A stretch of DNA of 63,965 bases, filler included, from Octopus bimaculoides (taxonomy: Eukaryota): the NCBI RefSeq assembly GCF_001194135.2. It is 4 parts of 4 records of this genome, joined end to end, with 100 filler letters (N's around TTAATTAATTAA, not from the genome) between each part and the next. Parts side by side here need not be neighbours in the genome. Positions count along the whole stretch, not along the records: positions 36,791 to 62,740 come from NC_068984.1; 3 more parts are not named here. One strand, 5' to 3'. Below are positions 1 through 63,965 of this stretch, piece by piece (the first letter of the stretch is position 1; each line of letters begins with the position of its first letter). The notes under the pieces are model-generated. The model did no database searches. It worked only from the letters and a program-made list of their open reading frames with translations, and was not told where the DNA came from. A program made the translations under genes and the position numbers.

Positions 1-648
1 GCTCTTAGTGCTCCACTGGTACAGGTGGCATCACGATTTTGCTTTCACTTGCCCCAATAGGTCTTCGCAAGCCAAGTTTAGTGTCCAATGAAGGAGATGT
101 TGGCATGGGTGCCAGTCGTCGAATTTGGTTTCACTTGCCTCAACAAGTCTTTGCAAGCGGAGTTTAGTGTCCAATGAAGGGAAGGTACACATAAGTGCGC
201 TGGCTAAACACCAGGCAGAGGCCTCGGATTATGGTCCCACTTGGCTTGCCGGGTCTTCTCATGCACAGCATATTTCCAAAGGTGTCGGTCACAAGTCATT
301 GCCTCGGTGAGGCCTAATTTTCGAAGGTCGTGCTTCACCACCTCATCCCAGGTCTTCCTGGGTCTACCTCTTCCACAGGTTCCCTCAACCGCTAGAGTGT
401 GGCACTTTTTCACACAGCTATCCTCATCCATTCTCGCCACATGACCATACCAGTGCAATCGTCTCTCTTGCACACCACATCTGATGCTTCTTAGGTCCAA
501 CTTTTCTCTCAAGGTACTTACACTCTGTCGAGTATGCACACTGACATTACACATCCATCGGAGCATACTAGCTTCATTCCTTGCGAGCTTACGCATGTCC
601 TCAGCAGTCATGGCCCATGTTTCACTGCCATGAAGCAGACTGAACTAT
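1..648 (-). mobile_element. RTE (BovB-like) LINE, RT C-terminus and 3' UTR
   Basis: ORF 204-611: SMLRWMCNVS...RRLHWYGHVARMDEDSCVKK...RGRGRPRKTWDEVVKHDL, typical of the RTE C-terminus. Confidence 0.9.
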
Positions 649-756
649 ATATCGAATCGATTTCACAGTTATTACAACAATATGTAACTTCTGATCATCA
701 GTATAGTATGGTCAAAATACATAAAAATAAACAAAAGATTCAACATACCAAAACGA

Positions 757-1153
757 ACACCTCATGTATCCGGCATAGTACATAGTAGATTGTTCATCTT
801 TATATATCTATGTAAAAGGCGGACTTTTTTGAATTGCATCTCAGTATACGTGTTTTTTTCCGGTAGTTTAGCGTGAGGCATTCTTGTATAAATATAAATA
901 AATATATTCTAGGGAATAAATGATGGATTTTTCCCTTATGAGGTTTTTTCACGCTAGCTACTTGATAAATTTTTGTAAAAGATCTTATCCTATTATTGAA
1001 TTAATTAAATATATAACCGGAATATATTCAGTGCTGAATTTTATTCCGGAAAAAAACACATATACCGAGATGCAATTAAAAAAATGCCCGCCTTTTACAT
1101 AGATATATAAAGATGAACAATCTTCTATGTACTATGCTGGATACATGAGGTGT
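757..1153. mobile_element. MITE-like foldback element with ~107-bp inverted arms
   Basis: 757-863 is the reverse complement of 1046-1153 with a few mismatches; AT-rich spacer; no clear TSD. Confidence 0.8.
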
Positions 1154-2439
1154 ATTATGAATAGTCTGAGTGAAAGATGAGATGACCCATTCTGAACAAG
1201 TTTTTCTGTTTCCCATGTCTGTTAGTTTGTCAGTGTAAGGACACTTTTTCTCAGTTTTGAAGTGATATTCAAAACAAAATCATTGAATTGTATAGCTGTT
1301 ACAAGTGAAGGTGTAATTAAGCCAATGATAAAAATACAGCATTTGTAGCTGTTATGCTTGGTGAGACTACAAACCTTCAGATAAAATCTTAATTGTCAAA
1401 TGTTTTGTGATTTGTTAAGAAGGAAAGGTTTAGGGGATAAGCCAATGTCAGTAAAGATAGAAAAGCTGCACCACTGACAGAAGTTGTACATTGTTATACA
1501 CATTCACTTAATTTGGTACACTCTCAAGCAGCTTCAAGAGATCATGAATATCGAATTTTCTTCCAAACTTTAAAAAGAGTTTTGACTTTTTTCTCCAAGT
1601 CAATGGATTGAATACTCCCTACTGGATGAGATCATTGGAAGATGATTTCCAAAGTTACATGTATGTTACTTGTGTCTTACTAACTACTTCAAAATGGTGC
1701 ATTGTAGTGGGGAAATTATTTTCATTTTCAGCCTCCCCTTATTTCAAAGCATATAATATAGGTTTTTGCAGTTATTTTTATATGTTTGTCATTCAATACG
1801 ATAATTGGGTCATTGAAAGTCAGGAAAAATTTAGCCCCATGAAGTTAGTCATTCAAATTCGTTTTACGATCATTCAGTTTCACACTTCAATCAAAGAATT
1901 TAGTATTTACATCATTCAAATTAAAATGCCTGTTGAGAGCATTTAAATTAGTCGGAATGTGAAGAAGCATCTTTTTGAGCATTCAGATTCTATTTAACAC
2001 TTTGAGCAATCAAATTAGCACGATAGCTGTTTTGGTTTTATCTCATGATTATTGTTATCATAATCATGTGTTTTCATCCATTGTTTATGCTTTAAGCAAT
2101 CTATCGTGCCCATGTCTTTTCTATGTATTCTTTCATTTTTGCATAGGTACAGGTATTTATTGTTAAAAAGTTCATGAAATCGCATTCCAGCCTTTTCAAT
2201 CTTTTAAAGAAACTCACAATTACAACAAATACTCATTTTCTTTGATTTTGAATACATTATTTTGTGATATGTGTTTTTACTTTGCATAATATGTCTTGTT
2301 GGGAAAAGTATATATTTCTTTGATTTTGCATTTTTCTTTCATCGGGGGAAAGGTGCTATGTACTCTAAGATAATTATTGCTTTACAGTCTTGATAAGGAG
2401 AGTTCATTTGAGAGGATTTAGCTGTCTATTTCCTGATGA

Positions 2440-3480
2440 TCAAGGCATCACAGGAAGTAGGTCTGGGTGTGTCTATACCAACGAACACAATTTTCTGGAG
2501 TGATAGCATTGATTTTATTCCTTGTGACCTCTTGTATGACATGTGTTCACCATTCTTCCATGGTCATGCCAGCTTTTTCTGCAGATGCTCGGTCACCAAC
2601 CCTTCTTTGCTGCAACTCAGCTCGAATGAGGTCCCGCTTGACAGCTACCTTAAAGGCAGAATGTGCCATTTCCTTACAATTAAGAAATGTCAAGTAGGGA
2701 GGTAGGAGTTTCAGACTGACCCATGGGTTGGCATCAGCTGGGAGCTCAGCACAAATGTGTGGCAGCACATTGTCATAGATCAAGTAGACGGATTCATTTG
2801 CTGGGAACATGTTGGCACATGCTTGAACTGTTTTTACCAACTCTTGGAAAGAGTTTCGTGTAACTGTATCATTCACAATGGAGTAGTGAACCAGGCCGAT
2901 TTCTCCCAACACTGCAAAAGTGACGTAGTTTTTCCCACACTGACGGTTGACAACTTGGCAAACAGGAATGCCTCGAGGGGCTCGTCCAAAAGACTACCTG
3001 GTCCAAATGTTGTACCCACATCAATGAATACGCAATGGCTGATGACTCCCTTTTCCATGAAGCAATGCACATACACATAACACTTTTCCAGAGTTCTTGG
3101 GGGCATTTCTTGCATCAGGAATGTCTTTGGCCAACTTCATAGTTATCAACATCCCATTTAGAGCCTGCGAGATTGCAGACATGGAAACAGGCAGCTTTCT
3201 GAGCAATGCTCCCTCTAAGTCCCTCTTCATTTGTTGAAGGGTTGTGAGTGGGCTGGCAGTAATCACCTGAAGCCTGGCTTGCATTTCCTCATCAACCTTA
3301 ATGTGGTGGACACCTCCTCTGGGCAACTTGTGGCGCATCCCAGACCATAGGTAGGTTGTTATTATAGATCGGGCAGTACTTCTTTTAATGCGAAGTATGT
3401 CTGCCAGTTGCAGGTAGTCAGTTTGATGCCCCTCAAAGGTATCAACCAGCTTTGCCCTATCTTCATTTGATATACACATA
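2440..3480 (-). mobile_element. Degenerate IS630-Tc1-mariner transposase
   Basis: HTH-like N-terminus in ORF 3021-3479. DDE motifs VFID, YLIYDNVLPH and LLPPYLTFLNCKE are spread over frameshifted ORFs 2869-3078 and 2547-2912. Confidence 0.75.
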
Positions 3481-3959
3481 TATCTTATATGTGGCTCTAT
3501 GATTACAAGTTTGTGTAAGAGAAAGGGATATGAAATGCCACTGATACTGACCAGTTACAATTGCAATGAAAAAGACTTTCCTGGACAGAAGAATCGTGTA
3601 ATTTATTTCTTCCTAGTAGCTATACCAACATAATAAAATTTTCATGACAAAACAGGTCATTTAAATTTGTCATTTTTAACATTCACTTCTTAGAATATGA
3701 GTAAAACCACACCTGTAAAATTAATGCTAAATTGAATAAAACAGGAGTTAACTTGTTGAATGATTAAAGATGATAAGTTGGGTAGAAAGAATTGTTTTCA
3801 ACACAAGGTGCAGGTATGGTTGTGTGGTAATGTGTGCAGAACATTGGGTAGAACTTTGGAGAAAGAACTGGATATGAAGTGAAAAAATTACTTAATTAAA
3901 GAAATTTTCATACAGGAAGACATTTGAAATCTTCATGTTTCTAATATAAAACACTAGAA

Positions 3960-4250
3960 TAAAAAAGTTGTAGTTGAACCATATGATATAAGAAAAATGT
4001 ACAGATTCTATATTCAGTGGGATACTTTGAGATTCAGAAATGAGCTTCTAAATCGTTGCAATAAGAATAAAATACAACTTCCTCTGCTATAATTTGACCA
4101 TGATGAACTCAAACTGCTTTTTGATGGTAATATTGAGGAAACTAATAATTTCAGGAAAAATATAATCGTGCAGTTTCCTCTACCTCATTTTGAGTAGAAT
4201 TACTACAACTTAAGAAAAGAGCCTTTATTGATTTAGAATCCCAGGGCAGA
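3960..4250 (+). mobile_element. Possible Helitron Rep N-terminal fragment
   Basis: Broken frame ...DELKLLFDGNIEETNNFRKNI resembles the Helitron LxxLF...FxxNIRxYN motif; short and decayed. Confidence 0.3.
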
Positions 4251-4299
4251 CATATTTTACTTCTACTCTGTACATGTAAAATGATCACCCAGTATGTGA

Positions 4300-4530
4300 C
4301 TAACTTCCTCTTCCTCCTCCTCCTCCTCCTCATCATCATCAGTTAACATCTGTTTTCCATGCTGGCATGGATTGGACAGTTTGATTGGAGCTGGTAAGGC
4401 CAGGGGCCACACCAGCCTCCATTGTCTGTTCTGGTATGGCTTCAATGACTTGATGCCCTTCCTAATGCCGACAATTCCACAGTGTGTACCAGGTGCTTTT
4501 AATGTGACACCAGCATGAATGCTTTTTATG
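4300..4530 (-). mobile_element. RTE 3'-tail-derived short repeat, diverged
   Basis: Reverse complement of the ...ggcattaggaagggcatc...ccatgccagcatggaaaacagatgttaa(tga)n tail also seen at 13811-13978 and 24470-24620. Confidence 0.7.
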
Positions 4531-4770
4531 TGGCACCAGCACCAGTATCAGTTCTACTGTTGCAGACTGATCTTCTTGAATACAACAATGTGCCAGATAT
4601 TTTGGTCTTTTGTCATCTTTGTAAAGCTCAGTATCTTGAGATCAGCCTTCAATACTTTGTCCCACATCTTCTTGAGTCTCTCTCTTCCACAAGTTCCTTC
4701 TTTTTTAAGTGATTGGCTCTTCTATATGCAACTGTCTACATTTTATTGATGCTAAAGAGGCTTTGAGACC

Positions 4771-4972
4771 ACAAGTCTGTTCTTGCAACTCTACCAAATG
4801 CATATTTTTTACAGCCCAGTGTATGGGTAACAAAAAAATCACAATTTCTTATATACTAGGTACAACCATCTCAAAATGGTTGTATCTAGTATATAAGAAA
4901 TTATGATTTTTTATTACCCATGCACTGGAGTATAAAAATATGCATTTGGTAGAATTGCAAGAATAGGCATGT
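4771..4972. repeat. ~200-bp palindrome (foldback MITE)
   Basis: Arms 4771-4869 and 4876-4972 are reverse complements around a 6-nt loop (ctcaaa). Confidence 0.8.
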
Positions 4973-5706
4973 AAACTCAAAAAAAATACAATTCTCCATA
5001 AATATGAACTGCACTTCAGACAAAGCCCTAACTTCAAGCAGTACAATTTTCCTACAAATAATGAAATCATTGCCATACTTAGTGGTGAAAACAACTTTTC
5101 AAAAATAAACTCAACTCAGAAATGTGCTATCAATAAAGATCTCATATAAATCTTGCTATCTTGAGTATTTTTTATTTTCCAATGGTTATAGAAAATAGTG
5201 GAATGATATACAGCATATTGAAGAATGATGGACTTGTGTTCACAAGAGTTTTTCTGTTATTGTCTTGCATATAGAGGTGGCATCAGTGTCATTAATGGAT
5301 CAGGAAAGTTTTTTTTTCCTAGAATACTAATTGATCCACACATCAAAGTTGAATGATATTGTTTAAAGTTTGTAAGAAACAAGTAATTTAAACTGCAAGT
5401 GGAACAGTGCAGTGGACTGATGATCACTTTGCAGCTAGAGAAGACAAGAATGTATTATATTGTTATTAACACTATAAGTTATCTATATCCTAATTTTTCA
5501 ATAACCTTAATATGCTGTCTAATTCATTATCATAACAAATTTTTATCATAATGTCATGAGGTCAAATAAATTTCTGCAGTAAAATAAAGTATGAAAATTT
5601 ATAAAACATAGCATTTCTACAGGTCTTGCCATCTATTATTATTATATTATTATTCTCTGATAATTACTTGTTGTAATAAAAACTAATTAAATTTTTTTTC
5701 TTGTAG

Positions 5707-5809
5707 ATGATGAAAATCCGTATCCGTCAGGTGAACCCACACATTGTGTGTTCACTATGTGCAGGCTATTTCATAGATGCTACCACTATCACAGAATGCC
5801 TTCATACAT
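5707..5809 (+). CDS. PCGF1: PCGF1 coding exon 1 (RING N-half)
   Basis: ttgtag|ATG ATG AAA ... CAT ACA T|gtaagc; [34 protein letters not shown]. Confidence 0.93.
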
Positions 5810-8800
5810 GTAAGCTGATTTAATAATACTTTTCTGTACATGTCAAATGTATCTGATATTTAAGAGGGGACTAGAATCATATAAATATAATCTTCCCCCA
5901 CCAACCATCCACTTCCTCCATCACCTGTCAGCTTCTAATACATATCTTTGTTTTGGAAATTGCAGCTAATTAAATGAAGGAATATATGTTTACATTCTGC
6001 AATATGTAGAAGTGAAAATAGCTCGGCAGGTATAATATTAAACTATCATCCTCAAGACATATAACCATATACTTGGACTGTGGAGTTGATTCTAAATGCA
6101 TACATTTACCTAACATTTGGGATCCTCTACTAGAGTGACCTGTGGTACACCAGCATCTTATTCAGGACATATTCTGTTCACTGGATATTAACATGAAACT
6201 GGAACTAAACACCAGCTTTAAAAACCTTACAGTTTAAGATACATTTACAAAGGCCTAGTTTACTTAGTATAATGATATTTTGGATAAGGTAGCATTCTCT
6301 GCTGTTTACAACACTGAACTATATAATTGACAAATGTTTCATTAGTTTACTGTGTGAACTCAAATCCAGGGCTGCACAGTCTGAAGAAACTCCAAATGAT
6401 GATTCATGTTAAAATATTGCAATCTTTAATGGACTGTGACATTTAGAATTAAGTATTTTATTTAGTGATAAATTGTGATACTTGCTGTAAAATAAAACAG
6501 TGGACTCTAATAACTATACCAGGATTCTAATAACTAGGGCAATTTTTTTAGCCTTAAAAATTGCTCAATTTTAACCTTATTTTCATACTTTTTTAACCTT
6601 AACTTTTAACTTTATCAGTAGCTTTTAAACTCATTATAACCTTATTATTATTGATAAATCCATGAACATGAAGGAGTTGATTACTTTATGATATAAGAGT
6701 ATTATCAAAACAATTTTTTAAAAATAACTATTGTGGAAATTTATTATTGTACAATATGATATAATGTTTTACATTTGTAGGCAGAAAATTCCTGTTTTTT
6801 TTCCAAGGATTTTTTCCAGCATCGAAAAACTGCATTGTACAGCAATTGATGTCACTTGGCATTGTCTCAGATCTACATATTCTGTGGGTGAAACTTTGGG
6901 GTTCATTAGTTGAATTATCAAACTTTTATTAAATTCAAAATCAATATAATTCATGGTGTAACATGGGTCTTCATTGAATTTCACTTCTTTGAGGGTTTTG
7001 TAAGCATCATAGATAATGAAGGCTGTTGATTCAGCTTTCAAAATCAACTCTTTCAACTGTAGGAGTTCACACAGCTTCTTGTTCTCCGCACCAACATGTT
7101 TTCATCCTCAAAACTCACAATTTTTTAAACTTCTGCAAGGTTCTTGGTATAGTTATTTCAAGCATCCAACCAACTACCCTACCTGATCACAATTGGCTGA
7201 AGGATGTATCAGATTGTTTTGAATTGCTCTCAATGGTTTTTGTTTTTTTACAGCAGCAGTCTTAATGATAGCAATCAGACAATCAAATGCAGGATAGAAA
7301 GCCTTTATTTTTAGAGCACAGTTGCACAGTAGATGGGAGCAGGTTACATGCAAGAGCTTAGGGGACAAAACTTGTAATGTTTCTCAAGCAGCTACCATAT
7401 ACTGAGCAGCATCACACAATAATAGGAGAAAATTTTCTCTTGGAACTGCTATATTTCTTAATGAATCATTGATGATCTGAGTGATGACTGCAGCAGTTAG
7501 AGTTGATTCTAGTCGCAAACATTCTATTAAAAACGTTTTTTGAAGATTTTTTAACTGAACCACTAAGTACATTAACAATTTTTTGTCATTGATCTCACTT
7601 TCGTCAACAATTAAAAATACATTTTGATCAGCCAACAGCTCTTGCAATTTTCAGCCATGTTTGCACTTAGCGTATCAACATATTTTCAGCACTTAGATTG
7701 AGATGGCCGTGGTTTATTGAGAGAATCAAAGAAACTTCTCAAACTTGGATTAGTGAGCTTGTGCAAAGGAACGTCAGTCCCAACAAATGCTTTGGTCACC
7801 ATTGCACTCCAAGATTGATCATTTTTGGTAAATTCAAACAATTTGATAGGTGGCTGTTCAATTTTAGTAGTTTTTTAAAGATAGATTTGATAGTTTTTGC
7901 TCATTCTGTGTGACTCAACAAAATGCCTTTTATCGCAGTTGACATCAGTGAGACACAATCAGCAATGTAACTGGGTATTGTGAGTCGAAACAAATTCTTT
8001 TGGGAATGTTTCTGTTTTTGGCTTCAACATCTGAGTTAAGAATAATAAAATCATAATGATCAAAATTAAAATTACTTGAAACAGGAAAACAGAAGCAACG
8101 ACAAAAGAATTCCACAATCAACCTTAAAAAGACCCAGCAATGCAAGTGAAAGAAAATGATTCAATTCAATAAACCTCAGATAAAAATTTATGTAATAGTT
8201 AACAAACAAATTAAAACAATACATAAAAAATATATATCAAAATATCATTGTGAAACAGCTAGCTTACTGTACATTTACATATAGGGAAAAAAATAGTAAG
8301 AAAAAGTACTTACTTTTAGTGGTAAATTAAAAATTTCTCAATAACAGGTGCAAATAATTAAAACTAGGTAAATACACTTACAATTGGGTGGTAGTAGATA
8401 ATTCTATTCTTGAAGAGGCCTGTTTCATGAATCGGAGAAAAGATGCAAATAATCAGTACTAACAGTTGGTATCAATCACCAATAACTAATATTGATAAAA
8501 GTACCTTGTAGCCATATAGACATGCTAGACTTTTGTTCAAATGACTAGATACACCTGATGTCCAATAATTTTCAACATCAAAGGATAGGACAAGTCAGAG
8601 GGAGTGCTAAAAATAGCTCTGAAGTGGTAGTCCAATACTAAAAGCTCTACTAAAAGCTAGCAGAAATAGATAACAAATTTAAGTTTAATAGATAACAAAT
8701 TTAAGTTTAATTAATACATAAAATTATATATCAATGAATCTATCTATTCTTTGCAGTATCTAATCAAAAGAAAAAAATTCTTTTGAGTGAAATTTCATTT

Positions 8801-11800
8801 TTTCAACATTATTGCTTGATTTTAACTTTATTAGCTTTAAGAAGTAATTAATTCTGATGATTAATCATAAAAAATGTTTTTTATCTTTGGCTTAAACTTG
8901 AAATAAGCATTTTTATGAATTTTAACTTTTTGGCAAAAAGTTGCTTTACGAATAAATTGCCTTGCTATGACTTTTCAGCTTAGTATAAAGTCACAGCATC
9001 AACATTATACTGTGACACAGCTAGATACTTCGTTGCTATTATACTATACCACAGAATTTAATATATCACCTTCAGTGTATAATTTCTTTTTGTAATATCT
9101 CCAGTGATATATCAAAAATAGTATTCTTTTTTTACATTTCAGTTTGTAAAAGCTGCATTGTTAAGTATCTTCAAAGTAGCAAATGTTGTCCTCATTGTAA
9201 TATGAAAATTCATGAAACCCAGCCTTTGGCAAACTTGAGGGCTGACCGGACATTACAGGATATTGTCTATAAGTTAGTGCCTGGACTCTTTGAAAGTAAG
9301 TTATTTTAAAGACAAAGCATAAAAAAAGTTCATTTCAAAACATTAATTTTTTATACAATTGTGGAAAATTTTAAAGATATAGTTTTATAAGAGTTATCAG
9401 AAAAGCTTTGTTTTTTTGGTCATTTGATTTTGACAAATATTTTAAAAACAATATTTATTTTGGTTAAAAGTTATTTTCTTCTTCAGTAATAAAATACAGT
9501 GCATTATTTAGTTTAGATTATTTTCCATGTTTTTGTATTTCTTGGAATTGCAATATTCTTATTATTTGTATTTCAGATGAAGAGAAGAGAAGGGAAGAAT
9601 TTTATAACTCCCGTGGCCTTGGAAATGAAAAGAAAGATGGTAAGATTATTTTGCAAAGTTCATTAGGATTTTGATCTAGGAATTCTCGGTGTTTTTTTTT
9701 ATTACTATTAGTTACTTGTGGTTATCTTGATTGAGTAGACTATGATCAAAGATCTTCAACTTGAGATTATTCTGTCATTTGCATATCCAAGACTATATTG
9801 TATAATATGTTCTTCCTTTTCTGAGACAATAGTGTAATTTTTGAAGTAGATTTGACTGCTGTTTCCAGTTGGTCTAAATCACATAGAGGTTCTCTCAATG
9901 CCTTGATTATTATTAGTTAGATGAGTGGGTGGGGAGGATATGTCTATAACTTATTCTTCTTAGGTCTCCTAAATTGGGTGAGGGTCAGGATAACTGATGT
10001 ATAGGAAAAGGTTTCTGGAAAAAATGTATTTCTTTAAATGAAATATTATTAGTAAGGTGTTCTATAAGGAGATTGAATGGCAAGGTGCCTTATGAATGAT
10101 CGAAAGAGGAAAGTTGGGTGTGTAAAATTTATTCAGATAGGGGTTCTGGAATCAATAATTTTCAAATGACCATAGGGCTAGTGGGTGGACACAGCTTTAA
10201 GAGGGGATAATAGAGTATTGATAAGTGAAAAACTGTCTGTTATGTGAATGGTTGTGGTTGTGTGTGTTTGTAGTGGTGGAGCACTGTTATTAATAATATA
10301 GTGAGTTATATAACCAATTAAATATTTTTCGAAGTCTCTTAAGAGAAACTATTTAACCGTAGTTTTATAGTTGGATGGAATGCCAGTAAGATTCCTTGAT
10401 AATCTAGTACCACTTCTTGAGTGCTGGGTAAACAGACACATAATATTAAGGGTATTACAGTGATGGTGTTGATCAATATATATATGATTTGTGGAGATTT
10501 ATTATTTTCCAAGATGGAATGCAAAAAATTTATATAGTGTATACATAACATAATTCTGATATCACCACTAGTTTATATCTCTTAATTTTCTCTCACTGCC
10601 TTTTCTATATAAAACATAAATTTGTGTTTCAGTAATTGCTCATAACACTCTTTTATTCCTACAGGAGATGAAAATACTCTATTGAAACCATCAACAATTA
10701 TAAACCACCCTGATGGACACCAATATAGATTTGATGAACAAATTTGTCTCTGTTTAGAGCGATATGGGTAAGTTGGAATACTTTTATAAATATGAATTAT
10801 TTCATAGATGCAGAATAGTCATAAGATTAACTACTGGATTACAGAGTCACTTGTTCAAACCGTTTTTCTATCAATTTGTTTTCAAGCCAGTGAGAGGACT
10901 TCTTACATAAATGTTCAACCTGTTGTAAAATTAGCTGCCAAATCTTCCATCAAATCACATCCTACCAATTTAATAAGGAGGGGCACCCTGGATAATGTAA
11001 CCTTGGGTACATAATGCAAGAAAAAAAAACAAAACAAAACAGGATGGTCACACTGGGATTGCAGTCAGAGGAGGAAAAGTCAACAGTGAAAAGCAAACAC
11101 CCCAGAACACTTATTTCACCACTTTGTCCAGACAAACTTAAAAAAGTATGCGCACACAAAAATAGCAGCAACACCAATAACTTCATTAGCTCCTCAACAC
11201 TGTTGGGATAAACATTTCTAATGATGAGTGTAGATGAATGACAACTGTTGTGTTCTAAGGTCACCTTGCCAAACTTTACTGAGATCACCATGAAAACAGC
11301 CTGAATAGGCTGGGTTTTATCAGTTGATGCCACGCGAGATAAACCACTGAATGTCTGAGACTAGAATATAGTCCTCTATTAGACAAGGATAGGTTTAACT
11401 GAAGCAATGAACCTGTCAATAGCACCGAGTTGTTCAACTACGTACTTATCACCCAGAAGTTTGTTTAATCAGAACTTAGTACTACGTAATAACAACCACA
11501 GAATTATGCTAAACATGACACATTATTCTTATGTATTGTGTTATCCCATAAATAATGCGTTTTTTTTATACTTCTTTTATTTTTCAAAGCTAAGATAAAC
11601 AAAGTTCTTTTTTAATCTAAAATATACTCTCCTTTATTTTCTACAATGCTCTTCCATCTTACCAGGCCCCTCTTCCAAAATTCACTTGTCTATGATGAAA
11701 AATACTCCTCCAGTTCTGTTCTGACCTAGTGTACAGAATTCATATTTTTTCCATCCAAATGATTTTGAAGACTGTGGAAAAAATGATAATCAGATGGGGC

Positions 11801-14800
11801 AATGTCCAGCGAATATGGTGGGTGGGGCATTGTTTCCCATTCAAACTACTCCAGCCTTTGAAATGTCATCATCACTGTATGTGGCCGAACATTATCCTGA
11901 CGGGAGAAACCAAAGATGGTCGTTTTCTTCTAGCGCTGACTTAAGCTGCTCAAGCTGCTCACAGTAGATCTCCTTTGTTATCATTTGGTTTGGGTTTAAA
12001 AGTTCAAAGTGGACTAAACCTTTTATATCTCACCAAACAGATAACATCACCTTACGTGGGTGAAGACCTTCTTTAGCCTGGGGTGCCAGTGTTTCTCCTC
12101 TCCCTACCCACTGTCTTCGGCCCTGGACATTTTTATAGAGAACCCATTTCTTGTTACCAGTCACTATTCAGTCCAAAAAAGATTTGTATATGAGATGTGA
12201 CAGCAAAGAAGAGCACACATGCACTCTCTGTGCACAATTAGACTCAGAAAGTTTGTGAGGAACCCATTGACCCAATTTGCTGACTTTTCCAGTGGCACAC
12301 AGGTGTCAATGAATGGTTGAATGACTAAATCCAAGCTTCTCTACTAGTTCTTCAACAGTTACGATGGGATTTTGTTCCACCAGGGTTTGCAGGATGTCCT
12401 CATTGAGATCTACAGATCTTGCAGGAAGAGGCTCATCTTCTAGGCTGTAGTTTCCAGTTGGGAATTTCTTGAATCACCGTTGACACTGGCTTACACTTAT
12501 TGTCCGATTCCCATATACTGCATTAATATTCCTCAAACTTTCTATTGTGTTGTTGCTTTTATTGAACTCGTAAAGCAAAATATGCCGAATATGCTCCTTT
12601 GTCACTTCCATTAGAGCTTTGGAAAAACAACTGTTAAAATCGAACTGTACTCTTCAAAACTTGCACTAAAAATAAGAACAAAGTACAATTACTTCCTGCT
12701 TTTATAGCAAGTTGATGCAGGTAGTTTATCCCATCTCCCTCCAACTTTTAGTTCATGCAATTGAAAAAAACCACATTATTTATGGGATGACCCAATACTT
12801 CTGAAGATTTAACTGGTAACTTGTGCAAACAGTTCTACTTTGTTATTAAGTGATTGTTGGTAGGTAAGGTAACTAAGTTGTGAGTTTTACCAATATTTTC
12901 TCAATTTTTATACAGTTACGTAAATTTGAAGCATATTCATATTAACAAAGAAAATTGAACATGAAAATATACACACATACATGCATGAGTGTGTGTGTGT
13001 AGTCCAATGATGGCTTAGCTGGCCAAAATTTGAAGTCACTGTCAACAGCATTCTTGTATAAGATTAATGAATTTATTGTCATATTTCAATGATGGTCATT
13101 TTTTATTTTATTTGTCAAAAAGACACACACACACTATATATTCATTCTTCACTTCAGATTTATTATTGTTCTTGTTTTATGTTCTTTGTTTGGAAATCTT
13201 TTGCCACACATCCTGTGACGTTTTCAGCAACTCTTCATGTGTGGGGTGGAGAGTCACTGAAGAGGTCACGATCATACAATCATGAACTGAATACTCTAAC
13301 CACTAAACCACACGGTCATTCTAATAATCCCAAGGTTGTATACCAGATCAAAAAAATTGGTTTCAGAGAAACATAAGATTGATACATAATTCTATGAAAA
13401 ATTGCATGTATCAAAAATATAGAAACGGAATAGCTTGATATCTTGTATAATTCTAATTTATTTAAATTTCATCTAGACCTCAGTCAATTCAGAATGGCTC
13501 CTATCAGCTACGGCCACTTGAGAAGAAATTTGTCCGTTGTTCTATCCGTGTATTAGTGTCACAGGTCAAAGGTCTTTTGCGGAAAAAACTCTCCTTGCCT
13601 GAATATTTGGATGTAAGTTAACTATTTTTATTATAAATACATTTATAAAAGTGAACTTTATCTGATTTTTTTTTGTCTCAGAGAGAAATCTAACGAGGCA
13701 ATCTTTGAATCCTGGTTGCTTGGAAGGAGCAAACAACAAATAACAAGACTTAAATGTTCTCATTTGTTATTATTCTTACATGTGTGTGTGTATAAATATA
13801 TATATTTACATCTCTGAGTGGTTGGCGTTAGGAAGGGCATCCAGCTGTAGAAACTCTGCCAAATTAGATTGGAGCCTGGTGTAGCCATCCGGTTGCACCA
13901 GTCCTCAGTCAAATCGTCCAACCCATGCTAGCATGGAAAGCGGACGTTAAACGATGATGATGATGATGATGATGATGATACACACACACATATATACATT
14001 TGTTTAATCCCATTGATATTTCTCATTATTATAAATTTAACTTTGATATCAACCCACCTGATACTTCCTGTACTAAAGTGGTCGTATTAAAGGAGATCAG
14101 TTTACATGATGCTGTCTGTACTGTATTCATTAATTTTTTTTGATCTTTTTTAAAACGGGGGCCACATTTTTCATTAATGAAACACTTTGAAACTTGGAAC
14201 ACTGGTAGAATGTGTCATATAAAACATCTTTTTCTCTTAGTCTTCTTTAAAAAAAAAAGAAATCCATAAATTATTCCATGTTAAAGTTGTTGTATTTCTG
14301 TAATTTCAACCAATCACTGACGTCCATTCAGCCGATATACATTAAGTGCCGACTACATAAACAAACGATTCTGAAACAATTAACCCTAACCCTAACCCTA
14401 ACTCTAACCCTAACCCTAACCCTAACTCTAACCCTAACCCTAACCCTAACCCTAACACTAGGGTTAGGGTTAGGGTTAAAGCAAATTTAAAATGAAAAAA
14501 GCAAATAAAATGAAGAATCGTTTGTTTATGTAGTCGGCACTTAATGTATATCGGCTGAATGGACGTCAGTGATTGGTTGAAATTATCGAAATAAGACAAT
14601 TTTTTACATGAAATAAATTCGAATCCAAAAATATTTTTCTGTTCTATAACACAAAATAGATAAGTATACGAAGTTTGAAAGTCTTTCGGTACCAAAAACA
14701 CTACGTAAAACATTAATGAAAAATGTGGCCCCCGTTTTAAAAAAGATCCATTTTTTTTTAACTGCCTGCTCAATGTATTTTACTTTATTAACTGTTAACA

Positions 14801-17443
14801 GCTATCTTTTCTGCTTAGTTTACTACTCGTAACAATATGTACATATAGTGTATACTTTAATGACTCTTAAACATCTTTTATCATTTATTTTACTTGATAT
14901 CCAACTTATCTCTTCTACATATATTACTATTAACCTTTTAAAAGTTAAATTTATTATTGTACAGTTTACTGACCATCAGCTGGTTGCTTTTGTGTATATT
15001 AAAAATTTGTATGTTTTCTGTATATACTGTATGTTCAGCCTTCAAATTTTTCTATCCAAAAGTGTTTTTCAACACAATATTTACAAGCTGTTATCTATAG
15101 CTTTTTATGTACTTTGAGATCCTGTTCCAAAAGAGAATTATTTCATTGTATATTTTGTTAACCCTTAATATATATTCCTTCTGTATGTCTTAATGTCTAG
15201 TTGGATGTATTATGTCAAGAGGAAAAGTTAATGGAAGAGATGAGCATGAAGCAATTGTTTCTGATGCATTGGTTTCAGAAGGTATGTAAAACTTAAACCA
15301 GATTCTTGATAAACCAACCAACAAAAGTTTATAATTACATAATCACCAACTTTACCATTACTTAACAATCATAAATTTCATATAATATTTGTTACTTGAT
15401 CTTAAAAGTCCTCCAATTTAGTATTTCTAGGCAAAATGGCTTAAAGGATTACGCTTTGTTGGATTCTTGACTCATCAGTCCTGAGTTCAAATACACTGCA
15501 GGTGTTTTATTGTGCATTTTGGGTAGGGCGCATAAACAAACTTTTGTTATTTCAGTTTGTCTAGCTGTGAGAGGAATGAGCATTTCTGAAAATTTATCTG
15601 TCATATCTTGGGCAAAAAAATGTTTGCTCAATAAAATGCTATGAAACTTTGTATCAACCAGTAGCCCCTTGTGTTGGCTGAGTAAATGCAGAATTGAGTA
15701 ACCTGCTAAAAGGGAATCAGCTCTTGTTCACTAGAGATATTTCCATTGCATTTATGGGAGGGATACTTTATGTTGCCTTAGTTCACCTGTCAGGAATATA
15801 TATCAGATTCAAGATCTTTTCTATCTCCTTCTCTGCAATTTTTTTTCTGAAGAAATCATCATCATCATCATCATCATCATTCAGGTGGTGAGCTGGCAGA
15901 ATTGTTAGATGCTGGACTAGCAGCATTTATTCTAGTTTTATTTTCTGAATTCAGATCCTACTGACATTAACTTTGCCTTTCATCTTTATGGGGTTGATAA
16001 AATATGTACCAGTTGAACACTGGGGTTGATGTTATTGACTAGCCCCCTTCTCCAAAAAGAAAAATTTCAGGCCTTGTGCCTATAGTAGAAAGAATTATAA
16101 AGGAAAATAAGGGTGGAGAGGGAAGTGTTGTCTTCTAACCAGTTTGCTGAAAGGTGAATGAAAATGGCGAGAATGGTGCAAATGAACAGGCCTGCCTTGA
16201 GCATGTGCCTGTAGTTGGAGAGAAGAAAATAAAAAGGCATCTGCCTCAAAGGTCCCTGGTTTTTATGGGGTTTTTCTGTGAGCAACCCTCGAATATCTAC
16301 CTGTTTTTGAGGATTACTTGTTGAATTTTAACAAAGATGTTAATCTTTGTTTACATGCAAAACCCTCATACATACACACATATGCACATACATTTTTTTT
16401 GTTTTGTCCTGTACTGTCCATAATGTTTTTTATTGTAAACCCTTTGTGATTAATAAAGAAATCATTATTATTATTGATGCTGGCCTTGAGCCTAAATTTG
16501 AAATATTTATTATTATTCCTGAGCAAAACAGCTCACCCTACTTGTTTCATTATACCTAACTGAATAAAAAAAGGAAATCTCACCTCTACTTTATAGCTAA
16601 GAAGTCGTAGGAAAGCATTTCAGCTATACAATCAATTGTTTTAACAAAAATCCAGTCCATTTATACAAGCATCACAGAAGTGATGGTAAAACATCCTACT
16701 TTATATTATATTTTGAGTTCAAATCCCACTATGGTCAATTTTGCTTATCAATCTTCCAGAGTGATAGTAAATTTGTACCAAGTGTGGCTGCATACCTAAA
16801 ATTTTATTTTTATTGTCCTGGGTTCACTCACACTATACAGTACCTTAGTCATGTGTTTTATCCTCAAACCAAACTGATTGCCAAACCCAATTTATGGCCT
16901 AGTGCCTACATCAAAAATCAATAGTGATACAAGTTTATATTTGCTACAATTGATGTAAGTAAATCAAAACTACTTTTCTTCATTAGCTTTCTGTTTCATC
17001 AAAAACACCCAACAAATATGAAAGGATACTGCAATTAACATCATTTGGTTGATGCTGGGTTAATTTGAAGAAATGTTTTTACTGATACGTCTGTAGAAAG
17101 TAGTACAATGAAGTGTATGAGAGAGAGAGAAAGAGAGACTCTGTCTTGCAATGTTAAAAAATGCTTCCTGTAGTTGAAATCTTCAATAATAAAAGAAATC
17201 TAAAAACCACATTTTGATAAAAATATATTAAAATTAGAATTTGTAAGAATTTTCATGACTGTAGACTTTAATAATTGTTTTCTTTTAGTAAAAATTACAT
17301 ACTCCCAACTAATTTATAAGTAACTTTCATCATTATAGTATAAAGATTATAGTTATTTATTGTTTCTTCTGCAGGATTCCCCCATGGTATTATTTTATCG
17401 GTTAAAACAACGTTACAATACATCTACTGAATGCAGCTCGTGA
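5707..17443 (+). CDS. PCGF1: Polycomb group RING finger protein 1 (PCGF1/NSPc1 orthologue), 7 coding exons: 5707-5809, 9143-9295, 9577-9639, 10665-10767, 13477-13612, 15201-15281, 17375-17443
   Basis: All introns are GT-AG with compatible phases (1,1,1,2,0,0); the exons total 708 nt = 235 aa + TGA. Translation: [101 protein letters not shown]...[17 protein letters not shown]...[24 protein letters not shown]...[49 protein letters not shown]. It has a C3HC4 RING and a RAWUL domain. [33 protein letters not shown], KIHETQPL, EFYxSRGL and YRxDEQ match human PCGF1 as recalled, better than PCGF3/5 or BMI1. Confidence 0.95.
6740..8140 (-). mobile_element. Degenerate hAT-superfamily transposase of the CGGBP1-like type, in a PCGF1 intron
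   Basis: Frameshifted ORFs give [55 protein letters not shown] and [15 protein letters not shown], corresponding to hAT catalytic D, D, CxxH and C-terminal motifs. Confidence 0.7.
9143..9295 (+). CDS. PCGF1: PCGF1 coding exon 2 (RING C-half)
   Basis: tttcag|TT TGT AAA AGC ... TTT GAA A|gtaagt; [51 protein letters not shown]. Confidence 0.95.
9577..9639 (+). CDS. PCGF1: PCGF1 coding exon 3
   Basis: tttcag|AT GAA GAG ... GAT G|gtaaga; [21 protein letters not shown]. Confidence 0.93.
10665..10767 (+). CDS. PCGF1: PCGF1 coding exon 4
   Basis: ctacag|GA GAT GAA ... TAT GG|gtaagt; [35 protein letters not shown]. Confidence 0.92.
11536..12795 (-). mobile_element. Full-length degenerate mariner (DD34D-type) transposon
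   Basis: ~33-bp TIRs (ttgtgttatcccataaataatgcg / cacattatttatgggatgacccaa) flanked by TA. The transposase starts at 12611 ([16 protein letters not shown]) and contains [17 protein letters not shown] and KVMLSVW; stops and frameshifts are present. Confidence 0.92.
13477..13612 (+). CDS. PCGF1: PCGF1 coding exon 5 (RAWUL)
   Basis: atctag|A CCT CAG ... TTG GAT|gtaagt; [45 protein letters not shown]. Confidence 0.92.
13811..13978 (+). mobile_element. RTE 3'-tail short repeat, young copy
   Basis: tctctgagtggttggcgttaggaagggcatccagc...ggacgttaaacg(atg)n; nearly identical to the reverse complement of 24470-24625. Confidence 0.8.
14141..14749. mobile_element. Non-autonomous DNA transposon with 38-bp TIRs, 72-bp internal inverted repeat and central telomeric repeats
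   Basis: 14142-14179 = revcomp of 14711-14748 (perfect); 14301-14372 = revcomp of 14514-14585 (perfect); flanked by ATTTTTTT on both sides (candidate 8-bp TSD in a T-run). Confidence 0.85.
14381..14478. repeat. Interstitial telomeric-type repeat (TAACCC)13 followed by (GGGTTA)3
   Basis: Read directly; includes TAACTC and TAACAC variant units. Confidence 0.95.
15201..15281 (+). CDS. PCGF1: PCGF1 coding exon 6 (RAWUL)
   Basis: gtctag|TTG GAT ... CAG AAG|gtatgt; [27 protein letters not shown]. Confidence 0.92.
15884..16092 (+). mobile_element. tRNA-derived SINE family B (ggcggcgagctggcagaatcgttag head), CpG-eroded copy
   Basis: Homologous to 26660-26900(-), 43265-43690(+), 53320-53525(+) and 59060-59270(-). 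Confidence 0.75.
17375..17443 (+). CDS. PCGF1: PCGF1 last coding exon
   Basis: ttctgcag|GAT TCC CCC ATG ... TCG TGA; [22 protein letters not shown], matching the PCGF1 C-terminal SPLLLQY motif. Confidence 0.9.
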   Translation, partial: DSPMVLFYRLKQRYNTSTECSS

Positions 17444-17894
17444 AATAGATGAAGCAATTTACAAATGAAATATTAATTGCTAAAGAACATTCCTGCTTGA
17501 TTGTTGGACTACATAAATTACAAATTAGAAACTCATTTTATTTGAGAAAAAAAAAAATGAAAAAAGAGGTAAGGCAAAAATCAAACATAAGTGAAGTGTT
17601 AGACAAAATACCTTATGGTAGTTGGTTAAGTCCCTTCCCTGTATGTTTTGAGCTCAAATCCTGCCGGGGTCAACATTTGCTTTCCTCCTGTCAAGGTTGA
17701 TAAAATAACTATGGTGATTGATAATGACCACAGTTGGAAGACCAAAAGAATGAAGTAAAATGAAAGAAAGAGAAGAAAAAAAAATACCCACAACAATGAG
17801 GAAGAACTTTGTAATAATTATCCAAAGAAATAGATATTCTTCATAATTCAGAGGAAGCAAGTCAGAGGATATATGCGAAATATATATACAAGTT

Positions 17895-17936
<42 letters not shown>

Positions 17937-19136
17937 TGTGTTTCTACTTGTGTATTGGTAAATGTGTGGATATATATATATATATATACATACACACACA
18001 CAAATGATGTGTTGTTTGTATGTATATGCATATGTTAAAATTCAAAAATATACTAAGTCATAAAGAATGAGAAAGAAAACACCATATTGGTTGTGGTGAG
18101 CAGGCTTGCATATTTGGCTGATATTTGAGGTATGTATAGTAGTTCAATCCCCACTTGATGCATTTATCTTTTATTCTCATTAATGATTTTATATTATTGA
18201 TTGTCTTATTTGCATGTATATACTTGTATATAATTCAAAGAACTTTGTTCTTTAATACAACATTCTTCATTTTTTTCATTCATACATGTATCATCTTCAT
18301 ATATCTTGCAACATCTGACTGTTATATAGTGCAAGGGCATACCTGCACACACGTTCACACAGACAAGCATATATAGTGTCTCACAAATGTCTACACACTT
18401 TTTATATCATATTTATATATGATACTATAAAGTGTATATGCATTAAGTAAAATAAATATCTTCTAAAGTGTGTATGAATTCTTCTGAGACATATATTTAA
18501 ATAAATGTTAATGTTTTTAAATTTGTGCAGATAATGAATTAATGTTTTAAAATTTATTACATTTCTTTTGTAACAAATGACTTATTATTTAAGCTTAAGC
18601 TTCTTAATTTTCAATTGCAAGGTTATAAAATCAACTCAGTCCTTGCTACAGCTATCTTGTCATCTTCACAGGCATGGCATATTGGTCTTCTTGCATTAGC
18701 CTGGCTAGCTGGAAAAAAAAATAGTATGTTGCTATTAAATGAATGAGTAGCTCATTTTAGGAAGAACATGAAGTTATGAAAATAGTTATTCAGTCTTACA
18801 ATATTTATATAAATATGCAACTATTCAGAAACATCTTAACATGAAAATAGGGCAAATGGATATCAAAATGCATGCATGTGATTGTGTGTATGTATATGTT
18901 CATGTGAGTGAATCTCTCGCACTCATATATGTGTGTGTGTGTAATATGTATGTACAGACATAATATATCTATTATGGATAGACACACATGAAATAGGCAA
19001 CTAGGCAGCAAAATTCTTATTCATGTTAGCAACATATTTAATCAGTAAGCATGCACAACTCAGCAGGTAGCCAGTGCTAATACTTTATATGCAACAAACA
19101 AGAAGAATGAACTTTATATATGTGTGTATGTATGTA

Positions 19137-19199
<63 letters not shown>

Positions 19200-22100
19200 G
19201 AATGTATTCTGGCCCATGTGAGCATGGAAAAGTGGATGTTAAAATGATGATGGTCTTGATAATAAAAGCAACAAATAGAAAATAATAATGATAAAGTAAA
19301 ATGAATGTGATTCTGTTTTAATATGGAGCCATCTGTAGAACAGAATGACCAACAATTTCTGTAAATGTGCAAATTTGCAAACCACCCTAGAGAAAACAAT
19401 ATGTGTTGAAAAAAATGAAATAAATAAACATTTTAAAAGTTACATGAAGATTTATAAAATCCTCTGTCAGTCATGGAATTAATTTGTCATATATCAGTGT
19501 GACATGTGCCATTATTGGTAAATGTTAATACAGCTGATGTTTAACTTCAGTTTCATGGCTTTGAGCAGATGAAAAAAATGTTTGTCTTGTATAGGACAAA
19601 ACAGCAGATTAGCATTTTAATATGATCTGGTATTTATTTATTCCTATCAAGTAGGATAACTGAGCTGGATAGAATTGTGTGTAAAGCTCAATGAAATTAG
19701 GCCTGCAAATCAGTATTTATAAGCCTGTGGTCTAATACTATATCCACTTGGTCAGCTCTCTTTTCCAAGAATACATGAAGAGAATTTGTGATACTTATAT
19801 GAACTAAATTTGGGTGATTACTGCTGCAGAAAACAAATGGCTCTTATGGGTTTTAGATTTTTGTCCTTTGTCTTTCTCTTATATTTGGTTACTTAGGGGA
19901 AATTTTTGGTGTAGAATTATTTAAAAAGGATAAGATTATATCAGAGAATCTCTTCGATGCAGAAGAAATGTTCCAAGAAATTATATCCAGAAGAATTAAA
20001 ATGTGAGGTTAATCTTAGAATATCAAACTAGAATATTATTTTGACAGAATTATATTTCAGGATTACCTTAAATATAATATTTAATCCCAAAAGAATCATT
20101 GAATTACAATAGAAAATTTTGCTGCCATAGTTCTGAAGACTTTTCTGAGAAATTTATATTGCAGGATCTTTATGTATGAATTATATTGGAGGATTATTCC
20201 AGTATATGGAGGATAGTTAACAGTGAAAGATTAGATTTATTTTGGAAGAGTACACTTAAGATTGATCCAGTCAATAGATGTTATGTAATGAAGGAATAAT
20301 TATCAGATGGGCAGAGGATACTAGGGGACGATATTTAAGGATTAATGTAGTAGATAAATGACACAAAAATACTAAATTCTGGAGGATTAGGTTATGTTTG
20401 GTAAGGTACCGGGAGAATATAGATGAGGATTCACTCAGTAGATAGATGATACTAAATGCTGGTGGATTAGATTATCTTGGATATGGATGTAGGATACTGA
20501 GGAAATAGGCTTGAGGATTATCGTAGAATTACTTTAATAGATTATACTGGAAGATTAATATGGGGAATTCGGGCTGAAAGTTTATTCTTCACAAATTAAG
20601 TTCCAAGAATAACTGAGATCATCCTCAAAGAATTGCAGGCGATTAAGATGATGGAATGTTAGTCTAGGAAAATCATTTTGGGAACTTATTTTTGATGAAA
20701 TATAATTAACTTACACAGTATTTAATATTCTACTATGCTGCTGTTTAATAGAAATTATTCTATTAACACTCAATGAATTTTAAGAAATGTGAACTTTGTA
20801 ATTTCAGTTTTTAGTTGTTTTTTTTTTTNNNNNNNNNNNNNNNNNNNNNNNNNNNNNNNNNNNNNNNNNNNNNNNNNNNNNNNNNNNNNNNNNNNNNNNN
20901 NNNNNNNNNNNNNNNNNNNNNNNNNNNNNNNNNNNNNNNNNNNNNNNNNNNNNNNNNNNNNNNTTTTATTGTTTAAAATGAAAAGATGATTGTTATCATT
21001 TCTATTTTTCAAATCCTATCTTTATAAAGAAAAAAAAAAAATGAACAAAATGTTTATTATTATTTTTATTTATTCAAATTCAAATAGCTTTAAAACTTTT
21101 AATGTTTTATTTCAACATGAATAACAACAACAACAACAACAACAACTACAACAACAGTAATAATAATTTCTTACTAAGGCACAAAGCCACTCATTCAAAG
21201 TAAGAGTAATTGTTGATTGAATCAATCCTTGTACATTACCCGTACCTATTTAAGCAACCTTGTAGAAACGAATGGCAAACTTGTGCCTGACAAAACCAAG
21301 AATATTGAGAGACATTCTTGAAAGCATTTATTCTGGCACTTTACTCCTTCTACCAAATCACTGCCCCATTACTGCTATTAGTAATGGTGATGATAATGAT
21401 GATTGCAAAATTATCAAATGAAATTCAATAAAATAATTATATTTTTGTATGCACATGAAAAAGAAATATTCATATATATATGTATGTGTGTGTTTTAGTA
21501 TATGTATATGCTGTTTTCGTCTATAGAATGAATCAAATATATCAACTGCCATTTTCAGAACTGTCCAATTTAATATTGTATCTCTCCACCTTACCTCACA
21601 CAAGGGGACAAGCATTTTTCTGCAATTTCATTAATTTAGGATTGAGATCATTAAAATGTAATGACTCTGTGTGTGTATGTGTTTGTATATATGTATGAAT
21701 GTATATATATGTGTGTGTTTATATACACATATATTTGTATGTATGTATGTACATATGTATGTATGTTTATGTATATAAATATATATGTATATATGTGTAT
21801 TTATAAACATATGTTTGGTCATAGAATAACCAATGATTTTGCATCTATAAAGAACTTGGTTTTATAGGCAACACATCAGACTCTAATGGCAGAGGGTATA
21901 TAACCTCTCTTCAAACTAACAAGTCTATAAAGCTAAGTGCTTTATGGATGTGAAACCTTGTGTGTGTTTGTGTGTGTGTGTTTGTGCGTGCGTGCATGTG
22001 TGTGTGTGTGTGTTTATATGTATGTATGTATGTATGTACGTAGAAGAAATTTTGTACATTCATTTATTCAAAACTGGAGGTTCATACCATTGCTTCACTC

Positions 22101-22500
22101 ACTTTTCTATTACTGCCATGTTCCTCAACGCAACAGAAACATGATAGTAATATAAAGATTGGAGTAGCGACTTTGTGAAGTCCCAGTTTCAAATAAACTA
22201 ATAAACTCTACAGCCTATGTTAAGTATTTATTTTTCTGATTTATATTTTCAAACTACACACTTATGTATCAATTGTGTATAAGAATAATAGCTTTTCTGT
22301 TTAAATACATTCATGTAATCAAAGATACAATTGAGTTTTATGTTCCATTGCTTGGAATTATATATTGTTCCTTGTCCATCATTTCTAGAATTTGAACACA
22401 ATATGAAATGACCAGTGAAAAGCAAGTAATTCAGAGCAACAACAGCTTATCTATACTTGTTAATCCAAATGCTAGTATGAATCCTGTCATCTTTTCACAT

Positions 22501-22860
22501 GGCACAGCTGTAGCTGTGTGGTAAAAAGTTTGTCTCCCAACTACAGGGTTCTGAGTTCAGTCCCACTGTGTGGAAACCTTGCATAGGTGTATTCTACTAT
22601 AGCCTCAGGTCAACCAAAGGCTTGTGAGTTGATTTGACAAATTGAAACTGAGAGAAGCCCATTGTGTGTGTGTGTGTGTGTGTGCATACTTGTCCCCCAA
22701 CATTACTTGACAACTGGTGTTTACACACTAATACTATATCAGTTCAGTGAAAGTGACCAATAGAATGAGTATTGAGGTTGATTTATTTGACTAAAATTCT
22801 TCAAGGCAGTGCCCCAGCATGGCCACAGTTTAATGATTTAAATAAGTAAAAGATAAAAAA
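22501..22860 (+). mobile_element. tRNA-derived SINE family A (gtaggagtggctgtgtggtaag head), CpG-eroded copy
   Basis: Homologous along its length to the intact copy at 49234-49650. Confidence 0.78.
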
Positions 22861-23784
22861 ATTTTTTTCTCAAACTGAACAATTATTTCTGATAATGGAA
22901 TGTAAAACAGAAAATATTGAATGTGAAAGTAAAGTTTAATACAATTGAACCTTGGATCTTTGATTACATGTGCACATGGAGTGAACCAGGAAGGAGCCTC
23001 TATAATTGTGTGTATAATACATGTTATTGCATGTGTATATCATATATAACATAGTGTATCATATATATATTTAATATATGTATATCATATATATAAGTAC
23101 ATAAATATAAATATGTATGTATGTGTATACATATATATATATGTATGAGTGACGTACATACACTTTTGGTCTCTTGTATATATTACATGGGTATATTATA
23201 CGAAAGTATAGTATAGTATGTATGTATGTATGTATGTATGTATGTATGTATGTATAGATGGATGGATGAATGTATACATATGTATATTATATGTATATTA
23301 CATATTTATAATACAAGTATATTATATACATATATTGTGTGTATGCATAATACATATGTATATTATATTGTGTATATTACACATATGGATATTTTACACA
23401 CACATGTGCATGCACACACACACACATGCACACACACACACACACACACTTGCTTTGAAATTTCAATCTCTTTTCTTATATTTTTTAATGGATTTTAACA
23501 ATATTCTTCTTAGAGTTTAGAAATATTGTGTATTACCTCCATGTAAAGTCACAGTTTATTTTTACACCTTTAAATATATGTTATAATGAATAAAATCATG
23601 TAGATTTGTCATTTTTTAATTTGTATTTCTTTATATTGACTTTTTGAAGCATTTTAAGTCACATGATATTGTTTATTTTCAGCTGGAAGATTTGATAGGT
23701 AGACAATATTATATCCTCAGCAGTACTTTTCATCCTTGTAAAGAAACAGTTACTTGTTAATGGCCTTGTTCACTTCTCTGTCTG

Positions 23785-23854
<70 letters not shown>

Positions 23855-23882
23855 CACACGCACACAAACACACATGTACATA

Positions 23883-24072
23883 GGTGTAGGAGTGGCTGTG
23901 TGGTAAGTAGCTTGCTTACCAACCACATGGTATCGGGTTCAGTCCCACTGCGTGGCACCTTGGGCAAGTGTCTTCTACTATAGCCTCGGGCCGACCAAAG
24001 CCTTGTGAGTGGATTTGGTAGATGGAAACTGAAAGAAGCCCGTCGTATATATGTATATATATGTGTGTGTGT
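23883..24072 (+). mobile_element. SINE family A, young copy cut by a gap
   Basis: Near-identical to 49234-49420; Pol III A/B-box-like head. Confidence 0.85.
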
Positions 24073-24469
24073 NNNNNNNNNNNNNNNNNNNNNNNNNNNN
24101 NNNNNNNNNNNNNNNNNNNNNNNNNNNNNNNNNNNNNNNNNNNNNNNNNNNNNNNNNNNNNNNNNNNNNNNNNNNNNNNNNNNNNNNNNNNNNNNNNNNN
24201 NNNNNNNNNNNNNNNNNNNNNNNNNNNNNNNNNNNNNNNNNNNNNNNNNNNNNNNNNNNNNNNNNNNNNNNNNNNNNNNNNNNNNNNNNNNNNNNNNNNN
24301 NNNNNNNNNNNNNNNNNNNNNNNNNNNNNNNNNNNNNNNNNNNNNNNNNNNNNNNNNNNNNNNNNNNNNNNNNNNNNNNNNNNNNNNNNNNNNNNNNNNN
24401 NNNNNNNNNNNNNNNNNNNNNNNNNNNNNNNNNNNNNNNNNNNNNNNNNNNNNNNNNNTATATATATAT

Positions 24470-24776
24470 CATCATCATCATCATTTAACGTCCGCTTTCC
24501 ATGCTAGCATGGGTTGGACGATTTGACTGAGGACTGGTGAAACCGGATGGCAACACCAGGCTCCAGTCTGATTTGGCAGAGTTTCTACAGCTGGATGCCC
24601 TTCCTAACGCCAACCACTCAGAGAGTGTAGTGGGTGCTTTTACGTGTCACCCGCACGAAAACGGCCACGCTCGAAATGGTGTCTTTTATGTGCCACCCGC
24701 ACAAGCCAGTCCAGGGGCACTGGCAACGATCTCGCTCGAAAATCCTACAGGAGCCAGTCAGGCGGTACTGGCAACA
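24470..24776 (-). mobile_element. RTE 3' UTR and (tga)n tail
   Basis: Same tail as 13811-13978, in reverse orientation. Confidence 0.8.
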
Positions 24777-25232
24777 TGAAGAGAGGAAATGCCCCTGGCT
24801 CTTCAGGAATCACTGCTGAGATGCTTAAAATATCTGGCAGTGTAGGTCATTGTCTAGTCACCCATATTGTAAACCAGGTGATTCATGAAGGAGTCAAACC
24901 CAATGACTGTAGCAGCACCAGAGTCACCTGCTACAAAGGTAAAGGTGATGCCTTGGATAGAAATAATTACAGAGGTGTCAAATTGTTGGATCAGGTGATG
25001 AAAGTTATGGAGAGAATCATAGCCCAACTAATTAAAGGGAGAATTAGTCTAGAGGAGATGCAGTTTGGTTTTGTGCCAGGCAGAAGCACCACTGATGCTA
25101 CATTTCTGGTAAGGCAGCTGCAGGAGAAATACATAGCCAAAGATAAACCTCTGTACTTAGCCTTTGATGACTTGGAGAAAGCTTTTGACAGGGTCCCCCA
25201 ATCCCTTATCTGGTGGTCAATGTGGAAACTAG
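24777..25232 (+). mobile_element. RTE LINE reverse-transcriptase fragment
   Basis: MKRGNAPGSSGITAEMLK...YKGKGDALDRNNYRGVKLL...MQFGFVPGRSTTDATFLVRQLQEKY...YLAFDDLEKAFDRVP. Confidence 0.92.
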
Positions 25233-25520
25233 TGTGGTATGACATCAGTTTCTGGGGAGGCTAACCGGAAGGGCGAGTTGACCGGAAGAGGAAAAAGGAC
25301 AGAGGGAGCCTCGATCGGGATTCGTGCCCTTTTCGAACGGGGTTGTGGACAGGACAAGACGTGTCTAGTGACGGTCTAGGTTTGGGAGAAGCAGCTGCTA
25401 TTCCTGGTGTTCTTTGGGTCGGGGCAAGCTTCAAGGATCGGATACCGCAAGACAGACTCGCAGTCGACGAAAGGAAAACCGAGGTAAGGCGATTACATCT
25501 ATTCGCACGCATACACCACA
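25233..25520. mobile_element. Probable solo LTR inserted into the RTE fragment
   Basis: 288 bp, GC-richer than its flanks, termini TGTGGT...ACCACA; left flank ACTAG and right flank AC+gap, consistent with a 5-bp TSD. Confidence 0.6.
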
Positions 25521-25522
25521 AC

Positions 25523-25622
25523 NNNNNNNNNNNNNNNNNNNNNNNNNNNNNNNNNNNNNNNNNNNNTTAATTAATTAANNNNNNNNNNNNNNNNNNNNNN
25601 NNNNNNNNNNNNNNNNNNNNNN
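25523..25622. other. Assembly scaffold-join spacer (44 N + TTAATTAATTAA + 44 N)
   Basis: Identical 100-bp construct at 36691-36790 and 62741-62840. Confidence 0.95.
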
Positions 25623-26659
25623 TATATATATATATATATATGCATATATGCATACGTATATGTACATACTTACATCTATACATATATATATATATATATA
25701 TATGCATATGTGGACACAGGACATCACGAAACGTGTACAACAAAAAGTATGAAGCACGAGTACATGGAACATGAACTATGCTTTCGAGAAACGAAAGATA
25801 CAAATGGAATACAAAACAAACAACATCGGTTGTTGGCTGTTTTTCTAGTATCGTATTTCGAGCGTTTAACAACAATATACGGTTTTGATAAAACAGTTCC
25901 TTCTGCAAAGTAAATTAAATAAAATTTCGGATTTTGCAGAGGGTCAAAATTGGTAACACAAACAGGTCAATGAAAACAAAGAGGAAGGGCTGCTAAACCT
26001 AAACGAGGTCGTGGTGGCGAACGTGTAAATCAAGCTTGGACTGGAGACAACGGAGAGAAAGAAAGAAACACAAGTTAGGAGAAGAAAGACATATACACGT
26101 ATGTACGTATGTGTGTATGTATGTATGCGTGTATGTGTGTGTGCGCGTGTGTGCGTGCGCGTGTGTGAGTGCGCGTGTGTACGTGCGCGTGTGTGCGTTC
26201 GTGTGCATGTATATTTGCGTTTGTGTGTGTCTGTGTATGTGTGTGCATGTGTGTGTGTCTTTCTGCCTGTGACTGTCTGCCACGACCGCTTGACAATATG
26301 TGTTGTTGTGGTTTACGACTCCGTAATTTAACAGTTCAGCAAAAAAGACCGATAAAATAAGTCTGCGGCGTCAGAACAAAAATAAGTACAGGAGTCGATT
26401 CATTGGACAAACATTTCTTCAAGGTGATGCTCCAGTATGGCCAGAGCCTAATGACTTAAACAAGCGAGATATAAATGATATATAAATCCATCTATTCAAA
26501 TACAGGCATACCTCAATTTACGCCAGTAATTGGTTCCTAGACATATGACTTAACTCTAAAATCGACATAACAAGAAAAACCGTTTTTAAAAATGTTATTA
26601 GCTTATATTTGTTTTAATAAGTAGCTCGTACACATGTATTTTATTTGATTGTCCAGTTT

Positions 26660-26900
26660 AATTATTTATTTCTTTATTGCCTACAGGGGGCTAAACATAG
26701 AGGGGACAAAAAAGACAAACCAAGGAATTAAGTCGATTACCTCGACGCCAGTGCGTAACTGATACCTATTTAATCGACCCCAAAAGGATGAAAGGCAAAG
26801 TCGACATCGGCGGAATTTGAACTCAGAACGTAACGGCAGACGAAATACCGCTAAGTATTTCGCCTGGCGTGCTAACGATTCTGCCAGCTCGCCGCCCAGT
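26660..26900 (-). mobile_element. SINE family B, well-preserved copy
   Basis: Reverse complement reads gggcggcgagctggcagaatcgttagcacgccaggcgaaatacttagcgg...gagttcaaattccgccg. Confidence 0.85.
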
Positions 26901-26911
26901 TTAACATTGCG

Positions 26912-27115
26912 GCTACGCATGGCTTAGTGGTTAGGACGTTGATTTCATGATCGTAAAATTGTGGTTTCGATTCCTGGAATGGGCGACGCGTTGTGTTCTT
27001 GCGCAGAATACTTCGTTTCACGTTGCTCCAGTTCACTCAGCTGGTAAAAATGAGTAATCCTGCGACGGACTGGCGTCCCATCCGGGTGGTGTATATACAT
27101 CATGGAAACCGGCTC
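26912..27115 (+). mobile_element. tRNA-derived SINE family D
   Basis: tRNA-like head (tggcttagtggttagg...ggtttcgattcc) and central ctcagctggtaaaaatgagta...ctgcgacggactggcgtcccatcc; homologous to 36835-37060(+) and 52990-53186(-). Confidence 0.8.
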
Positions 27116-27991
27116 TTATAAGAACTTTCTTTCCTTAATGTTGGTTTTTAAGTGTTGTTTTTTTTTAAATTTGTATTATTTTAGATATGTTTGCTGACGT
27201 AACAGAAAGTCCGACCAAAGGTGAGGTTTGTTTTTATCCATTAATTCCTATTTAAAAAATCGACGTAAAGCAGGAAAAGATGTTACACGAATCCACACAA
27301 CTTGAGTGTGATATGCCTGTATACGCAATCTGGCAGAGCATCGATATGTCAAATCTTCCTCAAATCACAACATTTAGTCATAGGATAAAATGAAAAGCTA
27401 CATTTAGTAGTGTAGACCAAGATACACTATGCCTATTAACAATACTATGTGTACATGTATAGATCTGATTTTATCAGGTTTGTTTTGACGACGGACTGAA
27501 AGAATAACAATGACAGCATATTTCAAACGTTCATACACTCAGTCATACACATTACAGACATGCATATTTACATAGATGCTCGCGCGCACACAGACACGCA
27601 TACACACGCGAGACGCACATCACAACTACAACCAACACCACTACTACAAAGAAATGCAATAGCATCGGTATACCGAAAACACACATGTCTCATACGACGA
27701 CGACGACGACGACGATGACGATGACAACGAAAGATGGTGACGATCACGATGATGATAATCATCATCATCAATATCATCATTACTTTTCGCCATCACACTG
27801 ACGATGTTGATATGTGAATGTGTATGCTTGTACAGAAAATACCTTACATACCTGCACATGGAGGAACGTCCTGGCAGACAAATGTGTCACCCACACATAC
27901 ATACATGTGTGCACACATAAACACACACACGTGTGAGTGTGTGTGTCTGTGTGTGTGTATCTGTCTTCGTCTTTTGTTTTTTTATAGAATT

Positions 27992-28075
<84 letters not shown>

Positions 28076-28372
28076 NNNNNNNNNNNNNNNNNNNNNNNNN
28101 NNNNNNNNNNNNNNNNNNNNNNNNNNNNNNNNNNNNNNNNNNNNNNNNNNNNNNNNNNNNNNNNNNNNNNNNNNNNNNNNNNNNNNNNNNNNNNNNNNNN
28201 NNNNNNNNNNNNNNNNNNNNNNNNNNNNNNNNNNNNNNNNNNNNNNNNNNNNNNNNNNNNNNNNNNNNNNNNNNNNNNNNNNNNNNNNNNNNNNNNNNNN
28301 NNNNNNNNNNNNNNNNNNNNNNNNNNNNNNNNNNNNNNNNNNNNNNNTAACCACGCATCTGTGTGCACGTTT

Positions 28373-28409
<37 letters not shown>

Positions 28410-28451
28410 TATATGAAAATGTGCACACAGATACGTAGTTAATAGCAAGCA

Positions 28452-28492
<41 letters not shown>

Positions 28493-29450
28493 ATTCATGC
28501 AACACACTAACACATAAATACGTGAAATGTGCATATACACACAAAAAGACAGCATGCACGCAGTCTGCATTCAGAATGTGTCACATATTTGGAAGAATGT
28601 TTTTCATTCATATCTCCCAATGAATAAATAAAATAAATAACAATAATGCAGTATCCACAACAAAACAAAGCAAAAGAATTGAAACGATATAAATTCCTAC
28701 ATGCTCTCATTTTTGTGTCTGAGTGTGCGTCAGTGCGTCTGTGTCTGTGTGTGTGCTTCTGTTTCTAGCTGTATATGTATGTGTGTGCGTGTGTTTGCGC
28801 ATTCTACAAGCAAAATAAATCGTCTGCTTTCTTTCCATTATTTTAGTCGCATATTTCCGCCTAAATGCATTGCAATGTGCATCATTTTTACTGCAGCTCA
28901 ATGCTATCGTCTGTCTGCACGGCATATTTCCGCCTAACTGCATTGCAATGTGTCTCGAATGTACAGTGCAGTACAACTGAATGCTGTCGTCTGCCTGCAG
29001 GCACAAAGTCAGCCATTACTGTAAATATCGTTAATCTTTTACATGTATCGTCTTCAGGAATTTCTGCCGTCGCTAGCAAGGGCATTTTTGGAAAGTTTCC
29101 TGGCGGACTTTTTGTTTGTTTGTTTATTTCAAGAAATATTTCTTGTTCTTAAGTTATTTTTATATTTATTGGTTTTCTTTGTTGTTTTGTTTGTTTATTG
29201 CGTGTAAGAGCGGTGGATGCTGTATATTATATTACTTGTGAAATATTTGTTGTAATGTGGTGCTGCAGTATGCTTTTGGTTTTGTCTGTCATTTGATATT
29301 GTGGTGTTGTATTATGTAGTGGTGTTGTGTTATGCGGTGTGGTGTGGTGTGGTTTGGGTTGCGGCGTTGTCTGCGTTCCTGCGCGTATAATTGTTCTCTT
29401 CTCAGTGTTGTTGCAGTATGTTCATATCTAGTGTGTGTGTGTGTGTGTGT

Positions 29451-29496
<46 letters not shown>

Positions 29497-32400
29497 CTTG
29501 AGTTGTATGTATTACAGCTTATGTTTGTGGTTCATTCGTTGTTGAGTGACGTTATAGTATGTTTATGTGCTGCAGCGTAAGGTGTTTCGTGGTAAAATGT
29601 GTATGTACGCTGTTTTGTGCTACATAGTATGTGTTTATATGTATGTGTTGTGTGTGTGTTGGTGGTGATGTAATTTTGTAGCGTTTACTTGTGTCGCGAT
29701 GAAGTATGTTGCTTTACATTAAGAGATATTTGTATTATGTTCTGTAAAAATACCTAGTATTTGTCGTGATAATGCTTTCATACGGTGGTGTTTTTGTTAT
29801 TTTATTTTATTTTATTTTTTGTAGGGTTGCTTCTAGTTTCAGTGACTTTAAGAGACTGGGAGAAATCTTTCCTAAATAGGATGCCAGTCTATCGCCATTC
29901 AAAACCTTTCCTTTTTATAGGAAGCAGCAAATCACTTACTTTTCTTTTTTTACCCTTTTACTTGTTTCAGTCATTGATCTGCAGCCATGCTGGGGCATCG
30001 TCTTGAAGGGCATAGTCGAACAAATCGAGCTCAGTACTTATTCTACCGTCCGTTTTTGCCGAACCGCTTGGTTACAGGTATATAAGAAAAAAAAGCCAAC
30101 GTCGGTTATCAAGCGGTCGAGAGGGAGATGCGCGCGCACGCACCCACCCACACTCATATATATGGGAGAATTTACGAAAAAAAACCACAACAGACGAGGT
30201 CAGGTGGTGTAAACAACAAAAGGATGTATTAGTTTANNNNNNNNNNNNNNNNNNNNNNNNNNNNNNNNNNNNNNNNNNNNNNNNNNNNNNNNNNNNNNNN
30301 NNNNNNNNNNNNNNNNNNNNNNNNNNNNNNNNNNNNNNNNNNNNNNNNNNNNNNNNNNNNNNNNNNNNNNNNNNNNNNNNNNNNNNNNNNNNNNNNNNNN
30401 NNNNNNNNNNNNNNNNNNNNNNNNNNNNNNNNNNNNNNNNNNNNNNNNNNNNNNNNNNNNNNNNNNNNNNNNATATATAAATTTTTATATTAAATGCCCA
30501 AAGTTATATTTAATTTGCAATATATTATTGCTTGATCAAAAGGTTGGAACATAGGCTTAAAAATTAGAATTTTTATATTAAATGTCCAAATATATATGTT
30601 GAATACATTTGAATCGAATTGTACTTGGACATAACAATTTTAGTCTATTTTTTAATGTTCCAAACTTTTGGTCACAGCTGTTTGTATATATTGCAGTTTC
30701 CGTCTACCAAATTCGCTCACAAGATTTGGTCGGCATGACACTGTAGCAGAAGCCATTTGCCCAAGGTGTCAAGCAGTGGGACTGAATCTAGACCGATGTT
30801 GTTGAGAATCAAACTTCTTACCACTCAACCACGCCTATGCCTGGTAGTTTTTATTTATTTATTTATTTGGAGAGGGAGGAGTTGTAAGGGGAACTTCTAC
30901 TGTGTGTACACGTTTTTATTCTAGTTACAGTGACAATAAGAGACCGAGAAAAATCTTTCCTAAATAGGATGCTCGTTTATCGCTGCTGAAAACTTTTCCC
31001 TGTGAAAGAAAGCAGCCAATCACTTATGTGAGTCCAATAAATCATACGACGATAAATCATATTTATCATGTGACAAACTAGATGCAGTTAACCATTTCAG
31101 ATTTCTGTGAGTATCTCAGCAGCAGTACATGAACTATCAGCTTACTGGTTGGCGGCGGGTACCCAGACTCAAAATATATCATCCATATTTATAATAATAA
31201 ACGCAAAATTCTGTCTGACCCTCCGTCCGGGACCCCTATATCAGGCTACATTTGCTCTACATAGAGATATTATACATATTTGGAATCAAGATGATCTCGG
31301 GAGTAAAAATCTGCCCTTCATTTGGTTCTTGAACGTCCAGCATTGGGATCAGGTCTGGAAGTGGATTTGTTATATGCTAACAGTTGAAAATTCAAATTTT
31401 AAAAGAATTTCAAAAATTTGTGAACTTAAAAGTTTTTCATTTAAACTGAATCTAAAGTAATACCATATTGGTAGGGTAATACTATACTGGTAGGGTACCA
31501 ATAAATGTTTATTATTATCGCTCTCTTTATTTTGGGGTTGCAGTTTCAATTTACCCACCGCAGGAGCTAGCTTTAAAGTCGGTACGGAGTGCAGCTTTTA
31601 AGCTGGTTCATAATATATGGCATTCAATGAAAATAGCATCAAATCAAAAAGAGAGTGGCTGTGTGGTAAGTNNNNNNNNNNNNNNNNNNNNNNNNNNNNN
31701 NNNNNNNNNNNNNNNNNNNNNNNNNNNNNNNNNNNNNNNNNNNNNNNNNNNNNNNNNNNNNNNNNNNNNNNNNNNNNNNNNNNNNNNNNNNNNNNNNNNN
31801 NNNNNNNNNNNNNNNNNNNNNNNNNNNNNNNNNNNNNNNNNNNNNNNNNNNNNNNNNNNNNNNNNNNNNNNNNNNNNNNNNNNNNNNNNNNNNNNNNNNN
31901 NNNNNNNNNNNNNNNNNNNNNNNNNNNNNNNNNNNNNNNNNNNNNNNNNNNNNNNNNNNNNNNNNNNNNNNNNNNNNNNNNNNNNNNNNNNNNNNNNNNN
32001 NNNNNNNNNNNNNNNNNNNNNNNNNNNNNNNNNNNNNNNNNNNNNNNNNNNNNNNNNNNNNNNNNNNNNNNNNNNNNNNNNNNNNNNNNNNNNNNNNNNN
32101 NNNNNNNNNNNNNNNNNNNNNNNNNNNNNNNNNNNNNNNNNNNNNNNNNNNNNNNNNNNNNNNNNNNNNNNNNNNNNNNNNNNNNNNNNNNNNNNNNNNN
32201 NNNNNNNNNNNNNNNNNNNNNNNNNNNNNNNNNNNNNNNNNNNNNNNNNNNNNNNNNNNNNNNNNNNNNNNAGTTTTCCTCGCCGACATTTGAAATCACA
32301 ACGTAAAAACAGACGAAATACTGATGACTGTGGAGAGAAAGAATTTACTTTGCAAACACATGGTTCCGGTTTCGAGTTCATTGTGCAGATTCAGGATATT

Positions 32401-32759
32401 GGGTAAATTTCTCTTGTTACAGCTGCAAGCTGACTAGTATTGTGTCAATGGCAATTTGTTACATAATGACTGTGTATACATATATGTATGTATGTATGTA
32501 TGTATGTAAATATGTATGTATGTATGTATGTATGTAAGTATGTAAGTATGTATGTATGTATGTCTATCTGTATGTATGTATGTATGTATGTATGTATGTA
32601 TGTATGTATGTATGTATGTTTGAATATACATGCCGAGCTCGACATAACATATATACCATCAAGTATATAACTGGTTATCGCATATAACAAATCAGAAAGT
32701 TCACTAAACTGCTGCAGGAACACGATGTTCATTTAGGATTTACAGCATGCGTACCTAGA

Positions 32760-33100
32760 AGAACTAGCACAAAAGCTATAGTTTACAAAACAGAACTAGC
32801 GTTGACCAGCACCAACGGGATGACGCATGAGCAGAGAGACGCCGGAGCAAACAGACGGACTCTTTAAAATCAGGTTTAATAATTACAGATCCTCTTGCAG
32901 GATCCAGCAAAGGCGTAATATCAGAACTTTAGCTAGCAATATATAGCGATTAAAAGCAGACGTAAAGCTCTGTACCATCAAATGAAAGTTGCTAGAATGA
33001 CATAGACCGTATCTTAATGGAAGTAAGAAATGCAGACTCTACTTGGCAGAGAAGAGAATCATTCTTAAAATTCACAATTCTTAAAATACTGGGCGCATTC
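32760..33100 (+). mobile_element. Penelope-like element GIY-YIG endonuclease fragment
   Basis: Frame GLFKIRFNNYRSSCR...LASNI*RLK...IK*KLLE*HRPYLNGSKKCRLYLAEKRII parallels the EN region at 61600-62023. Confidence 0.6.
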
Positions 33101-33599
33101 CTGAACACTTAACATTTTCTGGTATTGTCCTTATGAGTGCAATAGGCTACGTGGCCATGTTCTTTTTTGAATTAGAGAACGATGGACACTTCACAGTCTA
33201 CTCATTTCATACATGGCTAACATCAATCTATAAGGAATAATTCTTTCTTTTCTTTCTTCCCAAAAATATTTTTCACTAAATTTCATTCCTTTTTCCTCCC
33301 ACCAAGCCAATCTACAGTCCACGTACCTCATGCGCTAAAGAGAATATGCACTTCAAGCCAATATGTCAGCAGTGTCGGCGATATTGTCTAGTAGTAAAAT
33401 TCGACGTGAAATCGACAGTAATATTTTGGCCAGTTTTATGCAATATTGCTTAATAGTATAAAAATATATTCGTTCTATTCTACTGGGGGTTATTTTTTTA
33501 TTTCAGACTTTATTTCTGAGAACTAACTGATGATAAGCGTGTGCATATGTGTGTACCTATACATTTACATATATGCAAGCACATACATATACGTAAATG

Positions 33600-33651
<52 letters not shown>

Positions 33652-34681
33652 NNNNNNNNNNNNNNNNNNNNNNNNNNNNNNNNNNNNNNNNNNNNNNNNN
33701 NNNNNNNNNNNNNNNNNNNNNNNNNNNNNNNNNNNNNNNNNNNNNNNNNNNNNNNNNNNNNNNNNNNNNNNNNNNNNNNNNNNNNNNNNNNNNNNNNNNN
33801 NNNNNNNNNNNNNNNNNNNNNNNNNNNNNNNNNNNNNNNNNNNNNNNNNNNNNNNNNNNNNNNNNNNNNNNNNNNNNNNNNNNNNNNNNNNNNNNNNNNN
33901 NNNNNNNNNNNNNNNNNNNNNNNNNNNNNNNNNNNNNNNNNNNNNNNNNNNNNNNNNNNNNNNNNNNNNNNNNNNNNNNNNNNNNNNNNNNNNNNNNNNN
34001 NNNNNNNNNNNNNNNNNNNNNNNNNNNNNNNNNNNNNNNNNNNNNNNNNNNNNNNNNNNNNNNNNNNNNNNNNNNNNNNNNNNNNNNNNNNNNNNNNNNN
34101 NNNNNNNNNNNNNNNNNNNNNNNNNNNNNNNNNNNNNNNNNNNNNNNNNNNNNNNNNNNNNNNNNNNNNNNNNNNNNNNNNNNNNNNNNNNNNNNNNNNN
34201 NNNNNNNNNNNNNNNNNNNNNNNNNNNNNNNNNNNNNNNNNNNNNNNNNNNNNNNNNNNNNNNNNNNNNNNNNNNNNNNNNNNNNNNNNNNNNNNNNNNN
34301 NNNNNNNNNNNNNNNNNNNNNNNNNNNNNNNNNNNNNNNNNNNNNNNNNNNNNNNNNNNNNNNNNNNNNNNNNNNNNNNNNNNNNNNNNNNNNNNNNNNN
34401 NNNNNNNNNNNNNNNNNNNNNNNNNNNNNNNNNNNNNNNNNNNNNNNNNNNNNNNNNNNNNNNNNNNGTGTGTGTAATTAATATAGACAACCATGCGCAA
34501 TGTGTTACCAAAAAAGGAACTATAATTTTCACACCTACATTGATAGAAATAAGAGCTAAAATGCTCTAATGCACATAATTAAAGCACATAATTGTAAACA
34601 CATGCACTGACAGGGGCTGTAATCTCCCGAAAACACCGGTCGAGAATTCCTTATACTGCTCATATTTATATAATATCTTAC

Positions 34682-34754
34682 TCGTTTCAGCCATGCGGCT
34701 GCGGTCATGCTGGAGCACCACCGTGATGTGTGTGTCTCTCTCTTTCTCTCTCTG

Positions 34755-34815
<61 letters not shown>

Positions 34816-34978
34816 GATGGGTTGCTTTCAGTTTCTGCCTACCAAGTCCACTCACAGAGCTTTGGTCAGCCTGAGGCTACCATAGGAGACACCTGTTCAA
34901 GAGAACCACGAAGTGGGCTTGAACTCGATACCATGAGGTTGGAAAGCAAGCTTCTTACAACACAGTTACGCCTGCGCC
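34682..34978 (-). mobile_element. SINE family A with internal microsatellite
   Basis: Reverse complement of the family A head and tail. Confidence 0.75.
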
Positions 34979-35462
34979 TATAAGAGCATGAGTATTTTGG
35001 TAACAGCTGGAGGCTATCAAATTATTACCTAGATTTCACTCAAACATTTCGTCTCGACTGCAAAAACAAAAGGAGTGATTGAAAGAGAAAATAGGTGAGA
35101 CAAACAGACACACAGACAGACTCACAGTCACACAGACACACAGAGAGACTCACAGTCACACAGACACACAGAGAGACTCACAGTCATACAGACAGAACCA
35201 TGGTGCTGGTTACTGTGAATGTATCTTGAGTTGACACCTCTGTCTGGATAATCTCTGGCAATTTTCCTAACAAACAAATTTTATATATCTTCTGATCAGA
35301 TGCAAAGCAGAGAGGACTGGGATACACTGGTGCCTTCTCCTAACGCAGAAGCAAGCATACGCACACACACACATACACACACATTCACACACACTCACAC
35401 ACCTACACACACTCACACACCTACACACTCACACATCTACACACTCACACATCTACACACAA

Positions 35463-35496
<34 letters not shown>

Positions 35497-36047
35497 NNNN
35501 NNNNNNNNNNNNNNNNNNNNNNNNNNNNNNNNNNNNNNNNNNNNNNNNNNNNNNNNNNNNNNNNNNNNNNNNNNNNNNNNNNNNNNNNNNNNNNNNNNNN
35601 NNNNNNNNNNNNNNNNNNNNNNNNNNNNNNNNNNNNNNNNNNNNNNNNNNNNNNNNNNNNNNNNNNNNNNNNNNNNNNNNNNNNNNNNNNNNNNNNNNNN
35701 NNNNNNNNNNNNNNNNNNNNNNNNNNNNNNNNNNNNNNNNNNNNNNNNNNNNNNNNNNNNNNNNNNNNNNNNNNNNNNNNNNNNNNNNNNNNNNNNNNNN
35801 NNNNNNNNNNNNNNNNNNNNNNNNNNNNNNNNNNNNNNNNNNNNNNNNNNNNNNNNNNNNNNNNNNNNNNNNNNNNNNNNNNNNNNNNNNNNNNNNNNNN
35901 NNNNAGGGAGAGGAGGGAGTGAGGTGATTTTAAAAGACGAGGCAAAATGTCTTGATCACCTCAACATTTTAGCCAGGCGAACTAGACACCATCAGGCATC
36001 ATTGCAGGCTGCGGTGATTAGACGGGGGGGGGCTGGTTTTGTCGACC

Positions 36048-36085
<38 letters not shown>

Positions 36086-36183
36086 TAAACTTGCTCGCTG
36101 GTCGGCTGGTCGGCTGCAGGCCGGTATAACATGCTTTTTCCTGGGACAAGCAGTTTTTGATTTCTCAAGTATCTTGTTACCAC

Positions 36184-36214
<31 letters not shown>

Positions 36215-36614
36215 TAGCAGTAGTAGCAATTGAGACAGTGGTGGTCATGGTTGTTGCTGTTATCATTGTTATTCTTGTTTAGCCCTAGTCCCAGGTGATC
36301 ATTGGTGGATCGAGCAGGTCTTATCTATCAAGAATCCCATATGAAGAATCCTTATATTACGACCATCTTGTCCGTTTATAAGTCTATATCTAAGACTATC
36401 TGACAAGATTATGTAAGTGTACCGAACATTTCTTGGTAGGGTGGTATGTGTTCTTGAGGGAAATCCGGCTGCTGTTTCTAATACCTGTTCAGAGGGGGAC
36501 CCCTTTGTTTATTGTTGTTGTTGTAATTGATCAGCATTGGTCATCACTAATCGTTGGTTGCTGATGTTATTGGTAGTGAAAGTAGCATTTGTAGTACATA
36601 CTATCCACTGGTGC

Positions 36615-36671
<57 letters not shown>

Positions 36672-36690
36672 GGTGGTGGTGGTGGTGGTG

Positions 36691-36790
36691 NNNNNNNNNN
36701 NNNNNNNNNNNNNNNNNNNNNNNNNNNNNNNNNNTTAATTAATTAANNNNNNNNNNNNNNNNNNNNNNNNNNNNNNNNNNNNNNNNNNNN
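36691..36790. other. Assembly scaffold-join spacer
   Basis: 44 N + TTAATTAATTAA + 44 N. Confidence 0.95.
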
Positions 36791-37487
36791 GGAAATAGCA
36801 ACAAGAGAATATAGTCTTTACAATTACTTAAATATGGAAGCACGTAACTTAATGAGTGGGGCGTTGCACTCAAGATCGTAAGATTGGAAGGTTCGATTCT
36901 TCAACCGGGCAACGCCTTGTGTTCTTGAGCAGAAGACTTCATCTCACGTTGTTCAAGTTCCCTCAGCTGGTAAAAATGAGTATTCCTGCGACGAACCGGC
37001 GTCCCATCCAGTGGGGAACCTGGCTAACGTCACAGCATCAGGGAAACCAACCTCATGAGCCTATGGCTAGAAGAGGACCTTTTATCTTATTTTTATGTTT
37101 TTTTTTTTTTGTCAATTATCTAAGAAGACTACAATTCCTTGGATCTTATGTCGACTCATTCAAGATTGACTTGGGGTTAAATCACAACAAAACATTGGTC
37201 TCAATGTGATACGGAAAAAAAAAAATCGTTTGAACAAACAAGGCCAGGATTTATTTAGGGGAAGTTAATGAAATTGTGTGAGGTGGTGTCAAAGCCTATC
37301 CCAATGAGGTTAATATCAGCTGGAAATAAAGTGGCTTGTTTTTAAAAGAAAAATCGGAAATTGCACGCTTGACTAGAAAATTACGTGTAAACACACACTC
37401 ACAAATAAACATACACACACATAAGCATAAACCTATATAAGCATACATACACATATGCATACAGAGACACACACATACACATATGTA

Positions 37488-38568
37488 CAAGGTAAGAGAG
37501 GTATTTGAGGACATATATGGTAATTTAATAACGCAACTCTAAATGTATTTTAATGAAACATATTCTAATATAAATTTGTGCTCATGTTCTCGATAAGATT
37601 ATTTTATGAGACCGCCTTCAGCTTCAATGATAGCTTCAACGTGGGGCAGCAATCATTGACATGCTTGTACTCAATGGTTCTTATTAATTTCGGACGTCAC
37701 CTGGATAATGGCAGACTTCAGTGACGCTATAGGTATTGTGAGGATGTCGTTTAGGTTCCCGTCCAACAATGTTAGAAACGTAGTAGTCAGTGGGATTTAA
37801 ATCTGGCGATTTTGGAGGCCACAAGTTTGGTGTTACGTGACAGTAAATATTATCTGACGTCCATTCTTGGGTTACGTAGGCTTTCTGAGAAGGTACTGTG
37901 CCATATTGCAACGTGTATGACCTTCTACTGCATACGTCATCCACCCAGAGTGTCTCCAACACCTCAACGTATCCAAAAGCATTAATTCTAAAACCCCGTG
38001 AAAAGATGCTGAAAACTTAGGGTGTGTCACATGGGGAGCCCAAAAGGATCTGCCCATAAACATCTGGTATTTTTTCAGTTAAATTTTTGATCTTGGCTGA
38101 AGATTTTCCAAAGCATGCGGGTTTATAACATTGTTAAGTAACTGCTTGTTTCAAATCAAACAGCTTCCCTGCGTCTTTGCGAGGATGAATTAGTATCTCC
38201 TCAGCATATACGACTTGTATCGAATGTCCTTGTGCACTATGGTTCTGAGAGACCACTCCGCCCTTTTGGAAATTTCCGCGTTGATTTTTAGTGTCCTTAT
38301 GGCGTCCGAATATTTCGAATTTTTATCTTTCATACGTTTGAAAGATTCCCGGCAGTAGCTTCTAGTTCCATCCGAAATTTGTGCACAAAATTTCTTGCAT
38401 CTATAGAAAGTTGGCAACTTCAAAGTCGCTGTGTTCTGCATATATGACAACAAAGATTATGACTTTTCATCTATTATAGATGATCTGAAAGAAATAAAAA
38501 CTTCTTAATTGGTTTGAAGAGAGTAATATGTTGATAATTAAATGTCATCAAATACCCTTCATACACTG
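37488..38568 (-). mobile_element. Degenerate Tc1/mariner of the maT (DD37D-like) type
   Basis: ORF 37684-37962 contains NLWPPKSPDLNPTDYYV; ORF 38190-38453 is HTH-like; imperfect TA-flanked TIRs (tacaaggtaagagaggtattt / aaatacccttcatacactgta). Confidence 0.8.
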
Positions 38569-39416
38569 TATATATGACTCGCATTTGCTCGGTGTCCAAA
38601 TTCCGCTCCCATATCATTGGTCAAAGAATCTGTAGAAGAAATCATCTGCTCGAAGACCCACGCGGTGAATTCGAACCTTCTACTACGTCGCTGCGAACCG
38701 GACTTTTTTACTGTACAGCTATTACATAAGTAGGTTTATATAACATGCAATCCGCTAAGAAACACAATATGGAAGTGTCTTTGATATTCTCACTGTAAAT
38801 ACTTGCCTTGCACACCGATATGAATCACTTCCCTAGAAAGAAGATTTTGAATAAATTCAGACAGGAATAACATGAAAAGCAAGAAAAAGAAATCATGCAA
38901 TACGACTCTTAAATTTGAAAATAAAACAACCAAAATTTAATTGCCGAATATGTCAGAGTTGTATGGTTTATGTTAATTTTGTGTTTCATGAAAGATCTGT
39001 CAAAATCAAACCCCAAATCAAAAGTGTCCCAGCACTGACCATCCAGTTTTTTTTTTTTTTAATCTAAGGCTACACAGTCAAGTGTGTCTTCCATTGGCAA
39101 GACGGCGAGGTGTGATTTAAGGCAGGGTGTGATTTACTGTGATTCCTAGTAGGTCAAGCTGCTATGTAGAGGTTCCTTAATTGGCTTATTTCAAGGCTTG
39201 AAAGCTTGAGAAAAACTTCCAATTAAAAACGATACTTTTGGTATTAAAGATTAAAATCGTTAGTCATGTCGGCTCCTGTAGAACTATCTCTTGTCGAATC
39301 CCAGGAAAGAAGAGAGAGACCATAACTTATTCAGGGCTAAATAATGATACTGACATTTTGACAGTAAGTTCAATTGTAGACTTTATCTCATTCAATGAAA
39401 GGTCAGTATGTATATA

Positions 39417-40075
39417 TAAAGGTTGTTCAGGTTAAATTTAATGATTTTTTTATACCGCCTTTTCAGGAGCAGTATGATGTACTGGTGAACAGCCAACGGT
39501 AAGGGCTGGCTGCAAGACGTAACTTGAACAGCCTGCAACGGAGACTACGAACCCGTGGCGAGCAAGAATAGAACACAGCAAGCTTTCTCATTGTGTCTGC
39601 AAGCTAAGATTCATCCCAGATCTTTGAACAAGGCCTCAGGCTCAATTTAGATGGCAGTGACGCTGTTGGAAACTGTGGGTGATCAAGTCCTAGCTGGAAA
39701 GGGTTGCTGTTGGAGAGGCATATGTTTGGTAGCAAGATTTGGCTCCTTACCATATTTCCAGAAAGACACCGAAGTGGTTGTCGGATGATTTCTACGACTT
39801 TATCAATTTATGGTTTCCTAATTTTCCCAATTGTGATCCCATTGATTACTTTGTGTGAGGCGCGGTTGAGAAGGACTCTAAATGCTCTGACTGCAACACC
39901 AAGGCCGAGCTTGTAACCAAGATAAAAACCGCAGTGGAAGCTGAGGACGGCTACTTTGAGTAAGCGCCCAGCCATAAACTTATTCATAATTTTTAATTTT
40001 TTAAAATACTTTTATGTTTGGATAGGACATTGCGTTTTGTTTCCTTTTATGTAAACTCTCAATTTTAAACCTTAT
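39417..40075 (+). mobile_element. Internally deleted maT-type Tc1/mariner derivative
   Basis: Broken frames FEQGLRLN..., YVW*QDLAPYH, NCDPIDYFV*GAVEKDS and AVEAEDGYFE*. Confidence 0.7.
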
Positions 40076-41369
40076 ATATATAGTGATTGTCTACTCCTTA
40101 TGTAGAGTCTCACCACCTCTTGAACTTATACCTTAGAGCCATCATGGTGACTGATGTGGCTTTTTAAACCGCTTTATTCAACAACATAAGAATGCAATGG
40201 AAGATTTCTGGAAAAGTTATGCCAAATTGAAGTTAGAGGTACAGCTTGTGAAATGCAGAGAAATATCACTGTAGAAAACATTAAAAAAAAGAAGAGATGA
40301 AACATTTTCAGCATCTTCATCACATAGAGGAAAGATCTTAAAGGATTTCAATACTTTAAGATTACACTAAAAGCAATAATATATGCATCCAGAGTAATTT
40401 CTCTCCAAGAATGTTATACACATAGAGCTTGATTACATACAAAACGGAAAGAATTTACACCAAAACCATATGCCTGGTGTTACCAATGAAAATAATGAAC
40501 GGTTTATTGTGTACTCACTTCCGGTACTATTTATTTCGTCATTCGAAACCTCTTGCTATATGAGCAGTCACACCTAATGAGAAACTCTAAGTAACACTGA
40601 CATGAATCACCAACGTTATGCAGATGTGTGTGCGCGTGTACATTGGGTGGGCGTATTTAATTGCTTAAAAACAACCATTGATATTGCCGTTCTTTCTCTA
40701 AATCATTAGAAAAATGTTATTCTACCAACACTGGAAAGATAATAGATAAAGTCGAGAACGGTGAAATTCGAACTTAGAAGGTAAAGGCGCATAACTAATT
40801 ACAAAATTTCTTGTACTTTCAGCAATTTTCAAAATCTACCACCTTACTGCGTAGATGTAAATATTTAGTAATAGCAAACTTAATTAGTAAGCCTATTGTA
40901 ATTATTTTAATTTTCTAACCCATGTATCCATCACGAATACCGGAAAGTAAATTACGGTTAGCTTGTAAGTTCATATGCGTTTGTATATGGGTGTGTATAT
41001 CTAACAACAAATTAGGAGTTACGAAATGACTATAAAGAGAGAGGCAGATATAGAAAATGGGGAAGAGTGCAAACGAATGTGTGCATGCGACAGACAGACA
41101 GACAGACAGACAGACAGATAGATAGATAGATAGATAGATAGGCAGATGGAGAATCTCAGATGTATATAAGACAAATTTTTTGGAAAATATATTTATGATA
41201 AAATAATGAAGCTTCTCTTGCATCACTCATTTAGAAGCACTGCAAAAAATGAAACCTACTCTACACTGTATGCTACTTGTGAGCCTGCTAATAGGATGCT
41301 CTCTCCTTATTTCCAAAGGTATTTAGAAACAAATATTTATACGCATCCACACGAACATAAATAATATCA

Positions 41370-41407
<38 letters not shown>

Positions 41408-41430
41408 ATTTACGTATGTATGTATGTATG

Positions 41431-41495
<65 letters not shown>

Positions 41496-41698
41496 GTCTG
41501 TCTGTCTGTCTCTATATATATAGGGAGAGAGAGAGAGTGAGAGAGAGAGAATATATTCTTTGCTCTACTGCTATACACTGGTGCGTGTTGAACCCTTGGA
41601 TGTCTTGCACACGAACATGTCTAACGACGTTGTTAAACATTATGTATTCATGTGTGTGTGTTCGCGCGTTATGTTATGTGTGTGTGCACGCGCGTTAT

Positions 41699-41766
<68 letters not shown>

Positions 41767-42370
41767 ATTTTTGTGTAGGAAACAGCTTTTCTTTGAAGCN
41801 NNNNNNNNNTATTTTCGATTACAGTTATTTTCTTAATGATTTTTCATATTTCTCTTTTATATTATATTTAGTTTGGTGCAATTTAGTTCCTACGTTCATT
41901 AACTTTTCTAGATTTTCTTGATTTCCCCTTCTGAATAAAGTAGATGATAGCTAAGTTTTCAAAGCCACAATCGATACAAAGAGCAGAGAAATATCTAAGA
42001 AACCCTTTACATATTTTTCTGCTGTGAGGAAGAGGAAAGATATTATGATATAAGTAGTGCCTTTCACATAACTTGGGATTTTATCTATTATACGTTCTTC
42101 ATTCACACAAAACGGCAAAATCATTCTTTTCATTGGGAAAATGAAAGTGAGAAAGTGGAAACACGTTAATGAACCTGGCTCCGTCATAATTTCTGACTGA
42201 ATATAAAGGACTAACAATTTAATTGCAAATAACCATTAAAAAAACTGGAAGTTCTGCATAAATGCTTCCAATATAATACATATTCGTATATAAATGCGTA
42301 CGTAAATATAGGCATACATGTATGTATGAGATATGTGTGTGTGCGCGTGTGTGTGTGTTTGTATGTGTGC

Positions 42371-42402
<32 letters not shown>

Positions 42403-43264
42403 ATGTATGTATGTATGCATGCATGTTTGTGTCTATGTATGCATACTTTTATTCTGTTATTCATTAGAATTCTTTTTAGGGGAGAATCAGTTTCTAGCAA
42501 AGAAATAAAATTTCCACCACTAGAATTTAAATAACAACAACGCTATTTGTTACATGTTGAGCTTCAGGAAAGTCTTGCACATTTTTCTTCTCCCACTTAC
42601 AGATTGTATCTGTTAAGTGCAGTCTATTATTTAGCTTTTGTGGACTCTCAGTTAATCATTTACTAATGTAACCGATGTTGTTATTAATTTGAATAGAAAT
42701 TCATAATCAGCGTAAAGGAGTTACATATTTCAAAGAAATTATCCATAAGTACTCTCCTTCTTGATGATTTTGGAAGAGATGTTCACATCTGCAAGGCAGC
42801 TAACCTCTATGACTATACAATTTTTCTTTTCTCTCCCCAGATCACTATATCAGGCATGTTTACTTTACTGAGTAGAAGTTTTTATGAAATGTTCCCCCAA
42901 AATTCCTTTTGTTTATACGTATGTACTTATTCAACAGCAGAAGTTTTGTTTATCCCATTACAGTATATTTTCCAGCGTATGGCATTGTATATTGTTTTAG
43001 CAACATTATATCACTCTGAGGAGAAATACCTCAATTACATTTTTTAGTATCTGATGATTATGTGTTATGTCTTCTAGAAACAAAACGAAAAATCGGCATA
43101 CACATTGCATTTTAGTAATTTAAGGGTTTTACCCTCCCGTTTGTTCCTTAGATATTTTGTGCCTATCTCCTGCTCTTGAATTTCAAAAGTGTAACGTTCG
43201 AGATGCAACGTAATATAAATATCCAAAGAAGGCTACACTTGATGTTAATGTCATCATCCTCCTT

Positions 43265-43690
43265 GAAGGCGGTGGGCTGACAGATTCGTTAGTACGCCGG
43301 GCAAGATACTTTGCGGCATTTCGTCCGACTTTACATTCTGAGTTCAAATTCCGCTGAAGTCGACTTTGTCTTTCATTCTTTCAAAGTCAATAAGATAAGT
43401 AATGGTGTCGATGTAATCCACTTATCCCCCTCCTCGAAATTGCTGGACTAATGCTAAAATTTGAAACCAATGTTATCATCCTCCTTAAGGCGGCGTGCTG
43501 GCAGATTCGTCAGCACGCCTGGTAAAATGCTTAGCGGCACTTCGTCCGTCTTTACGTTCTGAGTCCAAATTCTGTCGATGTCGATTTTGCCTTTCATCCT
43601 GTCGGGTTCGGTAAAATAAGTACCAGTTGAGTTCCGGTGTCAATGTAATCGCCTAAATCACCTGCTTTGTCAAAATTTGAAACCATTGTT
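43265..43690 (+). mobile_element. Two head-to-tail SINE family B copies
   Basis: Heads at ~43266 and ~43487, each preceded by tcatcctccttraaggcgg. Confidence 0.8.
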
Positions 43691-43849
43691 GTTATCATTA
43701 TTTCAAGTCTGTCAAATCTGTCTATTTTCTATAAGAATGTGACAATGAGCAAAACTGCTAGTAACTTGTTGCTTAGGTTGTTTACCGTCGTAGAAATGGA
43801 TTTTTCACTCTATGGCCTCATTTCACATTGGTGCCTTTCATTGGGCCAA

Positions 43850-44440
43850 GCTAAGGCAAAATCATATAAGATATGTTCAGTTGCTCTGTGTGAACGCCGA
43901 ACACTGACAAATTAGCAACTGGTTTCTTCTTTATAAGTGCCATTGGCATACTATTTACTAGTCTTTCTTCCCCCAACGCGGGTTGATTCTTTGGAAACAT
44001 CTACAGTAATGATGTATATTAAGAAACCTTTCATTGATTTTTATCAGATCACGAAAGCATAAACTTGACGCAGTTAGGATCACATCTCTTATTCTTCTTT
44101 TCAAGGCCACATGATACTTTATCCTACAACACTTATTGATGCTCTACAAAGCACAAGTGAGGCCCACAATCGAGAATTTGTCTCACATCTGGTACCGTGG
44201 GGCTACTGCATTCACAGATATCCTAGACCACATCCAGAAATGGAGCCACCAGACAAATGGTTATAAAGCCACGTGCTCTGTCTTCTGGTCCATAAGCGAA
44301 CTGCTTCTTCTGTCTGACTTTTCTACACCTCATATAACAGTCCCTTTTCGAATCTAGTGGGCTTTGTACCACATCTACATGAGTATCATCGGTCCACTAG
44401 TCCCTTCCTGTTTCATCACCCTTGCTGTGTCAAATCTCAT
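43850..44440 (+). mobile_element. CR1/Jockey-group LINE RT C-terminal fragment
   Basis: LYKAQVRPTIENLSHIW...ILDHIQK motif in ORF 44136-44357. Confidence 0.6.
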
Positions 44441-44727
44441 CAGACCTTACAGTAAGCACTACGCCTGATTCACCCCCTAAAATTGCTGGTCTTGTGCCAA
44501 AATTTGGAGCGATTATATTATTCCTGCTCTTGATATGCTCAGAGTATTTTCAGGTATTTTTAGTAAAGAATGAACATAAATAAATTATATTAAACAGAAT
44601 ACAAATAACAGGTAAAAGCAGGTTGCTAGACGGTCAGATGTATAGGTAAAAGAGATGTATAGGAGATGGACGGGTCAACATTTAGAGAAAACATACAAGT
44701 ATGTTCATATGGACAAATACATACATT

Positions 44728-44767
<40 letters not shown>

Positions 44768-45169
44768 GAAGATAGATGGTCGGACAGACGGACGGACAGG
44801 CAGACAAACGTATGTATATATATACATACATGCATACATAACTTAGACATACGTACGTACATGCGTATATGTATACAAGCATATGTACTCACATGCGTAC
44901 AAAGACACATGCATATATTAATGCTTGTCTTTTTTTTGACGTATCATTATATACAAAAACAGTTGCACATTGATTGAATGATCACGTGATACCATTTAGT
45001 AGTGCACCATATTTATTTCATTTTATTTTCTCAAGGAATGCGTTGACGGTTACTTCGAATTTCCGGCTTAGTAGCCTTCTTCAGACGAATTCTACTGAGC
45101 AGAAAATATTTAGATGTAACTATCAACTCGTTTTCCTTCTAAAATAATGTGTGTGTGTGTGTGTGTGTG

Positions 45170-45213
<44 letters not shown>

Positions 45214-45714
45214 AGCGCACGTGAAACTAAGCAGCATAAATTAAGTTTATTTAAGCGATACGTTTAATTATTATGAGTGCACAGGTAGTTCAATATCATG
45301 GTCTTTATTTTTCTGTGAAATTAACAAACAACGGTGAAAATATCCCTCACATACATAGCTTAAAGAAAATAGAGAATATTTACCACAAGTTACCTCGGTG
45401 GACATCTACATGGATATTTGTATGACAATTCCTCTTGGCAGCTGCTGATGAACTAAAAAGTAAAGTTACCCGCTCGTTAAAGCAATTTATAATAACTGTT
45501 AGTTACGAATGATTGGTATATAAATCGATAAGGAACAGGTCAAAGGAAGGACTGGTTACTTCACACAGTAACCGCTAACGTATATTTAAATAGAATTTCA
45601 GTTGCTATCGAAATTATTTGGAGTGCTTTTTTTTTTCTTTTTTTTGCTTTTTTGTTACAAGTCTCAGTAGGTGCATGTGTTTTCAGCTTTTTTCGTTTGC
45701 ACTATTCATTTCAG

Positions 45715-45880
45715 ATTGTAAGAGACATAGTTGTTGACATACTCTATTTGATTAGCCTTTAATTGCAAACAACAATATTTATGTCTGTGATAATGGGTAT
45801 GACCTAGTAGTCGATGTTATAGTCATGGTTGTGCGCAGTGAACCACCCGGAAAGGGAACACATATCACAATGCACACTGT
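45715..45880 (+). pseudogene. Decayed Sushi/CCP-domain exon
   Basis: Phase-1 acceptor ttcatttcag|AT TGT. Frame DCKRHSC*HTLFD*PLIANNNIYVCDNGYDLVVDVIV, then after a frameshift LCAVNH...ISQCTL. Four-Cys CCP layout with the YxCxxGYxLxG-like motif; two stops. Confidence 0.4.
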
Positions 45881-46499
45881 ATAGCTAAGTCTCTAACTCA
45901 AGTACGTTTGTAACATCCGTCACTCATTTGTGTGCATATAACTTTGAATGTTGCTCAGTGTCAATATTAAACGACTTGATTACGTCGACTTACATATTCA
46001 GGTTCGATAAATTGATTCTTTCTTTCTGCTCATTTCTTTTTATAACAATGTCATATCTGAGGCATAGCTAAACCTGCATCTGAAAAGCATTGCTTTCTTT
46101 TATTCCGAGATTGGAAATTTCTTCAGATCTGAACAGCTGCAGATCAATGCACGGCTCTATTGTACACCACACTTAAGTTGCTGTTCAAGAAATTACAACT
46201 TCACACATAAACATTTCAGACATTCTAGACTTTGCAGACAGTAATAAAATAGACTTTTCGTCTAACACAATTTGACACAGCAAAGTGAAAATTCTTACGT
46301 TTTATTATAAAAGTCCTTACTATTTCAATGGAAACTTGTATAATGTCAACAAAAGTACTAAGAACTTCTTTGCTATCATTACAGACCAAAGGTTTTAGAC
46401 ATAAGTTGAATCCAATCAAATATTCGTTCACTTTACAATTTAGTAAAAATTATATCGCGTCTAAAACCCACAGATCGAATTATAAGTTTTTGTTGTTTT

Positions 46500-48140
46500 T
46501 ACGTTTTATTCTTTTCTTGCTATCGTTTTATCATGGTCCATTTCAGTTCCACTTTTAGCTTGGATTTCAGTTGTTTTACAGCTTTTGTTGTTTCTTCTTT
46601 TCCATCATAGTTGTTAGGTACTATGATTTTTTTTCTATTTGTCAGCTTCCTTAAAGACTGAAAACAGTCTTTTGTTTCGTTCGTGTTTTGTAGCTATTTT
46701 TATTAGTTTTCCTTACTTCTGAGGTAGGTATTTCTGTAGTCTTACGGTGGTTATTTTTTAATAGTTTTCTCACTGTATACGGCCTCTATGACCTTTGATA
46801 CATTGTGTATATAACCTTTCTATGTCAGATTTTGGGTGGTGCATCCTAAGTCTTATTATTTTCCATGCTTTGATCAGTTCATGTAGAGTCCAGTTAAGAA
46901 TATTGTAGTTGTAACTTATAACTGGCACGGCTAGAGTGTTGAAACCTATTATCTTGTTTTTCGCATTGAGCTCTGTTTTCAGTATTAATCTAACATGTCT
47001 ATAGTATTCTTTTCTTATCTTCTCAATCATTTGTTTGTTGTATCGTATCTAGTTCATTGATTCCTAAGTATTTGTATGTCTGGCTTTAGCCTAATTCACT
47101 TATTTCATTTGTTTTATCTAGTATGGTGTTGTTACTCTTAACTAGTTTTACTCTTTTCAAGGTTGCTTTGGCACATTTTTCTAAGCCAAATTTCATGTTT
47201 ATCTCTTTGGTAAATCCATGTACCGTCTGTAGTAATGTTTCCAGTTATTTATCATTTGTAGCGTACAATTTTAGATCATCCACATATAAGAGGTGGCTGA
47301 TTGTTTTGCCGCAATAGTTGTATCCACATTCAGTTCTGTTTAGTATGTCAGATAAAAATGTCACTGCCAAGTAGAAAAGGAGTGGAGGGTGCATGTCTCC
47401 CTAGAATATTCTTCTTCTAATGGGAATGGCTTTGGTTTTTATGAGTCCGTCTTTTGCCTGCAGCTGTAGCACTATCTGCCATTTATTCATGGAATGTTTT
47501 ATGCATTTTTATGATTATTGGTACTATCTTGTTCATAGCTACTGTTTCTAGGATCCATGTGTGGGGAATACTATCAAAAATGTTTCGGTAATCGATCCAG
47601 GCCATACTTAGACCCTTCTTCGGCTGTCTTCAGTTATGGCTTTATTGATCAGTAGCTGATCTTTACAACCATATAAGACTTTGCAGCATCTCTTCTGCTC
47701 TCGTCCAGATGTTTTCTTATTCTCTGCGATATTATTGCAATAAAGATTTTGTAGATTGTAAGGAGACAAGTTATCGGTCTATAATTTTGCGGGTTTGCCG
47801 TTTCAGTGGATTGGGGAATTAAGATAGTTTTTCCCTTCCTTGAGCCATTCAGGCATTGTCTCTGGCTCTGTTAGTATTTCACTAAATTTCTCTGCCAGCT
47901 TTTTGTGTTCCTGTTAGGTATTTTAGCCAAAAGCTGGGAATCTTGTTGCGCCCGGGTGCCTTCCAGTTGCTAAGTTTTTGCAGTGCCTAGGTGACCTCTT
48001 CAGTTGTTGTAGGGGTCCAGAGTTATCCAGGTGCTGTGTTCGTTGTTTTGATAGATTTTTCTGAGGTTTTCTTTCGCCGACCATATTTCTTTCCAAAATT
48101 CTTCCACTTCTACTGTTAGTGCTGCATTTATCTCTATTTT
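46500..48140 (-). mobile_element. R4/Dong-clade non-LTR retrotransposon RT fragment
   Basis: WKAPGRNKIPSFWLK, NYRPITCL, GIFQGD, YVDDLKLY, MKFGLEKCA and EYYRHVRLILKTELNAKNKI...MHHPKSDIERLY motifs; frameshifted. Confidence 0.85.
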
Positions 48141-48654
48141 TGTTGTTGTTGTTGTTGTTGCTGCTGCTGCTGCTGCTGCTGTTATGGCCGCCATACTGGG
48201 AAGACACGGTTACTTAAAGCTCCGCAAGTTTTAAGAGTGTTTATAAACTTTTCCGTCTTTTAATGCCCCGTTCTTTCAGTTTTATTGCCACCACCTTATT
48301 TCTGACATTCTTTGGACTGCGCCGATAGTATTTTTGTTAAGAAACATCCGCTGTTTTGCAGGGGTGCACATCAATATTTTTTTTTTTTTCCATTCGCCAA
48401 CTAACGAGAAAAGCAAATATTTTGCTATTTTTCATATATATTGAAACATAACTGATAAAGAAGTCATCATAATGTTCGATGACGGGACGCGTTCCTTGTC
48501 GGAGAAAAAAGAGAATACTGGCGTACTATTGACTACAGTAAATGACGTCACCGCCACGAGGCGAATATATTTTCGTCTCTAAGCAGTGTCAAACAGCAAA
48601 GCAGTTATATAATTAAGCATAATTACTGAGTTGTGACAATAGAATTGTTAACTC

Positions 48655-48812
48655 AGGGCTCCTTCAAATGCAGTCGCTTATGCGTGACTGCCGCTCCCGT
48701 GTGGGTATGTACAGCCACAACAGACGCTGCACCGTCATCAGCAGCTGACACGATTTCTTTGGGAGCAGATCCATGACCTCCCGAGACTGACGGATGCCTA
48801 CTACTACTAATA
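48655..48812 (+). mobile_element. RTE LINE extreme 3' end
   Basis: FKCSR.(fs).RDCRSRVGMYSHNRRC zinc-knuckle-like terminus followed by ccatgacctcccgagactgacggatgcct(act)n. Confidence 0.6.
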
Positions 48813-49233
48813 CTATATTTAGATATATAGATGCCCTGATCTAAACCGATTCCAACTTTTTGCCTGTTCATACTTTCTTTCTACTGTACATGTACCAGCT
48901 CAATGATAGACCACATGTAGCTATTCTTTGCTGGACTGCTATAACACACTACTTAATTTGCTTTAGTCACAGTTCAAGTCGGAATTTTAGGTAGTCAACC
49001 AACTTGAACAATTACGTACCTATGATATGACGTCATCAAATGCAGTTTTTATCTAAATCGTCATGACTTGGAGTATGGTATCTTTGGCGTTCTCTGAGTG
49101 TGGTTGAAACATCAACATCATTGTTGTTGAATTTACCGCTAAAAATGGGTCTTGAAATAACATTTGCCCAGTTTGTTTCAATATTTGTTTCCTACAACAT
49201 CAAATAGAGTTGATGTGTGTAAACTGTTGAATA

Positions 49234-49650
49234 TAGGCGTAGGAGTGGCTGTGTGGTAAGTAGCTTGCTCACGAACCACATGGTTCCGGGTTCAGTCCCA
49301 CTGCGTGGCACCTTGGGCAAGTGACTTCTACTATAGCCGCGGGCCGACCAAAGCCTTCTGAGTGGATTTGGTATACGGAAACTGAAAGAAGCCCGCTGTA
49401 TGTATGTGTGTATATATAGAAATGTATGTATGTGTATACGTTTGTGTGTCTGTGTTTGTCCCCCCACCATCGCTTGACAACCGATGTTGGTGTGTTTAGG
49501 TCTCCGTAACTTAGCGGTTCGGCAAAAGAGACCGATAGAATAAGTACTAGGCTTACAAAGAATAAGTCCTCGGGTCGATCTGCTCGACTAAAGGCGGTGC
49601 TCCAGAATGACCACAGTCAAATGACTGAAACAAGTAAAAGAGATAGTAAA
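49234..49650 (+). mobile_element. SINE family A, full-length
   Basis: tRNA-like head, central (TG)-rich tract, 3' tail ...cagtcaaatgactgaaacaagtaaaagag. Confidence 0.9.
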
Positions 49651-50244
49651 AGAGAGATATTAAAGCATAGGGGGACAGTTTTGATTGGCATATAGTATTT
49701 AACTGTCTTCATGAAAGAAACGCATTTCCACAAGGCACTGTAATGAAGGGCAGAGATGATTCCCATAGGCTACTTTCTCCTTCAGAGGGAAGAATAGAAA
49801 ATAAGAATGTTTGGTCCAATATGAACAGTTGCCTAAATAGCAAGAATAGCTGCAGTATTAATAGTAACATAAATGAAGAAAATATTCAATAAGATTGAGA
49901 ATCAATACACGATTGCCTTTCAGCTCTGCTAGTTTCGTCTTCTTTTCAGTGGCTCAATTGCTGTATTACACAGTGATATCTTGGGGACAAGTTAGATTGT
50001 TGTCCATCAGAATCGTTTGGCATTATATTAGTTTGACGCTCGAGAAAGTGAGAAAGTCTTTTACGTTTCGCGCCTACGCTCTTCAACAGAAAGGAGTAAG
50101 AGAAAATAGACAGAGAAAGAATAAAATAACATGTGGATTTAGCGATCAAGCATAAAATAACCAACGAAAATTTATGTTGCATGGAGCTGAATCCAACTGT
50201 GATTATATGCGTTGAGTGCCACTTTTTCGTGTGTCCTCTCACTC

Positions 50245-50273
<29 letters not shown>

Positions 50274-50278
<5 letters not shown>

Positions 50279-50471
50279 GTAAAAATATGTGACACTTATT
50301 CGGTAGCCATGATAGAACTCCGAGTTTCGGATGCCGGAGTGGGAACCCATGCCAACATCTCTTCAGTTATCCGGCTAACTGAAGAGATGCCGGTGTGGGT
50401 TCCCACCCCGGCATCCGAAACTCGGAGTTTTATCATGGCTACCGAATAAGTGTCACATATTTTTACAGATA
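50274..50471. repeat. 198-bp near-perfect palindrome (foldback MITE in a TA site)
   Basis: 50274-50369 pairs with 50376-50471 around tccggc, with few mismatches. Confidence 0.9.
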
Positions 50472-50537
50472 AATTCCTCTATTTACATAATATCGAGGTC
50501 TCTTTCTTTCTTTTGTTGTCCTTTCTATCAATGTATG

Positions 50538-50568
<31 letters not shown>

Positions 50569-50758
50569 TTAAACTGAAAGTTTGGGGAGGGAAAGTGGTG
50601 AGAGCAGTAGGGAAATACCTCCATACAGTACAACTCAAATATTTGAATTGATAGGTGTTTTCTAAGGATGTGAGCCTTACTTGTCAGCACATTATCATTT
50701 GCTTTTCAAATCCCCCAAAAACAAAATCTAACCCTCGGATGTCTTAGGGAACATTTAT

Positions 50759-52475
50759 TTACAAAAGCGTATATTTTTCATCAAATTTTTTCAGAGATGC
50801 TTTTTCTTCCTTCTGCTTGTATCTATTAGAAATTTCCAGAAGAACTCCTACAACCAAAATGAATATCGAACCGAGAAATAGCAATACGCCAAATATTGGT
50901 TTCTCCAGTTTGGACGACTTCTCTTTTGCAATATTGCCGTTTCGGTTGATTTTCACATTTGTTGTTGTTGTTGTTGTTGCTGTTGTTGATATTTGTGGTT
51001 CTGTAGCTTCTATTGCCCTTCCTTCATCTCTATTACTGCGAAGGCTTGTGCTTGCATTGTTTCCGCCAATATTGGCACCACCAACAAAATCTTCCCTGTC
51101 ATCGACGCCATTTTCTCTGTCAATGCTCTCTGTCAAATATTGTCGGTGAGTTGATGTGATCGCTGACACGCTTCTCACAGTTGATATCGATCCTGTAAGA
51201 ATTAAATGAGATTTTATAAGGTTAATCAAACTGTGACACCTAAACAACGAACACTTGGCACTTTTGAATATATTTTATAGACGGGACAAAAAGTGAAAAA
51301 TTAAGAAAGCGAAGGAGAGACAGAAGTCAAAGAAAATCAAAGTTCTGAGAATTGAATTTATTTTCAACTTATCTATTTAGTTCTAGGGTTTACGACCTTG
51401 GTTCCAGTTTTTTTTTACAAATGATTCCTCGGGTTTTACTTCAAATCTCCAAGGTTTAATCTCAAACTTAAACTCCCAGGTTATATTTGTCTTTGGGGTT
51501 CGCAGGTAAGTTCAGGGTATTGACTGTTAAGCTTATCTTTAACGAGAAATTGCTGTTCCTGGCCCAACAGTAAAAGTCAACGATTAGCTTGAACATTTAC
51601 TCGGTTTCATGTGTAGCTTTCTTAACACCCCTGGAATTACATAGGGTCCGTAAGTGTGTCGTTGTCAAAGCTGGATGACCATATTTAACTCGTTAAGAGT
51701 CAACATTTTCCTTTAACCATAGTTGATTTCAAGCGTGGAATCTCTTGTTACTTCCCTTCTTGTCACAACCAGTTTACACTCCGAATTCTGTTGGTTGAAA
51801 ATGTGTTTTAAGATTTGAAGATAATATATTTCTTTGATTGGAGGAATGACGGGAAAGCTTCTTCTCTCCCTTCCGGGATGAAACCAGGTAGATTCAAAAT
51901 CTTGAAGTTTTCCCTTTCACATAGTAAACGGTGAATATTGTGGTCATTGTATGTATTTTGCCTTTGAAACAATACATCTTAATGAATTATTACTGACCAT
52001 GGAATGTCCAGACACCTAATTGATTGAACGTTAGTGAAACTTTAAAACAAAACACAGAAGGTATCCGCCGAATAAATATTGTACTGTACAATAAAAATAT
52101 TTCTCTTGCTCGTTATAAACACTGTAAAGCTTTCCCCAATTAACTGAGCACTATAAATGAACTTAGAACCTGTAATTTACGTGCTAAAAAATAAATCATG
52201 ATACCAGTATAACCTATCATTTAAGCGCTTATTTTAACAGACTTGGAAATTCAAAATTAAGTTAAACTCGTAAAAATGGTAAGATTTGATACTTATGTCG
52301 ATACATTCTAAAACACATTTAGTAAACATTTACCACTTTACATAAATTCATCTACGTAATATATGGGTGTAAACTGAGGGAACTAAAAGACTACATGAAC
52401 TAGATAAGCATACTTACTGCAGATTGCTAATATATAATAGCACAAAATCATACAAGAAAACAATAGCAGAAACAT
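50759..52475 (-). CDS. Unrecognised small single-pass type I membrane protein (163 aa), two coding exons 52475-52418 and 51192-50759
   Basis: Exon A encodes hydrophobic MFLLLFSCMILCYYILAIC and ends at a perfect phase-1 donor A|gtaagtat. Exon B starts at the phase-1 acceptor ttaattcttacag|GA and is open for 143 codons: Ser/Thr-rich stalk, TM PIFGVLLFLGSIFILVVGVLLEI, basic juxtamembrane NRYKQK, tail ending KYTLL*. AATAAA overlaps the stop. The start codon is uncertain (another in-frame ATG at 52535, and an acceptor at 52492 could bring in an upstream exon). Confidence 0.6.
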
Positions 52476-53282
52476 GCAATATTTCAAAAACCTGAACAAG
52501 GCGGTTAAATATAGAATGCAGACGTTACTTAACATTAAAAGGCCATTTGGCCAATTTCACACCAAATCAAACTTCGTTATTATAACTTGTCTCTGGAACA
52601 TAGATTTGTAAAATGGTTATCATTCTATATGAGACATGGAAAGACAAGCTATTTAATCTGAGCAACAGTTGTCGGATTTTTTGCTTCTTTCTCTACTCTC
52701 ATAAACTGTCTTTGTCATTTAATATTATCAGTTCCGCATAAACGAATGATAACGTTCATTTCCACTTCAAATATTACGGTACATTTCTGCAGCAATGTGT
52801 TTTAGTGATATTTAGGGCGTGTTTTAAAAATCGTCATTTCTTTGACAAGCTCTAGTTGATATTCGGTATATATATATATATATATATATATCATGGATTC
52901 TACTGTCGTTAGACGACCTGTGCGGGTTCTGCAATTTCTTGCTGAACAACCACACAGATGATTTGTTTATAGTAATCAAATGTTTGTGTACACATAAGCT
53001 CACTCCCTCCATCAAATCGACATTACCTGTACAGGTGCTCGACATGTCACACGTAAGATGATGAAATGATCGTGGAGCAACGTGAAATGAAGTGTTTTGC
53101 TCAAAACGCAGTGCCGGGCCTGAGAATCGAAATCACGAACTCACAATCACGAGTGCAACACCCTAACCACTAAGCTATGCACCTTCAGTATATATATTTA
53201 CGCGTGTATGTATGTGTGTCTATGTATACGTACATGCATGTATGCAAAGATACACAGACACACACACACATACATACATACA

Positions 53283-53314
<32 letters not shown>

Positions 53315-54334
53315 GATATAAGGCGAACTGGCAGAATCGTTATCACTCAGAGAAAAATGCTTAGCGGCATTCCGTTCGTCTTTACGTTTTGAGTTCAAAT
53401 TCCACAGGAGTCAGCTTAGCCGTTCATCCTTTCGGAGTCGATTAAGTAAGTACCAATTGAGTATTGGGGTCGAAGTAATCGACTTACTCCGCCCCCGTAA
53501 TAGCTGGCCTTATGCTAAAATTTGAAGACACGAAGACACACACACACATATTTGGGCACTTGCCAAAAGATTTCACAATACAAACGATATCAAAACAAAA
53601 TGAAGTGAACGAATTATAGTTAAAGGTATGACACAAAGGTTTGGGTTACCCTTTGGAAGCACTGCTGCAAATTTAGATGGATGAAATAGACGAAGTGCGC
53701 GTTTTTCAAAGAAACAACAAAGGAAAAAAAGAAGCTGATGGTTTGAGAGATTGAAAGCATTTAACATGCCTGTCTTAATAATAATCTATGGACATAGACG
53801 ATAAATTATATCAGAAATGTTGAACAACCCAGGCGATATTGTTTAAGTTGGAAAAAATGGACAGAACGAAGCAGTCAAACTAACGGACAAATTGCAAGAG
53901 AAGGAAAAAATCTACCGCGATTTCAAGTATTATAATAGTCACAAACTTTTACAAGCCCACCCGTGAATTGGAGGGAAAGCAGAAGACACAGAACACAGTC
54001 AAAGGTAAAGACGATAACATAGATACACGTCTGAGATATTTCAATATTGGAAATATTAAATCGAATATCGTAACACTAAACTCTCACAAATCTCGGAAGA
54101 ATTTTATCATAAGTCCCGAAGAGTTCATCTGATGCGGATACTCATGCAGAAATAACAAAAATCGAAATAGAAAAATCAGTAAGAAGAACTGAAAACCGTG
54201 AAACATTCGGTGTAGATAGCATCAGTGCTGAATAAAAACTGGGGAAGTGTACATGCTTAATGTTTACGTAATATTCAACATATGGAAAACTGAAAACCGT
54301 TAAACGACAGAACCTGTGTATATACTCTCTTTAC

Positions 54335-54690
54335 TCTTTTACTCTTTTAATTGTTTCAGTCTTTTGACTGTGGCCATGCTGGAGCACCGCCTTTAGTCAA
54401 GCAAATCGACCCCAGGACTTATTCTTTGGATACCTAGTACTTATTCTATTGGTCTCTTTTGCCGAACCGCTAAGTTACGGGGACATAAACACACTAGCAT
54501 CGGTTGTCAAGCGATGTTGGGGGGACAAGCACAGACATACAAACATATACACATGCATATATATATACATACATATATACGACGGGCTTCTTTCAGTTTC
54601 TGTCTACCAAATCCACTCACAAGGGTCTGGTCGGCCCGAGGCTATAGTAGAAGACACTTGCCCAAGGTGCCACGCAGTAGGAATTAACCC
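54335..54690 (-). mobile_element. SINE family A nested in the RTE
   Basis: Reverse complement of 49280-49640; the tRNA head is missing. Confidence 0.85.
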
Positions 54691-55162
54691 AGAGCAAAAA
54701 CATGGAAAATTACAGAGTAATTTCTCTTTTATCGATACCGTGTAAGTTTTTGCTATAGTTCTCTTCAGCGGAAAGGTAAGTAAAACCGAAGGAACGAAGG
54801 GTAAGTATTGATTTTAGGTCAGATGGAGGCACAATTGATACTAAGTTTAAAGTGAAACAGATTACTTTAAAACCAAAAGTACGTCATTTTTCCCTCACAC
54901 TTCAACCTCATTGATCTTAAAACTGTCTTCGACACGATCTGGCAGAGAGAACTGGGGTAAATGATGACTGTGGTAGAAGCACACCGCAAGATAGTGTGTA
55001 TTGAAAAATCGCTGAACAACAGTGCTGAGTTTATTGTGGTTAAGGGCGATCAGTTGACAGTTTGCTTAAAGTTCGCATGGATCTAAGATAAAGCTGTCTG
55101 CAATCCTTTAACATGTTCATCGGCTTTATAGAATTTACCATGAAAAAACTGAAAATTTAGAT

Positions 55163-55485
55163 CTTTTATCTATGGACTCCTTTGATTATTATCTTATTCT
55201 GGTGGATCATCATAACCATTCAATGTTTAAAAACCAGTTTTATAGATATTTCTTCCAAAATTCCTATTTTGTTTTTCACACATTAATTTGTGTATACTGA
55301 ACTATGTAAAATATTAGAGAAAGAAACCTAGCTGTTTCTTGCGATAAATACATCTAAAGAAAAACATTTTCGTGGACCCTTGATACACTACTGTGGGTTG
55401 CCACTTTTCTATTTTGTTTGCGTGGACCCCCGAAGATCTCTTATTGACCTTCTGGGGTCATATGGACTCGGGTTGAGAACCACTG
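55163..55485. mobile_element. hAT (Charlie-like) MITE with the left TIR lost
   Basis: Right end ggttgagaaccactg; ATTTAGAT present on both sides (55155-55162, 55486-55493). Confidence 0.6.
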
Positions 55486-55821
55486 ATTTAGATGAAACAC
55501 TAGCACTCACTGACATTTTCTCCCAAGGTATTAGGTATGCTGACGAAAAAAATATCAATGTCTATGAACTTTGGCATACTGAAAATTTTCACTGAACATT
55601 TAGATGAAGCATGCATTAAACTGGACGTTTCAAAAATAGCATGGAAATGTCTGAAAATGTGAAATTATGGGTTAATCTGGGAAGACTAAATAGGCTTGAT
55701 CTGGAATAAATGGGGTAGTTAGTCAGTGACCCAAAGTTAGAGACTATATAACGTCTTTATTTTTACAATCGTTACATTTGCATCTGGAACGTGAATCCTA
55801 AAATCTGGGGATGCAAGTAGG

Positions 55822-55987
55822 CACTGGCATAGCTAGAGTATATGCCGCCCGGGGCGGCCCTTTCGTTTGCCGCCCCAGGACCCCACCAAAAACACATACT
55901 GCCTACAGCAGACCCAAAAGTGCTGACCCTTTAAAAATGCTGCCCGGGGCGCACCGCCCCTACTGCCCCCGCCCAACTACGCTAGTA
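55822..55987. mobile_element. 166-bp GC-rich hAT-like MITE
   Basis: Imperfect TIRs cactggcatagct / aactacgctagta; 8-bp TSD caagtagg / caggtagg. Confidence 0.7.
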
Positions 55988-56697
55988 CAGGTAGGCTAGA
56001 TGATTTTCACATGTAGTATTTAAGGTCTATACTGGTGATATTACACGATTGACATAGAAATATTTCCGTGAAAAAAAAGCTTCATATTTCAGATACTTTT
56101 GCTAAGTTAATAAGAAGAAACCCGAATGGTTCGGCCGTGTTTTAAGATCATCCAATAACTCCATAATTCCAACATTTCATCAAGACTTTACAAATTTCAA
56201 ACCACGTATTATGCTGACCAAAAGACGGGCTACAACTTCTCAGATCAATGAGGATATAAACATTATCACTTACAACAGCAGGTGGGAAAGATACAAAAGT
56301 GATAGTCTTGGACGCAAGGGAGAACGAAAATCTAGAGAAAACCAAGTGACTAAATGTTTGAGTGTGCGTAGAAAGAGAGAGAGGAAGAGAGAGAGAGCGA
56401 GACAAAGAGAAATAGGTACATATATAGATACATATAGACTAATACACAGTAAGATATATGTACGTATGTATATATGTATGCATGTATAAAACTCACCATT
56501 ATAAGAAGCCGAACAAATTGTTTGACTAAACATGAGAACCAGGAAAAATAAAACCGAAATTTCTAGCTCGGTCATGCTTTGACACTTTGTTGAAAATCAA
56601 AATGTCGTACGTTCAAAGCGTCTTATAAAACGCTGTTACGTCTCTTGTTTGCAAACGGTTGATAGCAATGCGAACAAAGCAATATATGCATTTACAT

Positions 56698-57023
56698 CAG
56701 AGGTTCTCAAACTTCTTGGACCACCGCCCCACTCATGGCCACATAATACCCCCTGCGCCTCACCCCTATTTTTATGTATAAATAAATATTTTATATTTTA
56801 CTACTTTATATATACTATGAATCATTTAATATTTAATATAATATTATATACTTTGTATACAATACTATAATAATATTATAATAAATTCATAGCGTTCCCC
56901 AATCCACTGTCTTCCTCCCAGCACCTCCTTTTTCTCTACCTCCCCCTTAGGCACCTGCATCCACCTAGACTGTCTCAACGCATACCGGGGGAGGGACGGT
57001 AGCACCCATTTTGAGAATCTATG
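56698..57023. mobile_element. 326-bp hAT (Charlie-like) MITE
   Basis: TIRs cagaggttctcaaa / tttgagaatctatg; perfect 8-bp TSD ATTTACAT. Confidence 0.8.
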
Positions 57024-58117
57024 ATTTACATAGTTTCGCTATAATCCGGTCGCTTTTTTTTTTCTAAGAGTTTTGTTTGCTTGTTTGTTTGTTTGTTTGT
57101 TTTTTGCTTTTGTTTTTTTTACAAACAAGTGAGCTCTTACATGTTCGCTCAATTCGCTCGAAGTGCAATCATCTCTTCTTAATAACACATCTTAACGTTT
57201 TAAATAAGGAAACGGTATATTACATAGCATAGTTCTATGTACCCATGAAAAAAAGATTGGATGGTCATGACTGAAATGTATTTAATCATAGGTATGCTTG
57301 ATTAGGATTGACCTGGGGCTAAACAATAATAACTATATACGTTACTTATCAGGAGAGAATAGTCGTTCTATTTTCTCTTCGTTTTATCTTTGTCCTATCA
57401 AACTTCCAATTTCTTAAATATGCTGTATACTTACTTTGTCGGCAACAAATGCAATAATAATTTTAAATGGTGGATGACACACACACACACACACACGATG
57501 CAGATACACACATACGCATGCAAACACACACACAGAAACGGACAGACACGCACACGCACACACATACGCACACATGCACACAGACGTTATATTTTCCTCG
57601 AGATTGGCGAACATATTTTCCTGTTTTCGCTAAATTATATAGATAAAGGAATTTTCTTCTGGGCTTACATTAATACACATGACGAAGTGGAAAGCACAAT
57701 ACCAACAAATAAAAACAGCGATGAAGCTTGTGTTTAACTCTCGATTAACACTGGTCAACCACAATCTTGTGATCAAAGACATTCCAACAGCGATAATCAG
57801 CAATTACCTATTTGACGTTCGTAAAATCGAATTTGTTTTAGATTCAATTTCATTTCAACTCGATTAGCATGTCTTGTAGACTCCCTTCTGCTCCCCGTTT
57901 TATTGTGAATCCTAACGAAATAAATACTTACAAATCAGCAGAAACTCAATGGAAAGCATACAATTACGACACTGGATTGATCTTTCTCAGATTCAACGAC
58001 TTGTATTGCTTGATGTGCCCGCCGTAAATTGTTGAAGAATCCTCACCTGTGCCCATGGCGAAACTCTATTCAAAATAAGTCTAATATTTTTCCTACTTTT
58101 TACACGTTATTTGTTGT

Positions 58118-58548
58118 GGCGGCGCAATGGCCCAGTGGTTACAGCAGCGGACTCGCGGTCATAGGATCACGGTTTCGATTCCCAGACCGAGCGTTGTGAG
58201 TGTTTATTGAGCGAAAACACCTAAAAAGCTCCACGAGGCACCGGCAGGGGATGGTGGCGAACCCTGCTGTACTCTTTCACCACAACTTTCTCTCACTCTC
58301 ACTCTTACTTCCTGTTTCTGTTGTNNNNNNNNNNNNNNNNNNNNNNNNNNNNNNNNNNNNNNNNNNNNNNNNNNNNNNNNNNNNNNNNNNNNNNNNNNNN
58401 NNNNNGAATATCTCCGAGAACTACGTTAAGAGTACACGTGTCTGTGGAGTGCTCAGCCACTTGCACGTTAATTTCACGAGCAGGCTGTTCCGTTGATCGG
58501 ATCAACTGGAACCCTCGACGTCGTAAGCGACGGAGTGCCAACAACAAC
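58118..58548 (+). mobile_element. tRNA-derived SINE family E (gap inside)
   Basis: Head ggcggcgcaatggcccagtggtt...ggtttcgattcc with A/B boxes; (aac)n tail. Confidence 0.75.
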
Positions 58549-60194
58549 ACATTCATAGTGTGTACCACTCATAATTATGATAAGAAACGTTTTGTTGAAA
58601 TTAACTTTTTGGATCACTATGATTTTATGAACATCAAATAGGAAATTACCGCGATAACCATGTATGCAATTCTTTTCTAATCTAGGCACAAGGCCCAATA
58701 ATCCTGTTTGCAATTGCCAACATATGGAGTTACATTCTTCAGGACTAAGTTATCCTAAAACAATTTTTAAGACATTGGGGTTTGGTTTCAGGGGCAATTG
58801 TCTGAACAGCAGTGTGGAGGATCCTACACACGCTGCTTTTGAAATTTAAAAAAGAAAAAAACTCAATATCGTGCTGGCTATCGTCTAGAAATATTTGTCC
58901 TCTAATGACCTCATTATCATTATTAAACAAACTACCAAAAACATTCACCTGCCAATACATTCACCTGCCAGTCACGCCTATATTTTTTAACGTCGATGTC
59001 TGTTTTCAAGCGACGTTACCATATTTCAACGGTTTTCCGAAACCATCCCGAAATAATCTTTTCTTCTATAAGTACAAGGCCTGAAATTCGGGATATTACA
59101 TAGACTCCCAGTGCTCAACTGGGGTTTATGTAATTTTATCGACCCTAAAAGGATTAAAGGCAAAGTTGGCTTCGACGTAATTTTGAACTCAGAACACAAA
59201 GAACCGGAATAATTGTCGCAGACCATTTTGTCTGGAGTGGTGAAAATTTTGCCAGCTTGCTGTTTTATCATCTCAAAATCTCGCATGAAGAGTGAAATTG
59301 TGAGTCTGAAATTCCTCCTGGAGTAAAACACACACATGCACACAAACACACACACACACACAATTCTCGTTGATGACATTTTATAGATATTATGTATGTT
59401 GGGACACTTTAATTAACAAAATTCGTCATTTAAATATCAGATCTTCGAAAAGTTAGAATGCAGTTTCGAATACAATAGAATGTAGAACATAATTTGGCAA
59501 TCCTTGAGTTTAAAACCGCAGCCTCACCTTAGAGAAATACTTTGATTTCAATTGTGTATCTTCTATCAGGATCTGACTTCTGTTTTTTTTTCTCACCTCT
59601 GTCAAGCACCTCTGCGTTCAGTGTCCGGCTGTTCTCTGTCATTATATAAAATTATTACTTCGAAGATTTTATCATGTGTCGTTTTTGATTCTCTTTTTAC
59701 TGCTTTTCGTTATATTAGAATTTACTGCTGTTGTTGCAATTGTTCCTTTCTTCGATGGTTTTATTTTCTTTATTTGTTTTGCTTTATCTTACTTTCATTT
59801 CATTTTTTTTTTTTTTTNNNNNNNNNNNNNNNNNNNNNNCTGTGGCCATGCTGGGGCAAAAGTGCCCCACAGAAAAAAAAACAGTAAAAGAAAATTCAAA
59901 ATACACGTATCTTAATTGTTTAAAAACAACGCGCATTAATTGCAGGCAAAAAAAATCAAAACAAAATTTTAAAAACCTGTGTAGCAGTGGTGAAAACAAA
60001 CAAGCAGTTTGAGAACAGTGAAAGTGTAAAATAAAAATAAAAATAAATAGAAACGGAAAAATAAAAGAAAAAGAAAATACGGTCCTGATAGAAGTTAAAT
60101 ACGATGAAATTAATTGTTCGCTGTCGTGAAAGTGACTGATGTCGTAAACTCCAGAATAGTCCGTAATTTATTGTTTCCCATTTAAATAAGTTTA

Positions 60195-62460
60195 TATTTA
60201 CAAAATATTCAGTAGTCTCCATGGACGCACAAGACTCCGCAGAAGTAACCGACTTAGTCAGAATATACCTACTGCTCAAATTTGAAGAAGAATTCCCTGA
60301 ATTAGAAGGTGAATTATATCGGGACGACGCACTATTCTTAGTTAGGAATGCCCAAAATAGAAAATTAGAACTCTACAAAAAAAGACTACATACTTTTTTA
60401 AAAACCAAGGACTATCTATTATCATTGAAAAGGATAACAACCCTGTTAACTTCCTAGACGTCAACTTCAACCTTAATACTTCTACCCACCAACCTTGCCA
60501 TGAACCTAGCACCAATATTACATGCATAAACGTGCACAGCAACCTACCCTATAACATTATAGAAAACCTGACCACTAACATAAAAAGAAGAATAAATCTA
60601 TTATCATCTAACGAGGAAATATTTAACAAACATAAGGACTATTATAACCTAGCACTTCAGAAGGCAGGATATAAATATGCAAATAAATGTAATAAAAACG
60701 ACAACACTAGTACTAATCATATCAAACATAATCATGAAACAAACAACATTGATTATATTAGTGAATCCAAGTCATCTGATGAAATAGTACGCCCTAATAA
60801 GCGTATAACGGAAACTCTCAATAAGAGTCACAAACATAACATCAACAAAAAACACAACAATCATCACTATAATAACTATACTAAAAAACCCAACCAATAC
60901 GAGCACCACAACCTAAATATAACTAAAGAAAAGAATTTAAAAAAGTCAGTAATTACTGCCTTTTTAACCACACTAATATAAATAAACATAGAAATACTGA
61001 CAACAAACACTACAAATGTATAATTAAAGATAAAATAGGAACATTAAGCCAATAAACAGAAAAATATATGCATAATCTAAACATGCCAAATTACTTCAAT
61101 GACATGTATAACCATAGCACTCTAACAAGGATGGAGATAAAATAGCAATAAAGACACCAATACCGTGTATTAGAAAAGCTGACCCTCTAAACACAACCGA
61201 ACCTTTAAATAAAACAAACAACAATAATACTACCTGGATTATGATCCTTTTTGCCAGACATTTAAAGTCTAACTTTATTAGATCCATTAGAATGATAATT
61301 AATAAAAACTTCAAAAACTCTAAATATGCTAAAATATTTAATAATGAAAAAAATTAGATTTGGATTTTCAGTTTCTCCAAATCTTTTTTGCGGATAATTT
61401 CTTCTTTTAACAGTAAGAAATTGGATCTATTCTATAATTTAAAAATACTACTAAAACTGTACCTAGTACCTCCAATAATAATACTATTAATAATACATCT
61501 CATAATCCTGCAATTAACAACAACGATACTGCTAATAACCATAACTCTATTAATCCAACAAAATATAGAACACCACTACACCACCCATAAATTCAAATTG
61601 TAATTGTAGAGACCCTAATGCCTGAGAAGTAGATATAAATTGTAAAAGGAAAGAAGTTGTATACCAAGAAACTATTATAACTCAGAACTCCTCTAGATAC
61701 ATATGCGTAAGTTGAACCCAAAACTCGATTAAATCAAGAATTTCTAACCATAAATCTACTTTTAGGGACCATCGAAAAGAGAATAGTACAGGACTATCTA
61801 AAAAAAAAATTGGCATCTCAAAAGAAACAATATTAATTTCTCCATTTCTTGGAAAATCCTATCTTTTTCCCCCTCTTGTAGAAATAATAGTAAAATTAGC
61901 AAGTTATGTTTAGAAGAAAGCTATAACATAATGAGAATGAATGGAAATTTGGTTAATACTAGGGATGAAAAAATTTCCTCATGTAAACACATGACCAAAT
62001 TTCTATTCATTAATCTAAAATAACTCGTCACTCACCTTCTGTATAACCCACACATCCCTATCCATTTAAAGAATTTTTTTACTCATCTCTTTCTCCGCTT
62101 ATTTATCTCCCCTACATTTACTTTGGACTATCTAACTTCATATTAGAACTTTTAGATTCACATTTTTATCTTTCTAGACACCGTAAGTATATACTACTTT
62201 AGTTGTAATATTAAAAATTGCTTCTCTGCTTTTACTTATTTTCTCTTTTATTGTTAATACGTGTTACATTAATATGATTTTTATGTAAACATGAGTCTTT
62301 TATATACATCATCTTCTCTCTCTATCACTCATACCTCTATTTTGTTTGTTCTTGCTATTTGTTTACGTTAACTATCTAATATCAGCTTCTTATATACCAC
62401 TTCTTCACACTAAACTTCATTCTTCCGTATAGATCTTTTTAAAGATATTATACCACGTAC
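60195..62460 (+). mobile_element. Penelope-like retroelement (RT + C-terminal GIY-YIG), degenerate
   Basis: MDAQDSAEVTDLVRIYLL, ELYRDDAL, NFLDVNFNL, HSNLPYN...RRINLLSSNEEIFNK, NCNCR...VVYQ, ISNHKSTFR...NSTGLSK, SWKIL...KLCLEES, NTRDEKISSCKHMTKFL*. Probable upstream RT remnants lie at ~58560-59000. Confidence 0.88.
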
Positions 62461-62606
62461 TGATTTGTATTCTTATTTATACATCGCTGGCACCAAACGC
62501 GTGACTCCAAGCCACCAAAGGCTTTTGCTGCCCTTTGAGTTCGCAGCTGTATTTCTGTATCAAGACAATAATATATACATATATATAATAATCTATATTT
62601 TTTTTT

Positions 62607-62645
<39 letters not shown>

Positions 62646-62740
62646 GATATATTATCTTTTCTCTTTTCAAAGATGTTTCTCCCGGCGTTCACTATTTTCC
62701 TCTCGTTCTGGTCTAACGACCCTCCATGTTTGTTTTCGTT

Positions 62741-62840
62741 NNNNNNNNNNNNNNNNNNNNNNNNNNNNNNNNNNNNNNNNNNNNTTAATTAATTAANNNN
62801 NNNNNNNNNNNNNNNNNNNNNNNNNNNNNNNNNNNNNNNN
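62741..62840. other. Assembly scaffold-join spacer
   Basis: 44 N + TTAATTAATTAA + 44 N. Confidence 0.95.
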
Positions 62841-62887
62841 AGCATTTCTCCTGGTTTGTGGAATAAGACTGCTGATGGCTCTTTTGA

Positions 62888-63965
62888 AGTTGGCCATGAA
62901 GTTGGGGACCAAAAATTGAATACTAGCCATAAAATCGGGGACCAAAAATAGTAAACTGGCCATGAAGTCGGAAACCAAAAATTAAACATTGACCATAAAA
63001 ATCGGGGACCAAAAATCGCACACTGGCCATAAAGACGGGGACCAAAAATTGAAAACTGGCCATAAATTCGGGGACCAAAAATCGCATACTGGCCATAAAA
63101 ACGGGGACCAAAAATTGTACATTGGCCATAAAGTCGGCAAACAAAGATTGTACACTGGCCATAAAGTCGGGGACCAAAAATCACACACTGGCCACAAAGT
63201 CGGGGACCAGAAATTTAACACAGGCCATAAAATCGGGTACCAAAAGTTAAACATTGGCCATAAAGTCGGGGACGAATAATTGAGCACTGGCCATAGAGAT
63301 GGGGACCAAAAACTGAACACTGGCCATAAAGTCGGGGACCGAAAATTGAACACTGGCCATAAAGACGGGGACCATAAATCGCACAGTGGCCATAAAGACG
63401 GGGACCAAAATTTTGAACACTGGCCATAAAGTCGGGGAACAAAAATTGAACACTGGCCATAAAGGCGGGGACGAATAATTGAACACTGGCCAGAAAGACG
63501 GGGACCAAAAACTGAACACTGGCCATAAAGTCGGGGACCAAAACGTTGAACACTGGCCATAAAGTCGGGGAACAAAATTCGCACACTGACCATAAAGTCG
63601 GGAACCATAAATTCAACACTGGCGATAAAGTCGGGGACGAATAATTGCACACTGGCCATAAAGACGGGGACCAAATATTGAAAATTGGCCATAAAGTCGG
63701 GGACCAAAAATCGCACACTGGCCATAAAGTCAGGAACCAAAAATTGAACACTGGCCATAAAGTCGGGGGCCAAAAATCGCACACTAGCCATAAAGTCGGG
63801 GACCAAAAATGTACACTGGCCATGTAGTCGGGGACCAAAATTTGTACACTGGCCATGAAGTCGGGGACCAAAAATTGAACACTGGCCATAAAGTCGAGGG
63901 CCAAAAATCGCAAAATGGCCATAAAGACGGGGACCAAAAATTGAACACTGGCCATAAAGTCGGGG
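62888..63965. repeat. 33-bp minisatellite, ~32-33 copies, running off the window end
   Basis: Consensus ACTGGCCATAAAGTCGGGGACCAAAAATTGAAC; occasional 32- and 34-bp units. Confidence 0.95.

Follow-up and report, generated by a model that had tools for sequence, protein, structure and literature searches.

LOC106870196 of Octopus bimaculoides is an annotated gene predicted to encode a mucin-like type I membrane protein that appears restricted to Octopus

The minus-strand locus at positions 56575-50759 of the window (the whole stretch of O. bimaculoides DNA that was analyzed, 63,965 nt) is the annotated, uncharacterized gene LOC106870196, the product of which is deposited as XP_014771687.1 in RefSeq and A0A0L8HLE5 in UniProt. 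We consider it highly probable that this gene has two coding exons and specifies a type I, mucin-like surface protein that is restricted to Octopus. The sequence compared with chromosome CM046604.1 of GCA_001194135.2 was identical at 21982 of 21982 bases, the NCBI gene span of 5817 nt corresponds exactly to 56575-50759, and both coding exons of the window match XP_014771687.1 at 100% identity. The same 170-residue sequence is present in the RefSeq, UniProt and EukProt records; RefSeq marks its model as ‘PREDICTED’. O. sinensis carries an orthologous gene, LOC118763302 (XP_036358562.1), with a protein that is 94% identical and a two-exon structure likewise, and part of the protein, that encoded by exon 2, is found in O. 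vulgaris CAI9720591.1. The preliminary description of this DNA had presented the locus as a candidate orphan gene, and the idea that it is unannotated does not survive these records; since the gene exists as a RefSeq and UniProt model, that scan rediscovered an annotated gene. Searches of the literature for the LOC, XP and UniProt identifiers found no mention of them. The gene thus has little significance beyond bookkeeping, with minor interest for catalogs of lineage-specific cephalopod genes.

The coordinates of the gene and of the features of its product are collected in Table 1. In the annotated structure, a phase-1 intron of 5304 nt lies between the two coding exons (56575-56497 and 51192-50759). 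Residues 1-27 of XP_014771687.1 align at 56575-56495 with 100% identity by tblastn, and residues 27-170 align with the terminal exon, also at 100% identity. The donor of the first exon is one of only four distinct phase-1 GTRAG donors that, in the 11.5 kb upstream of the acceptor, end an open frame that starts with ATG and spans 40 nt or more, while the acceptor, read on the minus strand, has ttcttacag directly preceding position 51192. The intron holds microsatellites and interspersed repeats. The candidate polyadenylation hexamer is kept in O. sinensis (TTGTAAATAAATG).

Table 1. Features of the LOC106870196 locus, in positions of the window
Feature	Position	Strand	Details
First coding exon	56575-56497	-	79 nt; codes for MTELEISVLFFLVLMFSQTICSASYN and ends on base 1 of the Gly27 codon
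Start codon	56575-56573	-	ATG, with A at -3
Splice donor	56496-56491	-	GTGAGT after ...AATG (ATG/GTGAGT), phase 1, read directly
Sole intron between coding exons	56496-51193	-	5304 nt, phase 1
First exon proposed earlier	52475-52418	-	Intronic; outside the gene model and represented in neither species' annotated protein
Acceptor	51205-51193	-	Polypyrimidine-rich, ...ttaattcttacag/GA, read directly
Terminal coding exon	51192-50759	-	434 nt; residues 27-170, with only the final two codon bases of residue 27
ACA/GCA trinucleotide repeat	50986-50960	-	Encodes TTATTTTTT, residues 96-104; mucin-like poly-Thr stretch
Transmembrane helix	50896-50831	-	Residues 126-147 (IFGVLLFLGSIFILVVGVLLEI)
Cytoplasmic tail	50830-50762	-	Residues 148-170 (SNRYKQKEEKASLKKFDEKYTLL), read directly
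Stop codon	50761-50759	-	TAA, end of terminal exon
Candidate polyadenylation signal	50759-50754	-	AATAAA, its first A being also the third base of the stop codon; read directly

The terminal exon, its acceptor and the phase-1 junction had all been placed exactly in the preliminary description, as judged by the complete match to the annotated protein, but a different first exon had been joined to them. The segment chosen does begin with ATG, encodes 19 hydrophobic residues in 58 nt and closes on a consensus phase-1 donor (GCA/GTAAGT), and joining it to position 51192 does yield a 492-nt frame that translates exactly into the 163-residue product given; the annotated protein, however, has 170 residues and differs over the first 20, and the segment lies within the intron, about 4 kb downstream of the annotated first exon. 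Only two hydrophobic ATG-initiated candidates that close in a phase-1 donor exist in the 11.5 kb upstream of the acceptor, and the nearest had been taken. One might suppose that this segment is an alternative first exon, transcribed from within the annotated intron and spliced to 51192 to give the shorter protein, and its GTAAG donor is indeed kept in O. sinensis. The preliminary description had itself held that frame-disrupting mutations at orthologous loci would speak against its gene, and the counterpart of this segment in O. sinensis has an in-frame TGA at codon 4 (MFL, stop, LVSC...). Moreover, the segment is 93.1% identical to O. sinensis compared with 91.9% for the surrounding intron, and is thus no better conserved, and its N-terminus occurs in no database protein: the best matches share exon 2 only, and both start MTELEISVL.... 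We therefore regard an alternative first exon here as very unlikely. A reading from sequence only could recover the terminal exon, acceptor and phase exactly and yet be misled by a nearer decoy first exon, a choice that the comparison across species settled at once.

The annotated structure is retained in O. sinensis, in which XP_036358562.1 keeps the ATG, both exons, the donor, the acceptor, the stop and the reading frame. Exon 1 is 97.5% identical between the two species with no indel, the donor (TATAATG/GTGAGT) and the acceptor are identical, and exon 2 shows 19 substitutions together with one in-frame indel of 9 nt. This indel, three extra Thr codons in the poly-Thr stretch of O. sinensis, is the sole difference in length between the species. 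The intron is collinear in O. sinensis, with ∼92% identity between aligned bases and many indels of lengths that are not multiples of three. Among the coding changes, 11 are nonsynonymous and 10 synonymous, giving a dN/dS of 0.32 (binomial P ∼0.013; in the absence of selection, 77% of the changes would be expected to be nonsynonymous). The single coding indel can be set against roughly one per 100-140 nt in the non-coding flanks, although it falls within a trinucleotide repeat, in which indels would be expected to preserve the frame in any case. These comparisons point with moderate strength to constraint on the coding sequence; the evidence goes no further because the species are close and because the identity between aligned bases, 95.6-97.5% in the coding sequence, barely exceeds the 95.1% of the adjacent intron.

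That small margin would also fit a locus that does not encode protein, that is, a chance open frame stretched by a stop-free ACA microsatellite and called by gene predictors in several related genomes on account of their closeness (∼92-95% identical). The stop-to-stop open frame of exon 2 spans 171 codons and is the second longest across the six frames of the piece of the window that carries the gene, but its length is only suggestive because 12 of 200 mononucleotide shuffles of the piece (6%) produced an open frame of 162 codons or more. What sets exon 2 apart from a chance frame is its complete identity to residues 27-170 of the annotated protein and its conservation in O. sinensis, and maintenance of the frame by selection is indicated, with moderate strength, by the dN/dS and by the conserved frame, splice sites and stop. 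Its statement that the gene was invisible to the ORF track was mistaken, as exon 2 is included in the mechanical ORF list as a 162-residue ORF with a TTG start at 50759-51247. The lack of a Pfam family, of homologs beyond Octopus and of any mention in the literature would likewise suit a non-coding locus. We nevertheless find this reading unlikely: two separate stretches of open sequence, with 5.3 kb between them, are brought into one frame by consensus splice sites that both species conserve, the topology of the product is coherently type I, with a signal peptide, a transmembrane segment and positive-inside residues, the substitutions are biased to synonymous sites, indels are depleted relative to the flanks, and there is hardly any change in the transmembrane segment and tail. 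The preliminary description had also asked whether the exon matches a repeat consensus; a second copy of exon 2 was sought within the piece, and none was found except for a shared ACA/CAA microsatellite at 48137-48185. Scans of the piece for tRNA and Rfam families found none, and Pfam searches with its other long ORFs gave no match.

The O. vulgaris protein bears on a different model of the 5' end, in which a longer transcript, arising by read-through or fusion from an XPF/ERCC4 gene further upstream, would have exon 2 as its last exon. Indeed, CAI9720591.1 joins the C-terminal helix-hairpin-helix domain of XPF to exactly the acceptor of exon 2, and its upstream part matches residues 821-903 of human XPF (E = 1.7e-21). 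Because its upstream part is different and derived from XPF, the annotators are not unanimous on the 5' end. This protein, however, is flagged as partial and hypothetical, and the XPF-like part is absent from the window and from the 10-kb upstream flanks in O. bimaculoides and O. sinensis. Furthermore, the match ends at residue 903 of 916, near the end of XPF, so that the fusion would append a transmembrane protein to the tail of an enzyme of nuclear DNA repair, an arrangement with little biological plausibility. In O. bimaculoides and O. sinensis, by comparison, exon 1 at 56575 provides a start codon and a signal peptide that are conserved, and we judge a fusion origin of exon 2 to be highly improbable.

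The 170-residue product of the annotated two-exon gene has, by hydropathy and sequence, a single-pass type I topology, with windows above 1.6 confined to residues 3-24 and 121-150. The architecture listed in the preliminary description (a signal peptide, a Ser/Thr-rich stalk and an NAS sequon, then a transmembrane segment and a positive-inside tail with YTLL at its end) holds for the annotated protein. Exon 1 is predicted to encode a cleavable N-terminal signal peptide of ∼23 residues; its hydrophobic core spans residues 6-16, and close to residues 21-23 lies a C-S-A motif of small residues, of the cleavage type. The ectodomain of ∼100 residues is rich in Ser and Thr (27 of 101 residues, 27%) and contains the poly-Thr run and two N-glycosylation sequons, NGS26 and NAS72 (N26 and N72). 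The transmembrane helix reaches a Kyte-Doolittle peak of 2.93 in a 19-residue window and is invariant between O. bimaculoides and O. sinensis, while the cytoplasmic tail differs by one conservative K-to-R change. This tail has 7 K/R among its 23 residues, including a basic juxtamembrane RYKQK. By published consensus patterns, the C-terminal EKYTLL matches both YxxPhi and [DE]xxxL[LI], while its last three residues, T-x-L, conform to the pattern of a class I PDZ ligand.

The AlphaFold model has helices only at the signal peptide (2-36) and at residues 123-168, with no folded domain. Its mean pLDDT is 54.9, with 10-residue block means of 80-81 over the membrane segment, and most of residues 27-120 fall below 50 (27-43, 53-56, 60-105 and 116-120). 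The ectodomain is accordingly predicted by the model to be disordered, and because the model is of low confidence and without a folded domain, matches from a fold search would be meaningless. In topology and ectodomain the protein fits the mucin-like class of single-pass type I proteins, which is an architectural class and not a homology family, with glycosylation and localization at the level of prediction.

The sole public functional label of this protein is the automatic UniProt name of A0A0L8HLE5, ‘Syndecan/Neurexin domain-containing protein’. If it were apt, the gene would encode a divergent member of the syndecan/neurexin group, that is, a proteoglycan that serves as a co-receptor and binds FERM and PDZ domains through its tail. 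Apart from the name itself, there is a certain resemblance: like a syndecan, the protein is small and type I in topology, its ectodomain lacks structure, and its short tail opens with basic and then acidic residues (RYKQKEE compared to RMKKKDE), and the juxtamembrane SNRYKQKEE shares 4 of 9 identities with the C1 sequence VYRMKKKDE. The domain that the label implies, however, could not be reproduced. With current Pfam, PF01034 (IPR027789) gave no match at E ≤10 to the three Octopus proteins or to the isolated transmembrane segment plus tail, and the precomputed Pfam field is empty for the Octopus protein, while PF01034 is assigned in 47 of 47 syndecan-4 fragments (C-terminal sequences). An hhalign comparison of the Octopus alignment with an alignment of the transmembrane segment and tail of 19 syndecan sequences returned a probability of 0.84% over 9 columns (44% identity), and the PDB sequence search gave no syndecan match. 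There are no Ser-Gly glycosaminoglycan sites in the ectodomain, and the SG dipeptide is absent from all 170 residues. Finally, the 23-residue Octopus tail ends ...DEKYTLL, not EFYA as in syndecan or EYYV as in neurexin, and the syndecan alignment ends invariantly in E-x-Y-A. On these comparisons the protein is a non-member; membership in the syndecan/neurexin family is largely refuted, and we consider it exceedingly improbable. The label is irreproducible and should not be passed on.

The motifs of the two-exon product suggest a different role, namely that of a small, heavily glycosylated, mucin-like surface protein, the location of which is probably set by its cytoplasmic tail. EKYTLL, which conforms to the tyrosine and acidic dileucine consensus for sorting by adaptor proteins, would drive clathrin-dependent endocytosis or endolysosomal delivery, and the basic juxtamembrane RYKQKEE could dock cytoskeletal adaptors. 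These roles in glycosylation, sorting and localization we infer from motifs. Small mucin-like type I glycoproteins with YxxPhi or dileucine tails include the sialomucins CD164/endolyn and proteins with LAMP/CD68-type tails ending in YxxPhi. The Octopus protein resembles CD164/endolyn and LAMP/CD68 in its signal peptide, disordered Ser/Thr-rich stalk with sequons, single transmembrane segment and sorting motif at the end of the tail. It differs in that the searches found no matches to them, so that the design alone is alike, and in that glycosylation and sorting are predicted here.

With respect to taxonomic range, LOC106870196 appears to be restricted to the genus Octopus in the protein libraries searched, which may lack many cephalopod genomes. 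A word-indexed search of 5.8 billion proteins matched just two Octopus proteins, and when 1.84 billion representatives were searched exhaustively with an HMMER profile, the protein itself and one further match (E = 5e-4) were returned. The latter is an artifact: it consists of three tandem copies of a 51-residue unit and aligns only with the transmembrane and juxtamembrane stretch. No Pfam family scored above threshold with the product of the preliminary description, with any of the three Octopus proteins or with the transmembrane segment and tail taken alone. Matches to COX2_TM, TraD and DUF families were weak and compositional. TMEM154 (PF15102) aligned weakly with the stalk and membrane-spanning part of the O. 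bimaculoides protein (16.3-16.4 bits, far under the gathering cut-off of 30.3 bits; E = 0.008-0.009), with no match for the O. sinensis protein, and was likewise treated as compositional. A search of PDB sequences with the transmembrane segment plus tail gave transmembrane-helix noise only (E of at least 0.24). The suggestion in the preliminary description that the protein belongs to no recognized family and may be lineage-restricted is thus borne out by the protein searches, with Pfam below threshold and homologs only in Octopus.

These results make it possible, if a little short of probable, that the gene is a true invention restricted to Octopus or to octopods, either young or very fast-evolving, that encodes a small mucin-like membrane protein with a dual tyrosine/dileucine sorting tail, that has no recognizable ancestor in other molluscs and that bears a wrong Syndecan/Neurexin label. 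Cell atlases repeatedly report lineage-specific genes without being able to interpret them (PMC9815951). If the gene is such an invention and marks a cell type, for instance in the sucker epithelium, the skin or immature neurons, LOC106870196 would be among the uninterpreted lineage-specific genes of these atlases. It offers a clean example of a small membrane protein that is apparently restricted to Octopus.

A search of 5.8 billion proteins with the 163-aa product proposed in the preliminary description (52475-52418 spliced to 51192-50759, minus strand) returned two matches, XP_014771687.1, 'uncharacterized protein LOC106870196 [Octopus bimaculoides]' (170 aa), and XP_036358562.1, 'uncharacterized protein LOC118763302 [Octopus sinensis]' (173 aa). 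The proposed product is 100% identical to the former from SISTVRS... through the C-terminus, but both database proteins begin with MTELEISVL(F/S)FLVLMFSQTICSASYNG, not with MFLLLFSCMILCYYILAICR, and the O. bimaculoides N-terminus is encoded at window 56575-56495 (tblastn, 100% identity). The annotated coding length is 79 + 434 = 513 nt (170 codons and a stop), and the gene as annotated spans 5817 nt, equal to window 56575-50759. This piece of the window is part of GCA_001194135.2 chromosome CM046604.1, at ∼50.61-50.64 Mb (21,982 of 21,982 overlapping bases identical), and no other gene is annotated within 10 kb on either side of LOC106870196. An identical protein sequence is found under XP_014771687.1, UniProt A0A0L8HLE5 and one EukProt entry. 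The locus, at first taken to be unannotated, is thus a known gene, a public RefSeq/UniProt model that is annotated but uncharacterised, and its identifiers are not mentioned in the literature searched.

The preliminary description had the terminal exon, its acceptor and its phase right, as the match to the annotated protein demonstrates, but placed the first exon incorrectly. Its exon (58 nt, minus strand) starts with ATG, encodes MFLLLFSCMILCYYILAIC and ends GCA/GTAAGT; the acceptor ttcttacag directly precedes 51192, and the joined 492 nt translate to exactly the 163 aa reported, so the sequence itself had been transcribed faithfully. Upstream of the acceptor, just four distinct phase-1 GTRAG donors within 11.5 kb close ATG-initiated open frames of at least 40 nt. 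Strong hydrophobicity is seen in only two of these frames, annotated exon 1 and the nearer one that had been chosen, and the choice was therefore reasonable. In O. sinensis, the counterpart of the nearer exon reads ATGTTTCTGTGATTG... (MFL*LVSC), so that codon 4 is an in-frame TGA, and its identity (93.1%) is like that of the surrounding intron (91.9%). Annotated exon 1 is 97.5% identical without an indel, and every base of its ATG and donor and of the exon 2 acceptor is conserved. The preliminary description had named frame disruption at the orthologous locus as refuting evidence; such disruption is seen for the proposed exon but not for the gene, and the stop codon makes it very unlikely that this exon is an alternative first exon.

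The terminal open frame, 171 codons from stop to stop, is the second longest in the 25,950-nt piece when all six frames are counted. The proposed gene had been called invisible to the ORF track, but the mechanical ORF list carries exon 2 within a 162-aa TTG-start ORF (50759-51247). A long open frame in AT-rich DNA had also been read as a sign of selection, an argument that is suggestive but not decisive, because 12 of 200 mononucleotide shuffles (6%) contain a frame of at least 162 codons (longest frame per shuffle: mean 125 codons, SD 21).

Comparison with O. sinensis provides evidence of constraint that is real but moderate. The 170 aligned codons differ by 10 synonymous and 11 nonsynonymous changes (Nei-Gojobori dS 0.089, dN 0.029, dN/dS 0.32), compared to 77% nonsynonymous under neutrality (binomial P = 0.013 for ≤11 of 21). 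The single coding indel (9 nt) lies inside an ACA repeat encoding poly-Thr, and a trinucleotide repeat is expected to change length in frame; each non-coding block has 3-11 indels, most with a length not divisible by three. Identity over aligned bases is 95.6% for exon 2 versus 95.1% for the adjacent 424 nt of intron. Most replacements fall in the ectodomain, while residues 117-170 (transmembrane segment and tail) have one conservative K-to-R replacement versus three synonymous changes. The closeness of the compared species leaves room for the reading that the locus is not a gene, which we consider unlikely.

Exon 2 is shared by a partial O. vulgaris model, CAI9720591.1, with two differences from O. 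sinensis. That model joins an XPF/ERCC4 C-terminal helix-hairpin-helix domain (its residues 1-83 match human XPF 821-903, E = 1.7e-21) to exon 2 at the same acceptor as at window 51192, and the fusion would therefore place XPF upstream on the same strand. Exon 2 might be the last exon of a transcript reading through from XPF, but the 10 kb upstream contain no XPF-like exon in either O. bimaculoides or O. sinensis, and appending a transmembrane protein to the end of a nuclear nuclease has the look of an annotation chimera. We regard this origin of exon 2 as highly improbable; the fusion itself probably reflects either transcriptional read-through or a chimeric annotation.

The architecture proposed for the protein, a signal peptide, Ser/Thr-rich stalk, sequon, transmembrane segment and tail, holds for the annotated gene.

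Features of LOC106870196 and its predicted protein
Feature	Position	Strand	Remarks
Annotated exon 1	56575-56497	-	ATG at 56575, A at -3; 79 coding nt (DNA read)
Exon 1 donor AATG/GTGAGT	56497/56496	-	phase 1 (DNA read)
AATAAA hexamer	overlaps stop codon	-	conserved
Signal peptide	residues 1-23		core ISVLFFLVLMF, then small residues C-S-A
Ectodomain	~101 residues		27 Ser+Thr, 13 acidic, 13 basic; TTATTTTTT run
N-glycosylation sequons	NGS26, NAS72		both kept in O. sinensis
Transmembrane segment	residues 126-147		IFGVLLFLGSIFILVVGVLLEI; Kyte-Doolittle peak 2.93; sole other hydrophobic segment
Cytoplasmic tail	23 residues		SNRYKQKEEKASLKKFDEKYTLL

From a two-sequence alignment, AlphaFold2 models helices in the signal peptide region and at 123-168 alone (mean pLDDT 54.9); pLDDT is mostly <50 for residues 27-120, as would suit a stalk that is intrinsically disordered and probably glycosylated. 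As read from the sequence, EKYTLL at the C-terminus fits three published consensus patterns, YxxPhi (YTLL), the acidic dileucine [DE]xxxL[LI] (E-KYT-LL) and the class I PDZ ligand [ST]-x-Phi-COOH. Going by what is established about adaptor-protein sorting signals, the tail may direct clathrin-dependent endocytosis or endolysosomal delivery.

As first suggested, Pfam, PDB and profile searches recognise no family. UniProt automatically names A0A0L8HLE5 'Syndecan/Neurexin domain-containing protein', a name not reproducible with current Pfam or by profile-profile comparison. PF01034 has no match at E ≤ 10 in the Octopus proteins or in the isolated transmembrane segment plus tail (current Pfam), the precomputed Pfam field of the Octopus entries is empty, and a PDB sequence search found no syndecan. 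For comparison, we used 47 syndecan-4 transmembrane and cytoplasmic sequences, all with PF01034 (19 aligned); hhalign gave this profile a probability of 0.84% against the Octopus alignment, over only nine columns (SNRYKQKEE versus VYRMKKKDE). Ser-Gly dipeptides are absent from the ectodomain, and the protein ends in YTLL where syndecan ends in EFYA. What is shared is a design: type I topology, an unstructured ectodomain and a basic-then-acidic juxtamembrane stretch. We reject syndecan membership, every defining test having failed, and a divergent syndecan is barely credible; the name probably derives from the resemblance over 9 juxtamembrane residues (RYKQKEE/RMKKKDE). TMEM154 was likewise rejected: its weak match scores 16.3-16.4 bits, below the cut-off of 30.3, and is missing in O. 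sinensis.

When 1.84 billion cluster representatives were searched exhaustively with an HMMER profile, the only sequence recovered besides the protein itself was P0004. P0004 consists of a threefold tandem repeat whose match is limited to the transmembrane and juxtamembrane stretch (E = 5e-4), and we regard it as an artefact. Since nothing else was recovered, the gene appears, by sequence, confined to Octopus in the protein libraries searched, from which several cephalopod proteomes may be missing. There is somewhat less than an even chance that the gene is genuinely restricted to Octopus and encodes a small mucin-like membrane protein that carries a dual sorting motif and whose database name misleads; should this hold, the interest would be modest. 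Octopus cell atlases describe lineage-specific genes as markers of cell types (PMC9815951), and no connection of LOC106870196 to any of these emerged.

No open frame in the piece is longer than 60361-60981 on the plus strand (206 codons stop to stop, including a 149-aa GTG-start ORF at 60532-60981). It is Asn/Lys-rich with GC ∼0.29 and no Pfam match, and is possibly a decayed mobile-element ORF. The surrounding 2.2 kb (60221-62463) looks like a lineage-specific insertion because it has no collinear O. sinensis counterpart. The piece has no tRNA or Rfam match, and its N runs (58555-58641 and ∼59810-59835; 113 N in all) are assembly gaps of the source record, not biology. A ∼430-bp interspersed repeat occurs at window 58116-58538 and, in the collinear O. 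sinensis locus (L001), at 17136-17499 (reverse), 11084-11259 and 9076-9254. One O. sinensis copy lies in the orthologous intron, at the equivalent of window 51602-51616, and is a species-specific insertion, since O. bimaculoides has no copy there. A second family (∼170 bp, 76-81% identity among copies) occurs within the intron and downstream of the gene (window 53321-53491, 43486-43663 and 43266-43424; L001 12023-12193 and 18897-19073). Di- and tetranucleotide microsatellites (TATC/TGTA/TC-type) are dense at 41420-41836, 50216-50350, 50450-50572, 53177-53398, 56400-56480 and 57477-57594; many 100-140-aa 'ORFs' of the mechanical list (e.g. YLSIYLSI and ERERER translations) and most off-diagonal BLAST matches to the O. 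sinensis locus derive from these.
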